Shown here one piece after another: positions 1-64,000 of a stretch of 64,000 nt of DNA. How positions within the stretch are numbered: the first letter of the stretch is position 1; the number at the start of each line of letters is the position of its first letter. The notes under the pieces are model-generated. The model was not told the DNA's origin. It did no database searches and was given only the letters and a program-made list of their open reading frames with translations. This stretch comes from Clostridia bacterium. Lineage in GTDB: Bacteria; Bacillota; Clostridia; Christensenellales; UBA1242. The DNA lies in NCBI GenBank assembly GCA_045655005.1, contig JAZOOJ010000001.1:19473-83472 (forward strand). Direction: 5' to 3'. The position numbers and the translations under genes are program-made.

Positions 1-479
1 TCGGTATTTGGGTCGGCTAGAATATCTGAAAGCGACATATCGTTACCGTCTTTATCAACGCCAATCGTACTATCAAGAGAAATATCGCCGTTCAATTTTT
101 TTTCAGAGCGAAAGAGCATTAATATCTCATTTTCAATACACCTTGATGCGTAGGTCGAAAAACTGCTTGCTTTTTCAGGATTAAAGGTTCGGACTGCTTT
201 AATTAAACCAATAGTTCCAATGCTTATAAGGTCGTCGGTGTCTGAAAAATTGCTTTTGTATTTGTTTGCGATGTGGGCAACAAGGCGTAGGTTATGCTTA
301 ATTAATTTTTCTTCGGCTTCAGGGTCAGAAGATTTTTTTTCTTTTGCTGTTTTAATCCTTTCAAAATACATTTTTTCTTCTTCTGGCTTTAACTTTTTTT
401 CAAAACTATTTGGACTTGACAACTTGCCTGTGAATAAAAAAATTTTACTTAAAAGTTTAAACAAACAATCTAAAAACAT
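1..479 (-). CDS. Sporulation-type sigma-70 family factor (SigE/SigK-like pro-sigma); N-terminal part only, the C-terminus runs off the left edge
   Basis: Hand translation of the minus strand from ATG (479-477), preceded by RBS aaaggag. It gives MFLDCLFKLLSKIFLFTGKLSS...LIKHNLRLVAHIANKY...DDLISIGTIGLIKAVRTFNPEK...TYASRCIENEILM...DISLDSTIGVDKDGNDMSLSDIL. Regions 2.1-2.4 are almost identical to Bacillus SigE/SigK, with a hydrophobic pro-sequence-like N-terminus. This ORF is absent from the supplied track because it is truncated at the edge. Confidence 0.8.
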   Translation of the reverse strand, partial: MFLDCLFKLLSKIFLFTGKLSSPNSFEKKLKPEEEKMYFERIKTAKEKKSSDPEAEEKLIKHNLRLVAHIANKYKSNFSDTDDLISIGTIGLIKAVRTFNPEKASSFSTYASRCIENEILMLFRSEKKLNGDISLDSTIGVDKDGNDMSLSDILADPNT

Positions 480-714
480 ATGTAAACTTTGCTCCTTTCA
501 AAAAGTGATATATACAAAGTTTATTGCAAAAGGTTACAAAAAATGACAAAATAATGGTGCTATGCCAGACAGAGTATGCCAGACATAGCATTTTAAAAGG
601 CTGGAATTTCCTATATTTTTTGTAAAAACCCAAAATTTGTTGACTAACTAAATTTATTGCAATATAATGGGTTGTGTAAATATTATGAAATTATGGTTTT
701 TAGGGGTTGAAGTT

Positions 715-1296
715 ATGAAAAGATTTTTTGCATCAATTTTAAGTGTCGCTGTCATTTTTGTGGTTGCTATCAGCGTAACTGCTTGTGATAAATTTCAAGG
801 GAAAACTTTTGAGTTTGCTGGGGTTGATGTAGCATATATAACTGAAATTAACGAAGAAGGGATTGTTACAAAATACGAAACACTGCCTATTGACAGTTAC
901 TGCAAAGATATTTTGGGAATTCAAGACCTTGCCACCAGAAATGCAAAAATTGAAGAACTTAAAACAACTTATGGCATAGTTAATCAGTATTACAAATTTT
1001 CAAGAACTAATGAAGTGCGTCAAATTCGTGAAGATATGGACGAGTTGACTGGTTCAAAAATTTCAGAAGTTGTTTTACTTACTTATGCACTAGAGGGTAA
1101 TGCAATGCAAATCACAAGGTCAGAGTTAGATGAAAATGGCTGTGGGCTTCAATACACTGAAAGGATTGAAATCATAACAAGTTCACAACTTCAAAAATAT
1201 CACTGGGGAACAACCACTTACGAAAGCAGGTTTACCGAAGAAGATGTAACAAATCATACAATATATCGACTAGTCGTAAATTATATGTCATATTAG
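715..1296 (+). CDS. Putative lipoprotein, function unknown
   Basis: Start moved to ATG 715 (MKRFFASILSVAVIFVVAISVTAC), which gives a signal peptide plus lipobox Cys. An aggggt RBS lies upstream. Confidence 0.65.
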   Translation: MKRFFASILSVAVIFVVAISVTACDKFQGKTFEFAGVDVAYITEINEEGIVTKYETLPIDSYCKDILGIQDLATRNAKIEELKTTYGIVNQYYKFSRTNEVRQIREDMDELTGSKISEVVLLTYALEGNAMQITRSELDENGCGLQYTERIEIITSSQLQKYHWGTTTYESRFTEEDVTNHTIYRLVVNYMSY

Positions 1297-1353
1297 TTCC
1301 CTTTCTCTATCAAGCGGTCACACCACATAGTCCGTAAATATTCGTTTTTAGGC

Positions 1354-1420
1354 AAAAACACATAAAACAGAACCGTCGTGTAAAAATATACGCCGAACTT
1401 GTTTTATGTGTTTTTATTTT
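1354..1420 (+). terminator. Hairpin with 16-bp perfect stem (aaaaacacataaaaca / tgttttatgtgttttt), about 30-nt loop and T-tract
   Basis: Inverted repeat read directly, located downstream of the 715..1296 CDS. The loop is unusually large for an intrinsic terminator. Confidence 0.5.
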
Positions 1421-1559
1421 GAAAATCTAAAGATTTTTACTGCGGTATATACACAGACGGGAACAATTTTGCGTGAGAAATTGTTGTTGGGAATGTTTGC
1501 TTGACAATCAATAAGTTAATATAGTACAATTTACATTAAATAGAACTGATTAGGGGGTT

Positions 1560-2114
1560 TTGATTGTGAGTACTTGTAAAGAGATTATAAATGAGCGAAG
1601 AAGCGTGCGTTCTTTCACTAACGAAAAAATAAGTGAAGAAGAATTGTTTGATATTTTAGATTGTGGAAGACAAGCTCCATCATCAAAGAATTATCAACCT
1701 TGGAGATTTTACATCTTAAATGATGAAGAAAAAAGAAATCTTTATGAAATGATGATGGATAAATTAAATAAAAACAACACTGAAAAGACAGGATTAGCCA
1801 CTGCAAAAATTTTAAATGACGCAGGGCAGGTTGTTGTTGTGTATGCAGACAGAGAAACTTTACAGGCAAAGGACTCAGGAATGTATTCATTAATGCTTTC
1901 AGTTGGTGCGTGTATTGAAAATATGTTGCTTCGTGCAACAGAACTTGGCGTTGCAACACTTTGGATGTACGATGTTGTAGTTGTTGCAAAAGAACTTGAA
2001 GAATTATATTGTCCTGACGGTATGTTTGTGTCGGCAATTTGTTTTGGAAAAGAAGACAAAGTTTTGCCAAGAGCAAAGAAGAAAGATTTGAAGGATTTAA
2101 TCGTAAACAAGTAA
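1560..2114 (+). CDS. Nitroreductase family protein
   Basis: N-terminal RRSVRSFT motif and a size of about 180 aa, typical of FMN nitroreductases. An aggggg RBS and a TTGACA promoter lie upstream. The exact start (TTG 1560 or GTG 1566) is uncertain. Confidence 0.7.
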   Translation: MIVSTCKEIINERRSVRSFTNEKISEEELFDILDCGRQAPSSKNYQPWRFYILNDEEKRNLYEMMMDKLNKNNTEKTGLATAKILNDAGQVVVVYADRETLQAKDSGMYSLMLSVGACIENMLLRATELGVATLWMYDVVVVAKELEELYCPDGMFVSAICFGKEDKVLPRAKKKDLKDLIVNK

Positions 2115-2139
2115 TTAAGGGGTTTTAAGGAGAGAAACA

Positions 2140-3438
2140 ATGGCAAAAGAGCAAAGCAGACATGATATTATAAGAGAGCATATGCACGAAATCGCTGACA
2201 GGTACAAGGCGTTAGCTCGTGAAAAGGAAAAAACAAGTGAACAAGGCGATTACTCGGCGTCTTTCCATATGAACGCTTATTCGCAACTTTCTTATTTGAC
2301 GGAGGGTTGTAAAACGGGAAGATGCAGTTTTTGTGCTTATGGTCAAACTAACAGCAAATTGACGCCAAAGCAAGTAGAAATTGAAACCGAGAAGTTTATA
2401 CAAGAGATTGAGCAAAGAATAAGAGAAGGGAATCCTACCTACGCAGTATTATTTGACTCAGTAGGTTCAATTTTTGATAAAAATGAATTTTCAACAGAGA
2501 ACCTTGATGTTGTGTTTGATAAATTAGACGAATTGCTTGAAAGGGTCCCAATGATTGAAGAAGTTGCCTTTGAAACACACTATGGCACACTTGGGACGGT
2601 TGATAAAGAAGGGACTTATGTATCGTCAGATGCTATTGAAAAATTAATCGATTTTAAGCAAAGGCATCAATCGGTTGGAACTTATGTGATTGAGTTGGGT
2701 TTGGAATCTACCAATCCAGAATTAAGAACAGAATTGTTGTTTAAGCCAATTGATAACGAGATGTATAAAAGGTCGGTTAAGCACATGCACGACAATGGAA
2801 TAAATGTTGACGTAAACATTATGGCAACATTGCCATTTCTAACAAAAAAAGAACAAATCGCAAACGCTGTAACAAGTACAATGGAAGCGTTAAAGCCTTA
2901 TGAAGATGGTGGCTTTGGTGTTGACAACGTTGTTTTGTTCCCATTGAATGTACGTGAAAACACATTTATGGGACACTCGTTCAAAAGCATTAAGGCATAC
3001 GAACAGCAACATCCAGATTGGGGAAAACCTAATTGGTTAGATGATGAATTTCCAATATGGTCGTTGGTTGCGACATTAAACGCATTTATTGAAACTGGGC
3101 ACGAAGATTTGTTAAGTCAAATAAGTGTTGCGTGGTTTGGTGGACGTTCGGTTTATGAATCAGACATCGAACCAAAAGACTGGGAAGACACATATGATGC
3201 TTTTGTGCAGTACCGCAAGAATGGAAGTGGGGAAAACAGCAGGGCTAACATAATAAGAAAGCTTACTCAACACCCAAAATACAAAGCGTTTATGGCAAGT
3301 ATTGAAAATGAGCCACAAACCAACCTTTCATTTGCTGAAAGAGCAGAGTTTATTCAAGAACTAAATGAAAAAGTAGGGCTTCCAATTAAATCGCCTTGTG
3401 CAAAACAAAGTGGCGGAGAGTCTGGTGGAGATGAATAA
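2140..3438 (+). CDS. Radical SAM-like (Elp3/TIGR01210-like) protein with non-canonical Cys cluster
   Basis: EGCKTGRCSFCAYGQ, where C57-x4-C62-x2-C65 followed by an aromatic residue and Gly resembles the SAM/4Fe-4S cluster loop. The rest is compatible with a TIM-barrel enzyme. No closer assignment is possible by eye. Confidence 0.45.
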   Translation: MAKEQSRHDIIREHMHEIADRYKALAREKEKTSEQGDYSASFHMNAYSQLSYLTEGCKTGRCSFCAYGQTNSKLTPKQVEIETEKFIQEIEQRIREGNPTYAVLFDSVGSIFDKNEFSTENLDVVFDKLDELLERVPMIEEVAFETHYGTLGTVDKEGTYVSSDAIEKLIDFKQRHQSVGTYVIELGLESTNPELRTELLFKPIDNEMYKRSVKHMHDNGINVDVNIMATLPFLTKKEQIANAVTSTMEALKPYEDGGFGVDNVVLFPLNVRENTFMGHSFKSIKAYEQQHPDWGKPNWLDDEFPIWSLVATLNAFIETGHEDLLSQISVAWFGGRSVYESDIEPKDWEDTYDAFVQYRKNGSGENSRANIIRKLTQHPKYKAFMASIENEPQTNLSFAERAEFIQELNEKVGLPIKSPCAKQSGGESGGDE

Positions 3439-3539
3439 ATCCCACCTCAAATGGTTAAGATTGTGTTAAATTTTGCAATTATTGTTTTTGGAATGAACAT
3501 TGATTAAGTAAATGTAGTTGTTAACGACATCGCAATTTA

Positions 3540-3568
3540 TTGACAAATTAATAAAAATGATATATAAT
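3540..3568 (+). promoter_or_regulatory. Consensus sigma-A promoter of rnpB (TTGACA-17-TATAAT)
   Basis: TTGACA at 3540-3545, 17-nt spacer, TATAAT at 3563-3568, about 5 nt upstream of the RNase P RNA 5' end. Confidence 0.8.
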
Positions 3569-3572
3569 AATG

Positions 3573-3964
3573 TTTGCCAGTCTAAACTGTCGCGCTTGTT
3601 TGGTCACGCCAGAAATGGTGCGGGTAAACGGTGAGGAAAGTCCGAGCATCACAGAGCAGGACGCTTGCTAACGGCAAGCCAAAGTAATTTGAGGAAAAGG
3701 GCAACAGAAATAAACCGCCAAGAACTTTCTTGGTAAGGGTGGAAAGGTAGGGTAAGAGCCTATCAGTTTGTATGGTGACATACATCCGCTGTAAACTCCG
3801 TTCGATGCAAGACAAAAGGGGACGCCAGTTTTTCGTGGGAAACCTAAAAAACAAGACGTATGGTTGCTCGCCAGCACCCTTGAAAAGTCGCAACAGAATC
3901 GCCCAGCAATGGTCGGTCAAGATAGATGGCAGTTGAATACAGAACTCGGCTTACAGACTGACAA
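3573..3964 (+). ncRNA. rnpB: RNase P RNA (bacterial, probably type B as in Firmicutes)
   Basis: Universal P4 strands GAGGAAAGTCCGAGC (5') and ACAGAACTCGGCTTA (3'). P1 pairs ttgccagtc with gactgacaa. The length is about 390 nt, flanked by its own promoter and terminator. No credible protein is encoded; the minus-strand ORFs here are artefacts. Confidence 0.93.
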
Positions 3965-3976
3965 ATTTTTATGAAG

Positions 3977-4010
3977 ACCCCTTGCGAATTAGCAAGAGGT
4001 TTTCTTTTTA
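3977..4010 (+). terminator. Intrinsic terminator after rnpB
   Basis: accccttgc-gaatta-gcaagaggt stem-loop followed by tttcttttt. Confidence 0.7.
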
Positions 4011-4044
4011 TTAAAGAATTAAACATTATAAATTTTGTCTAATA

Positions 4045-4073
4045 TTGACAAATCAAGTTTTGTGTGTTACACT
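4045..4073 (+). promoter_or_regulatory. Sigma-A promoter with extended -10 (TTGACA-17-TGtTACACT)
   Basis: TTGACA at 4045-4050, TG at 4065-4066 and TACACT at 4068-4073, upstream of the 4109 CDS. Confidence 0.6.
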
Positions 4074-4108
4074 GAGAAACAAGAACAAACCCAAGGAGAA
4101 AAATTTTT

Positions 4109-4819
4109 ATGGCACTTACTACAAAAACCGTATCTGGTTTCAGAGATGTACTTTTTACAGACGTTTCAAGAAAGGTTGAAGTTGCAACGGAAGAAATTCG
4201 CAAGAAACACCCAGAATATACCGAAGAAGAAATTGTTTTTCAAGGTCACTTAAAAGCTTTTCAAAACGCAAGGGCTTCAAGCTCAAAGAACTATACTCTT
4301 GAAGAGATTAGAGCATTAGTTATGGCTAACTATTTTTTAACATCGCCTGAGATGAACGTCAGAATGACACAAGCCGTAATGGACGTAATCAGCAGATATC
4401 CACAACGCTCAAGCGCTTTAATATCAAAAACAGCAAAGGATTATTCTGTACAAATTCAAGGAAGAGTTTATTGCAAAAGTGACGACTCTCACTCTCATTG
4501 CTTAATTCCAAACGAATGTATTAAAGGAATTGCAGAGATTGCATTGCCAAAATATATTGCATTTATTAAAGGACTTACTAATCAAGAAGTTTCAGATATT
4601 ATTCGTACAACAGTGCCATTTGCAAAGCACGAAAACAACAAAAGAACAAGAACTGAAAGAACACAATTCGGCGATAAGTCAATTATGGCATTTACAAGCC
4701 CAGAAACATTAAAAGGTTATGCAGTAAGACAATCGGTTCCATTAACTCTTAATATCTTATTGCAAGCAAGATTAAAAAATCCTGCACAGACAACAAGTTC
4801 TGATTTAAATGAACAATAA
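4109..4819 (+). CDS. Hypothetical protein (236 aa), no recognisable domain
   Basis: Long ORF with aaggag RBS 8 nt upstream and its own promoter. No motif recognised. Confidence 0.65.
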   Translation: MALTTKTVSGFRDVLFTDVSRKVEVATEEIRKKHPEYTEEEIVFQGHLKAFQNARASSSKNYTLEEIRALVMANYFLTSPEMNVRMTQAVMDVISRYPQRSSALISKTAKDYSVQIQGRVYCKSDDSHSHCLIPNECIKGIAEIALPKYIAFIKGLTNQEVSDIIRTTVPFAKHENNKRTRTERTQFGDKSIMAFTSPETLKGYAVRQSVPLTLNILLQARLKNPAQTTSSDLNEQ

Positions 4820-4873
4820 TTACTTTGTGTAACAAATATCTATTAATTGAAATAATAAGAGGACGTTACGCAA

Positions 4874-5548
4874 GTGAGTTTGATTAATTCTATCAGAATG
4901 AAAGACTATATTATAAACGACAAAGGCTTTTGTGAACAATTGGCGGATAGTCAATTATACAAAAGCCTTTTGGCTGTTCAATTGAAAAACGCATCGCAAA
5001 GTGCAAGGTCTAAAATAGCCTTAAAATTAAAAGAATATACCCTTTTTGAACGACTACACAAAACCTTCCTTTACGATGAAGATTTTATCGGTGGTCTTAT
5101 TAAAAATTGTTCGGCTATTGAAAGGGCTTTTATTGTCTTGCAGTTAAACAGGCTTTGTTTATTTGATGGCTCTGTTGATATTGATTATTGCATAAACAAA
5201 AATTTAAGCGAAAAAAAGATGCAAAACGCAAAGAGTAGTGTTACAATAGGTTTTGCAAGGTATAACGAAAGCCTTATTGAAGATATATTTAAATCGACTA
5301 ATGGAATTTTGGAAGTTGAATTAAAACAATATTTTTATGGGCTTAGCGATGATGAGTTAAAAGAAACGTCTGTGGTGCTTTTAAAATTTATTAATGAGCA
5401 TATCGATTTAGAAACCAATTATTTTCTAACTCCTAAGCAATTTACAAACCGAATGAAAGATTTGTGTGCAATAAGAGCGTTTATTAATGCCTCGCAAAGT
5501 AAAATAGAAAGAGATTATTTGACAAACAATTATTCATCAGAGTTCTAA
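4874..5548 (+). CDS. Hypothetical protein (224 aa), no recognisable domain
   Basis: ORF with GTG start and agagga RBS, co-oriented with the 4109 gene and followed by a strong terminator. Confidence 0.6.
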   Translation: MSLINSIRMKDYIINDKGFCEQLADSQLYKSLLAVQLKNASQSARSKIALKLKEYTLFERLHKTFLYDEDFIGGLIKNCSAIERAFIVLQLNRLCLFDGSVDIDYCINKNLSEKKMQNAKSSVTIGFARYNESLIEDIFKSTNGILEVELKQYFYGLSDDELKETSVVLLKFINEHIDLETNYFLTPKQFTNRMKDLCAIRAFINASQSKIERDYLTNNYSSEF

Positions 5549-5550
5549 AT

Positions 5551-5594
5551 AAAACCGCATCAAATTGAAGAAATTTCAATTGGTGCGGTTTTTG
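5551..5594. terminator. Bidirectional intrinsic terminator between convergent genes
   Basis: aaaaccgcatcaaattgaa / ttcaattggtgcggtttt long stem with flanking A and T tracts. Confidence 0.8.
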
Positions 5595-5619
5595 CTTTGT
5601 ATTTGTATTATAATCAAGA

Positions 5620-6033
5620 TTATTCAAAAATTAGGTAAACGCCATTTGGGTCGTCGTGATAGATGATTCTGCCATTAGAGTATTGTTCTGGTAGTGTGTT
5701 GACGGTTCCGTCAGCAAAGGTGTAGGTAATATTTAAAACATTGCCGTCAATAGCGTATTTACCAGTGATAGTATAGTCAATCACACTTGGCTCGTCTATA
5801 ATTGTAAATTTAATAACGATTTTGCCGTCGTAACCCAGTTTAATAGTAAAGTTTTTATATCCGTCAATAATAGCTTTTTGTTCGTCACTTAAGTCTTCAT
5901 AATATACAACCTTATCATTTTCCACGTCGGCAATACCAACTAATTTGTAGGTCTTTTCAACGCAACCTGTAAGCATTACTGAAGATAGTATAAAAAGCAC
6001 AACAACACTTAAAACTGACAATATTTTTTTCAT
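5620..6033 (-). CDS. Putative lipoprotein (137 aa)
   Basis: MKKILSVLSVVVLFILSSVMLTGC signal peptide plus lipobox. Confidence 0.7.
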   Translation of the reverse strand: MKKILSVLSVVVLFILSSVMLTGCVEKTYKLVGIADVENDKVVYYEDLSDEQKAIIDGYKNFTIKLGYDGKIVIKFTIIDEPSVIDYTITGKYAIDGNVLNITYTFADGTVNTLPEQYSNGRIIYHDDPNGVYLIFE

Positions 6034-6268
6034 CTAAGTCCACTCCAAAATTATTACTTATAATATTAATTCTTACATTAAACTTTGTCAACAAAAAATC
6101 ATTAAGTTTATAGTTCGCATCAATTGATAAAAACATCAAATCATTTTCGGCAAATCCAATAGCAAATTCTAAAAACCACCTAAAATAGTTTGATTTAAAC
6201 AATAGAATTGTGTTAAACTTATAATGTACTTAGTCGTAATTTGGTAATGTTTGGAGGTAAACACAACA

Positions 6269-6661
6269 ATGGCGGTAGAGAAAATCTCTCTTGAAGAAAT
6301 AAAGATGTTTAAATTGCGAGAGGAGGCCAACTTATATGAAATTTCACATGCGGCAGAGTTGGAAGAAATAAAGAATAATCCAATAAAGACAAAAAAAATA
6401 ATAAAACGTAAAGCTGACGGGACAGAGGAAGAATATCTGTTTGTTCCTGATGGTAAACCTGACGAAACTTACATTACAAGGTGTGCAGAAGCTGTTTTGA
6501 ATGTATTGCCAGATTGTAATGAAGAATTTATCCGTGCGGAAATGGAAAAGACGGGAGCAACAGTAGAAGAAGTTATTGCATATTATTTAGCGTTGGTTGA
6601 ATCAGTTGTTGAAGATGGAACAATTCCAGATGTTGATTATGACGATATTTCTGACGAATAA
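6269..6661 (+). CDS. Small acidic hypothetical protein (130 aa)
   Basis: Start moved to ATG 6269, with ggaggt RBS 10 nt upstream. Very acidic C-terminus (DVDYDDISDE). Confidence 0.6.
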   Translation: MAVEKISLEEIKMFKLREEANLYEISHAAELEEIKNNPIKTKKIIKRKADGTEEEYLFVPDGKPDETYITRCAEAVLNVLPDCNEEFIRAEMEKTGATVEEVIAYYLALVESVVEDGTIPDVDYDDISDE

Positions 6662-6765
6662 TATGTGATTTCGTTTATGTTAAAAACAAGGAGTAGATAA
6701 AGATATCTTTTGACTTGCTTTAAAAATTGCAAAAATAAAGAATATATAATGAAAGGAGAATTAAA

Positions 6766-7098
6766 ATGAAAGAAGCAGAACTTTATGACAGAGAGGGCTT
6801 TTTAAAAACAGCGGTGGAGAACTGGAAAAAATTAACTAAAGAAAACCCAGCGTTGGCGAAAGAAATTATGGCTAATCCACAGATGTACGATTATAAAAAG
6901 GTAAAATCTACAACTGGTGCGGTTTATTGTGTGCCAGTCTTATTAAGCGAAGAAGAAATTCAAAGAAGAATGGATGAGATGAAAAAATATGATAATATGC
7001 CAACAATTGACGAATATGTTGCATATTTTAGAAGCCGTGGCGACAGAAGAAGCGATGACGAATTGGTTGTAGCATACGCAGAAGAGTATTATGATTAA
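6766..7098 (+). CDS. Small hypothetical protein (110 aa)
   Basis: aaaggag RBS. Co-oriented and closely spaced with the flanking genes. Confidence 0.6.
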   Translation: MKEAELYDREGFLKTAVENWKKLTKENPALAKEIMANPQMYDYKKVKSTTGAVYCVPVLLSEEEIQRRMDEMKKYDNMPTIDEYVAYFRSRGDRRSDDELVVAYAEEYYD

Positions 7099-7118
7099 TA
7101 AAAAAGGAGAAAACTAAA

Positions 7119-8900
7119 ATGCCATACAGATCAGAGATAGATCAATTAAGATCTGGAATTTTAAAAGATAAAGAAGATAAAAGATTTCAAGAAAGAGACA
7201 ATAAAATAAATGATTTGAATATCAAATTTCATGAGAAACAAGCAGGTAAAATTAACAAACAAATTGACCGAATTAATGAAGCACGTGAGGGTGGATTATT
7301 AGTAAAGCTTGCAAGTTATATCTTCCAAACTGGCAAGCTAAAAAAATTGGAACGAAAACTTGGGGCGATTGAAAATATAATCAATACAATTGAAATTGCA
7401 AAATTGAAGGTGCAGACTAAGATTGATGTGCTTGAAGATAGCATTCAAAACAAAACAGACAGGCTAAATACTTTAAGGACACTGCAAAACCAGCATGACT
7501 TACAAAACGGCTTATCACCACAACCACAACAAGGTCAAAATCCTCAACCACCACAAGGACCAACGCTTGAACAATTAAAGAAAGAACAAGAATTAAGGGT
7601 CGCTGCGGAAAATGCAGCGAAAGCAGCAGAGGCGGCGAAGATAGACGCAGAAAAGAAAGCGAGAGCGGCAGAGGAAGCAAGGGCAACAGCGGCAAAGAAA
7701 GCCAAAGAAGAAGCTGAGCAAGCAGCGGCTAAAGCGAAAGCTGCTGCGGAAAAGGCAGCGGCAGATGCAAAGAAAGCAAAGGACGCTGCAGTAAAAGCAG
7801 CGGTTGACGCCGCATTAGAGCAAGCAAAAAAAGATCAAAAATCCGCAGTTGACGCTGCAGTAAAATCAGCAAAAGAAGAACAAAGGAAGTCAGATAAAGT
7901 AGCCGAAACCGAAGAAAAAAGGAAGAAAGCTGAAGCCGATAAAGAATACAGAAAGAAAGAAATTGATCGTCTTAAAAAAGATTTAGCTGAAGCACAAAAA
8001 AAGATTGAAAGACTTGAAGCTGAAAAACAGTCCAATGCGACACCGCAAACACCAGATCAAGACGGAAAGGGCTCTAATCCTGATAATGACGCAAGAAAAA
8101 GTAGGGTTGCTAAGAAGGCAAAAGATAAAACTAAGACGGCACAAGATTCTATTGATACAACGGGTGCAAATCCAGATGAGGTAGAAGACAAAAAGAAAAA
8201 AGCAAAAGATAAAAAAGCAAAAGATAAAGCTAAGACGGCACAAGATTCTATTGATACAACGGGTGCAAATCCAGATGAGGTAGATGACAAAAAGAAAAAA
8301 GCAAAAGATAAAAGTGATGAACAAGAAACCCCTCAAACTCCTGACAATCCACCAAAGAAAAAAGGTCAGCCTACAATAAAACAACCTGCACAAGATGCAA
8401 AGGGGAAAGTAAAACAAATGCAAACAGGACCAGCGGTTAAGATATCTGAATCAGGCGTAGTTGATTGGGAAGACCCGCATAACAAGGCATTGTTTGAAAA
8501 TATGGGCAAAACCAAAAAAGGGGGAAAGAATTCAGAATTAGATGCGGTTGCTGCAGTCATACGGATGAATCCGTCTGTGTATACTAGTATTCCACTAGAC
8601 TATATGGTAAAAGCATCTAAAAAGACATTTAAACGAGCGTCTAACAATGAAGTGTCTATAGATCAGTATCTTTACGATGTTGCACTATTATTTGCAACAG
8701 AGGCAAAAGATTGGGATCCAACAAAGGGCAAAGGCAAAACACACGATTCTGTACTTGAAGCCAAAAAAGCTTTTGATGAAGCCAAAGCCAAAGAAGCGAA
8801 AGAAAAGGGTGCCGATCAACCGAAAAAGCCAGCGCCAATTCAAGAAAAGGGGGAGCAAGATGCCCCAACAACTTATATTGGTGAATTTGTAGACGGCTAA
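7119..8900 (+). CDS. Coiled-coil, low-complexity Ala/Lys/Glu-rich protein (593 aa) with a globular C-terminal region
   Basis: aaaggag RBS. Heptad-like N-terminus, then a Q/P-rich linker (QPQQGQNPQPPQGP), then about 150 aa of A/K/E repeats and a duplicated 33-aa unit. No signal peptide or TM segment seen. Confidence 0.75.
   Translation: MPYRSEIDQLRSGILKDKEDKRFQERDNKINDLNIKFHEKQAGKINKQIDRINEAREGGLLVKLASYIFQTGKLKKLERKLGAIENIINTIEIAKLKVQTKIDVLEDSIQNKTDRLNTLRTLQNQHDLQNGLSPQPQQGQNPQPPQGPTLEQLKKEQELRVAAENAAKAAEAAKIDAEKKARAAEEARATAAKKAKEEAEQAAAKAKAAAEKAAADAKKAKDAAVKAAVDAALEQAKKDQKSAVDAAVKSAKEEQRKSDKVAETEEKRKKAEADKEYRKKEIDRLKKDLAEAQKKIERLEAEKQSNATPQTPDQDGKGSNPDNDARKSRVAKKAKDKTKTAQDSIDTTGANPDEVEDKKKKAKDKKAKDKAKTAQDSIDTTGANPDEVDDKKKKAKDKSDEQETPQTPDNPPKKKGQPTIKQPAQDAKGKVKQMQTGPAVKISESGVVDWEDPHNKALFENMGKTKKGGKNSELDAVAAVIRMNPSVYTSIPLDYMVKASKKTFKRASNNEVSIDQYLYDVALLFATEAKDWDPTKGKGKTHDSVLEAKKAFDEAKAKEAKEKGADQPKKPAPIQEKGEQDAPTTYIGEFVDG
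8115..8312 (+). repeat. Tandem direct repeat, 2 x 99 bp (96/99 identical), in frame inside the 7119..8900 CDS
   Basis: Copy 1 at 8115-8213 and copy 2 at 8214-8312, differing at 3 positions. Each encodes KAKDK(T/A)KTAQDSIDTTGANPDEV(E/D)DKKKKAKDK. Confidence 0.95.
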
Positions 8901-8913
8901 ATAATCAAAATTT

Positions 8914-8948
8914 AAAAAACAAAACGGTGAAAATCGTTTTGTTTTTTT
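8914..8948 (+). terminator. Intrinsic terminator
   Basis: aaaaaacaaaacg-gtgaaaat-cgttttgtttttt. Confidence 0.8.
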
Positions 8949-9016
8949 GTGCAAATAAACTATAATATAAAAGAAGTAGTATGACTATTTAATTCTTAAA
9001 ATGGGAGAAAATTTAA

Positions 9017-10105
9017 ATGGCACAAACGCCTTTTGATGGTAGAGATTTTAAAATTCAAAGTGAAGATTTACCAACTACTCGTAACGTAGGCTCAGTTGGA
9101 AACTCTGGTGGTCGCCAAATGAGTGGATTGATTGTTTCGGCTAAGAAAAAAAAGATTGAAACATCAGGTCAGCATCGCTCGGAAATTATCAGCAAAGACA
9201 TTGGAAGCGGAGCAATCAAAAGTTCATCGGCAAATGGAAGAATGAGTTTAAGCCGTGAAGCCGAACGAAAAATCCAGTCAGAATCGCTGGAATATGTTAT
9301 GAGAAAAACGGGCAAATTTGAGTTTTTCTGGTACCCAACTTTTGTAATATTAGGTCTTTTATGTTTAATTCTTGTACCTATTTTTACAGATATGACGACT
9401 GTCGATTTAATATTGCTTTTTGTATGCGTTTTTAATCTTTGGCTTTGTATGACTGCAAACAACTTAGTTGCTAAGGGAATGCGTGTTGGACTTTTGCTTT
9501 GTGCTGTTAATATGTTGATATATGTAGGCATCTCTGTATACCAAAAGATTTGGGGTGAAGTTATTATTAACTTAGTACTTTATATCCCGCTTTCAGTGAT
9601 TGGCTATTTCAATTGGGGAAAGGGTGCTGAGGAAAGTACTGTAAATATTGTAAATAAAATGAACGGGATACAACTTTTAAAGTATATTTCGATGTTTATT
9701 GGAATTACAGTTGGTGTTTGGGCAGTGTTAGAGTATGGCTTAAAGCAAAAATTTGCGATTTTTAATGCAGTTAGTATTGCAGGTTGCATTGTTGGCGACC
9801 TTTCAAGAAATAAAAGATTTTTTGAAGTTTGGTATTTTTATATGCTATGTAATATTGGCGGAATCGCTTTGTGGTCATTACAAATATTCTCTGGCGGGGG
9901 AGAAATATCACTTGCGATATTGCCAACAGTAATCAGTTTTATGGCGACCCTTTCAAACAACTTCAATGGAATTTATATTTGGAATATTCTATATAAAAAC
10001 AAACATAAAAATGGCGGAGTTTACCTTGCAAAACGCAAAGTAGATATCCGTAAAATAGTTCGTTTAAAAAGAACATACAAAAAAATGACTTGTAAAGAAA
10101 TTTAG
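9017..10105 (+). CDS. pnuC: PnuC-like (nicotinamide riboside transporter family) membrane protein with about 95-aa N-terminal extension
   Basis: Multi-TM protein. SVIGYFNWGKG and RNKRFFEVWYFYMLCNIGGIALW resemble the two conserved PnuC half-repeats (GWxxW and ExWxxWxxxN). The N-terminal 95 aa are hydrophilic and Ser/Gly-rich. Confidence 0.5.
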   Translation: MAQTPFDGRDFKIQSEDLPTTRNVGSVGNSGGRQMSGLIVSAKKKKIETSGQHRSEIISKDIGSGAIKSSSANGRMSLSREAERKIQSESLEYVMRKTGKFEFFWYPTFVILGLLCLILVPIFTDMTTVDLILLFVCVFNLWLCMTANNLVAKGMRVGLLLCAVNMLIYVGISVYQKIWGEVIINLVLYIPLSVIGYFNWGKGAEESTVNIVNKMNGIQLLKYISMFIGITVGVWAVLEYGLKQKFAIFNAVSIAGCIVGDLSRNKRFFEVWYFYMLCNIGGIALWSLQIFSGGGEISLAILPTVISFMATLSNNFNGIYIWNILYKNKHKNGGVYLAKRKVDIRKIVRLKRTYKKMTCKEI

Positions 10106-10107
10106 TT

Positions 10108-10140
10108 ACGGTCGCCTAAATGGGCGACCGTTTATTATTT
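10108..10140 (+). terminator. Intrinsic terminator
   Basis: acggtcgcc-taaatg-ggcgaccgt followed by a T-rich tract. Confidence 0.75.
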
Positions 10141-10283
10141 ACTACACAAAAATTTCACCTAGGTTCTTTTGAATTATTATTAAAACTATTTGCTAAACTA
10201 ATAGGTGATGTGATAAAATATAAAAGGATAGTGGGGTAGTGTTAAAACCACAGAAAATTCGGCAAATTTAGGAGGCAACTTTT

Positions 10284-12458
10284 ATGATTTCAAAACAAGA
10301 GCAAAGAGCAGAATCAGATTATTTAAAGTCAGTACTGTATGTACTTGGAAAAGAGATTGAGAAGAAAGAGTCTGTCAAGGACCAAATTGAGGGTGACATA
10401 AAGGTTGCTATGAAATATATTTGGGAAGAGGGTAGCACCGAAGCTGATGACTTCATCAATATTCACGAAAGTATCCGTCAATTAAATCGTGGTGTTTTGC
10501 AAAGCGACAAGACATTGAAAGCCTATCGAAGAATGCTTTCAAGTGCTTATTTTGCAAGAATAGACTTTGATGACGGCACCGAAGTTCTTCCAATTTACTT
10601 AGGAATTGCAAGTTTAAAGGACGGCTCAGAGTTTTATGTTTATGACTGGCGTGCTCCAATTTGCAGTCCTTTTTATGACGCAGAAATTGGCGAAGCAAGT
10701 TACACACTTCCAGACGGCACAGAAATCAAAGGAAAGATTACATTGAAACGACAATATAAGGTTGAGGGCGACAAAATCTTAGAAATCTTTGACACCAACA
10801 CCCAAGTTGTAGACAATGTTTTAAGCAAACTTTTATCTACCACAGGCTCAACCAAAATGCGTAACATCGTTGCTACCATTCAAAAAGAGCAAAATAAAAT
10901 TATTCGTAAGCAAGATATTGATATTTTAGCCGTTCAAGGTCCAGCAGGCTCGGGTAAAACATCGGTTGCTTTGCACAGAATCGCATATTTACTTTATGCA
11001 GACAAAGAGAATTTAAACAAGTCTAATATGCTTATTTTGTCGCCAAATGAGGCGTTCAGCGATTACATAAGTGATGTTTTACCACAAATGGGTGAAGATA
11101 ATGTTTATCAAACTACCTTTTATGATTATGTTCAAGCGTACACTCGTGAATTTAAAATCAAAAGCAATATGAACGATATTTATGAAGAGTTGTTTGTAAA
11201 TCAAAAGACTCCATTTTTCAAATCAATTCGTTTTAAATTTTGGCCGGGATATATTAAACTACTTGAAAATTATTTAGAAGAAAGCAAATTTAAACTTTTG
11301 GGAATAGATGAAGACATTGTACTTGATGGCGAATTAATGGCGAATTGTGAGTTTTTAGCAAGGTACGTAGAAAATAACCTATCAAACTCAACAATGCGTA
11401 TTTACGAGCAAGCAAAACTTGTCAATGAGAAAATTTTGTCAATTGCTGGTGTAAGGCTTGTAAAAAATAGCAAGGGTAAAGCAAAACTTGAAAAAATGCT
11501 TAAAGCAAACTTGAAGAAAATTCGTGCAAAATCTATTTACACAGAATTATACGGCGATTTAAACAAATTTACTGAAAGAGTGCAAAATATCTATAACGAA
11601 CTTGGAACAATCAAGCAAGAGCGTCTTTCAATCAAAGATTTAAAAGAAATTTTTGACTATACCCAAGACCTTCTTAACAAAAACATTATTCCATACGAAG
11701 ATGTTATGGCATATTTATATATGAAAGAAAGAGTGACCGGCACTGTGACTCAAACTGGAATTAAGCAAGTTGTAATTGATGAGGCTCAAGATTATTCACT
11801 TGTACAATATAAATTGATTTCAAATGTCTTCAGAAATGCTCAAATTACAATACTTGGTGACTTAAACCAATCAATTATGCCGTTTGTTAATTATACGAAC
11901 TATGACAGTATTTTAAGTGTATTAAAAGAAGACCGTGTTCACAGTAAAATTGAAACACAATATTTAACAAAGACCTATCGAAGCACGGTGGAAATTAGCA
12001 CTTTTGCAAATAAGGTGATAGGTGCGGAAACCACACCAATTAAAAATCAACTTGACCGACATGGTGAAGAAGTTAAGGTCTTCCAAGATGTATCATCAGG
12101 TGATAAAAGTCTTATTGTAAAACACGCAAAGGAATTAAAGACCGAGGATAATACTGTCGCAATTATATTCAAAACAGCAAAAGAATGTAAAGACTTCCAA
12201 AAGTCGCTTGGAAGAACATCTGCTTCAAAGCAATTCACATTTATGGTGGACGGCAACAATGACTTTGTAAACAACAAAATTATGGTATTGCCACTTTATA
12301 TGGCTAAGGGATTGGAGTTTGATGTAGTATTAATTCCAAGAGCCAATGAAGATAATTACAACAAGAAGAACAAAAAATTGTTCTATGTTGCGTCAACTCG
12401 TGCAATGAACACTCTTCGCATTTATTACGACGAAGTGCCAAGTTCTTTAATATTATAG
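10284..12458 (+). CDS. helD: HelD-type UvrD-like helicase (RNA polymerase recycling factor)
   Basis: N-terminal HelD signature YFARIDF...IYLG...VYDWRAPICSPFY, Walker A GPAGSGKTS, DEAQDYS, TKTYRST and AKGLEFDVVL. Confidence 0.85.
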   Translation: MISKQEQRAESDYLKSVLYVLGKEIEKKESVKDQIEGDIKVAMKYIWEEGSTEADDFINIHESIRQLNRGVLQSDKTLKAYRRMLSSAYFARIDFDDGTEVLPIYLGIASLKDGSEFYVYDWRAPICSPFYDAEIGEASYTLPDGTEIKGKITLKRQYKVEGDKILEIFDTNTQVVDNVLSKLLSTTGSTKMRNIVATIQKEQNKIIRKQDIDILAVQGPAGSGKTSVALHRIAYLLYADKENLNKSNMLILSPNEAFSDYISDVLPQMGEDNVYQTTFYDYVQAYTREFKIKSNMNDIYEELFVNQKTPFFKSIRFKFWPGYIKLLENYLEESKFKLLGIDEDIVLDGELMANCEFLARYVENNLSNSTMRIYEQAKLVNEKILSIAGVRLVKNSKGKAKLEKMLKANLKKIRAKSIYTELYGDLNKFTERVQNIYNELGTIKQERLSIKDLKEIFDYTQDLLNKNIIPYEDVMAYLYMKERVTGTVTQTGIKQVVIDEAQDYSLVQYKLISNVFRNAQITILGDLNQSIMPFVNYTNYDSILSVLKEDRVHSKIETQYLTKTYRSTVEISTFANKVIGAETTPIKNQLDRHGEEVKVFQDVSSGDKSLIVKHAKELKTEDNTVAIIFKTAKECKDFQKSLGRTSASKQFTFMVDGNNDFVNNKIMVLPLYMAKGLEFDVVLIPRANEDNYNKKNKKLFYVASTRAMNTLRIYYDEVPSSLIL

Positions 12459-12469
12459 TATAGTATAAT

Positions 12470-12510
12470 AAAACACCTTATATGGTAAATCCATAAAAGG
12501 TGTTTTTCTT
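12470..12510. terminator. Bidirectional intrinsic terminator between convergent helD and the 12531..13088 gene
   Basis: aaaacaccttatatgg-taaat-ccataaaaggtgtttt. Confidence 0.8.
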
Positions 12511-12530
12511 GTTATAAAATATTATTCATG

Positions 12531-13088
12531 TTACTCAGCTTGCTCGTTGTGATTATTTAAGAGAAAATTTGTCAACTCGGTTTTACCTTGCTTTTTTGCT
12601 ATTTCAGCGAAGTCAGAAGCGGATATTGGTCCGAACTCAATAAAATATTGAAGTTCGCCCATAGTGTAATTATCATTAATATCAACCAACTTGATAAATT
12701 CTGTTGCAAGAAGGGTAATGTCTGCGTTTTTAACATATATTGCAAAGTTTGCAATGCTTCTTAGAAGTTGCGTATTGATTATTATTTTTTGAAGTCTTTG
12801 AATGTTTGCAAGTGGTACGTTTTCTGCAAAGTCAATGATAAGAGCAGGATCTCCGTCATTAATGATTATGTCTTCCAGCCTGTTAACTTGGCTTATTTCG
12901 GTAAGTCCAGAAGCAACAGAAGTAAGTGTTAAATATGATTGACTCATTATTGCATAGTCGACTAAAATTGCCTGTTCTTCTGGGTCGGTTAAACTTTCTG
13001 CTAGTTCTTTAAGTGCATTCCTTCTTTCTTTTGGTAATAATAGGGTTGCTTTAAAAATTTCAAATGCGATTTCATCTTTTCTTGACAT
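12531..13088 (-). CDS. Hypothetical helical-repeat-like protein (185 aa), divergent from the first giant gene
   Basis: ggagta RBS. Recurrent LVDYAIM / IIDFAEN / IANFAIY segments suggest short alpha-helical repeats. No family recognised. Confidence 0.6.
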   Translation of the reverse strand: MSRKDEIAFEIFKATLLLPKERRNALKELAESLTDPEEQAILVDYAIMSQSYLTLTSVASGLTEISQVNRLEDIIINDGDPALIIDFAENVPLANIQRLQKIIINTQLLRSIANFAIYVKNADITLLATEFIKLVDINDNYTMGELQYFIEFGPISASDFAEIAKKQGKTELTNFLLNNHNEQAE

Positions 13089-13195
13089 AAATATACTCCT
13101 TATGCGGAATTATAGCACAGAGATGTTAATAATTCAAGAGTTTTTAATAAGTAATAAATATCTATAATTGTTAGTTGGCTAGTTTTTTTAATTAA

Positions 13196-13230
13196 CCCCC
13201 CTTGAAAATGTAAATAATATATGATATAAT
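13196..13230 (+). promoter_or_regulatory. Promoter P1 of giant gene 1: C6 tract + TTGAAA-17-TGaTATAAT
   Basis: cccccc at 13196-13201, TTGAAA at 13202-13207, TG at 13222-13223 and TATAAT at 13225-13230. Nearly identical to 17241-17274. Confidence 0.75.
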
Positions 13231-13290
13231 GACACAAAATGTGAAAATTGATGGAATTCCTTTTGAATTCGCAATTTTTTAGGGGGATAT

Positions 13291-16200
13291 ATGTATTTAG
13301 AAAACATTGAAAAAGGCGCAAGAGAGTTTGTAAAGGGTATAAAAGACGCAAAGATTTTGCATTTGAGAGACAGTGAGGTTGTTCATCTTTTTAACTCGTC
13401 TGTTATTCCGGTTTTTTCAAATGGTGCAAAACTTGACAGGATAAGTGAAAAGGTATTAAAGGACGGCTCAAAGTATGAAGCAGTGCGTCCATATTTGGTA
13501 TGCTACAATAAAGCATTAGGGTGTAAAGTTTTATATCCAATGACCGCAAGCCAAACCGAAGAAACAATCAGAGAACATAAGCGTTATCATTTTGTCGAAG
13601 TTCCAGAAGAAGTTTATTGCTTCATCGACAGTGCAGTTCCGGGAAACAGATTTCATCAAGAAACACATAGCGAAGACAGTATGTCAACAGTTAATGTTGA
13701 AAGGGGTATCCCAATTTTTGCAGAGTGTTTAGATTATGATGATTTATGTATTGTGCACGACTATGATAACTTTTCATTTTCGCAAAGGGCATTACCAGTT
13801 GCACAAAGTTTTATAAAAGACCTTTATGGAAGATACAGCGAAGCCACTTTTAAAGCGGTAACTAATGCAAATGAGAATGTGTTTGCACTTATAAAAAACA
13901 GCACGAATGAATACGATCACCAGCATTATCGCCCAGCGGTTGCCTATCTCGCTATGTTTTTGAACTGGTCGGACAGTGCAGTGAAAAATAATTGGTTCAG
14001 TGATGTCTCTGAAATTGAAAGAGTGAGGTCTTTAAGGGAAATAACTTTAAAAGCCTATGTAGATTATTTAAGGTATTCAAAATTAATATATCAATTTCGT
14101 GGACAAAATCCAAAAGCCTATCATGAATTTACAGAAGCAAAAACCTTTGCGAAAAGACGAGATAATGGAGCTATTATTCAAAGTGATGTGCAAGATTTCC
14201 TTGAGCATAACGCATTGCTTGAAAATGGGGCTTTTGACCAAATTAAAGATTTGATGAGATTAGAAGCGACTGTTGAAGAAGATATAGCTTTTGCGTCAAA
14301 AGCAATCTCAATGTTTATTCAAGACAGTAAAAGAACGATTGATATGTCTGTGTCAAGTTTAAATATAAATGCTATTCGAGGCTATAAAGCGATGGCACAT
14401 AATCAATACGACCCAAATGGACTAGAAAGGGTTAATAATGCTTTTGCAGGAGTTTGCAACTCAAAAATTAAGCAACTTGAAGACAAAAAAGCAAAAATTC
14501 GTAAAGAAAGAGAGGCAGAACTTGCAAGACGAAACGCAGAATCAAAGAAAAGACAAGAAGTCGTTCGTTCAAGAAGTGAAAGAGTGGCTGAAAATGTTAA
14601 AGAGGCGCTAAAAATTTATATTGAACACTATGCTGATGTTTTGTCTGAATGTGAAAAAGGTATTTTAATAAGACCAGAATATAAAAAAGTATCACAAGAG
14701 TTTATTAGACTTTTCACTTCGTATGACCCAAAATATTCAGAAGTTCGCGAATATATCCAAAACTCTGACAACAACCCAACACAAGCAAGAGTTTCGTCAG
14801 CGATATTAAATTTGTCTAAGTTCGTTGAAAATATAAGTGATGCGGTTGAAATAATTGACGACCAAATTTCAGCAAGAGCATTGCAAGACTATTTTTCAGG
14901 AGAAAGCAAAACTGTTGAAGGCGAAAACGACAGGCAAACAGTAAATGCTTTAGAATTAATGAGGCTTGTGCACAGTGAATTTACAAGAGCTTTTAAGGTT
15001 AACGGAACTAAAAAACTGACAAACGCACAAATGCAAGAAGTTGCAGATAAACTTATTGAAAAGGCGATGAGAAATAAAGATAAATTCTCAGACCTTGACA
15101 TTGGTAAAGATTCAAGAGCCAGAACGGTTTACTTGGACGGTGCTTTGGAAGTTCTAGACAATGAATTATATGTTTTCCAACTTTGTGCAATATGTAAGCT
15201 TCATCAAGAGGCCTTAAAATTTGTAAAGGCGGTAAGATTTGCACATATCTCATTGCAAATGACAAGAAATGCAATAAGTGGATATTTTAAAGACGGATTT
15301 GAAGATGCCGAACAAATGATTATTGGTAATGTCGGTGGTCTTGAAGAGTTAATAGCACAAAAAGAGAAAGAAATTGAGGATATTTTAAAAGATAGGTCGG
15401 TTGATGTTACAGAAACAGCAAAGCGAATGAAAGAAATCGCTGACAGAGAATGTGAAATTTGTGCAAGAGAGCAAAACAATTTGCTTAAAATTCGAGAGTA
15501 TTTAGAAAATATAAAAAGAAACAAGGCTGAATACAACGAATATTATAAAGAGATAATTGAATCAATTCCAAAATTTGTAAAAACCGAGAAAGAACAACGT
15601 GGAATAGGCGATGACTTTGGAGTGTTTGATGGTCATGGATTGGTGGTTACAGTTAAAACTGCCGGTGTTGATACATTCAGTAATGAGACAACTGATGAAC
15701 TGACAGAAGATAAACCATTAACAGACGAAGAATTGTTGGATACGATGTTTATACATGGATTGATTAATCCTGCAGTATACAGCAAGATGTTAGTGACTAA
15801 AATTAAGTCGTCAAAGTCACTTAAAGAATTATTGGCGAATTTATCAGAAGTTAACACAAAATGTGATGTGTCTTGCGATGAGTTGTTGCAAGATTACACA
15901 TATATTTTAAAGACATATGGTCAATTACTGGACTCTGTAAAAGCCATTAAACAGCATTCAGTTGATTCATATGAGGCACGAATGAAATATGCCGAAAACT
16001 TTAATCCTGTATGGGATGAAGTGGTTGATGGAAAGCCAATCCCAATGCTTTCAGATGATGCTGTTCAAAGGTTAAGAGAGGTATTTAAACTTGCAATTAA
16101 AGATCGTGCAAAAATTGATGAACAAATGTCAGACAATTTTTTGGAACAGTTAGTATATGGAATTTTAGCACACATACAAGATATCCCATTAAGAAGTAAT

Positions 16201-17184
16201 AACCCAAACGAAAAAATTGAACAACGCTTTAATTATGACTCATTAGTTAAGGGTTCGGAAAATGTAGAAGGTGTGTCATATGCTGTAAACTTGAAAGAAT
16301 ATAAAGCGGATTTAGAAACAGAGTTAAATGTGATTCAATCTATTAAACCTACCAAGTTGTTTTTGGAACATTTTGATAATTATTATGCTGTTAGTGGTCT
16401 TTCATTTTTATCACTTCCTCTTATTTACGAACTACAGCATGAATATTTGTTAACCTCAATTGAAGAAGGTCGCTTAAATGGTGTATATGGTGGAGATTAC
16501 AGACGGACAATGTTAAAAGCTATGGAGTTGAATAAACTAGTAGCAATTGCTTATGACGCCCTTAAATCGTTCGGTGGTGTAGATTGCTATGATTGTGTTT
16601 ACGATTATTTAGTTGAAGCTTTACAAAGGGCTAAAAGTTTATCAGAATATGGAAAAGTTAAATTTTTGTCACCTGGTCGTGTAAGTCTAGGTAATGCTTC
16701 AGCCAGTCATAACTATGAAGCACACTATGCTGAATGGGTTAAGAGGGTGCATATGATTGAAAACGGCAGACTTCAAGAAGGCAGATATATTACAACAGAG
16801 GGCAGAGATGTGATTGCTGAAAAAGCAAGATTCACATTGCCAAATGCTTCTGATTTTGGGTCGTATACAAAAATTGGAACTCTTTCTCAGATTCAAGATA
16901 TATTAGGGGGGAAAGGGACAATCCAGCCACCAGCAAAAGCAACCATTAGTGATGTTGAAAGTTTAAAAACTGGAGACCCAAGAATTGATGAAGTTTTGGA
17001 CGAAATGGTGGCGGAAGGATTTGAAGTTAACGAGCAATTTATTTCTGCGTTTAAAGATGCTACGGCAATAATTGGAATGCTTGGTGGTGGAGATGGCTCA
17101 AACATTGCTGACGCCTCTAAATTTTTGGACAGCATTTCGCTGAAGAATCTTTTCGGAAAACATGAATCTGGCGAAGATGACTAA
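13291..17184 (+). CDS. Giant hypothetical protein, long form A (1297 aa): N-module + charged linker + shared C-module of about 770 aa
   Basis: Uninterrupted 3.9 kb ORF with aggggga RBS. Paralogous along its whole length to the 17346 gene, and over its C-terminal two thirds to the 21035 and 23397 genes. No known domain recognised. Confidence 0.85.
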   Translation: MYLENIEKGAREFVKGIKDAKILHLRDSEVVHLFNSSVIPVFSNGAKLDRISEKVLKDGSKYEAVRPYLVCYNKALGCKVLYPMTASQTEETIREHKRYHFVEVPEEVYCFIDSAVPGNRFHQETHSEDSMSTVNVERGIPIFAECLDYDDLCIVHDYDNFSFSQRALPVAQSFIKDLYGRYSEATFKAVTNANENVFALIKNSTNEYDHQHYRPAVAYLAMFLNWSDSAVKNNWFSDVSEIERVRSLREITLKAYVDYLRYSKLIYQFRGQNPKAYHEFTEAKTFAKRRDNGAIIQSDVQDFLEHNALLENGAFDQIKDLMRLEATVEEDIAFASKAISMFIQDSKRTIDMSVSSLNINAIRGYKAMAHNQYDPNGLERVNNAFAGVCNSKIKQLEDKKAKIRKEREAELARRNAESKKRQEVVRSRSERVAENVKEALKIYIEHYADVLSECEKGILIRPEYKKVSQEFIRLFTSYDPKYSEVREYIQNSDNNPTQARVSSAILNLSKFVENISDAVEIIDDQISARALQDYFSGESKTVEGENDRQTVNALELMRLVHSEFTRAFKVNGTKKLTNAQMQEVADKLIEKAMRNKDKFSDLDIGKDSRARTVYLDGALEVLDNELYVFQLCAICKLHQEALKFVKAVRFAHISLQMTRNAISGYFKDGFEDAEQMIIGNVGGLEELIAQKEKEIEDILKDRSVDVTETAKRMKEIADRECEICAREQNNLLKIREYLENIKRNKAEYNEYYKEIIESIPKFVKTEKEQRGIGDDFGVFDGHGLVVTVKTAGVDTFSNETTDELTEDKPLTDEELLDTMFIHGLINPAVYSKMLVTKIKSSKSLKELLANLSEVNTKCDVSCDELLQDYTYILKTYGQLLDSVKAIKQHSVDSYEARMKYAENFNPVWDEVVDGKPIPMLSDDAVQRLREVFKLAIKDRAKIDEQMSDNFLEQLVYGILAHIQDIPLRSNNPNEKIEQRFNYDSLVKGSENVEGVSYAVNLKEYKADLETELNVIQSIKPTKLFLEHFDNYYAVSGLSFLSLPLIYELQHEYLLTSIEEGRLNGVYGGDYRRTMLKAMELNKLVAIAYDALKSFGGVDCYDCVYDYLVEALQRAKSLSEYGKVKFLSPGRVSLGNASASHNYEAHYAEWVKRVHMIENGRLQEGRYITTEGRDVIAEKARFTLPNASDFGSYTKIGTLSQIQDILGGKGTIQPPAKATISDVESLKTGDPRIDEVLDEMVAEGFEVNEQFISAFKDATAIIGMLGGGDGSNIADASKFLDSISLKNLFGKHESGEDD

Positions 17185-17206
17185 ATTAATTGAATAAAAA
17201 CAACAG

Positions 17207-17236
17207 AATTGACGGTTTTAAAGACCGTCAATTTTT
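17207..17236 (+). terminator. Intrinsic terminator separating giant gene 1 from promoter P2
   Basis: aattgacggt-tttaaag-accgtcaatt followed by ttttt. Confidence 0.8.
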
Positions 17237-17240
17237 CTTA

Positions 17241-17274
17241 CCCCCTTGAAATTATATATTATATATGATATAAT
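17241..17274 (+). promoter_or_regulatory. Promoter P2 of giant genes 2-4: C5 tract + TTGAAA-17-TGaTATAAT
   Basis: ccccc at 17241-17245, TTGAAA at 17246-17251, TG at 17266-17267 and TATAAT at 17269-17274. Confidence 0.75.
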
Positions 17275-17345
17275 ACAGCAAATAGAAAAGGGACTTAGTA
17301 ATAAAGGGAATGCTGGGTCGCCGGAATGAGAATATCGGGGGATTT

Positions 17346-20300
17346 ATGAATAAAGAACAGTTTATGCATTATGCTGGTCAACTTTACAGAGATTTAAGAA
17401 ATACAAAAATAGTATTTTTATCAGAAGACTCTAAACTTTTAGAAGCAATCAATGGTGGAGATATCCCAGCATTTGAAAACGGCGGAGAACTTCAAGTAAG
17501 GACTGAAAAAGTTGACTCAAGCACAGGAAAGAAAAGTGCGGTAATAAGACCGTACTTGATTTGCTATAACTCAATATTAAAGTGTAATGTTCTTTATGTA
17601 ATGACTGGAAGTCGAACAATTGAGCAGATTAAAAATAAAAGATATTATGACTCAGTTATAACACCAGAATGTCTTTATGATTATATCGACAGCGTGTTGA
17701 CAGATGGCAGACTTGATATGTCAACTCACACAAAGGCAAACTTGTCAACGGTGTCGCTTACTCGAGCAATACCAATTCCGAATGAAATTACCAAGAAACT
17801 TGAGGCTGAATCGATGGTTGATTGGGCTAATGGAGACTTCGATTCAAGGGACATTCCAATTTTGCGTGAATTTATGTCGCATTTTTACGGAAAGGTTGAC
17901 GAAAGTTTTATTACAAGGGCGACTAAGTCGGGCAGAGCACAAGAATGGTTCTTAGATAAAGAAGATTTTGTGTCGTGGCAAAAACTTTCAAGACCATCGG
18001 CAATTTACACAGCAATGTTTATAAATTTTGCATTAAGCGAGATTGAAAACCCAAAGGCTACCAACCCTTTAAAATTAAGACAATTAAAGAATATGGTTGA
18101 GGGTGCAACAACCGCCTATCTTGATTATTTAAGATTTATGAATGAAGTAGATGGTTATAAACGACTTCACTCAAAGGTCTATCGTGCATTTTTTGAAGCA
18201 AAATACAATATTGCCATAACATTTAGGTCTAACAAGTACGAAGATGCCTACCATGAAGTTATGAGCAGTTTAGAATGTCCTGACAGCGTGCGTGGAAAAG
18301 TAAGAGAGCTTTTAATTCGTGAAAGACAAATTGATAAAAATCTAAGTCTTGCGGTAAATGTTGCAATTTCTTATTTTAATGGTGAATCAAGGCGTGTAAA
18401 TATTTCAGAAGTGCAAATGAATGAAAGTTTATTTCACTCTTTCACAAAAATGGCTGGGGCTTTTTCAGACAGCAAATACAAAGCACTTGTTGAGTCTTGG
18501 AACAAGAAAATTAATGCAAGGTTTGACGAACAAATTGCACAACTTGAGGAAAGAATTCAAATTGCAAAACAAGAAAAAGAACGAGAAGAATATCGCCGAA
18601 GACGAGAAAAAGAAGAACAGCTAAGAAAGTCAACTACAATAACAGAAAGAGCAAAAAGAGCTGTGGAAAATGCATTGGATTTATATCATCAATTTTATAA
18701 GGTTCCATTTGCAAATCTTTTGTCGGGACAGTTGTATAATACCGAAACAAAGCATCAAATTTCGGATTTTGTAAAATTATTTACAACCTATGCTGACGGT
18801 TCTGGATTAAGTATGAAAAAAGTTTTAAGAGATATTGATGAAAGAGATGCACAAAATTATCTCTCAGACAGAATTTTAGCGATGTCAGAATTTACCTCAG
18901 TTATGGATTCGTCAAGAATTGCAATTGAAGAGAGTGATAAAGCCAGAAAGATGCAGGCTTATATAAAGAGCCGTTCAAATCGTATTGGTGGAGATGAAGG
19001 CGAGGCTGTTGAACGAGCAATAGAGTTAATGACTTTAATCCATGAAGAATATGAAAGAGCAAGGAAGTTAAAACACTCAAATAATGAAGACAATCCGGTT
19101 GCGAACATTATAAAAAAAGTTTTAAAAGATGAAACTCGCTATTCAATTGTAGACTTCTCATCGGGCTCAAGTGCAAAGGCTTATTTTGACGATATGCTTT
19201 TGGTTCATCAAGTGCAAGAGAATGTTGCAAATGTATCAGAAATCTTTTCAATGCGTGTTGAAGCTCTTTGGGCAATGCAAGACTTAAAAGTAGAGTTTGA
19301 GCAATTATTGGAAGCATATGAAATTTTACGTGGTAAGATTACAGGAGCGTTTGAAGAAGAGATTAAAGCGGGTTTGCAAAAGAAGTCTTTAGATGAATAT
19401 TTGTCTGTATGCGAAAAAGAAATCTTACAAATTTTACAAAATGGGAATATAGATTTAGACGCTACAATTGATGAGATAAGAGCATATAAAAAACGTCAAT
19501 CTGCAATGATTGAAAAAGAGATTGAGGCAGTTGAATCTTTCGTTATAGTTTGTGCAAAGTCGGTTATGGAATATGGCGAGTATTTAAAGAGATGGGAAGA
19601 GTCAAATTCTGGCATATCAAGAATGATTTTAACAGAGAAAAGGAATTTGGGATTTGCTCCAGAAGAAGGTGTCTCAGAAGGTCACTTTGTTGGCAAAATT
19701 CATAGAGTTATTGTTGATACTGAAACTGGTGAAAAAAGTGAAGAGAGCGAAAGTGAAGAACACGCAATAACAGACCTGCATGTAATTGAAGAGATATTCA
19801 GTAGAACTATTCCAAACCCTGTAGAGATTGAATCTAAGGTTAAAGATAGAATGAAGGGCTTGACAAATATATTTGAATTAATTGATGAATTGTCGTCACT
19901 TGAAAGGAATGCAAAAGCGTGGACTACAAACTTAAACGAAAGTTATGATGCCGTAAGGAATTTATATATTTCAATGCTTGAATATCGCAAGAAGATAAAA
20001 GAGTCAGGAGAAAGATTTTTAGCGAGTCAAAGATGTTTTGTTGAAGAATTTAAGCCAATGTCAAGTTTTGATGGACATCAATTAATTCAACAAGAGAACA
20101 TTCCTGCTATGAAAGAGGCAATGTCAAGGGCTTTTGGTGAATACGAAGAAACAATCATTTCTTATTTTGAAGAATATTTGCCGAGTATGTTCATTGCGTG
20201 TATTATTGATTATTTTAATGCAATTGATACCAGAACAGACATCGCTCAACCTGCTTACGATTATGTTAACATCAATCGTATTACTGGGAAACAGGTGCTA

Positions 20301-21008
20301 TACACAATAGACGCTAAAAAACAAATCAATGTTTTAGATGCAATAAACGGATATTACAGAAATAGTATAATCATTGAAGATGCAATACAAAATGCTTACC
20401 TAAGAGATATTGTGTCAATGCAAGAGTTTAGGGAAATTAATCACGCAGTATTGCCAATCTTAGAATATGAGTTTATGTTCCAAGCGTTAAAGATTATGTC
20501 AGAAGTGTTATTTGCAACAACGGTTGATGATGCATTGGTGACAAAACTTCAAAGAGATGATGTGTTGGATATTACAAGGATGTTATGTGGTCAAAGTGAA
20601 AGTGGATACACCTATTCAGATAGTTTATATGAATACTTAATTAAAAAACTACCAGAGTTTGATGAATATGTGCAAGTACGATTTACAAAGTTTATGGCAA
20701 ACTCGGCAATTGCGCAAGCGGGTTTTTCATTAACCAATCAATCAATGACAAAACTTTTACGCTTGGGGCAAGAAGCGTCTGAGGTCTATGACGGGTGTAA
20801 TGACAGAAATTGTGCTATAAGAGCATTTAAGTGGTATCATACTTGGCTTTCAAGATTACATAAACTTGATAGAGTAAGAGAAGAAAGAGATAAAGAGGTT
20901 ATTTTACAATTAGGAGACATTCAAAGAGATGTGGCAAGAGAAAAAAGAATTCTTTCAGGGGATACAACTCCTTTTGGTATATTCATCGAAATAACCGACG
21001 AAAATTAA
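17346..21008 (+). CDS. Giant hypothetical protein, long form B (1221 aa), paralog of 13291..17184
   Basis: Start moved to ATG 17346 (ggggga RBS, same geometry as gene 1). Its N-terminus aligns with gene 1 (IRPYLICYN..VLYVMTGS versus VRPYLVCYN..VLYPMTAS). Confidence 0.85.
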   Translation: MNKEQFMHYAGQLYRDLRNTKIVFLSEDSKLLEAINGGDIPAFENGGELQVRTEKVDSSTGKKSAVIRPYLICYNSILKCNVLYVMTGSRTIEQIKNKRYYDSVITPECLYDYIDSVLTDGRLDMSTHTKANLSTVSLTRAIPIPNEITKKLEAESMVDWANGDFDSRDIPILREFMSHFYGKVDESFITRATKSGRAQEWFLDKEDFVSWQKLSRPSAIYTAMFINFALSEIENPKATNPLKLRQLKNMVEGATTAYLDYLRFMNEVDGYKRLHSKVYRAFFEAKYNIAITFRSNKYEDAYHEVMSSLECPDSVRGKVRELLIRERQIDKNLSLAVNVAISYFNGESRRVNISEVQMNESLFHSFTKMAGAFSDSKYKALVESWNKKINARFDEQIAQLEERIQIAKQEKEREEYRRRREKEEQLRKSTTITERAKRAVENALDLYHQFYKVPFANLLSGQLYNTETKHQISDFVKLFTTYADGSGLSMKKVLRDIDERDAQNYLSDRILAMSEFTSVMDSSRIAIEESDKARKMQAYIKSRSNRIGGDEGEAVERAIELMTLIHEEYERARKLKHSNNEDNPVANIIKKVLKDETRYSIVDFSSGSSAKAYFDDMLLVHQVQENVANVSEIFSMRVEALWAMQDLKVEFEQLLEAYEILRGKITGAFEEEIKAGLQKKSLDEYLSVCEKEILQILQNGNIDLDATIDEIRAYKKRQSAMIEKEIEAVESFVIVCAKSVMEYGEYLKRWEESNSGISRMILTEKRNLGFAPEEGVSEGHFVGKIHRVIVDTETGEKSEESESEEHAITDLHVIEEIFSRTIPNPVEIESKVKDRMKGLTNIFELIDELSSLERNAKAWTTNLNESYDAVRNLYISMLEYRKKIKESGERFLASQRCFVEEFKPMSSFDGHQLIQQENIPAMKEAMSRAFGEYEETIISYFEEYLPSMFIACIIDYFNAIDTRTDIAQPAYDYVNINRITGKQVLYTIDAKKQINVLDAINGYYRNSIIIEDAIQNAYLRDIVSMQEFREINHAVLPILEYEFMFQALKIMSEVLFATTVDDALVTKLQRDDVLDITRMLCGQSESGYTYSDSLYEYLIKKLPEFDEYVQVRFTKFMANSAIAQAGFSLTNQSMTKLLRLGQEASEVYDGCNDRNCAIRAFKWYHTWLSRLHKLDRVREERDKEVILQLGDIQRDVAREKRILSGDTTPFGIFIEITDEN

Positions 21009-21034
21009 AATAAAAACAAAAGAGAATAAGATAT

Positions 21035-23356
21035 ATGGGAAATCAAGAAAATTTTAAAGAACATATTAAAAATGCGATAAGGCTTTATAACAGCGGTGGA
21101 CTATCACAGGTTTTTGCAAAAGTTGTAAACGGTGAATTAATATCTAATGGTAAAAATCAAAAGGCAGAAGAATTTTTAAATGCTTTTAAGCGTCGTACGA
21201 CAAGTGCTATTGAAAACTCGGGCGAATATACTTTTACCAATGAAGAAAGTAGTGAAAATATGACAATAAGTTATTCACTAACAGAAAGCGAGAATGTACT
21301 AATTTCTAGACTTAAAGAAATGTCTATAAATATACCAACTATTGAAAGTTTGGTTAGTACACTTTCTGAAAGTGAACTTGTAAAACAAGCGCAAGGATTT
21401 TTGTATGGTGGTACACCAATTGATGGTCAAAACAAAGAAGTCATTGAACAAAGTTTAAATATGCTTGCGTTAATTCATTCTGAGTATACAAAGTCTGCTG
21501 GTAAAAAGAAGTCACCAACCAGTGAAAGTGCCGTCCTTGAATCAATCATTAAAAAGGTTTTAAGACAAAGCGAAGATTTTAGTGCTATTGATTTTTCAAA
21601 GGATAGCCCACTAATACAATATTTAGATGAAATGGTAGCAGTTGCAAAAAGTCAAAGTGAGTTGGGTAAACACAAAGAAATGTTTGAATTTAGATGTGGT
21701 GCGGTTGATGTACTAAATGGATTAAGACAAGGCTTCGCTCAATATATCTTTGACAGAGAAAATATTGTTCATACAATCAACAGCAGAGATAATATTTTAT
21801 TTAAGGTTGACGAAGACCCATCAAAAACATTGGCTGAGATGATGGCAGATTGTGCTGATGCTGTTTTAGATTTGACTAAGAAAAATGGTGTCACAGTTAA
21901 AGATTTATTGACTCATCAAAGAAAACAAATTGCAGAAATGGAAAGTGCAAGAAGCAGTTTGCTTGCTGTTGATAATGGTATTGTAAGACTTCAAAACGCA
22001 AGAGATTCATACACAGAAAGGTATAATGGATTTTTAGAATTACTTCCACAAAGACTTAATGAAATCAGTGAAGCAAAAGGTCTTTCAAGTGTAGGTGGGC
22101 TTGTCGGCAGAGAAATTGAAGGGAATGCTTGTGATAAAATTCAAAATCCAGAAAGTGGTGAATGGGAAGTTGTTGGAAAGTCCGAAGAAGAAAAAATAAT
22201 AACCGATGAAGATGTTATAAGTACTTTATATAACAGGGTTGTTTTGCACGAAAGCACAATAATGTCTGGATATTTAAACAAACTTATCGGGTCAGAAGAT
22301 TCATCAGAAATTGAAAGAATTATTTCAGAATATGAGCAAAAATTTAAAGTTGCTGGAAGCCAACTTGAAGGAGATTTCTTAAAAGTTCTTCAAGTTTATT
22401 CGGACTTGCTCGACTATAAGATGCGAATAGTTAGAACTCCTTATGAAAGCAAAAGAGTGGTTGCAAGATATCTATCTGATTTTAATCCAATAATAAAGAA
22501 AACAGGAACGCCATATTTTGAGGGTGAACAACTTGAAAAAATTCGCACCGTTGGAAGAAAGGCGTGTATGGAAGCTCTTGACAGTCAAAAGAGATATTTC
22601 AACCATTTGCTTATCCCATTTTCACTTGGAATAATGGATTATATCGATGAAATGCCAGTAAGAGAAGTTGGTCAGCCAGTAGATGGATTAATTTCCGCTG
22701 AAGGTATTATGAAAGCAACAAAAACCTTTGATTTGCAATCACACGAAAAGTCAATTCACGATATATTAAAAGACAGTGATTTTGTAATTTCTTATTTACA
22801 AGCACCAAAGACAGCACAAAAAGACTTAATGGAAGTTTTATCTGACGAAAGAATTGAAACAAAGTTAAATGGTGTTGTTCCAATGCTTGCATTTGAGGTT
22901 GGTTATAGAGTTCTTGAAAATTGGTTGCAGTTAACTTATGGAATTGGAAAGAGTGATAAGACAAGTAAAAACCTAAGTGCGTATGACAAATTTATTAAAT
23001 TAGATACAATTTGTGGAAAGGCGTTCTATCAATCTGATGCATTTTATTATCATCTTGCAAGCACAATGCCAAGGGTAGAGTTGTATAAAAAGCAAGAACA
23101 AGCAAGACTTCGTGAGCAATCATTTAGAAGAATGGGTGAAAGAGCATTGAAAGATAAACGAATTACAGACTTGCTTGATGCCTTTGATGCTTACTATATC
23201 GGTTGGCTACACAATTTGCACGTTATGGAGCAAGACCGCATTGAAAAAGGTGAAGAACTTGCAGTTGCCAACAGAGATGTCGAAAGAGAAAATCGTACAA
23301 TTGCAAGAGGCGAAACACATTTACGCAGGTTTATAGGCACCGACGAAGCAGAATAG
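21035..23356 (+). CDS. Large hypothetical protein, short form C (773 aa), homologous to the C-module of the long forms
   Basis: Lies 26 nt after the preceding stop, so it looks operonic. Shared anchors include MLALIHSEYTKS, FSAIDFSKDS, IITDEDVISTLY, SDFNP and GWLHNLH. Confidence 0.85.
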   Translation: MGNQENFKEHIKNAIRLYNSGGLSQVFAKVVNGELISNGKNQKAEEFLNAFKRRTTSAIENSGEYTFTNEESSENMTISYSLTESENVLISRLKEMSINIPTIESLVSTLSESELVKQAQGFLYGGTPIDGQNKEVIEQSLNMLALIHSEYTKSAGKKKSPTSESAVLESIIKKVLRQSEDFSAIDFSKDSPLIQYLDEMVAVAKSQSELGKHKEMFEFRCGAVDVLNGLRQGFAQYIFDRENIVHTINSRDNILFKVDEDPSKTLAEMMADCADAVLDLTKKNGVTVKDLLTHQRKQIAEMESARSSLLAVDNGIVRLQNARDSYTERYNGFLELLPQRLNEISEAKGLSSVGGLVGREIEGNACDKIQNPESGEWEVVGKSEEEKIITDEDVISTLYNRVVLHESTIMSGYLNKLIGSEDSSEIERIISEYEQKFKVAGSQLEGDFLKVLQVYSDLLDYKMRIVRTPYESKRVVARYLSDFNPIIKKTGTPYFEGEQLEKIRTVGRKACMEALDSQKRYFNHLLIPFSLGIMDYIDEMPVREVGQPVDGLISAEGIMKATKTFDLQSHEKSIHDILKDSDFVISYLQAPKTAQKDLMEVLSDERIETKLNGVVPMLAFEVGYRVLENWLQLTYGIGKSDKTSKNLSAYDKFIKLDTICGKAFYQSDAFYYHLASTMPRVELYKKQEQARLREQSFRRMGERALKDKRITDLLDAFDAYYIGWLHNLHVMEQDRIEKGEELAVANRDVERENRTIARGETHLRRFIGTDEAE

Positions 23357-23396
23357 ATTTTGGAAATATAAAATTGTAAAAATAATAGGGGAAATA

Positions 23397-25712
23397 ATGG
23401 CAAAACAAGATATAAAACAAGATGTGACAAATCAAATAAAAAAAGTGATTAAAGAAGCCTTAGGATTTTATAATGGCTTTTATGGAGAGATTGTTCATAA
23501 GATGAGAAATGGACAATTTTACACAAGTCTTGCAAGTGCAGATGATGTTAACAAGTTGTGCAACAGAATTGAACTTTACCACGGAGATGGTTTGGTTAAA
23601 AGTTATATGTCAGAAGGCGAAGTCGCAATTTACAATAAATTACAATTATTGGCAAGTGGCGGTTTTGATAAATCCTTAGTTGACGCTTATTCAGGGATTG
23701 GCAACAATGGTGCAAGCATACAACTTGAAAGAGCATTTTGTAATGGTTCTTTTAATGACTTTGAACTGCAATCTGGTGTAGAACTTTTAAAACTTATTGA
23801 CAACGAATTTTCAAGACAAGCCAAGTCTTTAAAATCTGGTGCGGTTACATCATCTGAAGTCGTTGGAACAATCATCGGCAAGGCATTAAAATCTCCAAGT
23901 CTTTATGTGAATGCAGATATGAACAAGTTGTTGCCATATCTACAAAGTTCTCTAACCGCAAGTGAGTGTAATCAATATATTTTTCAAATAAAAGATATTG
24001 TTGATAGGTATGAACTTGCTAAGACCTCAATGGCAGAAGTGTCTACTGAAAGCGACTTGGTGCAAGTTGAATTTTATTCATACGAACTTGAAATTGATAG
24101 AGATTTTAAAGAATATTTTCATAAGCACTTACCAAAAGATAAAATGGAAAAACTTGTAAAAGATTATGACAACTTTATTTTACAAGTCGTAACAAATAAC
24201 ATTAAAACAATCCCAGAAAGCCTAAAAGGCATTAGAATATCGGATAGGATTGTAACAGATGATTTGGTTGGAAGAAAAGGCTTGTCGCACGACGAAATAA
24301 TGCAAATTATAAAATCTACAAAGGCTGAAATTGTAAAAAGATGTAAGGCTGAAGTCGAGTTGATGGACAGTGTGGCAAAGAAACTTAAAAGAGTGATGGA
24401 GATGGTGTCAGACTATCGAATTAAAGATAGAGAGTCGCAATCTGTGATAGACCAAATTGTTGAATCCAGAAACAACAACGGACAGAACTTCTTTCGTGGC
24501 AGAATTGATGCGAATGTCAAGACCCTTCATCTTGATGACCTAAGCGGAGAAACAACTGAAGTTGAAGGCGAAAAAGAAATTAAAATGACCGACAACGACT
24601 TGATGAATATAATTAGGCACAAATTAATCAAACATTCAAGTGCAATGTTGTTTGTAATGAAAGAGCAAATGAAAGAAAGTACATCAATGAGTGAATTTGC
24701 ACAAGCAGTTGATATGGGCTACAATACTATTGAACTTTGGTTGGCAGAATTTGACGGGGATATTAAAAAGATAACCGATTTTTATGATACAATACTAGCA
24801 ACCGATTCTGCGATTAGTAACCTTGGTGTTGAGTTAAGAAATGCACTTTATGGTTTTATGGATAATTTTAATCCAAGAGGCAAAAAAAGTAGAATGGCAT
24901 ATCTTAGTGAAGAAGACTTAGCATCTTTGCGTGAATATGGAAAGAGGTCAATAGATTTTGAGATTAAAATAAGAGATGCTTATTACAAAGAAGCGTCAAG
25001 AATGTTTATGTGTGCTGTATTAAATTATTTTAATCAGTTGAAAATTGATGATATTTATTTTACACAAATTGAAGACCATTTTAATTTAAAGAAAATTTCT
25101 CAGGGAGTAACTATTTGTGACCTTTTGGATAAAGATGTTGAGTTACATCCTATGACGATATTTGAACAAGTAAATAAAACAATCAAAGCATTAAAAGACC
25201 CAAAGAATGCAAGATTAGATATATCAACCATTCTATCAAATGAGGACATAGTAAGGGGTATTCAATCAATTCTTCCTTTCTTAAATTATGAACTTTCTTA
25301 TGGTACTTTAAATAATATGATACAATCAGAGACGGCAATAAAAGAAAAAGACTTAGATTCTGCTAGGCAGATGGCTTTGTTTATTTCGGACTCAATGGAA
25401 AGTATGGAAGTTTCAAACGTTATTAACGCAGATTTAAATGGTTTATTTACAACAAGTGCTTTCTTTGAATATTTAGAGCAAAGGCTTGCAATGTATTATA
25501 GAACATTAACAAAAATAAAAAATGAACAGACAAGAAAACAAAAAATAGGACTTTATGTAGACCAATCTCTCTTTGAAATGATTTCAGATGCAGAAAGAAT
25601 GTATAACGAATGGGCAGAGCACCTAAAAAATTATCTAGAGAAGAAAGATAGTTTAGATGAGAATGAAGCGTCAATCGATGAATTACTAAAAGCACAAGAC
25701 GAACAAGAGTAA
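23397..25712 (+). CDS. Large hypothetical protein, short form D (771 aa), homologous to the C-module of the long forms
   Basis: aggggaa RBS, 40 nt after the preceding stop. Shared anchors include LLKLIDNEFSRQ, KMTDNDLMNIIR, DNFNP and EWAEHLK. Confidence 0.85.
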   Translation: MAKQDIKQDVTNQIKKVIKEALGFYNGFYGEIVHKMRNGQFYTSLASADDVNKLCNRIELYHGDGLVKSYMSEGEVAIYNKLQLLASGGFDKSLVDAYSGIGNNGASIQLERAFCNGSFNDFELQSGVELLKLIDNEFSRQAKSLKSGAVTSSEVVGTIIGKALKSPSLYVNADMNKLLPYLQSSLTASECNQYIFQIKDIVDRYELAKTSMAEVSTESDLVQVEFYSYELEIDRDFKEYFHKHLPKDKMEKLVKDYDNFILQVVTNNIKTIPESLKGIRISDRIVTDDLVGRKGLSHDEIMQIIKSTKAEIVKRCKAEVELMDSVAKKLKRVMEMVSDYRIKDRESQSVIDQIVESRNNNGQNFFRGRIDANVKTLHLDDLSGETTEVEGEKEIKMTDNDLMNIIRHKLIKHSSAMLFVMKEQMKESTSMSEFAQAVDMGYNTIELWLAEFDGDIKKITDFYDTILATDSAISNLGVELRNALYGFMDNFNPRGKKSRMAYLSEEDLASLREYGKRSIDFEIKIRDAYYKEASRMFMCAVLNYFNQLKIDDIYFTQIEDHFNLKKISQGVTICDLLDKDVELHPMTIFEQVNKTIKALKDPKNARLDISTILSNEDIVRGIQSILPFLNYELSYGTLNNMIQSETAIKEKDLDSARQMALFISDSMESMEVSNVINADLNGLFTTSAFFEYLEQRLAMYYRTLTKIKNEQTRKQKIGLYVDQSLFEMISDAERMYNEWAEHLKNYLEKKDSLDENEASIDELLKAQDEQE

Positions 25713-25726
25713 CGATAATAACAAAT

Positions 25727-25762
25727 AAAAAAACCAACTCTAACTTTAGGGCTGGTTTTTTT
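25727..25762 (+). terminator. Intrinsic terminator ending the giant-gene operon
   Basis: aaaaaaaccaactct...agggctggttttttt imperfect stem with a T-tract. Confidence 0.6.
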
Positions 25763-25837
25763 AATGATAAAATAATGAATGGCAAAAAATACAATTTTGT
25801 ATTGAACTTGGATTTGTAGTTGTGCTATAATAAAAAT

Positions 25838-27187
25838 ATGGAAGAAATGAATTTATTTAACATTAATCAATCTAATGCATTTAAACCGTTGGCTGAGCGA
25901 ATGCGACCAAGGACACTCGAAGAATTTTGCGGGCAAGACCATATTTTGGGCAAGGGTAAGTTATTGTATCGTTTGGTGGCAAGTGGTGCGGTGTCAAGTT
26001 GTATATTCTTTGGACCGCCGGGGACGGGGAAAACTACGCTTGCTAATATTATTGCAAATGGAAAGAATGCAAACTTTGTAAAACTTAATGCGGTGTCAAG
26101 TGGTGTTGCTGATGCAAAGGCTGTAATTGAACAAGCAAAAAAAGACCAAGAAATGTATGGTAAAAGGACCTACTTATTATTAGACGAATGTCACAGATGG
26201 AGCAAGGCTCAAAGTGACTGTGTGCTTGGGGCAATAGAACAAGGTTATATAACTTTTATTGGAAGCACAACTGAAAATCCTTTTTACAGTATGACAAGAG
26301 CTATTGTGTCAAGATGTAGGGTTTTTGAGTTTAAGCCACTTAAATCTGAGCATATAAAGAAAGCAATCGAAAAGGCTTTAAAAGATGAAGAAAATGGGCT
26401 TGGGAATTATAAAATTGTAATGGCAGACGGTGCGGTTGATTCGTTGGTTGTGGCGTCTGGTGGGGATTTGAGGTTTGCACTCAACTCTCTTGAACTGGCT
26501 GTAAAAAGTACCGATGGGAATGAAGTGGGCGAGGTAACCATAACTCCGGAGATTATTACCGAATGCACAGGTGGAAAACTTCTAAGTGTTGACGAGGATA
26601 TTTATTATGATATGCTCTCGGCTTTTGGGAAGTCGTTGCGAGGTTCTGACCCAGATGGTGCGGTCTATTGGGCTTTTCGAATGATAGAGTCTGGTATTGA
26701 CCCTCAGGTTATTATTAGACGACTTATTGCTCATACTTCTGAAGATGTTGGACTTGCAAATTCAAATGCTCTTGTTGTGGCGGTGTCTGCCTTGACGGCG
26801 TACCAAAATTTAGGAAGTCCAGAGGGATTAATTCCAATGACTCACGCAATTATAAATACGGCAACAAGCCCAAAAAGTAATGCAGTTGTAGTTGCAAGAG
26901 ATAGTGCAATAGAGGCCGTAAAAACCAGTCTTTTAGATGCTGTGCCAGACCACTTGAAAAACTATAATTTTTTAAATGAAAAGCGTGCAAAGTATAAATA
27001 TCCGCATGATTTTGGTGGGTATGTTTCTCAACAATATCTTCCAGACAGTATAAAGGATAAGAAATTCTATCAACCAACCGAAAATGGAAATGAAAAGAAA
27101 ATAAAAGAGTTTATGAGTGTGGTAAATGAGTTAGGGCAAGCAGAAAAAAGTAAAGCAAAGAAATCAACTTTCAATCATGGAAATTAA
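25838..27187 (+). CDS. rarA: Replication-associated recombination protein A (AAA+ ATPase RarA/MgsA)
   Basis: PLAERMRPRTLEEFCGQ, Walker A GPPGTGKTTLA and Walker B LLDECHRWSK. The start is uncertain (ATG 25838 or 25847). The track start at 25820 overlaps a TGcTATAAT -10 element. Confidence 0.88.
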   Translation: MEEMNLFNINQSNAFKPLAERMRPRTLEEFCGQDHILGKGKLLYRLVASGAVSSCIFFGPPGTGKTTLANIIANGKNANFVKLNAVSSGVADAKAVIEQAKKDQEMYGKRTYLLLDECHRWSKAQSDCVLGAIEQGYITFIGSTTENPFYSMTRAIVSRCRVFEFKPLKSEHIKKAIEKALKDEENGLGNYKIVMADGAVDSLVVASGGDLRFALNSLELAVKSTDGNEVGEVTITPEIITECTGGKLLSVDEDIYYDMLSAFGKSLRGSDPDGAVYWAFRMIESGIDPQVIIRRLIAHTSEDVGLANSNALVVAVSALTAYQNLGSPEGLIPMTHAIINTATSPKSNAVVVARDSAIEAVKTSLLDAVPDHLKNYNFLNEKRAKYKYPHDFGGYVSQQYLPDSIKDKKFYQPTENGNEKKIKEFMSVVNELGQAEKSKAKKSTFNHGN

Positions 27188-27210
27188 GAAAGGGTGGGGA
27201 TAGAAAAAAG

Positions 27211-27245
27211 AAAAACCTCTCAGCACAAAGCTGAGAGGCTTTTTT
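27211..27245. terminator. Bidirectional intrinsic terminator
   Basis: aaaaacctctcagc-acaaa-gctgagaggcttttt between convergent genes. Confidence 0.85.
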
Positions 27246-28035
27246 AAATATTAAATTCTTCGTTTTGAGTGTTTTTAGCCTTTGATGTTCCAGTTATTGG
27301 CATTTTTGATACATTTAATTGTTGTACCGTTAATGTTTGTTTTGGTTGCTCGAAGATTAAGCTTGGTGATTGAAGAACTTTTTCATCGTTTGATGATACT
27401 CTTAATGTACTTGTATACATACATAATTCACCATTAGAATCGTTTGCACATTGATGATAGGTTACATCGTAATATACAACATTGTTATCATTTTGTGGGT
27501 TACGAATACTCTTAATAGAAGGTTTGCCAACAGCAGATGGCACACTTTCTGTTACAACATTGTCAACATTAACAACTTCAATAATTTTTGCGTCTTTAAT
27601 TATTTCAAGTATTTCACTTAAAACTTCTTCGTCGTATTTCTTACCATCTTTTGGATTTTCTAACATAGTGTTAAATGCCTTATTGAAATCATCGTCACCG
27701 AGTTCATAGGCAACTTTAACAGCGTCTATTTGTTTACCATTGTTAACGGCTTCGCCCTTGACAACCATCGATTTCCCTGTTTCACTTTTGTTATCGCTTG
27801 GATTTAATTCAATTCCGGATAATTCAAATTCATTAACATTAATTTGTTCGCTAATGGTTGTTTCAAAGTTGTTAATCAAATCCTTGTATCCAATCCTGTC
27901 TGCAATTCCATCACGAATGGCAAACACGGAACAAACACCAGTTGCTGTTAGCAATCCTATAACGCATACACCCAAAATTGCATCAATTATACTTCTTTTG
28001 TTATCATTGTACATATCATCGTCATCATTGTACAT
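27244..28035 (-). CDS. Membrane-anchored hypothetical protein
   Basis: Start set at ATG 28035 (ggaggt RBS). The N-terminus MYNDDDDMYNDN is followed by one TM helix (AILGVCVIGLLTATGVCSVFAI) and a hydrophilic domain. Confidence 0.6.
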   Translation of the reverse strand: MYNDDDDMYNDNKRSIIDAILGVCVIGLLTATGVCSVFAIRDGIADRIGYKDLINNFETTISEQINVNEFELSGIELNPSDNKSETGKSMVVKGEAVNNGKQIDAVKVAYELGDDDFNKAFNTMLENPKDGKKYDEEVLSEILEIIKDAKIIEVVNVDNVVTESVPSAVGKPSIKSIRNPQNDNNVVYYDVTYHQCANDSNGELCMYTSTLRVSSNDEKVLQSPSLIFEQPKQTLTVQQLNVSKMPITGTSKAKNTQNEEFNI

Positions 28036-28483
28036 ATCACACCTCCGTAAATTTATGGTACCATAAGCAATGTTTAAAGTCAACTAATTATTGTGAGTTA
28101 TTTTTAACACAATTTACCGATTTATAAAGATATTCTAAGTGTAGGGTAGAATAAAGAAAAATCAACCCTCAATTACGGGGACCAACACAAAATGTGATAA
28201 TTTGCAAATTTGAGCAAAGTTGTGGCAGAAAATTAATTTTATAAAACCATAACAAAAATTTAGTAAATTACTAAATGATTTCATTTGTTTTCACTAAAAA
28301 GACTTTACAAAAGAATTTAAAGTATTGTATAATGAATTTACAAATAGTTTAGGCAAATATTATTGATTGATATTTGCTTTTTACCTATCAAAAAAATAAA
28401 TATATCGATTGCTATTGTTATTTTTTAATAACAATCTTGATAAACGCTTTAAAACAAAAATTTTTAGCGAAGGGGATAAATTT

Positions 28484-29206
28484 ATGGGAAATAATCAAAA
28501 TATATATAATACTTGGCTTACCAATCAACCAATTGCTCACAGGGGTATTTTTGATAATGAGGAAGTCGCAGAGAACAGCTTGTCTGCATTCAAAGCTTGT
28601 GTTGAAAGGGGCTGTCCTATTGAGATTGATGTAAGAGTTACAAAGGATAAAAAGGTTGTTGTTTTTCACGATGATAAACTTTGCAGAATGACAGATATTG
28701 ATGGATATGTAAGCCATTTGACATATGAAGAAATAAAGGGTGCAAAACTTCTTAAAACAAATGACACAATTCCAACCCTTGAAGAAGTTTTGGCGCTTGT
28801 TAATGGCAGTGTACCACTTTTGATTGAAATCAAAAATATTGGTGGCGTAACATACGAAAAGGAACTTTATGAGATTTTAAGAAATTATAGGGGTGAATAC
28901 GCAATTCAATCTTTCAGTCCATTAATTTTAGAGTGGTTTAAGTTAAACGCTCCAATGGTAAAACGTGGACAACTTGCATCATTCTTCAAAAATGAAAAGG
29001 AATTGAACCCAATTATTAGATATTCATTAAAAAGATTAAAACAAAACAAACGTAGCGATCCAGACTTTATCAGTTATAAACTTGAAGACCTTCCAAACAA
29101 GTATGTTAAGAAGGCAGGGCTTCCAGTAATTGCTTGGACAATTACCTCTGAAGATGAAGTAAAAAGAGCAAAGGCTGTTGCTGATAACTATATTTTCCAA
29201 ATGTAA
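28484..29206 (+). CDS. Glycerophosphodiester phosphodiesterase family protein
   Basis: IAHRG...ENSLSAF...IEIDVRVTKDKKVVVFHDD motifs. Start moved to ATG 28484 (aagggga RBS). Confidence 0.8.
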   Translation: MGNNQNIYNTWLTNQPIAHRGIFDNEEVAENSLSAFKACVERGCPIEIDVRVTKDKKVVVFHDDKLCRMTDIDGYVSHLTYEEIKGAKLLKTNDTIPTLEEVLALVNGSVPLLIEIKNIGGVTYEKELYEILRNYRGEYAIQSFSPLILEWFKLNAPMVKRGQLASFFKNEKELNPIIRYSLKRLKQNKRSDPDFISYKLEDLPNKYVKKAGLPVIAWTITSEDEVKRAKAVADNYIFQM

Positions 29207-29265
29207 TGAAGAACCAAGAGTTTTCGCATAATTGATGATTAAAATTTTAAACAGAGTGAGAGATA

Positions 29266-29847
29266 ATGATATTAACAATAACAGGGGCGCCTTGTAGCGG
29301 GAAGTCAACCGTTGCAAGAATGCTTGAATTAAAATACGGTTTTGACAGAATGAGCACGGGCAAAATTGTGCGTGATATGGCGAAAGAACGTGGCATAGAC
29401 ATCGTTGAAATGCAAGAAGTGCTAAATGCCGACCCTACCATTGACCAAAAAATTGAAGAACGACAAAAGCAGATTGGTATAGAGCGTGCCGATGACAAAT
29501 TAATTATGGAAGCAAGGCTTGCGTGGTATGCAGTACCACATTCTTTTAAGGTGTATGTAACAATCCCAGAAGATGAAATGGCAAAAAGGTTTTTAGCAGA
29601 TGGGGAAAGAGCAGGAGATAATGACAAGGTGGTGTCAACTATTGAAGAAGCAAGTGAGATTTTAGCATATCGCAAAAACCAAGAAATTGAAAGATATAAA
29701 AAAATATACAATGTTGATTTGTCTGATATGTCTAATTTTGACTTAGTTGTCGAAAATTACAATAAAACACCAGAACAAACAGCAGACGAAATTTATGAAG
29801 CATACAAAAAGTATGCAAAAAAGAATAAACAGAAAGGTATTAAATAA
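29266..29847 (+). CDS. Cytidylate kinase-like family P-loop kinase
   Basis: [21 protein letters not shown]-loop at the N-terminus, about 190 aa. The stop overlaps the lepA start (TAATG). Confidence 0.6.
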
Positions 29848-31640
29848 TGAGCGACCAAAAGCATATACGAAATTTCAGTATTATTGCACATATAGACCAC
29901 GGAAAATCAACTCTTGCGGACAGACTTATGGAAATTTCTGGAACGGTTTCTAAAAGGGACAGTAAAGAACAACTTTTAGACAGTATGGAGTTAGAGCGTG
30001 AGCGTGGTATTACAATAAAATTAACGCCAGTTACAATGAAATATAACTACAAGGGCGTTGATTATACATTGAACTTAATTGACACCCCAGGTCACGTTGA
30101 CTTTACTTATGAAGTATCAAGGTCATTGGTTGCGTGCGAAGGGGCTATTTTAATTGTTGACGCAAGCCAAGGTGTTGAAGCGCAAACATTGGCAAATTGT
30201 TATATGGCACTTGAAAATGATTTAGAAATTTTGCCGGTATTAAATAAAATTGATTTGCCAAGCAGTCGACCTGACGAAGTAAAGAAAGAGATTGAAGACA
30301 TAATTGGTTTAGATGCACAAAATTGCCCAATGGTATCTGCAAAAGACGGAACCAATTGTGAACAGGTTTTGGCAGAGATTATCGAAAAAGTTGCTCCACC
30401 CAATGGAAATCCAAATGCACCACTAAAAGCCTTGATTTTTGATAGTTATTATGATAACTTCAAAGGTGCAGTTTGCTTGGTTAGAATAGTAGATGGAGAA
30501 ATTCGCAAAGGCGATAAAATTATAATGATGCAATCAGGTAAGACTTATGATGTTACCGAAGTTGGAATTTTTTCGCCAAAGCCACAAGAAAAAGATTTCC
30601 TTCGTGCCGGTGAAGTTGGTTATATTACCGCAAGCATTAAGACAGTAAGTGATATTCGTGTCGGTGACACAATTACTCATGTGGGCAGAGAAACTGCAAC
30701 GCCATTGGACGGATATAAAGAAGTTCAACCTATGGTGTTCAGCGGAATTTTCCCACTTGATGGAAGTAAGTTCAATGACTTAAAAGATGCACTTGACAAA
30801 CTCAAACTCAACGATGCGTCGCTTGTATTTCAAAAGGAAACCTCAAATGCACTTGGACTTGGATTTAGATGTGGGTTCTTGGGGCTTTTACATATGGATA
30901 TCATTACAGAAAGGCTTTCAAGAGAATTTAACATTGAAATTATAACAACGGCACCAAGCGTTTCGTACAATGTGTATAAGACTAACGGCGATATGCTTGA
31001 AATAAAGACTCCGTCAAATCTTCCACCAACCACAGAGATTGCAAGAATTGAAGAACCAATCGTAAAGGCTGAAATTTATACTCCGCCAGAATATGTTGGG
31101 GTTTTAATGGAACTTTGCAAAAATTCTCGTGGTGAGTATAAGAATATGACATACATTGACAAGGCAAGAGTACAACTTTCCTATGAATTACCGCTGAATG
31201 AAATTGTTTTTGATTTCTTTGACCAACTAAAAAGTATAAGTCACGGCTATGCAAGTTTTGACTATGCTTTGAACGGCTATAAACCGTCTGACCTTGTAAA
31301 ATTGGATATATTGCTAAACGGAGAAATCTGTGACGCACTTTCGCTTATAGTTTTCCGTGGTAACGCTGAAACAAGAGGCAGAGGAATTTGTGAAAAGCTT
31401 AAAGAAACCATTTCAAGGCAGTTATTTGAAATCCCAATCCAAGCAGTTGTTGGCGGAAAAATTATTGCAAGAGAAACGGTAAAAGCACTTAGAAAAGACG
31501 TTACAGCGAAGTGTTATGGTGGCGACATTTCAAGAAAAAGAAAACTTCTTGAAAAGCAGAAAGAAGGTAAAAAACGTATGCGTAAACTTGGCAACGTCGA
31601 ACTTCCAGCCGAAGCATTTATTGAGATATTAAAAAGATAA
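29847..31640 (+). CDS. lepA: Translation elongation factor 4 (LepA)
   Basis: [29 protein letters not shown] and NKIDL GTPase motifs, with a LepA-specific C-terminus. Confidence 0.95.
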
Positions 31641-31659
31641 AAAATAACGAAAAGCCCTA

Positions 31660-31688
31660 TTGACAAAATGGGGCTTTAATTGTATAAT
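31660..31688 (+). promoter_or_regulatory. Consensus sigma-A promoter (TTGACA-17-TATAAT) embedded in the lepA 3' hairpin
   Basis: TTGACA at 31660-31665 and TATAAT at 31683-31688. The -35 lies in the loop of the aaagccc/gggcttt hairpin. Confidence 0.6.
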
Positions 31689-31740
31689 TTGGATAGGTGA
31701 AAGTGCTCACTTTTTTAGGGATTTACGGTGGGGGAGAATT

Positions 31741-32148
31741 ATGGAAAATTTAAGAATGTCAGCATCAGATTTTCATTTTATAACCGACTATATTGCATAT
31801 ATTGACGAATTTAGTTATGAAAGAGAGGTTACGCTTGTTCGGGCAAAAAACCCAGATATTCAAGGATTTGCAATTGTTCAAGGGAATGAAACCAGAGGCT
31901 ATGAGTTTTTGGTTTTAAATGACAGAGATGAATTTGATGAATTTGCACATGAATTAAAAACAAATGATTTCAGAATTTCAGAGATTGAACTTGGTGATGA
32001 TGAAAAAAAATTGCTGAAAGAAAAGTATGTTGTCGGTGGAGCAAAATCTCACTCATACACAATTGGAATTGATAAAGAAAGAAACATAATATATGTCGAG
32101 CATAAGCAATCTCAAAACAATATTGAAAATAGTGTAGAATTTGTATAA
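31741..32148 (+). CDS. Hypothetical protein (135 aa)
   Basis: Start moved to ATG 31741 (gggggag RBS). No motif recognised. Confidence 0.55.
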   Translation: MENLRMSASDFHFITDYIAYIDEFSYEREVTLVRAKNPDIQGFAIVQGNETRGYEFLVLNDRDEFDEFAHELKTNDFRISEIELGDDEKKLLKEKYVVGGAKSHSYTIGIDKERNIIYVEHKQSQNNIENSVEFV

Positions 32149-32233
32149 TATATAATAGCAACTGAATTAGGTTGCTATTTTTTTTTGCCTGTGATATACT
32201 AAAAATACTATTTTTGGGGGAGAGATGACATTT

Positions 32234-33376
32234 ATGCGTAAACCACTAAGCCTATATATTCACATACCGTTTTGTTTGTCTAAGTGCCACTATTGTGCTT
32301 TTGTAAGTCAAGTTGCTGGTGAAGAGTTCAAAACTTCTTATGTAGATGCTTTGATTGAAGAAATTAAAATGCGTGGAAAGACTTATAATGCGAAGTACGA
32401 AGTACAAACAATTTATATTGGCGGGGGAACTCCGTCAAGTTTAGGGTTGGGTAAAATTAAGGCAATAATGAACACTATTTACAAAAATTTTACCGTAAAG
32501 AATGATGCAGAAATTACTATTGAAGTTAATCCAAACACGCTTAATCCAGAGAAAATAGAGGAGTACTTAGCGGAAGGTATTAACAGATTTTCTCTTGGTC
32601 TTCAAGCGGTTCAGGGAAGACTTTTGAATATTATTGGAAGGACCCATAGTTATCAAGATTTTAGAAGGGCGGTATTAATGCTTAAAGATGCAGGGGTAAC
32701 AAATATCAGTGCAGACCTAATGCTTGGTCTTCCAACGCAAACGGTAGAAGATGTGAAAGAAAGTATCAAAATGCTTGCGGGACTTGATGTAAAGCACGTA
32801 AGTGCGTATATATTATCTATCGAAGAAGGTACAAAATTTCACAAACTTATGGAAGCAAATCTGCTTGAACTTCCTGATGAAAATGATACAATTCAAATGT
32901 ACAATACCGCTGTTAATGAATTAGAAAAGCGTGGCTTTAAAAGATATGAGTTTTCTAATTTTGGCCAAGTTGGGTATCGTTCGAAGCATAACACAGTTTA
33001 TTGGGACAGAAAACCATATCTTGGGCTTGGGGTGTCTGCGCACAGTTTTGTTGATGGATACAGAATGGCAAATACCGATGATGTTCATGAATATATCTCA
33101 CACATAAACAAGCAAGAAATCCCATTAAGCGATAAAGACCAGTTGAGTGAAACAGACGCAAAAGAAGAAACAATAATGTTATCTTTAAGGCTGGCAGAAG
33201 GAATTGACCTTGCTCGGTATGAAAAAGATTTCGGAGTGAGTTTACTAACTGAGAAAAATGAAGTTATAACATCGCTTATCAAAAACAAGTTTATAGTAAT
33301 AGATAAAGACAACCGACTTCGTGCAACTAATCAAGGCTTTTTAGTAATGGATAAAATAATTTCGATGTTGGTTTAA
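32234..33376 (+). CDS. hemW: Radical SAM heme chaperone HemW (HemN-like)
   Basis: LYIHIPFCLSKCHYCAF (CX3CX2C). Conserved position after lepA. ATG 32234 is preferred over 32225 on RBS spacing. Confidence 0.88.
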   Translation: MRKPLSLYIHIPFCLSKCHYCAFVSQVAGEEFKTSYVDALIEEIKMRGKTYNAKYEVQTIYIGGGTPSSLGLGKIKAIMNTIYKNFTVKNDAEITIEVNPNTLNPEKIEEYLAEGINRFSLGLQAVQGRLLNIIGRTHSYQDFRRAVLMLKDAGVTNISADLMLGLPTQTVEDVKESIKMLAGLDVKHVSAYILSIEEGTKFHKLMEANLLELPDENDTIQMYNTAVNELEKRGFKRYEFSNFGQVGYRSKHNTVYWDRKPYLGLGVSAHSFVDGYRMANTDDVHEYISHINKQEIPLSDKDQLSETDAKEETIMLSLRLAEGIDLARYEKDFGVSLLTEKNEVITSLIKNKFIVIDKDNRLRATNQGFLVMDKIISMLV

Positions 33377-33395
33377 ATGGGGAGTATGTATTTGT

Positions 33396-34412
33396 ATGAC
33401 AAATAGAGAGAATAGCAAAGTTAGGGTAGGCTCATTGATTTTCACTATAATTTTTCTAGGCTTTATACTGTCTATGCTAGTGTATGGTTGTGTAAACAGC
33501 CTTAGAGATAATGATTATATTGAATATAAAGAAAAGTACGATAAATATTATGAGCATCAATTAAATTATTTAATGAATACGCCAATTGAAGCGGGTGATA
33601 AATATAACTCAGACAAACTATGTAAAATTATTACATTAAGTTTTACACCTACTGGAAATCCATTTACATCAAACGGCAAAGTTTATTATGCTCAGTACAC
33701 TGCAATAATTTACAATAATTCTGATGAAGATGTTTTAGATGTTGAAGCATTTTTTCCTTATGTTTCATATTTAGGAGTAAAAGGTTCAAGATGGGTTTGG
33801 TGTGAGAAGATAAGTGCAAATTCTTATGCAAGGGTTACAATAAGTTCATCTAATCACGAAGATATTGAACTTTTAGGTTTTGCATATGTATCAACAGAAG
33901 ATTGCACAGGTCAAGCAATATGCTATAAAGAGACAGGGAACGATATACAGTTGTCGGTTGAAGATGCAAAAAAGTTGATTGATGAAGACGTTATTAATAA
34001 TATCGTTGGTGGCAAAGTCGAACCATTGTCACAAGCTCAATTAATAGAACTTGCTTTGCCAATGCTTATTGTTGCGGGCATTTTTGGAATAATGATTATT
34101 TCGGTTATTATTAAAAGTATTATAGTAATAAAGAAGTTAAGAAGTGGGAAATATGTAGTGGTAAATGGTAGACTTCTTTCAATATACGACCCAGAAGCAA
34201 TAAATAGAGTTCGTAATCAGGCGGACGAGGCAAAACTTCGTCAAATTGCAGAAGAAAAAGGCTATTCTCCAAAAGAATATTATCAAAAGCTGAAAGAACT
34301 TGATCAAAAGCCTCTTCCATCAGATTTTGACGATGGGCATCCAACGAATCATAATTGTGGTGGTTTCGATATTGACCCAGACGACTTTAAAATTGACCCA
34401 AATAATTATTAA
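33396..34412 (+). CDS. Two-TM membrane protein, function unknown (338 aa)
   Basis: N-terminal TM, a domain of about 190 aa, a second TM (LPMLIVAGIFGIMIISVIIKSIIVI), then a charged tail. Confidence 0.6.
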   Translation: MTNRENSKVRVGSLIFTIIFLGFILSMLVYGCVNSLRDNDYIEYKEKYDKYYEHQLNYLMNTPIEAGDKYNSDKLCKIITLSFTPTGNPFTSNGKVYYAQYTAIIYNNSDEDVLDVEAFFPYVSYLGVKGSRWVWCEKISANSYARVTISSSNHEDIELLGFAYVSTEDCTGQAICYKETGNDIQLSVEDAKKLIDEDVINNIVGGKVEPLSQAQLIELALPMLIVAGIFGIMIISVIIKSIIVIKKLRSGKYVVVNGRLLSIYDPEAINRVRNQADEAKLRQIAEEKGYSPKEYYQKLKELDQKPLPSDFDDGHPTNHNCGGFDIDPDDFKIDPNNY

Positions 34413-34448
34413 GATTAAAAATTTCACAGAAAAATCTGTCAAAAATTC

Positions 34449-34477
34449 TTGACAGGTTTTTTTGTTAGTGTTACAAT
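34449..34477 (+). promoter_or_regulatory. Sigma-A promoter of the hrcA-grpE-dnaK-dnaJ operon (TTGACA-17-TACAAT)
   Basis: TTGACA at 34449-34454 and TACAAT at 34472-34477, immediately upstream of CIRCE. Confidence 0.75.
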
Positions 34478-34479
34478 AA

Positions 34480-34506
34480 TTAGCAGTTGGCAACAGAGAG
34501 TGCTAA
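34480..34506 (+). promoter_or_regulatory. CIRCE operator (HrcA binding site)
   Basis: TTAGCAGTT-N9-GAGTGCTAA versus consensus TTAGCACTC-N9-GAGTGCTAA. Located between the -10 element and hrcA. Confidence 0.88.
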
Positions 34507-34571
34507 CAGACAAGTATAAAAGAGTGCTAAGTGGCATATAATTATTACTAGAAGGAAGGTGAGAATTATTT

Positions 34572-35678
34572 ATGCTAAGTGAGCGAAAGAAAAAAATCTT
34601 GCAAGCGGTTATTGATGAAAATATTAAAAGTGCAGAACCTATTTCAAGTAAGGAATTACAAACCAAATATTTTGATTCGGTATCAAGTGCAACAATCAGA
34701 AATGAATTGATGGGGCTGGAAGAACTTGGGTATTTGTCGCACCCGCACACATCAAGTGGCAGGGTTCCAACGGCAACCGGTTTTAAAAAGTATATTGAAG
34801 AATTGATGCCAGAAAGACGTTTAACCGAAAAAGAAATTGAACATTTGGAAGCAAGTTTTAATAAAAAGATTGACGGCCTTGAAGACTTGGTATCATTAAC
34901 TGCAAAATCTATTTCAGAGGTTACGACCTTAGCGTCGGTAGTTTATATGGGCGTTACCGGAGATGCATCTATTGAAGGAATTAAACTTTTAAAACTAACC
35001 GATGACAGTTGTTTGGTTGTAATTGTTACCGACCTTGGGGTTATACGTGATATTACAATTCAAATTCCACCAAACGTATCTGACGAGGATTGTATAACGG
35101 CGGGCAAGATTTTAACTGAATCGATTGCGGGAAGAACAATTGCCGAACTTAAAGATGGCCGACGACTGAATGAAGAGGTAATGCAAAGTCTTGATAATTA
35201 TCGTATGTTTTTTGATTTGATTATCGAAGCACTTAAGTCAAGGGAAGATAAACCGGTTGTTAGATATGGCGGAGCATCAAAACTTCTTGAGCAACCAGAG
35301 TACAAATCTATTGAAAAAGCACAAAAAGCGATGACTATTTTTGAGAATAAAGAGATATTAACTCCGTTAATTGAAAGTGGGAATGACTTAGAAATAAGCA
35401 TAAGTGTTGGTGCAAATGAAGATGAAGATTGTTCGGTTGTGTCTGCGACTTATAAGATAAACGGCAAAAATGTTGGACGTGCGGGTGTTATTGGGCCTGT
35501 CAGAATGGACTACGCAAAGGCAGTTTCTGTTCTTCGAGAAATTAATCAGACGATTGAAAAAAATGTTGACTTTGTTGGATTAAAACCTAAAAATAAACAT
35601 TCGATTGAAGACCGAAAGTTTTTAGATGGCAAAATCGATAAACAAGATAAAAAGGAGAAGACTAACAAAAATGAGTGA
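34572..35678 (+). CDS. hrcA: Heat-inducible transcription repressor HrcA
   Basis: N-terminal winged-helix LSERKKKILQAVIDE...SSKEL. Position upstream of grpE-dnaK, and CIRCE lies upstream. Confidence 0.9.
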   Translation: MLSERKKKILQAVIDENIKSAEPISSKELQTKYFDSVSSATIRNELMGLEELGYLSHPHTSSGRVPTATGFKKYIEELMPERRLTEKEIEHLEASFNKKIDGLEDLVSLTAKSISEVTTLASVVYMGVTGDASIEGIKLLKLTDDSCLVVIVTDLGVIRDITIQIPPNVSDEDCITAGKILTESIAGRTIAELKDGRRLNEEVMQSLDNYRMFFDLIIEALKSREDKPVVRYGGASKLLEQPEYKSIEKAQKAMTIFENKEILTPLIESGNDLEISISVGANEDEDCSVVSATYKINGKNVGRAGVIGPVRMDYAKAVSVLREINQTIEKNVDFVGLKPKNKHSIEDRKFLDGKIDKQDKKEKTNKNE

Positions 35679-36228
35679 AAAGAAAAAATCAAAGGCAAGC
35701 GAAAGTAAGGACGAACATCTTTCAGAAGAAACCGAAGTTTTAGACATCACAACAATGGCTGAATTTAACAGAATGAAAGAAGAATTGTTCTTAGCAAAAG
35801 AAGCCGCAAAAGAAAGTATGGAAATGGTTAAAAACTTTAAAATGGACGTTGACCGTATTAAAGAAAGAGCGGAGTCTTTAAATGTTCAATTAACAGAAAA
35901 ACTTACTATTGAACTAGCAAAGAAGTTATTCCCAATACTTGATAACTTTGAAAAATCTCTTAAACACATTTCTAGCGATGCAGACAGGCAAGGTGTAGAG
36001 ATGATTTACAAATCAATTAAAAAAGCGTTAGAGGATATGGGCGTATATGAAGCAGAAGTTGCTTATGCAGTATTTGACCCAGAGAAAATGGAAGCAATTG
36101 CAACCGTTCATACTGACAACGAAGACAAACAAGGTATGGTTTGTGAGGTAATCAGAACGGGTTATTTCTATGAACCATCAGATAAAGTTATAAGATATAC
36201 CCAAGTTGCGGTATACACAACAGATTAG
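35671..36228 (+). CDS. grpE: Nucleotide exchange factor GrpE
   Basis: Position between hrcA and dnaK. Coiled-coil N-terminus plus a C-terminal beta domain (VIRTGYFYEPSDKVIRYTQVAV). The start is either ATG 35671 or 35626. Confidence 0.85.
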   Translation: MSEKKKSKASESKDEHLSEETEVLDITTMAEFNRMKEELFLAKEAAKESMEMVKNFKMDVDRIKERAESLNVQLTEKLTIELAKKLFPILDNFEKSLKHISSDADRQGVEMIYKSIKKALEDMGVYEAEVAYAVFDPEKMEAIATVHTDNEDKQGMVCEVIRTGYFYEPSDKVIRYTQVAVYTTD

Positions 36229-36267
36229 TCAAAACAAAAAAATATATATAAAGGGGAAATAAAAATT

Positions 36268-38070
36268 ATGGGAAAAATTATAGGAATTGACTTAGGAACA
36301 ACTAACTCATGCGTAGCGGTTATGGAAGGTGGCGAACCAGCTGTAATCCCTAACGCAGAAGGAAGCCGTACAACTCCATCGGTTGTAGGATTTTCAAAAG
36401 ATGGTGAAAGACTTGTTGGACAAGTTGCTAAGCGTCAAGCAGTAGCAAATGCTGACAATACAATCATCTCAATCAAAAGAGATATGGGCTCAGACAAAAA
36501 AGTTCACGCAGGAGGAAAAGATTACAGCCCACAAGAAATCTCTGCTATGATTTTAGGAAAATTAAAGGCAGATGCTGAAAAATATCTTGGACAAAAGGTA
36601 ACACAAGCGGTTATTACTGTTCCAGCATATTTCACAGACTCTCAACGTCAAGCAACAAAAGACGCTGGTAAAATTGCAGGTCTTGAAGTTTTAAGAATTA
36701 TCAACGAACCAACCGCAGCGGCACTTTCATATGGTTTAGATAAACTTGACAGTGCAAGCCAAAAGGTATTGGTTTATGACCTTGGTGGTGGTACATTTGG
36801 TATTTCTGTATTAGAAATCTCTGATGGCGTATTCCAAGTTTTAGCAACCGCAGGTAACAACAAACTTGGTGGAGATGACTTTGATGAAAGAATTATGAAT
36901 TACCTAATTGACGAATTTAAAAAGTCAGAAGGCATTGATTTAAGTAAAGATAAAATGGCTATGCAAAGACTTAAAGAGGCGTCTGAAAAGACAAAGATTG
37001 AACTTTCAGGTTGCTCTAAGAGTACTGTAAGTCTTCCATTTATCACCGCAGACGCAAGCGGACCAAAACACTTAGAAATTGATTTAACAAAGGCAAAATT
37101 TGAAAGCCTAATTGAAGACTTGGTTGAACAAACAATCACACTTACTAAAAAGGCTATGGCTGATGCAAAACTTGAAAAGAGCGACATCGCTAAAATCATT
37201 ATGGTTGGTGGCTCAACTCGTGTACCTATGGTAATTGATAAAGTTCGTGATTATCTTGGCAAAGAACCATTTACTGGAATCAACCCAGACGAATGTGTTG
37301 CAATTGGTGCAGCCGTTCAAGGTGGCGTACTTGGTGGAGATGTAAAAGACGTATTACTTCTTGACGTTACACCACTAAGCCTTGGTATTGAAACAATGGG
37401 TGGAGTATTCACAAAACTTATTGAAAGAAACACGACAATTCCAGCAAAGAAATCACAAGTATTCTCAACCGCAGCAGATAATCAACCAGGTGTTGATATT
37501 CACGTACTTCAAGGTGAAAGAGAACTTGCAGCATATAATAAAACTCTTGGAAGATTTGAACTTACCGGAATTCCACCAGCACCAAGAGGTGTTCCACAAA
37601 TCGAAGTTACATTTGACATCGATGCAAATGGTATCGTTCATGTAAGTGCAAAAGACTTAGGAACTGGAAAATCGCAAGATATTACAATTACTGCATCAAG
37701 CAACTTGTCTGATGATGAAATTGACAAGGCTGTTAAAGAGGCTGAACAATATGCAGAAGAAGACAAGAAGAGAAAAGAAGTTGTTGATACTAAAAACAGT
37801 CTTGACCAAATGATTGCTGGTATTGAAAAGGTTATGAAAGACAGTGGCGATAAACTAAGTGAAGAAGATAAGACAAAGTTAACCGGTGAGATGGAAAGTG
37901 CAAAAGACGTTTACAAAAACAGCGACGATATTGAAAAACTTAAAGAGGCATTAGATAATTTAACAAAGGTATCAAATGAAATCTTTACAAAACTTTATCA
38001 AAACGCTAATCCAAATCCAAACGGAGATGCAAACGCTGACGGCTCAAACCCAGACGGTCAAAACAACTAA
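36268..38070 (+). CDS. dnaK: Molecular chaperone DnaK (Hsp70)
   Basis: [22 protein letters not shown] and the rest of the Hsp70 signatures. Confidence 0.97.
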
Positions 38071-38165
38071 AATTAGTTAAATAAATTAAATTTTTAAAGG
38101 GCGACTGACAAATACAAAAATTGTTTTGCTGGTTGCCCTTAATATCATAAAAAGGAAAAACAAAG

Positions 38166-39308
38166 GTGGCAAATAATAAAAATTATTATGACATATTGGG
38201 AGTAAGCAAAAACGCAAGCGATGACGAAATTAAGTCAGCCTACCGAAGTCTTGCAAAAAAATATCACCCAGACTTAAATCCAGGCGACGCAAGTTGTGCT
38301 GAAAAATTAAAAGAAGTCAACGAAGCCTATTCGGTATTAAGTGACAAGCAAAAACGTTCTAACTACGACCAATTTGGATCAGCAGAAGGTTTTGCAGGGG
38401 CTTCCGGTGGCGGATTTGGTGGCTTTGGAGATTTTGCTAATGGATTTGGTGGCTTCGGTGATATTTTTGGTGATATGTTCAGCGGAATGTTCGGTGGTGG
38501 TGGAAGGAGTCAAAGGAACTCTGGACCTGCACCAATTCAAGGTGCTGACATTGATGTAAAGGTTAATATTTCATTTAAAGAAAGTTGTTTTGGAACCAAA
38601 AGAACCATTAAAGTTACAAGGAATGAAAGTTGTTCGGCTTGTAAAGGCACGGGTGCTAAAAATGGCACAGAGTTTGAAACGTGTTCGTCGTGTAGAGGTA
38701 GTGGCAGAGTCCGTGTTACACGCAATACCATACTTGGACAAATGGTTACCGAACAGGCTTGCACAGATTGTGGTGGAAGTGGTAAAAAGATTAAAGCCAA
38801 GTGTGATGCTTGTTCAGGTAAGGGTTACAATCGTGGAACCAAAGAGATTGAAGTTTCAATCCCTGGTGGCATAGAGCAAGGTCAAGTTCTTTATCTTCGT
38901 GGACAAGGCGAGGCGGGGAAAAATGGCGGACCTGCTGGCGACATACGAATTATAATTACTATTGAACCAAGTCGAATTTATACTCGCCAAGGAGCAGATT
39001 TATTCGTTGAAATGCCAATTCCGTTTACACTTGCATTAAGTGGCGGAACGGTTGATTTACCGTTGGTAGATGGCGGAGTTTATAAACTTGTAATCCCAGA
39101 ACTTACTCAACCAAATAGCGTCCTTACAATTCGTGGCAAGGGGGCAAAGGTGTTAAATAGGGATAATTATGGCTCAATCTATGTTAAAGTTATAGTGGAA
39201 ATGCCAAAATCGCTTTCGAAAGACCAAAAACGAAAATTGCAAGAAATTGCAGATGATTTTGAGAAAAGAGATTTCCCAAAGTCTTACGATTTCACAAAAA
39301 AGATGTAA
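38166..39308 (+). CDS. dnaJ: Molecular chaperone DnaJ
   Basis: J domain (YYDILGV...KYHPD), G/F region and four CxxCxGxG zinc motifs. GTG start. Confidence 0.95.
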
Positions 39309-39311
39309 ATA

Positions 39312-39357
39312 AAAAGGTTGCCTTTAATGTATAGGGCGACCTTTTCATATTTTTTTG
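39312..39357 (+). terminator. Intrinsic terminator of the dnaK operon
   Basis: aaaaggttgcct-loop-agggcgacctttt with a T-tract downstream. Confidence 0.75.
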
Positions 39358-39380
39358 CAAATTATCATATTTTGTAATAT

Positions 39381-39992
39381 ATGGCATTTTTTAAACCCCA
39401 AGACATCAAACAGTTTGTAATAACTAACAAAATTTTATTTTTAATTTCTTTTTTATTCATTATTATAGGAATTGCAATAGGTGTCATCGTTGAAATCAAA
39501 ACAACCGATACTTTGACCATATTTGCAAGTTCGACAGCGTCGTTGACCGATATTATAACAGGTGATTACAGTGCAGGAACGCTATTTTTAAATTGCTTTA
39601 AGAAGGTATTTCTAGCAGTCATTATTTTGTTTGTGTTTAGTTTGACGAAATTTACAAGTTTTCTAAACTATATTTACCTAGCATACCAAGGAATGCTTGT
39701 GTCGGCAACTGCGACGAATTTAATATATTTAAATGGGTTAACGGGTGCGTTAAACGTCGTCTTATTTACAATTCCGGTAAACCTTATAAATCTTATAATT
39801 ATAGCATATGCTTCAAGTTTATTTATTAAACGCAGAGAATATCAAAAGACGTATAATAAAGCATTTTTAGGTTCATTCTCAGCCTATTTAGGGCAATTTG
39901 TAGGGCTTATTATAGGGATTGTTTTGGCGTCGGCGATATATGGGGTTATTTATCCAATACTACTTCGTTCAATCGTTGTAATAAGTTACTAA
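39381..39992 (+). CDS. Polytopic membrane protein, possibly SpoIIM-like
   Basis: About 200 aa with 5 predicted TM segments. LFTIPVNLINLIIIAYAS resembles the SpoIIM LPQNLLLIPAY segment. The match is weak. Confidence 0.4.
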   Translation: MAFFKPQDIKQFVITNKILFLISFLFIIIGIAIGVIVEIKTTDTLTIFASSTASLTDIITGDYSAGTLFLNCFKKVFLAVIILFVFSLTKFTSFLNYIYLAYQGMLVSATATNLIYLNGLTGALNVVLFTIPVNLINLIIIAYASSLFIKRREYQKTYNKAFLGSFSAYLGQFVGLIIGIVLASAIYGVIYPILLRSIVVISY

Positions 39993-40050
39993 AAAGTAAA
40001 ACCACCTGTTGTAACTTGCCAACAAGTGGTTTTATTTTGCCTAAAATTAT

Positions 40051-40359
40051 TTAGGCTGATTGACGACGACCTTCATTATACTTGTCAAACACAGCGATTT
40101 TTGTTTCTCTGTCTGGCACCGCACACAGGCAAGGTAAATTTTCGCTGTTGTAGCGAATCCCAAAAACCATTACCTTGTTTGGTTGTGCGTTAGGGAAGTC
40201 AATCGGAGGCTTTACAATTGCATAATTGTTATTTTTGTGTTTGATTAGGTCAAGAATAGACAAGGAATACTTTTTGCCGTCCTTTCCCCTAAGCATAACA
40301 TTATTATCCCTGCTGGCTTTAAGACCTGCAAGAATTGCTTTTTGCTCTTTTTCTTCCAT
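40051..40359 (-). CDS. Small DUF1292-like protein
   Basis: About 100 aa. The pattern DGKKYSLSILDLIKHKNNNYAIV...VMVFGI...AVPDRE...VFDKY resembles DUF1292 proteins of Firmicutes. aaggggga RBS. Confidence 0.45.
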   Translation of the reverse strand: MEEKEQKAILAGLKASRDNNVMLRGKDGKKYSLSILDLIKHKNNNYAIVKPPIDFPNAQPNKVMVFGIRYNSENLPCLCAVPDRETKIAVFDKYNEGRRQSA

Positions 40360-40595
40360 TAATTGTTGTCCCCCTTAAAAATCTTTGCAATAGAAATGCT
40401 GAATTAATTTAAAATTCAGTAAACTATTGTAATGAAAGTATAACATAATAATAAGCAAAAATCAATATCTAAGCCAAAAATTGATTAATATAAGTTTTGT
40501 GTTAAAGATAAATAAACGCAATTTCAAAGACTGAAATTGTTGACTAAGTGGTAGGTTTATGGTAATATAAAAGGTGATTATAAGCACTGGGAGAT

Positions 40596-41591
40596 GTGTG
40601 GAAAGATTTTATGTTAGACCAATATATAGTTAAATCAAAAAGTTTTATAAATCTTTGCAATGATTGTAAAAAAGACAAAATGCCACATGCTGTAATGCTT
40701 GTGTCAAGCGATGGAGTATATGCTGAAAAATATGCGGAAAATCTTGCAAAATTGTTGCTATGTGGCAACAAAATTGATGGTTGTTTTTGCAATGAATGCA
40801 ATGTATGCAACAATGTTCAAAAAGGTGTCCACCCAGATGTTATAAGGTTTGGGAAAGACGATACAATTTCAAGTGAAGACGCCAGTAAGATTATTGACAG
40901 TGTTATAATCGGTCCATATTCAGCCGAAAGAAAGGTATATATTTTATATAACTATGATAATGTTAATAAGACGGTCGAAAATAAACTTTTAAAAACCTTA
41001 GAAGAACCACCAAGTTATTGTACATTTATCTTAGTTGTAAAAAATGTAAATAAACTTTTACAGACAACACTAAGCCGAACAAGAAAACTTTATTTAGAGG
41101 GGCTTTCGATTGAACAATTAACCAATATATTGCAGAAAAAGAATGTGGAAGATGCAGAACTTGTAGCAATTCAGTCTTGTGGCAGTTTGGGAAAAGCGGA
41201 AAATTATTCAAAAAACAACGATGCAAAACTAATTATGAATTTTGTGTCAGGGTGTCTGATAAATATGAATGATACAACTTCGATTGTTGAGTATGCCTTA
41301 AAGTTTGAAGAATTTTCCAATCAATTTGAAGATGTTATTAACACTTTTGCATTAGTCGCTTTTGACGCTTTAAAGGTTAAGGTAGGTGTATTAAATTTAG
41401 TAGATAATAAACTAAATATTGACAAAATAAAAAAAATTGCTGAAAATATCTCTATAACGGCATTAACAAAAATTATAGAGCAGACTTATAAAGCAAAAGA
41501 AATGAAAGATGCAAATGTAGTTGTTCAAAATATAATAGACCAATTTTTATTAAAAATTGTGGAGGTAAAATTAAAGTGCAGGACGAGATAG
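40596..41591 (+). CDS. holB: DNA polymerase III subunit delta prime (HolB)
   Basis: PHAVMLVS...Cys-rich zinc module CFCNECNVCNNVQKGVHPDV...LLKTLEEPP. Synteny with ricT. The start is uncertain (GTG 40596 or ATG 40611). Confidence 0.85.
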   Translation: MWKDFMLDQYIVKSKSFINLCNDCKKDKMPHAVMLVSSDGVYAEKYAENLAKLLLCGNKIDGCFCNECNVCNNVQKGVHPDVIRFGKDDTISSEDASKIIDSVIIGPYSAERKVYILYNYDNVNKTVENKLLKTLEEPPSYCTFILVVKNVNKLLQTTLSRTRKLYLEGLSIEQLTNILQKKNVEDAELVAIQSCGSLGKAENYSKNNDAKLIMNFVSGCLINMNDTTSIVEYALKFEEFSNQFEDVINTFALVAFDALKVKVGVLNLVDNKLNIDKIKKIAENISITALTKIIEQTYKAKEMKDANVVVQNIIDQFLLKIVEVKLKCRTR

Positions 41592-42673
41592 AAGTTGTAG
41601 GTATTAAATATAAACAAAATTCAAAGATATATTATTTTAATCCAAGAAATTTAGATTTAGAGATAAATGATGAAGTCTTAGTTGATACTGCAAACGGAGT
41701 AGTAAATGCAATAGTTGCAATGAAAGCAAAAAAGGTGTCAAAATCTGAAATTGAAGAACCGTTAAAAAATGTAATCAGAAAGTTGACAGACAAAGACCGA
41801 TTGCAAATTGAAAGGAATAAAAAGCGTGCGGAAGAAAGTAAGCCGATTATAATGTCAAAGATTAATGCGCTTGGTCTTCCTATGAACTTGACAGATGTTG
41901 AGTATACATTTGATGAAGGCAAAGTTACAATTTCTTACACAAGTGAAGACCGTGTGGATTTCAGAGAACTTTTAAAAGTTCTCGCAAGTACATTAAGGGT
42001 TAAAATTGAACTTAGGCAAATTAGTACAAGAGAAGAAGTTAAGTCGGTTGGGGCGTTGGGGCTTTGTGGCAGAGAGTGTTGTTGCACAAAGTTTTTAAAT
42101 GAACCCGCTCATGTTGTCGTAAAAATGGCAAAATTACAAAATCTTTCAATGTCACCAACAAAGACAGGTGGTGCTTGTGGCAGAATGATGTGTTGTTTGG
42201 CTTACGAAGAATCTTTTTATAAAGAAATGCAAGACAAAATGCCAAGAGTTGGTTCAAAGATTACAACTCCAGATGGTGAAGGCGTTGTGCAATATAATAA
42301 CTTACTTAAAGGATTAGTTACCGTTAAGATTTTTCAAAATGATGATAGTTATAAAATTCAAGAGTTTAGTTTAAAAGAACTTGGGCTTGAAATAGAAAAT
42401 GAAATAGATGGTAACGAAATAAAGGAAACACTGCAAAAAAGTGATAAAGAAAACGAACAGGTACAAAATTTAGTTGCCAATGAAACAGTAAATGAATATA
42501 ATAATTTTATCGGTGAAGAAAAAAGTGTTGTTAAGTCAAATGAAGATCAGTCTGATGTAAAATCTCAAAACACTGACAGAAGCAAAGAACACAAAAACTT
42601 TAATCGAAAATTTGGTTTTAAGAAAAACAAATTTAAAAACCAAAACAACAATCATAAAAAGGGAGAGAATTAA
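41576..42673 (+). CDS. ricT: PSP1-domain protein RicT (YaaT)
   Basis: PSP1 core with Cys cluster LGLCGRECCCTKFL...GACGRMMCCLAYE. Follows holB as in Bacillus. Confidence 0.88.
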   Translation: MQDEIEVVGIKYKQNSKIYYFNPRNLDLEINDEVLVDTANGVVNAIVAMKAKKVSKSEIEEPLKNVIRKLTDKDRLQIERNKKRAEESKPIIMSKINALGLPMNLTDVEYTFDEGKVTISYTSEDRVDFRELLKVLASTLRVKIELRQISTREEVKSVGALGLCGRECCCTKFLNEPAHVVVKMAKLQNLSMSPTKTGGACGRMMCCLAYEESFYKEMQDKMPRVGSKITTPDGEGVVQYNNLLKGLVTVKIFQNDDSYKIQEFSLKELGLEIENEIDGNEIKETLQKSDKENEQVQNLVANETVNEYNNFIGEEKSVVKSNEDQSDVKSQNTDRSKEHKNFNRKFGFKKNKFKNQNNNHKKGEN

Positions 42674-42674
42674 A

Positions 42675-42860
42675 ATGGCTTACAAAATTAGTGAAAAATG
42701 TATTTCTTGCGGAGCGTGTGCAGAAAATTGCCCAGTTGGTGCAATTTCAATGGGAGAAGGTCAATTTGTAATTGATCCAGACAAATGCATTTCTTGTGGA
42801 TTATGTGAAAGCGTTTGTCCAGTAAGTGCACCAGCACCAAATACAGATGATAATAACTAA
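42675..42860 (+). CDS. 2x[4Fe-4S] ferredoxin (61 aa)
   Basis: CISCGACAENCP and CISCGLCESVCP motifs. Start at ATG 42675 with a gggagag RBS. Confidence 0.85.
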   Translation: MAYKISEKCISCGACAENCPVGAISMGEGQFVIDPDKCISCGLCESVCPVSAPAPNTDDNN

Positions 42861-42861
42861 T

Positions 42862-43512
42862 ATGAAAAATATCGAATTATTACAGCAAATAGCAAGTGAT
42901 AATAATTGGGAATTGGATTACCTTACCGATGGTAGTCCAATTTTTCAAAATAAAAATTTATACACTTTTACAAGCGATAGTGTTGTGCTTGCGAGATTTG
43001 TTGACGAAGAAAATATAAGCCATTTAGTTGACTTTTGCAGTGGTAGTGGAATTGTTGGACTGGAAGTTGCTGGTCGGATAGATGTGCAAACTTTAAGTCA
43101 ATTTGAAATCCAAAAAGAATTAGCTGAAGTAGCAATAATGACCGCAAAATATAACGAAACAAATACAAACATAAAAGTTTACAATATAAGTTTAGAAAAT
43201 GCCAAAAACCACGTCAGTGATGTAGATGTTATTGTTTGTAATCCTCCATATTTTAAAAAAGGCAGTGGAAAGATTAATGAGTCGTCAAGTAAGTCTCTTG
43301 CTCGCCATGAGCTTTCAATTACACTTGAAGACATCTTTCAAAGTGCAAAAGAAATTTTAAAAAGTGGTGGAAGTTTATACTTTATTCACATAATTGAAAG
43401 AGAAAAAGAGATGACTAAACTTGCTAAAAAATATAATTTTGAAGAACAAAAGAAGTTGGTTTTGGAAGGCAACAAGTTGGTTAGATTTTTAGTTAAATAT
43501 ATAAAAAAATGA
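42862..43512 (+). CDS. SAM-dependent methyltransferase, tRNA m6A37 TrmN6/YabB-like
   Basis: DFCSGSGIVGLE SAM motif and VCNPPYF (NPPY) motif. Syntenic with Bacillus yabB downstream of yaaT. Confidence 0.75.
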   Translation: MKNIELLQQIASDNNWELDYLTDGSPIFQNKNLYTFTSDSVVLARFVDEENISHLVDFCSGSGIVGLEVAGRIDVQTLSQFEIQKELAEVAIMTAKYNETNTNIKVYNISLENAKNHVSDVDVIVCNPPYFKKGSGKINESSSKSLARHELSITLEDIFQSAKEILKSGGSLYFIHIIEREKEMTKLAKKYNFEEQKKLVLEGNKLVRFLVKYIKK

Positions 43513-43536
43513 GGTTGCAAATCAACTTCATTTTTT
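43511..43536 (+). terminator. Intrinsic terminator
   Basis: gaggttg-caaat-caacttc followed by atttttt. Confidence 0.65.
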
Positions 43537-43697
43537 ATACTCTTAGAACATTTAAAAATATAAATTGTCGCAAAAACTAACTTGTTGAGTTTCGATAATG
43601 GCTTCAAAGTTGGTGTTTTTTGGAATCTTTATGTTTTAGCGAGTGTTTTATTGATGGTGTGTATTTAACATTAAAGCGGTATAAAATATCTATAAAA

Positions 43698-44204
43698 TCA
43701 ACTAAAAATTCTAACAAAAATGCACGAAGCTATTGAGCCACAAAAAGATGCAATTATGCAAATCGGAATCGTGTATCTAAGTTTTTTTACATTAGTTGTA
43801 GAAAAGTAAACGGCGGTTACATAAAAAATTGTATCGCTTGCACCAACCACAACGCTTGCACATCTACCTATATAACTGTCGGCACCGTAGCGAATAAAAA
43901 TATCTTTTACAATTGCAAGTGATCCATTGCCAGAAAATGGACGCAGAATAATCAATTTGGAAAGTTCAGTTGGAATTCCAACAGCAGATAATATTGGTTC
44001 ACACAGCACACAAAGTTTATCTGAAATACCACTTGCGTCCATAAGCGTTACAAAAATGAAAATTGCACAAAGGTAGGGAAATATTGAAATTACAAGACTA
44101 ACTGCTTCACTGCAACCTTTAACAAAAAAGTCATAAGCTGGCACATTTTTAATGATGCAATAGACGAAAATAATTAAGAACAGAACAGGAACAACATATA
44201 TCAT
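43698..44204 (-). CDS. spmB: Spore maturation protein B
   Basis: Nucleoside-recognition-type membrane protein immediately downstream of, and overlapping, spmA. About 170 aa. Confidence 0.75.
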   Translation of the reverse strand: MIYVVPVLFLIIFVYCIIKNVPAYDFFVKGCSEAVSLVISIFPYLCAIFIFVTLMDASGISDKLCVLCEPILSAVGIPTELSKLIILRPFSGNGSLAIVKDIFIRYGADSYIGRCASVVVGASDTIFYVTAVYFSTTNVKKLRYTIPICIIASFCGSIASCIFVRIFS

Positions 44205-44791
44205 TTTTGGCTTGCTCCATTTTTAATTTTTTTAGAAAATTTTTCGCAAAGTTTAGCAAGAATAACACCAATAATGGTTGTCACAAGACCTGCTAAAATA
44301 GTAGGCAAAATTATAAATGCGGGGCTAGTACTTCCCGATGCAATCATCATACCCATAACAGTTGTAGGGATAAGTTGAACGCCAGAACTTGCAAATACAA
44401 TTGTCATAATCATTGGGAAAGTTGCAATACCACTTTTATTGTCCATTTCTTCAATTGCTTTAATACCAAGGGGAATTGAGGCTCCGCCGATGCCAAGGAC
44501 GCTTGTTGAAAGTGACAGGGAGAGATATTTTTTTGCTTTATCGCTCATAGATTTTTTGCCCCAAAGAAGATTAATTAGTGGTGAGAGAAGCCTTGATAAA
44601 AACTCACTTAATTTTGTATTCTCGACAATTCCTAAAATTCCAAGCCAGACGGCGTATATTGCAAGCAATTCAAATGAAAGTGTTAATGCACTATTGGTGG
44701 CACCAATCATTGATGGTAAAATGCTTTCGGGAGAAGCAATTGTCAGCATTATACAAGCAAGTAAACAGACTATTATCCAAATTTTGTTCAT
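44201..44791 (-). CDS. spmA: Spore maturation protein A
   Basis: Aligns by eye with B. subtilis SpmA (WLGILGIVE..., GASIPLGIKAIEEM, VQLIPTTV). Start set at MNKIWIIV (ATG 44791). Confidence 0.8.
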   Translation of the reverse strand: MNKIWIIVCLLACIMLTIASPESILPSMIGATNSALTLSFELLAIYAVWLGILGIVENTKLSEFLSRLLSPLINLLWGKKSMSDKAKKYLSLSLSTSVLGIGGASIPLGIKAIEEMDNKSGIATFPMIMTIVFASSGVQLIPTTVMGMMIASGSTSPAFIILPTILAGLVTTIIGVILAKLCEKFSKKIKNGASQK

Positions 44792-44899
44792 AGTTAATTT
44801 TATTAAAAAGCAAAGCCTACTATGACCTAATTGTCTATATGAATTGACATTTGTTTTAGTTTTATTGTATAATTGCAAGGTAAAAATTAGGAGAATGAT

Positions 44900-45742
44900 A
44901 TGTCAAAGAAAAAACCTCGTGAAGAATATATAAAACCTGATAGAATTACAGAGTTTGCGGTTGATAGTCATGCACATCTTTTTGATGAGTGTGATGTGGA
45001 AAATATTATAAAAAATATGACCAGCGATGGGTTGTGTGCGATTGTTAATATGGCTGGAAGTATTGAATCAGTAAAGTATGCCAGCATGCTTTCAAAAGAG
45101 AATGACAACATTTATTATATGTTCGGTTTGCACCCATATAATACTGATATGTATAATAGTGAATATATAAATTTAATAAAAAAGTTGACAGCCGAAGATA
45201 AGGGCAAATTAGTTGGGCTTGGAGAAATTGGTTTAGATTATCATGTAGAATTGCCAACAAGAGAAGAACAAATTGAGTGCTTTATAAATCAAATAAAACT
45301 TGCTGACGAGTTATGTCTTCCAATATCATTGCATATAAGAGATGCTCACGCTGATGCAATTCAAATTTTAAAAGGCAATAAGAAATATATTAATAATGGT
45401 GGAATAATTCATTGTTTTTCGGGAGGAGTTGAGGAGGTTAAAGAATATTTACAACTTGGTTTTCATATTTCCATTTCAGGAGCTGTGACTTTTAAGAAAA
45501 AAAGTGAAGAATTGACAGACCTTGAACTTGCCATAAAAGAAGTTCCGTTAAACAAACTTTTAATTGAAACAGACGCCCCATTTTTATGCCCTATGCCATA
45601 CAGGGGATTAAACAATGAACCTAAATATGTTTTAGTTACCGCTATGCATATTGCAGATTTATTAAAGATAGATGTTAACGAATTAATAAAAATAACAAGA
45701 TACAATGCACAGGAATTATTGAAAATAAAAAAGACTAAATAG
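44900..45742 (+). CDS. tatD: TatD family metal-dependent hydrolase
   Basis: VDSHAHL, GEIGLDY, SLHIRDA, HCFSG and ETDAPF motifs. Confidence 0.9.
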   Translation: MSKKKPREEYIKPDRITEFAVDSHAHLFDECDVENIIKNMTSDGLCAIVNMAGSIESVKYASMLSKENDNIYYMFGLHPYNTDMYNSEYINLIKKLTAEDKGKLVGLGEIGLDYHVELPTREEQIECFINQIKLADELCLPISLHIRDAHADAIQILKGNKKYINNGGIIHCFSGGVEEVKEYLQLGFHISISGAVTFKKKSEELTDLELAIKEVPLNKLLIETDAPFLCPMPYRGLNNEPKYVLVTAMHIADLLKIDVNELIKITRYNAQELLKIKKTK

Positions 45743-45932
45743 CGTATGGTGGCAATGCTATTTAGTCTAAAACTTATGACATCATTAGTAAATTAGTTTG
45801 CACTAAATAAGGGATTTGTTGCTGGTGCAAAATTTATCTAACAGTTCATCACAAACTTTATCATAAGTGTATTAATATTTTCTTACAAATAGTTTTAGAT
45901 ATACAAGGAAAACACTAAAAAAGGGGAAAAAT

Positions 45933-46781
45933 ATGTCGAAAAATGTTAGTGAAAAAAATACAAGGTTTGACGGTCATCAATTCAAAAAGTCGCTTGGACA
46001 AAATTTTATCAGTGACACAAATCTTTTAAATGCAATTGGTGAAGACTCTGGCGTTACAAAAGATGATTTTGTTGTTGAAGTGGGAGCGGGGGCTGGAACT
46101 TTAACTGAAATAATTTCAAAACGCTCAAAAAAAATGATATCATTTGAAGTAGATATAAGTCTGGAAGTAAGGCTATCTTCTCTTGAAAAAAACCTTGATA
46201 ATCTTAAGGTTTATTTTAAAGATATTATGGATGTGGATTTATCTGAACTTCCTAAGTTGTTTAATGAAACCAGTGAAAATTTTACTTATAAAGTTGTGGC
46301 AAATCTACCTTATTACATTACAACTCCAATAATCTTTAAGTTCTTGCAAGACACATCAAGACTTAAAAGTTTAACTATTATGGTTCAAAAAGAGGTAGGG
46401 GAAAGAATTATTGCCAACCCTAAAACTTCTGATTATGGTGCACTTTCTGCGATGGTTGCCTTTTATGGTAATGCAAAAATAACAAGAATTGTGAAAAAGC
46501 AAAATTTCTATCCAATGCCAAAGGTGGATTCGTGTATTGTAAGAATTGATATTGACAAAACTAAGTTTGCAGGTGTCAGCGAAGAATCCTATAAAAAACT
46601 TATCAGGACAGCTTTTAATAATAGAAGAAAAACTTTGGTGCATAACTTAACCCACGAAATGGGGTTAAAAAAAGAAGAAGTAATTGGTGCGTTAGACAAA
46701 ATCAGCTTATCAGATAAAGTTCGTGGTGAAGAGTTAACTGCTGAAAAGTTTGTAGAACTTATGAAAGAACTTAAAATATAG
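45933..46781 (+). CDS. rsmA: 16S rRNA (adenine1518/1519-N6)-dimethyltransferase RsmA/KsgA
   Basis: KKSLGQNFI, VEVGAGAGTLT and VANLPYYITTPI motifs. Confidence 0.93.
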   Translation: MSKNVSEKNTRFDGHQFKKSLGQNFISDTNLLNAIGEDSGVTKDDFVVEVGAGAGTLTEIISKRSKKMISFEVDISLEVRLSSLEKNLDNLKVYFKDIMDVDLSELPKLFNETSENFTYKVVANLPYYITTPIIFKFLQDTSRLKSLTIMVQKEVGERIIANPKTSDYGALSAMVAFYGNAKITRIVKKQNFYPMPKVDSCIVRIDIDKTKFAGVSEESYKKLIRTAFNNRRKTLVHNLTHEMGLKKEEVIGALDKISLSDKVRGEELTAEKFVELMKELKI

Positions 46782-46810
46782 GTGTGGGCTTAAAATATAC
46801 ATTAAAAGTT

Positions 46811-46847
46811 AAAGTACGACAAAATTTGTATTGTCGTACTTTTTTTA
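46811..46847 (+). terminator. Intrinsic terminator after rsmA
   Basis: aaagtacgacaa-aatttgta-ttgtcgtacttt followed by ttttt. Confidence 0.85.
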
Positions 46848-46892
46848 TTTGTCTACAATTGTTTTATAAAAGAATATGGAGAAATATTTTAA

Positions 46893-47909
46893 ATGCAAGA
46901 TAAAACTATGATAATAATGGAACCGACTGAGAGTGACTCTGAAAAACGCGCTTGTTTATATATAGAGCGTTCGGTGTTGGGGATTGTTTCATTGCTTAAT
47001 ATGTTTAATATGGATAGGTCTAGGGAATACAAACTGCTTTTGATTGATGACGACGGCGGAGTTGCGACTGAAATCATTTCAGATAACTATAAATTATTTA
47101 GGCTGCCTAAAAACTTTTCTTTAAATAGTGATATGTATGCAGAATTGTATGATGGCGATGAATTAGTGCTTACAGGTCAACATTTTGCTGAAAATATTGG
47201 TATTAACCTTGCAAAGGAATGGCTTAGATATAATGAAGATGGGTGTGATAAGTTAAAATTTGATGAACAAAACCATAACAATATTATTCCATTTGACAAA
47301 AACACAAAGCCCCTTTCTGCAAAAGAATGGGCGGAACAAAGTGGTCAAAGTGATTTATTTGAGTCGGCAACGCAAATTCTAGACAAGTTTAGAGATGGGC
47401 TTTATAACTTTTCTGTTGTAAAAGAAGACGAATCTAATAATTATGAAAACATATCAAATATCATCAGTGCCGATAGCACACTTGTAGGCAATAATGAAAG
47501 AACTGAAAGTCTTGAAGCCAAAACGAGTGATGGAAAAGAAGAGGATTTTTCTCCAACGCTGACTTACTGGCAGTCAATAGAAGATGATTTCGAAGAACTT
47601 TTTTTCTTAGGGAAACGAGAGCAGGTGCTTGAAAATATGTTTAAAAATAGTATGTGGACAAGAAGTTTATTTAAGGGTGAAGAAATGTGTTTCGGTAAAA
47701 TATACAAGGAATCTAGCCACTTTTACGGTGCTACGCCTGACATAGTAGCACTTGCGATTCCCGTTTTAAGCAAAAAAGAGGAGAAAGGCCTGCTTGGAAG
47801 TTTTTCAAGTTATGTAAAATTAAACAATGTTAATGACGGTGGTTTTATGGTGTTATTGCAAGATGCAGAAAGTGGTAGAGCTATTAAAATAATAAAAAAT
47901 AAAGGTTGA
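46893..47909 (+). CDS. Hypothetical protein (338 aa)
   Basis: Long ORF with a ggagaa RBS. No motif recognised. Confidence 0.6.
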   Translation: MQDKTMIIMEPTESDSEKRACLYIERSVLGIVSLLNMFNMDRSREYKLLLIDDDGGVATEIISDNYKLFRLPKNFSLNSDMYAELYDGDELVLTGQHFAENIGINLAKEWLRYNEDGCDKLKFDEQNHNNIIPFDKNTKPLSAKEWAEQSGQSDLFESATQILDKFRDGLYNFSVVKEDESNNYENISNIISADSTLVGNNERTESLEAKTSDGKEEDFSPTLTYWQSIEDDFEELFFLGKREQVLENMFKNSMWTRSLFKGEEMCFGKIYKESSHFYGATPDIVALAIPVLSKKEEKGLLGSFSSYVKLNNVNDGGFMVLLQDAESGRAIKIIKNKG

Positions 47910-48002
47910 CATAAGATGTGTGATTGATGTAAAATTAACAAGTAAGGTTATATTAATATTACAAATTATTTTTTATATAAGAAGGTCGAGGATTTTATTT
48001 TT

Positions 48003-49253
48003 ATGAAACGTATTGCATCAATTATTTCAAGTTTTATTCTTCTTGTTTGCGTGGCGTTCACAATGACTGCCTGCAAGCCAAAAGTTACAAATTTTTCAAC
48101 AGAGGGCGTTATCAGTAATGGTAATCTTGGTGTTGTGAAAGATGACATTTTATATTATGTTAACAGATTAACTTCTGATAGAACGCTTCGTGGCAAAGAC
48201 CAAGAAATGTTTGGTATTTACAAAACCGCCGTTGACTCAAATGGAAGCCCTGTTGGTGAGGCTGAACTTCTTTACACAACATTTGCCGGTTTTGAAAGTG
48301 GACAACTGTTTATTTATGGTGATTATATTTATTACACAACACCTGCAGATGTTACCAACCAATCGGGCAAAAGACTGACTGACCGCACAAGTTTTTGTAG
48401 AGTTGGTATAGACGGTAAAAATTTTAGTTTGATTTACACTAATGATAGTGATGAAGAACCAACATTTGGTTATTATGTTTACGACAATATGTTGTATTTA
48501 ATTGTTTTACAAGAAACAAATCTTTATTCAATCAAAATGGATAAGAAATTTACCGTAACTCAAATTGATAGCGATGTAACAAGTGTTGTACTAAGCGAAA
48601 CTTCTGGTGAAGGTGGCGGAGCAGAAGGCTATGTATTTTATACAAAAGAACCAGCTGAGGGCTTTATTACACAAACTGGGCATAATGTTTATAGGTCTAC
48701 ACCAGACGGAAAAAATCCTGAACTTATTTCATCTGGTCAAAATGTAACTCTTTTAAGAGTTGTTAATGGGTATTTGTATTATTTACTTGATTCTGCAACA
48801 ATGTACAGAACAACCACAACCGGTGGGTTTACAACGGGTGATTCAATCTCATTTATAAGTTATGAAAACTTTATGATTTTAAGTGATGGTGGAATTGTTG
48901 CTCAAAACAAGGATAAATCGCAAACTTGGTATTACAATTGGACATCAGGTTCTTTGGTTTCAAGATGCTTATTAACGTCAATTTCTTATGAATTATTGTT
49001 TGAAAACAATGGCTATATTTATATGAAAAACAATGTAAAAGATGAAACAAAATATATGGTGAGAATTAATACGACCGACACAAATCAAACCGTTCAAAAG
49101 ATTACCGAAGTTGAAACTCAAAAAGCTGGCAACTATATGCATTATGAAATTATCGGCTCAACCCTATATTTCTATGAAAAAGAAACTGTGACCGATGCAA
49201 ATGGTAAAAGTCTTAGTTATAGTAAATTGAATACGTTGTTAATTAATAAATAA
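48003..49253 (+). CDS. Putative lipoprotein with beta-propeller-like repeats (416 aa)
   Basis: Signal peptide plus lipobox (VAFTMTAC). Recurrent (Y/F)Y(Y/V)..... aromatic strands such as DILYYVN, DYIYYTT, GYLYYLL and TLYFYEK. Confidence 0.65.
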   Translation: MKRIASIISSFILLVCVAFTMTACKPKVTNFSTEGVISNGNLGVVKDDILYYVNRLTSDRTLRGKDQEMFGIYKTAVDSNGSPVGEAELLYTTFAGFESGQLFIYGDYIYYTTPADVTNQSGKRLTDRTSFCRVGIDGKNFSLIYTNDSDEEPTFGYYVYDNMLYLIVLQETNLYSIKMDKKFTVTQIDSDVTSVVLSETSGEGGGAEGYVFYTKEPAEGFITQTGHNVYRSTPDGKNPELISSGQNVTLLRVVNGYLYYLLDSATMYRTTTTGGFTTGDSISFISYENFMILSDGGIVAQNKDKSQTWYYNWTSGSLVSRCLLTSISYELLFENNGYIYMKNNVKDETKYMVRINTTDTNQTVQKITEVETQKAGNYMHYEIIGSTLYFYEKETVTDANGKSLSYSKLNTLLINK

Positions 49254-49378
49254 TTTGAAAAGACGTCAACTATTAGTGTTGGCGTTTTTCTTTTTCGACA
49301 AAATTAAATAAAAACTCCAAAATATAAAGTAGTGCTATTACAGACAATAGTACTAATGAAAAAAGGGGAGAGAATTTA

Positions 49379-50581
49379 ATGAAAAAGGTAATAACAATTT
49401 TTGCAATAATTTTTGTAACGGTGATGGCAGTAATGGTTCCTGTTGCAAGAGAATTAATATTTTGCTGGAAGAGAGTTGATTTCAATGTAAGTGCGTCTGA
49501 GATTAATTCAGATGTTAAGTCTGCCTTGGGTTTAAAAGCGAAATCAAGTGTTTTGATGGAGGCTAACAGCAATAAAGTTTTATATGAAGATAATGCAAAT
49601 AAACAACTTGCACCAGCAAGTATGACAAAGGTAATGACAATGCTTATTGTCATGGAAGAAATTGATGCAGGTAGACTATCTTTGAATGATAAAACCATTA
49701 TAAGTGAATATTCTGCAAGTCAAGAGGGGTCTGAGTGCTTTTTAGATGCTGGGCACAGTTACACAATTGGTGAACTTATTAAGTCGGTTGCTGTCGCAAG
49801 TGCGAATGATTCTTGTGTGGCGCTAGCCGAAGCCGTTTGTGGAGATGAAAAACTTTTTGTAAACAAAATGAATGAAAGAGCAAAGGCTCTTGGAATGAAA
49901 AATACAAACTATGCAAACTGTACAGGGTTAGATGCAAGTGGGCATAAAAGTACAGCATATGACTTGTGTCTTGCAATTAAAGCACTTTCTAAATATGATA
50001 TAATTTCAAATTTTGAAAAAACGTGGATGTATGATATGAAGCATAAAAATGGTAGAGTTACAGGCCTTACGAATACAAACAGATTGGTAAGAAACAACCC
50101 AGATTGTTATATGGCAAAGACAGGACATACCGATGATGCAGGATATTGTATTGTTGTTTATGGGAAACGTGGTGGAACAGATATGATTGCTTGTGTTATG
50201 GGCTTAGATGATAGTGCTACAAGATTTGAAGAAGTAACAAAATTATTAAACTACGGATTTGCAAACTATGAAAGCCAATTGCTGATTGAAAAAGATAAGC
50301 CTATGGGAGAAGCAAGAGTACGTGGCGGGAAAATAAAAACCGTGCCATATTATCCAGAAGAAGATATTTACGGATTTACTAAAAAGGGTGAAAAATTAAA
50401 TCCTGAAATAGTTCAAACTTTAGATAGCGAAGTTGTAAAGGCTCCTATAAATGAGGGTGACAATATTGGTAAATTAGAGATTTTCTTAGATGGAGAAATA
50501 AGCAATGAAACGGGCTTAGAGGTAAGAGAAAATGTTGAGCCTTGGGGCGTAAAAGATATAGTAGTTGAATTAATTGGTTAA
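49379..50581 (+). CDS. Serine-type D-Ala-D-Ala carboxypeptidase (PBP5/DacB-like)
   Basis: SMTK (SxxK), SAND (SxN) and KTGHT (KTG) motifs, with an N-terminal signal/anchor. Confidence 0.88.
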   Translation: MKKVITIFAIIFVTVMAVMVPVARELIFCWKRVDFNVSASEINSDVKSALGLKAKSSVLMEANSNKVLYEDNANKQLAPASMTKVMTMLIVMEEIDAGRLSLNDKTIISEYSASQEGSECFLDAGHSYTIGELIKSVAVASANDSCVALAEAVCGDEKLFVNKMNERAKALGMKNTNYANCTGLDASGHKSTAYDLCLAIKALSKYDIISNFEKTWMYDMKHKNGRVTGLTNTNRLVRNNPDCYMAKTGHTDDAGYCIVVYGKRGGTDMIACVMGLDDSATRFEEVTKLLNYGFANYESQLLIEKDKPMGEARVRGGKIKTVPYYPEEDIYGFTKKGEKLNPEIVQTLDSEVVKAPINEGDNIGKLEIFLDGEISNETGLEVRENVEPWGVKDIVVELIG

Positions 50582-50586
50582 AATTT

Positions 50587-50660
50587 AAAAATATAGGTAA
50601 GATAATTATTATTCACAAAAAGCAGATTGTAATATATGAAATCTTGCCTATATTTTTTTG
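50587..50660 (+). terminator. Long hairpin terminator (15-bp stem, about 37-nt loop) with T-tract
   Basis: aaatataggtaagat ... atcttgcctatattt followed by ttttt. Confidence 0.6.
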
Positions 50661-50735
50661 TTGTGATTAAATAATTTGACAGTGGGCTTAATAATATATA
50701 TAATTAAGTATATAAATTTTGGGAGAGTGTTTTTA

Positions 50736-51422
50736 ATGCTGATTAGTTTATTTCAAGCGAAGTTAACCTTTTTACAATTTATGGCGGTATTGCTTGCGTA
50801 CTTAGGCGTGCTATTAATAAGTTTTTCAGCACACGAATTTGCACATGCATTTACAGCATATAAAAATGGAGACCCAACAGCCAAAGCATACGGCAGAATG
50901 ACGTTAAATCCATTTGCTCACATAAATGTTTATGGGTTTGTTTGTTTGATTATTTTTGGATTTGGTTGGGCAGATCCAGTTCCTGTTAATGAATATAATT
51001 ACAGGCGTGGGAAACGCAGTATGTTTGCGGTTGCTATTTCAGGCATCGTTGCAAACCTAGTATTAGCACTTGGATTCACATTTGTCTATGCACTTATCGG
51101 AACAATATCTCCAAGTGCTTTTATGGGGCATACGTTTTGGTCTGAACTTTTAAGTTATTTTTTAATTTATGGCGTAGAAATCAACTTGTGTTTAGCATTT
51201 TTCAATCTTTTGCCATTTTATCCACTTGACGGAAGCCGTCTTCTTGAATTGATGCTTAAGCCAAATAGCCCAGTTTTGCAATTTATGTACAAATACTCAA
51301 CATTAATTCTTTTAATGCTTTTGTGTTTTGGTGTAATTAATTTTGTGCTTCAATATGTTTTGTACTTTATGGAAATTGGAATGCTTACGATGTGGACAAG
51401 TTTGTTCAGTTTATTTACTTAG
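50736..51422 (+). CDS. Site-2 protease family (peptidase M50) membrane protein
   Basis: HEFAHAFTAYKNGDPTAK (HExxH), multiple TM segments and NLLPFYPLDG. Start moved to ATG 50736 (gggagag RBS). Confidence 0.85.
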   Translation: MLISLFQAKLTFLQFMAVLLAYLGVLLISFSAHEFAHAFTAYKNGDPTAKAYGRMTLNPFAHINVYGFVCLIIFGFGWADPVPVNEYNYRRGKRSMFAVAISGIVANLVLALGFTFVYALIGTISPSAFMGHTFWSELLSYFLIYGVEINLCLAFFNLLPFYPLDGSRLLELMLKPNSPVLQFMYKYSTLILLMLLCFGVINFVLQYVLYFMEIGMLTMWTSLFSLFT

Positions 51423-51451
51423 ATAAGAAAAATTAAAATGGAATTAAAATT

Positions 51452-52246
51452 ATGGAAAATATAAAAGTCGAAAATAAAGAAGATTTGGAATCTCTTGGAA
51501 TAGAAAACCAGGAAGATATTGATGAAAGTGGTGTAAAATTTAGGCTTGACAAATTTGAGGGACCTCTTGATTTGCTTTTACATTTAATTAAAGATGCAAA
51601 GATTGATATAAAAGATATTTTTATATCAACCATTACTGAGCAATTTTTAGAATATATTAATGAATTTTCGGAAATGCCTGTCGAAAAGGTTGGAGATTTT
51701 ATTGAAATGGCTGCGATGTTGCTTGAGATAAAGTCTAAAAAATTATTACCGCCTCCGCCAAAAGAAGACGATGAAGATGAAGAAGATCCAGAGAAAAAAT
51801 TGATTAGACAATTGGAAGAATATAAACTTTTTAAAGAGCAATCGGAGGTTTTAAGCAATTTGGAAAACGTCAATTCTCTTTATAAAGACCCAGAGCCACT
51901 TGCAAATGGATATAGATATGAATTAAAAGATTTCAGTTTTGATAAACTTTTAGATGCTTTTGCTCTTATAATGCACAAGGTCGAACAGCGTGCAGAAGTG
52001 CCAGAAGCAAAGCAAATTGCAAAAGACAGATTTACTGTCGCACAAAAAATGGCGGACATCAAAGACAAGTTGCTACAAACTGATAAGATAAGGTTTTCTG
52101 AATTATATCAAGATGATTATAGTAAAAGTGAAGTAATTAACACTTTTTTGGCGTTACTTGAATTGTTAAAAACACAAATGATAAAGGTACTTCAACCAGA
52201 CATATTCAGTGATATTTTTATCGAGAAGAACGAGGAAGTAATTTAA
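51452..52246 (+). CDS. scpA: Segregation and condensation protein A
   Basis: FEGPLDLLLHLIKDAKIDIKDI signature, followed by scpB. Confidence 0.9.
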   Translation: MENIKVENKEDLESLGIENQEDIDESGVKFRLDKFEGPLDLLLHLIKDAKIDIKDIFISTITEQFLEYINEFSEMPVEKVGDFIEMAAMLLEIKSKKLLPPPPKEDDEDEEDPEKKLIRQLEEYKLFKEQSEVLSNLENVNSLYKDPEPLANGYRYELKDFSFDKLLDAFALIMHKVEQRAEVPEAKQIAKDRFTVAQKMADIKDKLLQTDKIRFSELYQDDYSKSEVINTFLALLELLKTQMIKVLQPDIFSDIFIEKNEEVI

Positions 52247-52271
52247 TCAAAACAGAATTAAAGGAAAAAAT

Positions 52272-52991
52272 ATGGAAAATAAAGAAAAATTAGCACAAGT
52301 AATTGAGGGAATATTATTTGTTTCGGGTGAGGCTGTTAGCATAACTGATATTATGAGCAAACTTGAAATAACCGAACAAGAATTAAATGAAGCGGTTGAA
52401 ACTTTGGAATTTAAGTACAATAATCCAAGTGGTATAATTTTAAAACAATTCAATCGCAAACTTCAACTTGCTACAAATCCAGAATATATTGAAAATATTT
52501 CGCTTGTCTTGAATCCAATTAGAGAGCGTGCACTAAGTAAGGCGACCATTGAAACTTTGGCTATAATTTGTTATAAACAGCCAATTACAAGGCTTGAGAT
52601 TGAAGAGATTAGGGGCGTTTCATGCGACTATGCGGTAAGTGTGCTGATGGAACATAAATTAATTGAAATAGTAGGTAAAAAAGACGTGGTTGGAAAACCT
52701 GTAATGTTTGGAACAACTGATGACTTTTTGAAACGATTTAATTTAAATTCTCTTGAAGATTTACCAGACAAAGAAAGTTTACTTGCACGAATTAAGACAA
52801 TTCGTGATGGAGATCGTGACCAATCTCTGTATCGTCAATTTGATATTTCTGATGAAGAGATAATACCTGAAAAAATCAAAGAAAAGCAAGAGACTAAGTT
52901 GCTAAAAGTAGAATCTGAAATTGAAATCCCAAATGTTATTTCTGGGGATATAGTAAAATCAGAATTTAGCGAAGCAGATGATTTTGTTTAA
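52272..52991 (+). CDS. scpB: Segregation and condensation protein B
   Basis: IEGILFVSGEAVS..., ETLAIICYKQPITRLEIEEIRGV and GKPVMFGTTDDFLKRF motifs. Confidence 0.9.
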   Translation: MENKEKLAQVIEGILFVSGEAVSITDIMSKLEITEQELNEAVETLEFKYNNPSGIILKQFNRKLQLATNPEYIENISLVLNPIRERALSKATIETLAIICYKQPITRLEIEEIRGVSCDYAVSVLMEHKLIEIVGKKDVVGKPVMFGTTDDFLKRFNLNSLEDLPDKESLLARIKTIRDGDRDQSLYRQFDISDEEIIPEKIKEKQETKLLKVESEIEIPNVISGDIVKSEFSEADDFV

Positions 52992-53015
52992 TATTTAATT
53001 TAAGAATAAAAATAA

Positions 53016-53062
53016 AAAAAATAACAACACTATTTTTGTATGAAGATAGTGTTGTTTATTTT
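53016..53062 (+). terminator. Strong hairpin after scpB whose loop and 3' arm contain the start of the next CDS
   Basis: aaaaataacaacactat (53016-53032) pairs with atagtgttgtttatttt (53046-53062). ATG 53040 lies in the loop. Confidence 0.6.
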
Positions 53063-53597
53063 TATACCATTATTAGTGTTATTGTTTGTGCTAATGTTTC
53101 CAATTAAAGCACAAGCAAAGTTTGTTCTTGATATTAAAAGTAGAAGTGTTTACTTTGTTGTTTTAGGGGCTGGAATTTCAATTATAAAAGGAAAGGTATA
53201 TTTGCTTGAAAATCTGACAACAAGTGTCATAACAGACAAAATATTTTTTATGAATATGAAACAATCTAATATTGAAAAATACTTTATGCTGAAATCTCTT
53301 TTAAAAAAAATCAAACTTAGTGAAGTTGTAATTTTAACAGACGCAGGTATACAAGAAGATGCATTTTTAACAAGTATGATAGTCGGAAGTTTTAATGCGT
53401 TTTTCTCATCGCTTGCACCGCTTAGCAAAAGTAAAGATATAATATACGATATAAAAATTGACCCCACATATAAAGATACAAATTTAAATGTGGCAGGTGA
53501 AACAACTATTAAAATATCGGTATTAAATTTGATAATAGCAATAGTAGATGCAAAAGTTAAAGCAAAAAACTATAAAAAGGAGAATCAATATGTTTAG
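53040..53597 (+). CDS. YtfI-like (DUF2953-like) membrane-anchored sporulation-associated protein
   Basis: N-terminal TM helix. Lies immediately upstream of, and overlapping, the ytfJ homolog, as ytfI does in Bacillus. The assignment rests on context only. Confidence 0.5.
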   Translation: MKIVLFIFIPLLVLLFVLMFPIKAQAKFVLDIKSRSVYFVVLGAGISIIKGKVYLLENLTTSVITDKIFFMNMKQSNIEKYFMLKSLLKKIKLSEVVILTDAGIQEDAFLTSMIVGSFNAFFSSLAPLSKSKDIIYDIKIDPTYKDTNLNVAGETTIKISVLNLIIAIVDAKVKAKNYKKENQYV

Positions 53598-54012
53598 AAA
53601 AGATGATAAAGGCGGATTTATTTATGAGAGAGAGCCAATAACTGAATTGGTGACAAATGCAATCAAAGAAATCAAAGGAATGATTGACAGTGATGTTGTT
53701 GTTGGTAAACAAATAAGAACGCCAGACGACAAAGTGATTGTTCCAATAAGCAGAGTTAGTGTGGGGTTTGTGGCTGGTGGCGGGGAGTACAATGCTACCA
53801 CTATTGACACAAAATCGCCATATGCTGGCGGAAGCGGTGCCGGTTTTTCAATTATTCCAATGGGTTTGGTTGTTATTAATGGAGAAGATGTTAAGATGAT
53901 AAAAATCACGCAAGCTGAACCTCTTTTGAAATTGATTGATATAATTCCTGATGTTATCAAAAGTGCAGTGGATAAACATAAAAAAAAGGAAAATAATGAT
54001 GAGAAATTATAA
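53590..54012 (+). CDS. ytfJ: Sporulation protein YtfJ/GerW family
   Basis: VGFVAGGGEY...GGSGAGFSIIPMGLVVINGEDVKMI Gly-rich core typical of YtfJ. Start at ATG 53590 with an aaaggag RBS. Confidence 0.8.
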   Translation: MFRKDDKGGFIYEREPITELVTNAIKEIKGMIDSDVVVGKQIRTPDDKVIVPISRVSVGFVAGGGEYNATTIDTKSPYAGGSGAGFSIIPMGLVVINGEDVKMIKITQAEPLLKLIDIIPDVIKSAVDKHKKKENNDEKL

Positions 54013-55399
54013 TTCGATAAGTAGTTTTGCTGAATATAAAATGCAAAATGTATGTGAAAATTCTTTAAAAAGCAATGTAAGTTTTCCAATTAGTGAAAAT
54101 ATCAGAAAGGGTGAATATTTTTATGAAAAGCCTTGTCGCTCGATTGAAGTCGCAGAAGAAAATGAACCAATAAAAGGAGAAACTACAGTTTGTTATGACA
54201 AAAGTCACACTAATTTGTTCGCTCTTGTGTTTTCAATTGCGGTAGTTTTAATTTTGGCAATTATTGCTGGATTAAATTTTGCGTCAAGCACAAATTATAC
54301 GACTTTTTACAGGTTTTCGGGGTCGGTATTGGCTGACGAAAAGAAACCATATAAATCGATGGTTGTAATTGAGCCAAATTCTAAAAGTGTGCTTGAATCA
54401 TTTAATGAGAATGAAAAATTGCCTATGGCAAGTACGACAAAGATAATGACAGCAATTATCACCATTGAAAACAATGCAGATTTAACAAAAGTTGTTCCCG
54501 CACCACGTGAAGCCGTTGGTATTGAGGGGACAAGTATATATCTTCGTGAAAATGAAGAGTTATCAATTAAAGATTTGTTGTATGGATTAATATTGGCAAG
54601 CGGGAATGATTCAGCGTCGGCTTTGGCTATAATAACGTCTGGAAGTGAAGATGCGTTTGTTCAATTAATGAATGACAAGGTCGCTGAGTTAGGACTTAAA
54701 AACACGCATTTTACAAATCCTCACGGGCTTCACGATGATAATCATTATACAAGTGCTTTGGATTTGGCAAAAATTACAGCCTACGCATTACAAAATGATG
54801 TGTTTAGAGAAATTGTTTCAACTAAAAGGCATACGATTGCTGAAACACCGCTTACAAAAGAAAGATATTTAAAGAATAAACAAAAGTTATTATTTGATGA
54901 TGAATTAAATTCTGGAGAACTTCAAATTACAGGCGTTAAAAGTGGGTTTACACCCGAAGCCGGAAGGTGTTTGGTGACAAGCGGTTATAAAGGCGATATG
55001 AATGCAATTTGTGTAGTATTTAATTGTCCGGACATGTTTGAAGAAAGCAAAGAATTGATACAAAAAGCATTAAATGTGTATGTGTACGAACAAATTATTG
55101 AGCCTTATAATTATTTATCGACGCTGACAGTATTAGACGGCGATATTGAAAATATTAATGTTTTTAGCGAATTAGGCTTCTCTTATCCAATAAAAAAAGA
55201 TGAAAAAATTGAAATTAAAACATATTTAGAGTATCCAAAAGAAATCTACGCACCAATTTCAGAGAATCAAGAAGTGGGGCGAGTTATTGTAACAATTAAT
55301 GGAGAAGAAAAGTTCTCAACGCCAATAAAATCAATGGAGAATGTAAAAAATACAAACTACAAAAAAATAGCAAAAGGGTTAATTGAGGAATTTATTTAA
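53996..55399 (+). CDS. Serine-type D-Ala-D-Ala carboxypeptidase (second paralog, membrane-anchored)
   Basis: STTK (SxxK), SGND (SxN) and KSGFT (KTG-like) motifs, with an internal TM anchor. Start set at ATG 53996. Confidence 0.85.
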   Translation: MMRNYNSISSFAEYKMQNVCENSLKSNVSFPISENIRKGEYFYEKPCRSIEVAEENEPIKGETTVCYDKSHTNLFALVFSIAVVLILAIIAGLNFASSTNYTTFYRFSGSVLADEKKPYKSMVVIEPNSKSVLESFNENEKLPMASTTKIMTAIITIENNADLTKVVPAPREAVGIEGTSIYLRENEELSIKDLLYGLILASGNDSASALAIITSGSEDAFVQLMNDKVAELGLKNTHFTNPHGLHDDNHYTSALDLAKITAYALQNDVFREIVSTKRHTIAETPLTKERYLKNKQKLLFDDELNSGELQITGVKSGFTPEAGRCLVTSGYKGDMNAICVVFNCPDMFEESKELIQKALNVYVYEQIIEPYNYLSTLTVLDGDIENINVFSELGFSYPIKKDEKIEIKTYLEYPKEIYAPISENQEVGRVIVTINGEEKFSTPIKSMENVKNTNYKKIAKGLIEEFI

Positions 55400-55403
55400 A
55401 AAT

Positions 55404-55445
55404 AAAAATCACGTTAAAAGTAATTAATACTTTTGCGTGATTTTT
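55404..55445. terminator. Bidirectional intrinsic terminator
   Basis: aaaaatcacgttaaaagta-attaa-tacttttgcgtgattttt between convergent genes. Confidence 0.85.
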
Positions 55446-55449
55446 GTTA

Positions 55450-55995
55450 CTATACAGCCGAGCTTTCATTGTCGCTTTCATCTGTTTGCATATGTAATGA
55501 ATTTTGGCATGTTGTATTTGTTGCATAGAAAACAACGAACTGGTCAGGGTCTCTTTTTGCAAAGGTTGAATATTTTGAAACCAAGGCAAAATCTCTATTC
55601 GCTCTGCCACTTGTATGGTGAGTGAGTATACCTACAGGTATAGATTTACCTATTTTAAGACTTGCTAATGTGTCACCTGAGCATTCTTTTATGAAAATAT
55701 CATAAATATCATTCTCGATTTGACGATTAACAGAATTGACGGAAGTAAACTTTGCTGAAAGTTCTTTAACTTCGCCGTTGATATTACGCATTACAAATAC
55801 AGATGCATTGCCAAAAAGATTAAAGGCTTCAATATTGATTAATTCAATCATATTAGCGTTCTTTGGGTAATATGGAGATGAAGGCTTGATGCTGTTAATA
55901 ATTTCCATAAATTCGTTAATTGTAGATATTGTTTCGTCATTGGCGTGTTTTTTCATTTGTTCAAGTGAACGATTAAATCCTAGTGAATAGTTCAT
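55450..55995 (-). CDS. Hypothetical protein (181 aa)
   Basis: ORF with a gggagag RBS. No motif recognised. Confidence 0.55.
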   Translation of the reverse strand: MNYSLGFNRSLEQMKKHANDETISTINEFMEIINSIKPSSPYYPKNANMIELINIEAFNLFGNASVFVMRNINGEVKELSAKFTSVNSVNRQIENDIYDIFIKECSGDTLASLKIGKSIPVGILTHHTSGRANRDFALVSKYSTFAKRDPDQFVVFYATNTTCQNSLHMQTDESDNESSAV

Positions 55996-56055
55996 AAATT
56001 TCTCTCCCTTAATTAATAATAGTTTATAGTATGAATATTTGTTGTTTTGAGCAAC

Positions 56056-56087
56056 AAAAAATAACGATTTAAACCATCGTTATTTTT
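56056..56087 (-). terminator. Intrinsic terminator downstream of rluB
   Basis: aaaaaataacgat-ttaaacc-atcgttattttt. The sequence is symmetric, so it could work on either strand. Confidence 0.7.
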
Positions 56088-56168
56088 AGTGATTATATAA
56101 TACGATATAAACATAAATAAATTTAATAAGAATATTGAGTTTATTTGGCTTATTTTATATATTTATGT

Positions 56169-56870
56169 TTACATTAATGCGTATTTTGGGTCAAATGGCT
56201 TGGTTGTGCCTCTTGGAAGTCCTCCAAGTCGAAGCATTCCAATTTGGGTACGTTTTAAAAAGATTACGTTTTTGCCAATACTTTCAAACATACGCCTAAT
56301 TTCACGATTCTTGCCCTCTTGAATTACAATTTCAAGTTTGGTCTTTTCTTTGTCTTCTTCCAAAACTTTAATCATTGCTGGGGCGGTTTTTGTGTTTTCA
56401 TCTAACTCAACACCACGTGAAAGTTTTAGTACTTCATTTCTTGTTATATTTCCTTCAATTTTAACGATATAATGTTTTTTTATTTTTGATGCTGGGGAAG
56501 TAATTTCTTTTGCGAAATCGCCGTCGTTGGTGAATAAAAGTAATCCCTCTGAGTCATAGTCAAGCCTGCCAACAGGTTTTACGTATGGGCGATATTTTTC
56601 TGGTATGAAGTCCATAACGGTTTTTCTTCCCTTGTCATCAGAAAGAGATGTTATACAGCCCTTTGGTTTATATAGCATAAGATAGATGTAATTTGATGTG
56701 TATTGCACACGCTTTCCGTCCAAGAAAACTCTGTCGTTATTTTCGTCGACATCAGTAGACAATTCGGTTACGACTTTTCCGTTTACGGAAATTCTGCCAG
56801 AAAGGATAATTTCTTCGGCTTTGCGTCTACTTGCAACGCCACAAGTTGACAAAAATTTATTAATTCTCAT
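56169..56870 (-). CDS. rluB: Pseudouridine synthase, RsuA/RluB family
   Basis: S4 domain MRINKFLSTCGVASRRKAEEIILSGRISVNG and catalytic GRLDYDSEGLLLFTNDG. Confidence 0.9.
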   Translation of the reverse strand: MRINKFLSTCGVASRRKAEEIILSGRISVNGKVVTELSTDVDENNDRVFLDGKRVQYTSNYIYLMLYKPKGCITSLSDDKGRKTVMDFIPEKYRPYVKPVGRLDYDSEGLLLFTNDGDFAKEITSPASKIKKHYIVKIEGNITRNEVLKLSRGVELDENTKTAPAMIKVLEEDKEKTKLEIVIQEGKNREIRRMFESIGKNVIFLKRTQIGMLRLGGLPRGTTKPFDPKYALM

Positions 56871-57007
56871 AAGGTTGTTTTTCTCCCCAAGTTTTGATAG
56901 TTTGCATTATACAATAAATTTATCGAAATTTCAAGAAATTATAATAAAAATATTTCTGAATAGTTTATTCTCTTGATAAACGGACAGCATTATGATAAAA
57001 TTAAACT

Positions 57008-57679
57008 ATGAAAAAATTGTTTACCACAATAGGAAAGGCCGTGAATGCCTGCATAGAATTTATCTTAGCAACAATATTAGTAGTAGTTGCTTTGTTTTTG
57101 TATATCCCGCTCAGGATAATTTTCCCTACAAAGATTGTAGGCAGAAAGCATTTGAAAGAAGTTAAAGGTGGAAAAATTATAGCGTCAAATCATTACAGCA
57201 ATTTTGATGGGGTTTTGCTTGTTGTATTTTTCTACCCTATAACCTATGTAAGGAAGTTTTTATCAAAGAAAGAGTTATCGAGAAATAAATTCTTTGGATA
57301 TATCTTTAAGGCGTTTGGGGCGATTTATATCGATAGAAGTCGATTGGATATGAAAGCAATGCGTGAAACAACAAAACAACTTCAAAAAGGAAAAACTTTA
57401 ATAATGTTCCCAGAGGGTACAAGAAACAAGTCTGGAGACGAAGAAACAAAGGCGTTGAAAGGTGGTGTTATATATTTTGCAAATAAAGCAGATGCTACTA
57501 TTGTTCCTGTAACATTTTTACATCGTCCAAAGCCATTTAAGATGAATAAGATTATTATTTCTAAGGGTTATAAAATAGACAAGGAAGTGAAATGTAATAC
57601 AGAACAAGAAATCGAAAAATTAGAAAAGATTTATAAAGACGTAAGGGCAGAATATATTAAAGAACAAAAAGGAGAATAA
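57008..57679 (+). CDS. plsC: 1-acyl-sn-glycerol-3-phosphate acyltransferase
   Basis: NHYSNFD (HX4D) and FPEGTRN motifs, with an N-terminal TM segment. Confidence 0.85.
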   Translation: MKKLFTTIGKAVNACIEFILATILVVVALFLYIPLRIIFPTKIVGRKHLKEVKGGKIIASNHYSNFDGVLLVVFFYPITYVRKFLSKKELSRNKFFGYIFKAFGAIYIDRSRLDMKAMRETTKQLQKGKTLIMFPEGTRNKSGDEETKALKGGVIYFANKADATIVPVTFLHRPKPFKMNKIIISKGYKIDKEVKCNTEQEIEKLEKIYKDVRAEYIKEQKGE

Positions 57680-57682
57680 AGT

Positions 57683-58042
57683 ATGCAAAGTCTATTAGCA
57701 ATCACAACTGATAATATCACCATTATAATGTATGTGTTAGTAGCATTACTTCTTGTTGGGAATATATTATTCCTAGTGTTGTTTATTGGAAGTACTGCAA
57801 AGTGTGCAGATCTTGAAAATCAATTAAGGTCAAGAACAGGTGAGAATATTGCCAATACCGAACACGATAGAAATGCAGACCAGCCAGTAGGCGCAAGAAT
57901 GGAAGATAAACAACAATATGTCGTAGTTGAAGCAAAAGATAACTTTAATGTAGTAGAAAAAGAAAGCCAACAAGTAGTTGCTGTTGCAAAGTCCAAAGAC
58001 GAAGCACGTGAAATTATTAAAAGTATGGCGCAAAAGGATTAA
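57683..58042 (+). CDS. Small single-TM hypothetical protein (119 aa)
   Basis: aaaggag RBS. One TM helix followed by a hydrophilic tail. Confidence 0.55.
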   Translation: MQSLLAITTDNITIIMYVLVALLLVGNILFLVLFIGSTAKCADLENQLRSRTGENIANTEHDRNADQPVGARMEDKQQYVVVEAKDNFNVVEKESQQVVAVAKSKDEAREIIKSMAQKD

Positions 58043-58061
58043 AAAGGATTGTGATTAACTA

Positions 58062-59039
58062 ATGAATGAGAAAAGGAAATTTGAACCTAAGACCCCAGAG
58101 AAGTTTCACAGGTTGGTTGAAAGCGGAGAAGAAATTTTAATTGCTGGTGCGGGACAAGAAGGAAGTATAAAAATTGCTGATGGCGATATTGTGTCCGATG
58201 ATGTTTATAATTGGAAAGTTCCCGTAGTAAGAAAGTGCGTAGATAGACTTGGCAATCACTACGGCAGAGCATTTATGCTGGTAAAGGATAAATTCGGATT
58301 GATGTATTTATTAAAACATAGACTAGAATATAATCAAATGGACGAGTGCTTCCATTCGTTTTGTACGGCATTTGATGTAGTAAGCGATTCCGAATTGAGT
58401 CAATACGAAAAATTGTGTGTACGACACGGTTGGAATGCTCCACATATTGAACCAATACAAATAATCTCAGGGGGAAAAGAGATTAAAGATCTTGGTCAGT
58501 TATGGTTGCTTGAAAACCATCATACTAAATTGTTGCACAAAGCAAAGAAATTAACATTACCAAAGCAAGCAAACGCCATATTTAACGATGCCAATCCTGA
58601 TGTATATTTGTCGCTGTTTATGACACAAAACTATGCATATGACAGAGGTATTGGTAAAAACACAATGGGAACAGCAGAGCAAATAATTGCAAGACTGAAT
58701 CCGGATAAACCTAAAATTAAATTTGTTGGTGCTATGCAACCGTTGGATCTTGACCAAACGTTCAAAAGAAAGATGGGTGACCGCTCGCTTGAGATGATTG
58801 ATGAATATGGAGAGCGACATTTAGACGATTGCTATTGTGCAATTGCAAGTGTTTATCAAAAACTTGGTTTCACCGTTACGCCAATGACAAAAGTTGAGAG
58901 AGAGAAAGATGGAATGGTTTTTGTTCACAGGGCAACACTTCTTCAAAAGGAAATAAATCCAAATGTTATCTTACAAGACCCGAACTGTACAGTATCAAAA
59001 CACTTTGCAAACCCATTAGATGAAGAAGATATAATGTAG
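58062..59039 (+). CDS. Hypothetical protein (325 aa)
   Basis: Long ORF closely following the previous gene. No motif recognised. Confidence 0.6.
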   Translation: MNEKRKFEPKTPEKFHRLVESGEEILIAGAGQEGSIKIADGDIVSDDVYNWKVPVVRKCVDRLGNHYGRAFMLVKDKFGLMYLLKHRLEYNQMDECFHSFCTAFDVVSDSELSQYEKLCVRHGWNAPHIEPIQIISGGKEIKDLGQLWLLENHHTKLLHKAKKLTLPKQANAIFNDANPDVYLSLFMTQNYAYDRGIGKNTMGTAEQIIARLNPDKPKIKFVGAMQPLDLDQTFKRKMGDRSLEMIDEYGERHLDDCYCAIASVYQKLGFTVTPMTKVEREKDGMVFVHRATLLQKEINPNVILQDPNCTVSKHFANPLDEEDIM

Positions 59040-59054
59040 AGTAAATAATATATT

Positions 59055-59097
59055 AAAGCATACTGACTATAAGAAAAGTCAATATGCTTTTTTTATA
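59055..59097. terminator. Intrinsic terminator between convergent genes
   Basis: aaagcatactgact-loop-agtcaatatgcttt followed by tttt. Confidence 0.75.
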
Positions 59098-59153
59098 TGC
59101 ATCTGCCAGTACGATGGTATAATGTTAAAATCTTCCGTAATTGGTGCGGAACA

Positions 59154-59681
59154 TTAAAGCAGACAAAAGGCAAAATTAAGCACAAATATATACATAAGCC
59201 AAAGTGTCCATACTGTCATAAATATACCGGCACCTATACTAGAGTTATAATAGCGGTAGGTTAGATATATAGAGTAGCCAATAAGTACACCTAGAATACA
59301 ACAGCCAACAATAGGTAGAGTAAGCCCAAAGGTAAACAGAGGGTACAATAAAAATAATATTAAGTCAATCCCTAAGTGTATAAAATTTTCGTGAATTTCG
59401 TTTTTTGGTCGCTTGTTTGTATAATGCGAAAACCACATAAGGTAGGTTGCAAGACCTACGAAATCCAAGGCAATAAGTGTTAGATATTTTAATAGGTTGC
59501 TTGAAAGCGAAAAAGTTGGCTCGTTGCTTATAATAAAGTCGAATAAATTGTTGGCAGAGAGAAGATATGCAAGTAGGGCAATTATCATAGCACTTGCTAA
59601 GAATATGAAAAGATAGAAGAATGCTGTTTTAAAGTCTATTTGATTTTTGCTTTCGTAAGTCGTAGTAGATGTGTTTGACAT
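59154..59681 (-). CDS. Polytopic membrane protein (175 aa), possibly TspO/MBR-like
   Basis: Five hydrophobic segments and a Trp/Tyr-rich C-terminal helix (TVWTLWLMYIFVLNF). The family assignment is weak. Confidence 0.35.
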   Translation of the reverse strand: MSNTSTTTYESKNQIDFKTAFFYLFIFLASAMIIALLAYLLSANNLFDFIISNEPTFSLSSNLLKYLTLIALDFVGLATYLMWFSHYTNKRPKNEIHENFIHLGIDLILFLLYPLFTFGLTLPIVGCCILGVLIGYSIYLTYRYYNSSIGAGIFMTVWTLWLMYIFVLNFAFCLL

Positions 59682-59834
59682 ATTTTTACTCCAATGAAAG
59701 ATTTAAATAGATTATAGACAAATAAAAATATTTTATTCGCCAGTCTTTAAGAGAAATTAAAGTTGACAAAAGACTAAATTAATAGTATTATATCTTGGTA
59801 GAAATAAAGGTAAATTATATAAGAGAGGGTAATA

Positions 59835-61415
59835 ATGATTCAATGTACAAACGTTCGTCTTCAATTTGGAGCAAGGGTTCTATTTGAAGATGTAAACATC
59901 AAGTTTACTAAGGGTAATTGCTATGGTATAATTGGTGCCAATGGTGCGGGAAAGTCAACATTTTTAAAACTTTTAACTGGTGAACTTTCTCCAAGCAGTG
60001 GAGATATTTCAATCACAAAGGGTGAAAGAATGTCTGTTTTGGAGCAGAACCAAAATGCATATAACGATAAGACTGCGTTAGAAGTTGTTTTACTTGGGCA
60101 CAAAAAACTTGTTGAGATTATGAAAGAAAAGGACGCTCTTTATGCAAAGCCTGATTTCAGTGACGAGGACGGAATACGCGCTGGAGAACTTGAAACAGAA
60201 TTTGCTGAACTTGGTGGTTGGGAAGCTGAGGGCGAAGCCGAAACACTTTTAACTAACCTTGGTATTGACGAAGCGGATTTTCATAAGCTTATGGAAGATA
60301 TCGAACCAAAGCAAAAGGTAAAAGTTCTTCTTGCAAAGGCGTTGTTTATGAGCCCTGACATTTTGGTGCTTGACGAACCAACTAACAACCTAGATGCAAA
60401 GACTGTAAACTGGCTGGAAGAATATTTGATTGATTTTCCGAATATCATCATCGTTGTAAGCCATAACAGATATTTCCTAAACCGAATTTGCACACATACT
60501 TGCGACCTTGATTATGGGAAACTAAACTTGTTCTCTGGTAACTACGATATGTGGTATGAAACAAGCCAACTTTTAATTCGTCAAGCAAAAGAGCAAAATA
60601 AAAAAGCAGAACAACGTGCAAAAGAACTTCAAGAGTTTATTGCAAGATTCAGTGCTAATGCAAGTAAATCTCGACAAGCAACAAGCCGTAAAAAGGAGTT
60701 AGAGAAACTTGAATTCGCAGATGTAAAGGTTAGTTCAAGAAAGTACCCATATATTGATTTCAGACCTGAAAGAGAAGTTGGAAATGATATTTTATCGGTT
60801 GAAAATCTAACAAAAAAAGGCTATTTTGAGAACGTTAGCTTTGTTCTTAATAAAGATGATAAAATCGGATTTTTAAGCGATAAAAGCACAACCACAACAA
60901 TGCTATTTAAGATACTTGCTGGCGAAGAAGAGCCAGATAGTGGCTCATACAAGTGGGGTTCAACAATAACTGCGGGATATTTACCTGAAAACAATGAATC
61001 ATATTTTGCTGGGGTTGATTTAAACCTTGTACAATGGCTTGGTCAGTATGCAAAGGAAAAAGACCAAAGAGATGAAACTTTCCTTCGTGGCTGGCTTGGC
61101 AGAATGTTATTTACTGGCGAAGAAAGCCAAAAGAAAGCAAAGGTAATAAGCGGTGGTGAAAGGGTTAGATGTATGTTAAGCCGTGCGATGTTAAAGGGCA
61201 GTAATGTCTTAATTTTTGATGAGCCAACCAACCACTTAGACCTTGAAAGTATAACAAGTTTAAATAAGGGAATGATTAATTTTAAAGGTCCAATTCTTTT
61301 CACCTCTCACGACCACGAGCTTATGCAAACGGTTGCTAACAGAATAATTGTTATAAATTCAACAAAAGAGTTTGACCGTCAAACAACGTATAACGATTAT
61401 TTGGGAATAGAATAA
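59835..61415 (+). CDS. ABC-F family ATPase (YbiT/EttA-like translation factor type)
   Basis: Two ABC cassettes (GANGAGKST ... LDEPTNNLD, and LSGGERVR ... FDEPTNHLD), with a charged inter-domain linker and no TM domain. Confidence 0.9.
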   Translation: MIQCTNVRLQFGARVLFEDVNIKFTKGNCYGIIGANGAGKSTFLKLLTGELSPSSGDISITKGERMSVLEQNQNAYNDKTALEVVLLGHKKLVEIMKEKDALYAKPDFSDEDGIRAGELETEFAELGGWEAEGEAETLLTNLGIDEADFHKLMEDIEPKQKVKVLLAKALFMSPDILVLDEPTNNLDAKTVNWLEEYLIDFPNIIIVVSHNRYFLNRICTHTCDLDYGKLNLFSGNYDMWYETSQLLIRQAKEQNKKAEQRAKELQEFIARFSANASKSRQATSRKKELEKLEFADVKVSSRKYPYIDFRPEREVGNDILSVENLTKKGYFENVSFVLNKDDKIGFLSDKSTTTTMLFKILAGEEEPDSGSYKWGSTITAGYLPENNESYFAGVDLNLVQWLGQYAKEKDQRDETFLRGWLGRMLFTGEESQKKAKVISGGERVRCMLSRAMLKGSNVLIFDEPTNHLDLESITSLNKGMINFKGPILFTSHDHELMQTVANRIIVINSTKEFDRQTTYNDYLGIE

Positions 61416-61477
61416 GGATATCGAAATAACGATTAAATATACTACAAATAAAATATTTAAAAATTTAAAAAAAATAG

Positions 61478-61506
61478 TTGACAATGTTTGAAGATTGTAG
61501 TATATT
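61478..61506 (+). promoter_or_regulatory. Sigma-A promoter of the tRNA operon (TTGACA-17-TATATT)
   Basis: TTGACA at 61478-61483 and TATATT at 61501-61506, about 90 nt upstream of tRNA-Pro. Confidence 0.6.
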
Positions 61507-61594
61507 TAATATGTTGTTAGCGTGTGTTACACGCAAAGCAATAAAATTTAATAGCCAAAACTTTTGGAAACACACGTCTTTAAAAGTTTATTGT

Positions 61595-61671
61595 CGGGGT
61601 GTGGCGTAGCTTGGTAGCGCGCGTGGTTTGGGTCCATGAGGTCGGGAGTTCGAATCTCTCCACCCCGACCA
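61595..61671 (+). tRNA. tRNA-Pro (anticodon TGG)
   Basis: Cloverleaf folded by hand. Acceptor cggggtg/caccccg, anticodon loop ttTGGgt, TTCGAAT T-loop and encoded CCA. Confidence 0.93.
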
Positions 61672-61697
61672 TATAAAACATTTCACTTGAAGGGTTT

Positions 61698-61774
61698 GGA
61701 CCTTTAGCTCAGTTGGTTAGAGCAACCGGCTCATAACCGGTTTGTCCGCGGTTCAAGTCCGTGAAGGTCCACCA
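61698..61774 (+). tRNA. tRNA with CAT anticodon, most likely tRNA-Ile2 (lysidine) rather than elongator Met
   Basis: Acceptor ggacctt/aaggtcc, anticodon loop ctCATaa and encoded CCA. The C4-G69 and C5-G68 pairs and overall similarity to ileX-type tRNAs favour Ile2. Confidence 0.9.
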
Positions 61775-61781
61775 AAAATTT

Positions 61782-61858
61782 GGCTCCATAGCTCAGTTGG
61801 TTAGAGCGCTAGCCTGTCACGCTAGAGGTCGACGGTTCGAGCCCGTTTGGAGTCGCCA
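61782..61858 (+). tRNA. tRNA-Asp (anticodon GTC)
   Basis: ggctcca/tggagtc acceptor, anticodon loop ctGTCac, GGTTCGAGCCC T-arm and encoded CCA. Confidence 0.93.
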
Positions 61859-61903
61859 TTATTTTTAAAGATAAAGTTTTCCAAAAGTTTTGACAAGAAT
61901 TTT

Positions 61904-61979
61904 GCCTTGGTAGCTCAGTCGGTAGAGCAGGGGACTGAAAATCCCCGTGTCGGTGGTTCGATTCCGCCCTAAGGCACCA
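61904..61979 (+). tRNA. tRNA-Phe (anticodon GAA)
   Basis: gccttgg/cctaaggc acceptor, anticodon loop ctGAAaa, GGTTCGATTCC T-arm and encoded CCA. Confidence 0.93.
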
Positions 61980-61988
61980 AAAATTCAT

Positions 61989-62063
<75 letters not shown>

Positions 62064-62070
62064 TTTTTTT

Positions 62071-62155
62071 GGGAGAGTTCCAGAGCGGCCAAATGGAACG
62101 GACTGTAAATCCGTCGACTATGTCTTCGATGGTTCAAATCCATCCTCTCCCACCA
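62071..62155 (+). tRNA. tRNA-Tyr (anticodon GTA), class II with long variable arm
   Basis: gggagag/ctctccc acceptor, anticodon loop ctGTAaa, a long variable arm (cgactatgtcttcg) and encoded CCA. Confidence 0.92.
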
Positions 62156-62157
62156 AG

Positions 62158-62191
62158 TAGGGTTGTGCATAAAGCACAATCCTATTTTTTT
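62158..62191 (+). terminator. Intrinsic terminator of the tRNA operon
   Basis: tagggttgtgc-ataaa-gcacaatccta followed by ttttttt. Confidence 0.88.
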
Positions 62192-62328
62192 GTTAATAAA
62201 TTTTGTTTTTCATTTTTTATTCAAGGCACAAGTAGGGGTATCAATCATAAATTGTACAAAATTTCACTATTGACATAAATTTAATTCAATGTTAAAATTA
62301 TTTTACTAATTAATAAGGTGGTAAATTT

Positions 62329-63630
62329 ATGGACGAGAACACAATGGTTAATATTGCTACTAGAATTGTTCAAGAGTATAAACAATATGGTTATACGCAA
62401 AGCGTAAAAAATAAAATATTGATGTTTAGAAGTGATAAGAATTTTGCAGAGTTAGTGGCAAAATTGGCATATCGAGATTTTGATTTGTTTAAAAAGATTA
62501 TTAGAGAAAAAGAGATAAAATTTAATTATTCGCAAGTTACTTCATTTTTTAATCCTATTGAATTTCGTCTTGAATGGGCTCTTAGGAATGGCGTTAAAGG
62601 AATGGGTTTTGATGAGAAAAGAGTTTTAAGCGATATAAGTTTTAGACAAAACATTGCTTGGGCTTTTCAGCAATATACTACAAGTTATCACGCAGTAAGA
62701 TTTTCGGCAATTTATCCTAATCAAAAAAATCCGCACGAGGGCAAGATTCAGAAAATTCAAAGATTTCCAGGAAGCGAGCAATTAACTGCAAGGGAAATTT
62801 TAGAAAAAGAATTAAAAGAACATCCAAATGTAGTTGAAGATATAATCGATGAGCAAACCTTTGATGATGAGCTTATTATCTCGCCAGAGCTTGTTGATAT
62901 AATATTGGCAAACAATCCAAGCGAATCGTTGTTGCATACTCTTTTATACAGGACTTATCAGAGGGGCAAAAGTCGTGGTGATCTCCTTGAAAAATACGCC
63001 GAGATTGCAGAGTCTCCAGATAGTGTAATGAATTTTTTAGACTCTGAAAAAAGAAGGTGTAGTGTGGCTTCACCTTCAGATTATGACTCGCCAGCAGACA
63101 GCATTTACCTTACTTATTTCAATTTGTTCCGTACGCATATTAAAGCGGTAGATAGAGCAATGGAAATTGCTTTTGGTAGAGATGACTATTTTGCCGGTGC
63201 AGAAGACTTTGAAATTCACACCGAACTTCAAAAAAGGGTATATCATTATACTGATGTAAATGCATATGTTTGCGGAGATGCTCTAAAAGCACTTGCAAAA
63301 ACCGCCTTTAAAACATTAAGAGAAAGAAGTCTTGTAAAAGAAAAGGCAGAGTTGCGTAAGTTTTTGCTATATGGAAACAGAAATGTTGTTGATATTATGA
63401 CAAAAGCCTTTATTGATATTGCGTCCACCGGGCATATTGATGAATTGCTTGGAGTTCTTTCATATAATAAAGAAGATGTAGTACAACTTTTTATGTCTTG
63501 TTATGAAGATGAGTCGCAAGTAGAAAGTATATTGCAAAATTTTGGAAGATATGAAGAAAAGTTAAATGAAAAGCTGTTGGGAATAAAGGAATATCTACAA
63601 GAAGCATCTCAAGCGGACGAGCAAGATTAA
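62329..63630 (+). CDS. Hypothetical protein (433 aa), first of two tandem paralogs
   Basis: aaggtgg RBS, with a TTGACA / TGtTAAAAT promoter upstream. The N-terminus shares GYTQSV(K/R)NKILMFRS and WALRNG with the next ORF. Confidence 0.7.
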   Translation: MDENTMVNIATRIVQEYKQYGYTQSVKNKILMFRSDKNFAELVAKLAYRDFDLFKKIIREKEIKFNYSQVTSFFNPIEFRLEWALRNGVKGMGFDEKRVLSDISFRQNIAWAFQQYTTSYHAVRFSAIYPNQKNPHEGKIQKIQRFPGSEQLTAREILEKELKEHPNVVEDIIDEQTFDDELIISPELVDIILANNPSESLLHTLLYRTYQRGKSRGDLLEKYAEIAESPDSVMNFLDSEKRRCSVASPSDYDSPADSIYLTYFNLFRTHIKAVDRAMEIAFGRDDYFAGAEDFEIHTELQKRVYHYTDVNAYVCGDALKALAKTAFKTLRERSLVKEKAELRKFLLYGNRNVVDIMTKAFIDIASTGHIDELLGVLSYNKEDVVQLFMSCYEDESQVESILQNFGRYEEKLNEKLLGIKEYLQEASQADEQD

Positions 63631-63677
63631 TCTAAAATAACTGTCTGGGTTATTCAAGGAGTGAGTCAAAAGGGATT

Positions 63678-64000
63678 ATGGATATACTACGAGAAAGTAA
63701 AATAGCAGAGAATATAAGAAACGAATACAGGAAATTCGGATATACTCAAAGTGTAAGAAATAAAATATTGATGTTTAGGTCAAGTGAGAGATTTGGGAAC
63801 ATTTTATCGATGCTTGACGACGATTTACTGAAAAAGGTGTTTCAAGAAAAAGCAATAAAAATAAATTATGATATTGCTTGTCGTTTCGATGAAAGACAAA
63901 AGCTTGCGTGGGCACTTAGGAATGGAAAGAAGAATTTGGGTAAAGACGAAAAGAAGATATTGGCCGAACACGCACACAAAGAAAATGTTCGTTGGGCAGT
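63678..64000 (+). CDS. Hypothetical protein, second tandem paralog; 5' part only, continues past the right edge
   Basis: Hand translation from ATG 63678 (aaaggga RBS) gives MDILRESKIAENIRNEYRKFGYTQSVRNKILMFRSSERF...LAWALRNGKKNLGKDEKK, with no stop up to position 64000. Confidence 0.7.
   Translation, partial: MDILRESKIAENIRNEYRKFGYTQSVRNKILMFRSSERFGNILSMLDDDLLKKVFQEKAIKINYDIACRFDERQKLAWALRNGKKNLGKDEKKILAEHAHKENVRWA

Follow-up and report, generated by a model that had tools for sequence, protein, structure and literature searches.

A candidate family of rare giant proteins encoded between helD and rarA in a Clostridia bacterium

The window analysed here is a stretch of 64,000 nucleotides from a Clostridia bacterium (GCA_045655005.1, contig JAZOOJ010000001.1), in which four giant genes, G1 to G4, form a 12.4-kb cluster of the core chromosome on the forward strand. 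Upstream lies their conserved neighbour helD (10284..12458, +), coding for an RNA polymerase recycling motor and matching the NCBIfam HelD_BACSU equivalog with 468.9 bits (cut-off 419). It is followed by the long forms G1 (13291..17184, +; 1297 aa) and G2 (17346..21008, +; 1220 aa), by the short forms G3 (21035..23356, +; 773 aa) and G4 (23397..25712, +; 771 aa), which hold the C-module only, and by rarA (25802..27187, +, promoter included; Pfam MgsA_C 1.5e-56 plus AAA domains). With lepA and hemW further downstream, the flanks consist of core genes, and the GC content of the cluster equals that of the host. An ORF check bore out the gene positions of the preliminary description, except that the start of G2 was refined to ATG 17346, which is preceded by the RBS GGGGGAT and gives a 1220-aa product equal to the database protein P0001; a longer ORF from 17310 is unsupported. 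The four genes had also been said to fill the whole space between helD and rarA, but a minus-strand ORF of 185 aa, divergent from G1, is present there as well (12531..13088, -). This ORF had no family match in Pfam, NCBIfam, PHROGs or PADLOC, shows no similarity to the 216-aa ORF that occupies its position in the related locus L001 and is missing from L018, and its membership of the cluster is uncertain.

The predicted promoter of G1 (13198..13230, +) reads CCCC TTGAAA-17-TATAAT with an extended -10 (TATGATATAAT), and a paralogue of it precedes G2 (17242..17274, +); no match to this pattern is expected by chance. Intrinsic terminators are predicted after G1 (17205..17239, +; 14-bp stem then U-run, -15.5 kcal/mol, z -5.8) and after G4 (25726..25762, +; hairpin then U-run, -15.3 kcal/mol, z -5.9), and the G2-G3 and G3-G4 gaps measure only 26 and 40 nt. 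These predictions agree with the earlier view of a monocistronic G1 and a G2-G4 operon, but the promoters, described then as perfect-consensus, are near-consensus, with TTGAAA-17-TATAAT and an extended TG. rarA is separated from G4 by the second terminator and has a promoter of its own (TTGAAC-18-TATAAT, the -10 box ending 6 nt before ATG 25838). The core CTTGAAA-N13-TATGATATAAT and the RBS were unchanged in five upstream regions from three genomes, and the promoters of a distant clade, clade C, read TTGACA-17-TGnTATAAT. The giant genes are preceded by strong, conserved sigma-A promoters of the extended -10 type, and their expression is likely, because neither promoter nor RBS varies between genomes despite the divergence of the proteins.

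Pairwise BLASTP against a database of the four sequences showed G1 and G2 to be 24% identical across 1258 aa (E 6e-71), and detected all other pairs with E values of 2e-32 (G2-G3), 5e-23 (G1-G3), 3e-19 (G3-G4), 3e-11 (G2-G4) and 6e-8 (G1-G4). The alignments were all collinear, G3 and G4 matching residues ~430-1230 of G1/G2. BLASTP and MAFFT therefore uphold the proposal of four collinear paralogues, two long and two short; the short forms do correspond, in the BLASTP alignments, to the C-terminal ~770 aa of the long ones, each of the anchor motifs first noticed by eye falls in shared MAFFT columns, and the tail described as unique to G1 is real at ~105 aa. Across seven sequences MAFFT yielded 17 invariant columns, including A..Y in the first helix, a TD motif and Y..W in the last helix. 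G1 consists of an N-module (~aa 1-393), a K/E-rich linker (~394-430), a C-module (~430-1190) and the C-terminal tail (~aa 1190-1297, nt ~16858-17181, +), which is absent from G1-type orthologues of 1191-1198 aa. The family goes back to one ancestral gene of ~1150-1330 aa. Its product comprises a ~400-aa N-module, in which an alpha/beta part is followed by a helical bundle, then a linker rich in K and E, and lastly a ~770-aa C-module made up almost entirely of helices.

All four proteins are acidic (net charge -23 to -41). As noted before, hydropathy and motif scans revealed neither a TM-like segment (maximal Kyte-Doolittle 19-residue window 1.29) nor Walker A ([AG]xxxxGK[ST]) or HExxH motifs in G1-G4; no signal peptide was seen either, the N-termini being hydrophilic. 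A secreted or surface protein (Sec/Tat, T7SS LXG/WXG) was rejected on the basis of these N-termini, the maximal window of 1.29 and the absence of an LXG/WXG Pfam match.

Searches for known families agreed with the initial impression that no recognisable domain is present. No Pfam or NCBIfam family was found in G1-G4, PHROG and PADLOC gave only scattered matches to unrelated families (E of at least 0.002), and none of the Pfam families was common to more than 2 of 26 members scanned. Sequence and profile searches of the PDB gave zero significant matches, as did Foldseek with AlphaFold models (C-module pLDDT 81). The giant proteins had no match by tblastn in 50,697 phage records, nor in plasmids or IMG/VR, and the best BFVD Foldseek row (E 0.04, TM 0.11) was not significant; a phage structural protein (tape measure, fibre) was rejected in the absence of any phage-record or IMG/VR match and of a significant BFVD row. 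When 1.84 billion representative proteins were scanned exhaustively with HMMER, no more than 29 relatives came up. All named relatives are annotated "hypothetical", and one comes from a Christensenellales MAG. Judged by sequence, G1-G4 belong to an undescribed and very rare protein family, observed to date in uncultured gut Clostridia alone, with a single named relative from the Christensenellales.

The AlphaFold models rest on alignments of only 8-9 sequences. That of G3 is mostly helical (pLDDT 81, pTM 0.59); three of its helices are ~60 aa long, and a beta hairpin (362-388) directly precedes the invariant T390-D391. The C-module is thus predicted to be a folded helical body (pLDDT 81), whose modelled helices of 10-60 aa are broken by loops and the hairpin and packed in a defined tertiary structure. 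In the model of G2 aa 1-433, residues 216-433 form confident helices, and the first 215 are alpha/beta with a pLDDT of 28-55, a low-confidence region for which Foldseek is uninformative. It is here that a diverged enzyme or nucleic-acid-binding domain of a known superfamily might lie beyond detection, the C-module serving as its regulatory or oligomerisation arm. The N-module is indeed the best-conserved part of the family across clades, matches from the distant clades B and C covering profile positions ~14-290. Its cross-clade invariants are however limited to R, P, L, M, P, P, Y, N and Y, with no Asp, Glu, His, Cys, Ser or Lys; no consistent weak Pfam match was seen among the 26 members, no profile match to PDB sequences was obtained, and the short forms are conserved even though they lack this module. 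We therefore regard such a domain as very unlikely.

Several known systems were compared with the family. SMC-like proteins (MukB, and JetC of Wadjet) are also large, mostly helical, cytoplasmic and encoded near DNA-maintenance genes, and the leading Foldseek rows included JetABC and MukBEF chains, albeit not significantly (E 0.1-1.1, TM at most 0.14). An SMC/MukB/JetC fold was rejected, as the best rows were 9qe0_B (E 0.11, TM 0.07) and 8dk2_C (E 0.22, TM 0.11), and so was an SMC/MukB/JetC identity, since both an ATPase head with Walker A/B motifs and an SMC Pfam match are lacking; unlike these proteins, G has neither hinge nor kleisin partner. The successive bundles of long antiparallel helices in the models are reminiscent of vinculin/talin-type rods, but full-length vinculin (Foldseek row 2, E 0.27, TM 0.09) is eukaryotic and shows no homology. 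The coiled-coil-rich bacterial cytoskeletal proteins Scy, FilP and crescentin are, like G, long, helical, acidic, fast-evolving, lineage-specific and probably abundant, and are without enzymatic motifs. No sequence similarity between them and G was found, and they are continuous rods, whereas G is modelled as helices of at most ~60 aa with loops and a hairpin and carries a conserved alpha/beta N-module.

A phylogenetic tree resolved four orthogroups at 85-100% bootstrap, each with genes from other genomes, G1 clustering with P0007 and P0008 at 98%. G2 represents the most conserved orthogroup (P0002, P0003 and P0004 are 55, 38 and 38% identical to it). The G3 orthologue in L003 is 44% identical, and the G4 orthologues are P0011 (its start seen in L003) and P0015 (in L002 and L018; 23-25% identical). 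The G2-G3-G4 operon recurs in L003 and L021. Since each copy of the window has orthologues in other genomes, the duplications must be old; they gave rise to G1 and G2, both long, and to G3 and G4, which are truncated at the N-terminus, and these types were then inherited vertically, in line with the lineage-specific expansion suggested earlier. Genome pairs in which pnuC, helD, rarA, GDPD and cmk are 76-91% identical show only 25-38% identity between their G orthologues, so that by these figures G proteins diverge several times faster than the products of neighbouring genes.

Such extreme divergence relative to the flanks, together with the variable copy number (a single gene in clades B and C, two in L001, three in L018, four in the window), the hypervariable small ORF beside G1 and a HELRH-motif ORF beside G in L020, would fit an arms race, in which the genes form an anti-phage, anti-plasmid or toxin-like system in a variable slot between housekeeping genes and the proximity of rarA and helD is incidental. 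We consider this unlikely. PADLOC, PHROG and Pfam yielded no domain of a defence, toxin or nuclease type, catalytic residues are not conserved across clades, and phages, plasmids and IMG/VR gave no matches. The fixed location and the four vertically inherited orthogroups contrast with patchy, horizontally transferred defence islands, the GC content is that of the host, the strong promoter is strictly conserved, and the clade B gene seems to be translationally coupled to a housekeeping gene. A known anti-phage defence system in particular was rejected, PADLOC having given nothing significant and the flanks being core genes. The cluster had been called chromosomal rather than mobile, and this view is sustained by syntenic flanks 73-91% identical in relatives (helD 87-90% in L001 and L018, rarA 88-91% in L002, L004 and L018), by lepA and hemW downstream, by the lack of phage, plasmid and IMG/VR matches and by the annotated neighbours, among which no integrase or transposase was seen.

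Clades B and C are distant single-copy clades beside that of the window; hhalign aligned clades A and B with 100% probability (E 3e-38, 897 columns). The survey of related genomes that had been proposed showed copy number to vary and the giant gene to adjoin rarA in every fully read locus, usually lying between rarA and helD. The order pnuC-helD-G(n)-rarA is found in the window, L018, L017 and L019, rarA precedes G in L012/L013, L014, L015 and L016, and L020 has the order rarA-387aa-G-helD. The extra ORF beside G in L020 carries a HELRH motif. helD adjoins the giant gene in L012, L017, L018, L019 and L020. In clade B the G start overlaps or abuts the upstream stop codon, the upstream gene being rarA in 4 of 5 loci. 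The rarA/helD link is thus conserved across three deep clades and does not merely reflect the chance siting of one copy. This link, the extreme divergence of orthologues and the age of the duplications are new with respect to the preliminary description.

We propose that the G proteins, long and short forms together, assemble into a cytoplasmic scaffold that is abundant, non-enzymatic and tied to RarA/HelD nucleic-acid maintenance, a tentative reading with a probability of roughly one in three. The C-module common to both forms would mediate co-assembly, the N-module would serve as an adaptor, and the scaffold would act on the nucleoid alongside RarA in stalled-fork rescue and possibly HelD in RNA polymerase release. 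Its non-enzymatic nature is suggested by the few invariant residues in both modules (only G, D and Y in the C-module) and the absence of Walker A and HExxH; against it, the poorly modelled part of the N-module (pLDDT 28-55) could hide a known fold or active site. Other observations count against the RarA/HelD part: relatives without G have rarA and helD adjacent to each other, so that the linkage could be synteny inherited from one insertion; rarA in the window has its own promoter beyond a terminator; and no feature of the RarA sequences tracks the presence of G. Moreover, slow evolution is the rule for partners of the core replication machinery, and the G proteins evolve very fast.

The same synteny and the separate transcription units of G and rarA would also suit an abundant structural protein unrelated to DNA, either a cytoskeletal or polar scaffold or a protein non-classically released or exported, placed beside rarA by the accident of one ancestral insertion. 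Its long helices, acidity and low sequence constraint resemble those of coiled-coil-rich cytoskeletal proteins, and strong promoters would be in keeping with it. This explanation is possible but rather doubtful: adjacency to rarA persists in at least three local arrangements of the genes, even where G has changed sides, the clade B stop/start overlap points to co-expression with the upstream gene, and the exported variant is at odds with the lack of a signal peptide or TM segment.

A more specific form of the RarA/HelD-linked scaffold, which we hold to be improbable as it stands, is an accessory factor of that machinery in Christensenellales-like gut Clostridia: a long/short hetero-oligomer whose fold has no solved counterpart, acting as a large helical platform that brings RarA to stalled forks or replication-transcription conflicts, or arranges it there. 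RarA/MgsA/WRNIP1 are among the most conserved genome-maintenance proteins and their mechanism is poorly understood, so that, if true, a dedicated, co-transcribed giant partner in a gut-bacterial lineage would offer a new handle on RarA. The family is in addition a clean example of growth by duplication and N-terminal truncation within one operon, and its combination of orphan products, conserved strong promoters and fast divergence represents biology hidden from current annotation. The C-terminal tail of SSB is a known RarA/MgsA partner (PMC6101539). G, for its part, is genetically tied to rarA, and many of its members have an acidic tip. The SSB tip ends in terminal hydrophobic residues, which the acidic tips of G lack. 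These C-terminal tips (SGEDD, TDEN, DEQE) occur in many family members and are not universal.

The four same-strand ORFs of the preliminary description are present on the plus strand as G1 (13291-17184, 1297 aa), G2 (17346-21008, 1220 aa, with its ATG at 17346 following the ribosome binding site GGGGGAT, and identical to database protein P0001), G3 (21035-23356, 773 aa) and G4 (23397-25712, 771 aa). They do not quite fill the interval between helD and rarA, as had been stated, since a minus-strand ORF of 185 aa (12531-13088) lies between helD and G1. BLASTP detected collinear homology in all six pairs, the best being G1-G2 (E 6e-71) and the lowest G1-G4 (E 6e-8). The regions aligned by the short forms G3 and G4 are the C-terminal 770 aa or so of the long forms G1 and G2, as proposed, and all the anchor motifs picked out by eye fall into shared columns of a MAFFT alignment, where 17 columns are identical in all seven sequences. 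The family architecture comprises two defined modules, with an N-module, a linker and a C-module in the long forms and the C-module only in the short ones. The C-terminal tail of G1, about 105 aa long, was likewise found to be unique among the four.

All four proteins are acidic, with net charges of -23 to -41. They contain neither a Walker A nor an HExxH motif and no transmembrane-like stretch (the highest Kyte-Doolittle 19-residue window scored 1.29), and comparison of six segments by hhalign revealed no internal repeats. No conserved catalytic residues were found in the family. An acidic C-terminal tip (SGEDD, TDEN, DEAE, DEQE, SGDDE, GEDE) is common but not universal, about half of 29 sequences having at least three acidic residues among the last eight; the ends surveyed in the window lie at 17170-17181, 20994-21005, 23342-23353 and 25698-25709 on the plus strand.

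AlphaFold2 modelled G3 from a shallow alignment of 9 sequences with a pLDDT of 81 and a pTM of 0.59. The protein is predicted to be almost entirely helical, with three helices of about 60 residues and a beta hairpin (residues 362-388) directly preceding the invariant T390-D391. The N-module of G2, modelled from 8 sequences, reached a pLDDT of 61.5, residues 1-215 being poorly defined alpha/beta and residues 216-433 confident long helices. That the N-terminal domain has an enzymatic or DNA-binding function that escaped detection appears very unlikely to us. Foldseek searches of PDB and BFVD gave no row below E 0.04 and TM-scores of 0.2 at most; the rows showed generic long helices only and were rejected as evidence of kinship with SMC proteins, vinculin or tape-measure proteins.

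Sequence searches for known relatives were equally negative. Pfam and NCBIfam gave zero matches for any of the four proteins, PHROGs and PADLOC just isolated weak matches to unrelated families, and scanning 26 family members singly against Pfam brought up no recurring family. Nothing below E 0.006 was obtained among all PDB sequences by phmmer and three profile searches, and the profile matches to DUF964 and a COP9 subunit were taken as chance. We regard this very rare family as new both as a protein family and in its fold assignment; no defining feature of the families considered was recognised in it. No match was found in phage, plasmid and IMG/VR collections, and a mobile-element origin of the cluster was therefore rejected.

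When 1.84 billion cluster representatives were searched exhaustively with an HMMER profile, 29 proteins were found. All named relatives are hypothetical proteins from Clostridia or Christensenellales metagenome-assembled genomes; the sources are gut metagenomes. Two alignment-based homologue searches returned relatives of the first sequence only, the candidates apparently following that sequence. Scanning a genome-contig collection with a G2 alignment found no relative, though the assembly of locus L001 is included there (its rarA contig being L004); the locus may be masked, and this negative is not reliable. The matches form three clades, namely clade A with the four types of the window, and clades B (1189-1330 aa) and C (1142-1145 aa), which are single-copy. 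Homology between clade B and the long form extends over 897 columns (hhalign probability 100%, E 3e-38). In a neighbour-joining tree of the C-module, clade A is monophyletic (100%) and divides into four orthogroups, G1-type (98%), G2-type (100%), G3-type (85%) and G4-type (100%). Since each of them includes genes of other genomes, the duplications and N-terminal truncations are older than the divergence of the species concerned. The set of giant genes ranges from G1-G2-G3-G4 in the window to G1-, G2- and G4-type genes in L018, G2-, G3- and G4-type genes in L003 and L021, and G1- and G2-type genes followed by a lipoprotein-like gene in L001.

The main new result is the persistent linkage of the family to rarA and helD. 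The gene order is pnuC-helD-G(n)-rarA-GDPD in the window and L018 (clade A) and in L017 and L019 (clade C), G standing for the giant genes. In the clade B loci (L012/L013, L014, L015, L016) rarA is followed by the giant gene, whose start is overlapped or abutted by the rarA stop codon, and in L012 helD-pnuC come downstream; L020 reads rarA-387aa-G-helD. Thus rarA adjoins a giant gene in every locus readable throughout, usually with the giant gene between rarA and helD, and the adjacency is kept in at least three local arrangements, including one switch of side. In relatives at a somewhat greater distance, with 58-63% RarA identity, the order is rarA-helD-pnuC, as in L005 and L006, or rarA stands alone, and the giant gene is absent. 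No feature of RarA was found to track the presence of the family, clade A RarA merely having a C-terminal tail about 15 aa longer. The remaining neighbourhood is core chromosome (lepA, hemW) of uniform GC content, and the family itself lies on the chromosome, is inherited vertically and expanded long ago. It is doubtful, but conceivable, that the proteins have a structural role unconnected with DNA and that the synteny is historical.

The order pnuC-helD-G-rarA (window 9017-27187, L017, L018, L019) is mirrored as rarA-(x)-G-helD-pnuC in L012 and L020 with the strand unchanged; a single inversion cannot yield this. In L020 the extra 387-aa ORF (2494-3657), whose start overlaps the end of rarA, carries an HELRH motif and has no recorded Pfam match. 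Contig L021 opens (1-330) with a rarA promoter and the initial 24 codons of rarA (79% identity with the window) before a stop; then come a G1-type 3' fragment (matching P0009 aa 1028-1088, E 1.6e-11) and a G2-type promoter. Either a former rarA-G1 arrangement has left a deletion scar here, or the assembly is chimeric.

The family evolves fast. Between the window and L018, the flanking pnuC, helD, rarA, GDPD and cmk products are 76-91% identical, whereas the orthologues of G1, G2 and G4 are only 32%, 38% and 25% identical, and comparison with L001 gave the same contrast. Towards clades B and C the flanks retain 46-69% identity and the giant proteins about 22-25%, close to the value expected from globally aligning unrelated long proteins. 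With 55% protein identity in the closest pair for which DNA is available, synonymous sites are saturated. The fragments P0012 and P0013 closely resemble G4 and G1. RarA and G2 both place the three clade A genomes at roughly equal distances from one another, consistent with orthology at a uniformly high rate. Fast divergence and variable copy number would suit a conflict or defence module, but the complete lack of a defence-type domain, the fixed locus, the vertical inheritance and the coupling of the giant gene to a housekeeping gene make this explanation unlikely.

Both G1 and G2 are preceded by CCCC-TTGAAA-17-TATAAT with an extended -10 element (TATGATATAAT), and within the window this composite pattern is confined to these two sites, with 0 expected by chance. 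Stable hairpins followed by a U-run lie after G1 (17205-17239, z -5.8) and after G4 (25726-25762, z -5.9), and the G2-G3 and G3-G4 gaps measure 26 and 40 nt. From these signals G1 would be monocistronic and G2-G4 one operon, in agreement with the preliminary description. The core CTTGAAA-N13-TATGATATAAT and the ribosome binding site GGGGGAT are invariant before G1- and G2-type genes in three genomes, and L018 has the same promoter; in clade C it is TTGACA-17-TGnTATAAT. Such invariance, while the proteins fall to 25-38% identity, argues for selection on strong expression. The rarA mRNA looks leaderless in every genome seen (window 25802-25840, L002, L004, L012, L014, L015, L016), with an extended -10 box (TGnTATAAT; TATACT in L016) ending only 6-9 nt before the ATG and no ribosome binding site, so that in clade B a leaderless operon would result, with the giant gene as its second cistron.

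Metagenomes contain many orphan families; what distinguishes this one is its size, expansion, conserved promoter, extreme rate of change and conserved genetic tie to rarA. RarA is a repair protein of universal conservation whose mechanism is obscure, and literature searches found no published description of such a partner. The reading we favour, at a probability of roughly 0.35, is that the giant proteins may form an abundant, non-enzymatic cytoplasmic scaffold, in which long and short forms would assemble together by way of their common C-module, with the N-module as an adaptor and with a functional connection to RarA and possibly HelD.

Some further features were recorded around these loci. 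The minus-strand ORF at 12531-13088, divergent from G1, has no family match; L001 has an unrelated ORF of 216 aa in its place and L018 lacks one, which makes the site a second hypervariable slot next to the cluster. The window also bears a bacterial class A RNase P RNA (3573-3969, 225.8 bits) and a cluster of six tRNAs (Pro, Met, Asp, Phe, Thr, Tyr; 61595-62155). Sizeable ORFs without NCBIfam match surround the giant genes (667-1296, 4109-4819, 4874-5548, 7119-8900 and, on the minus strand, 27244-28083), one of them encoding 593 aa, and the whole lineage is poorly annotated. In L017 a called gene (18205-19429 onward), situated about 7 kb beyond the clade C giant gene on its downstream side, encodes a product of 4443 aa with Flg_new domains, probably a very large surface protein with no apparent relation to the family.
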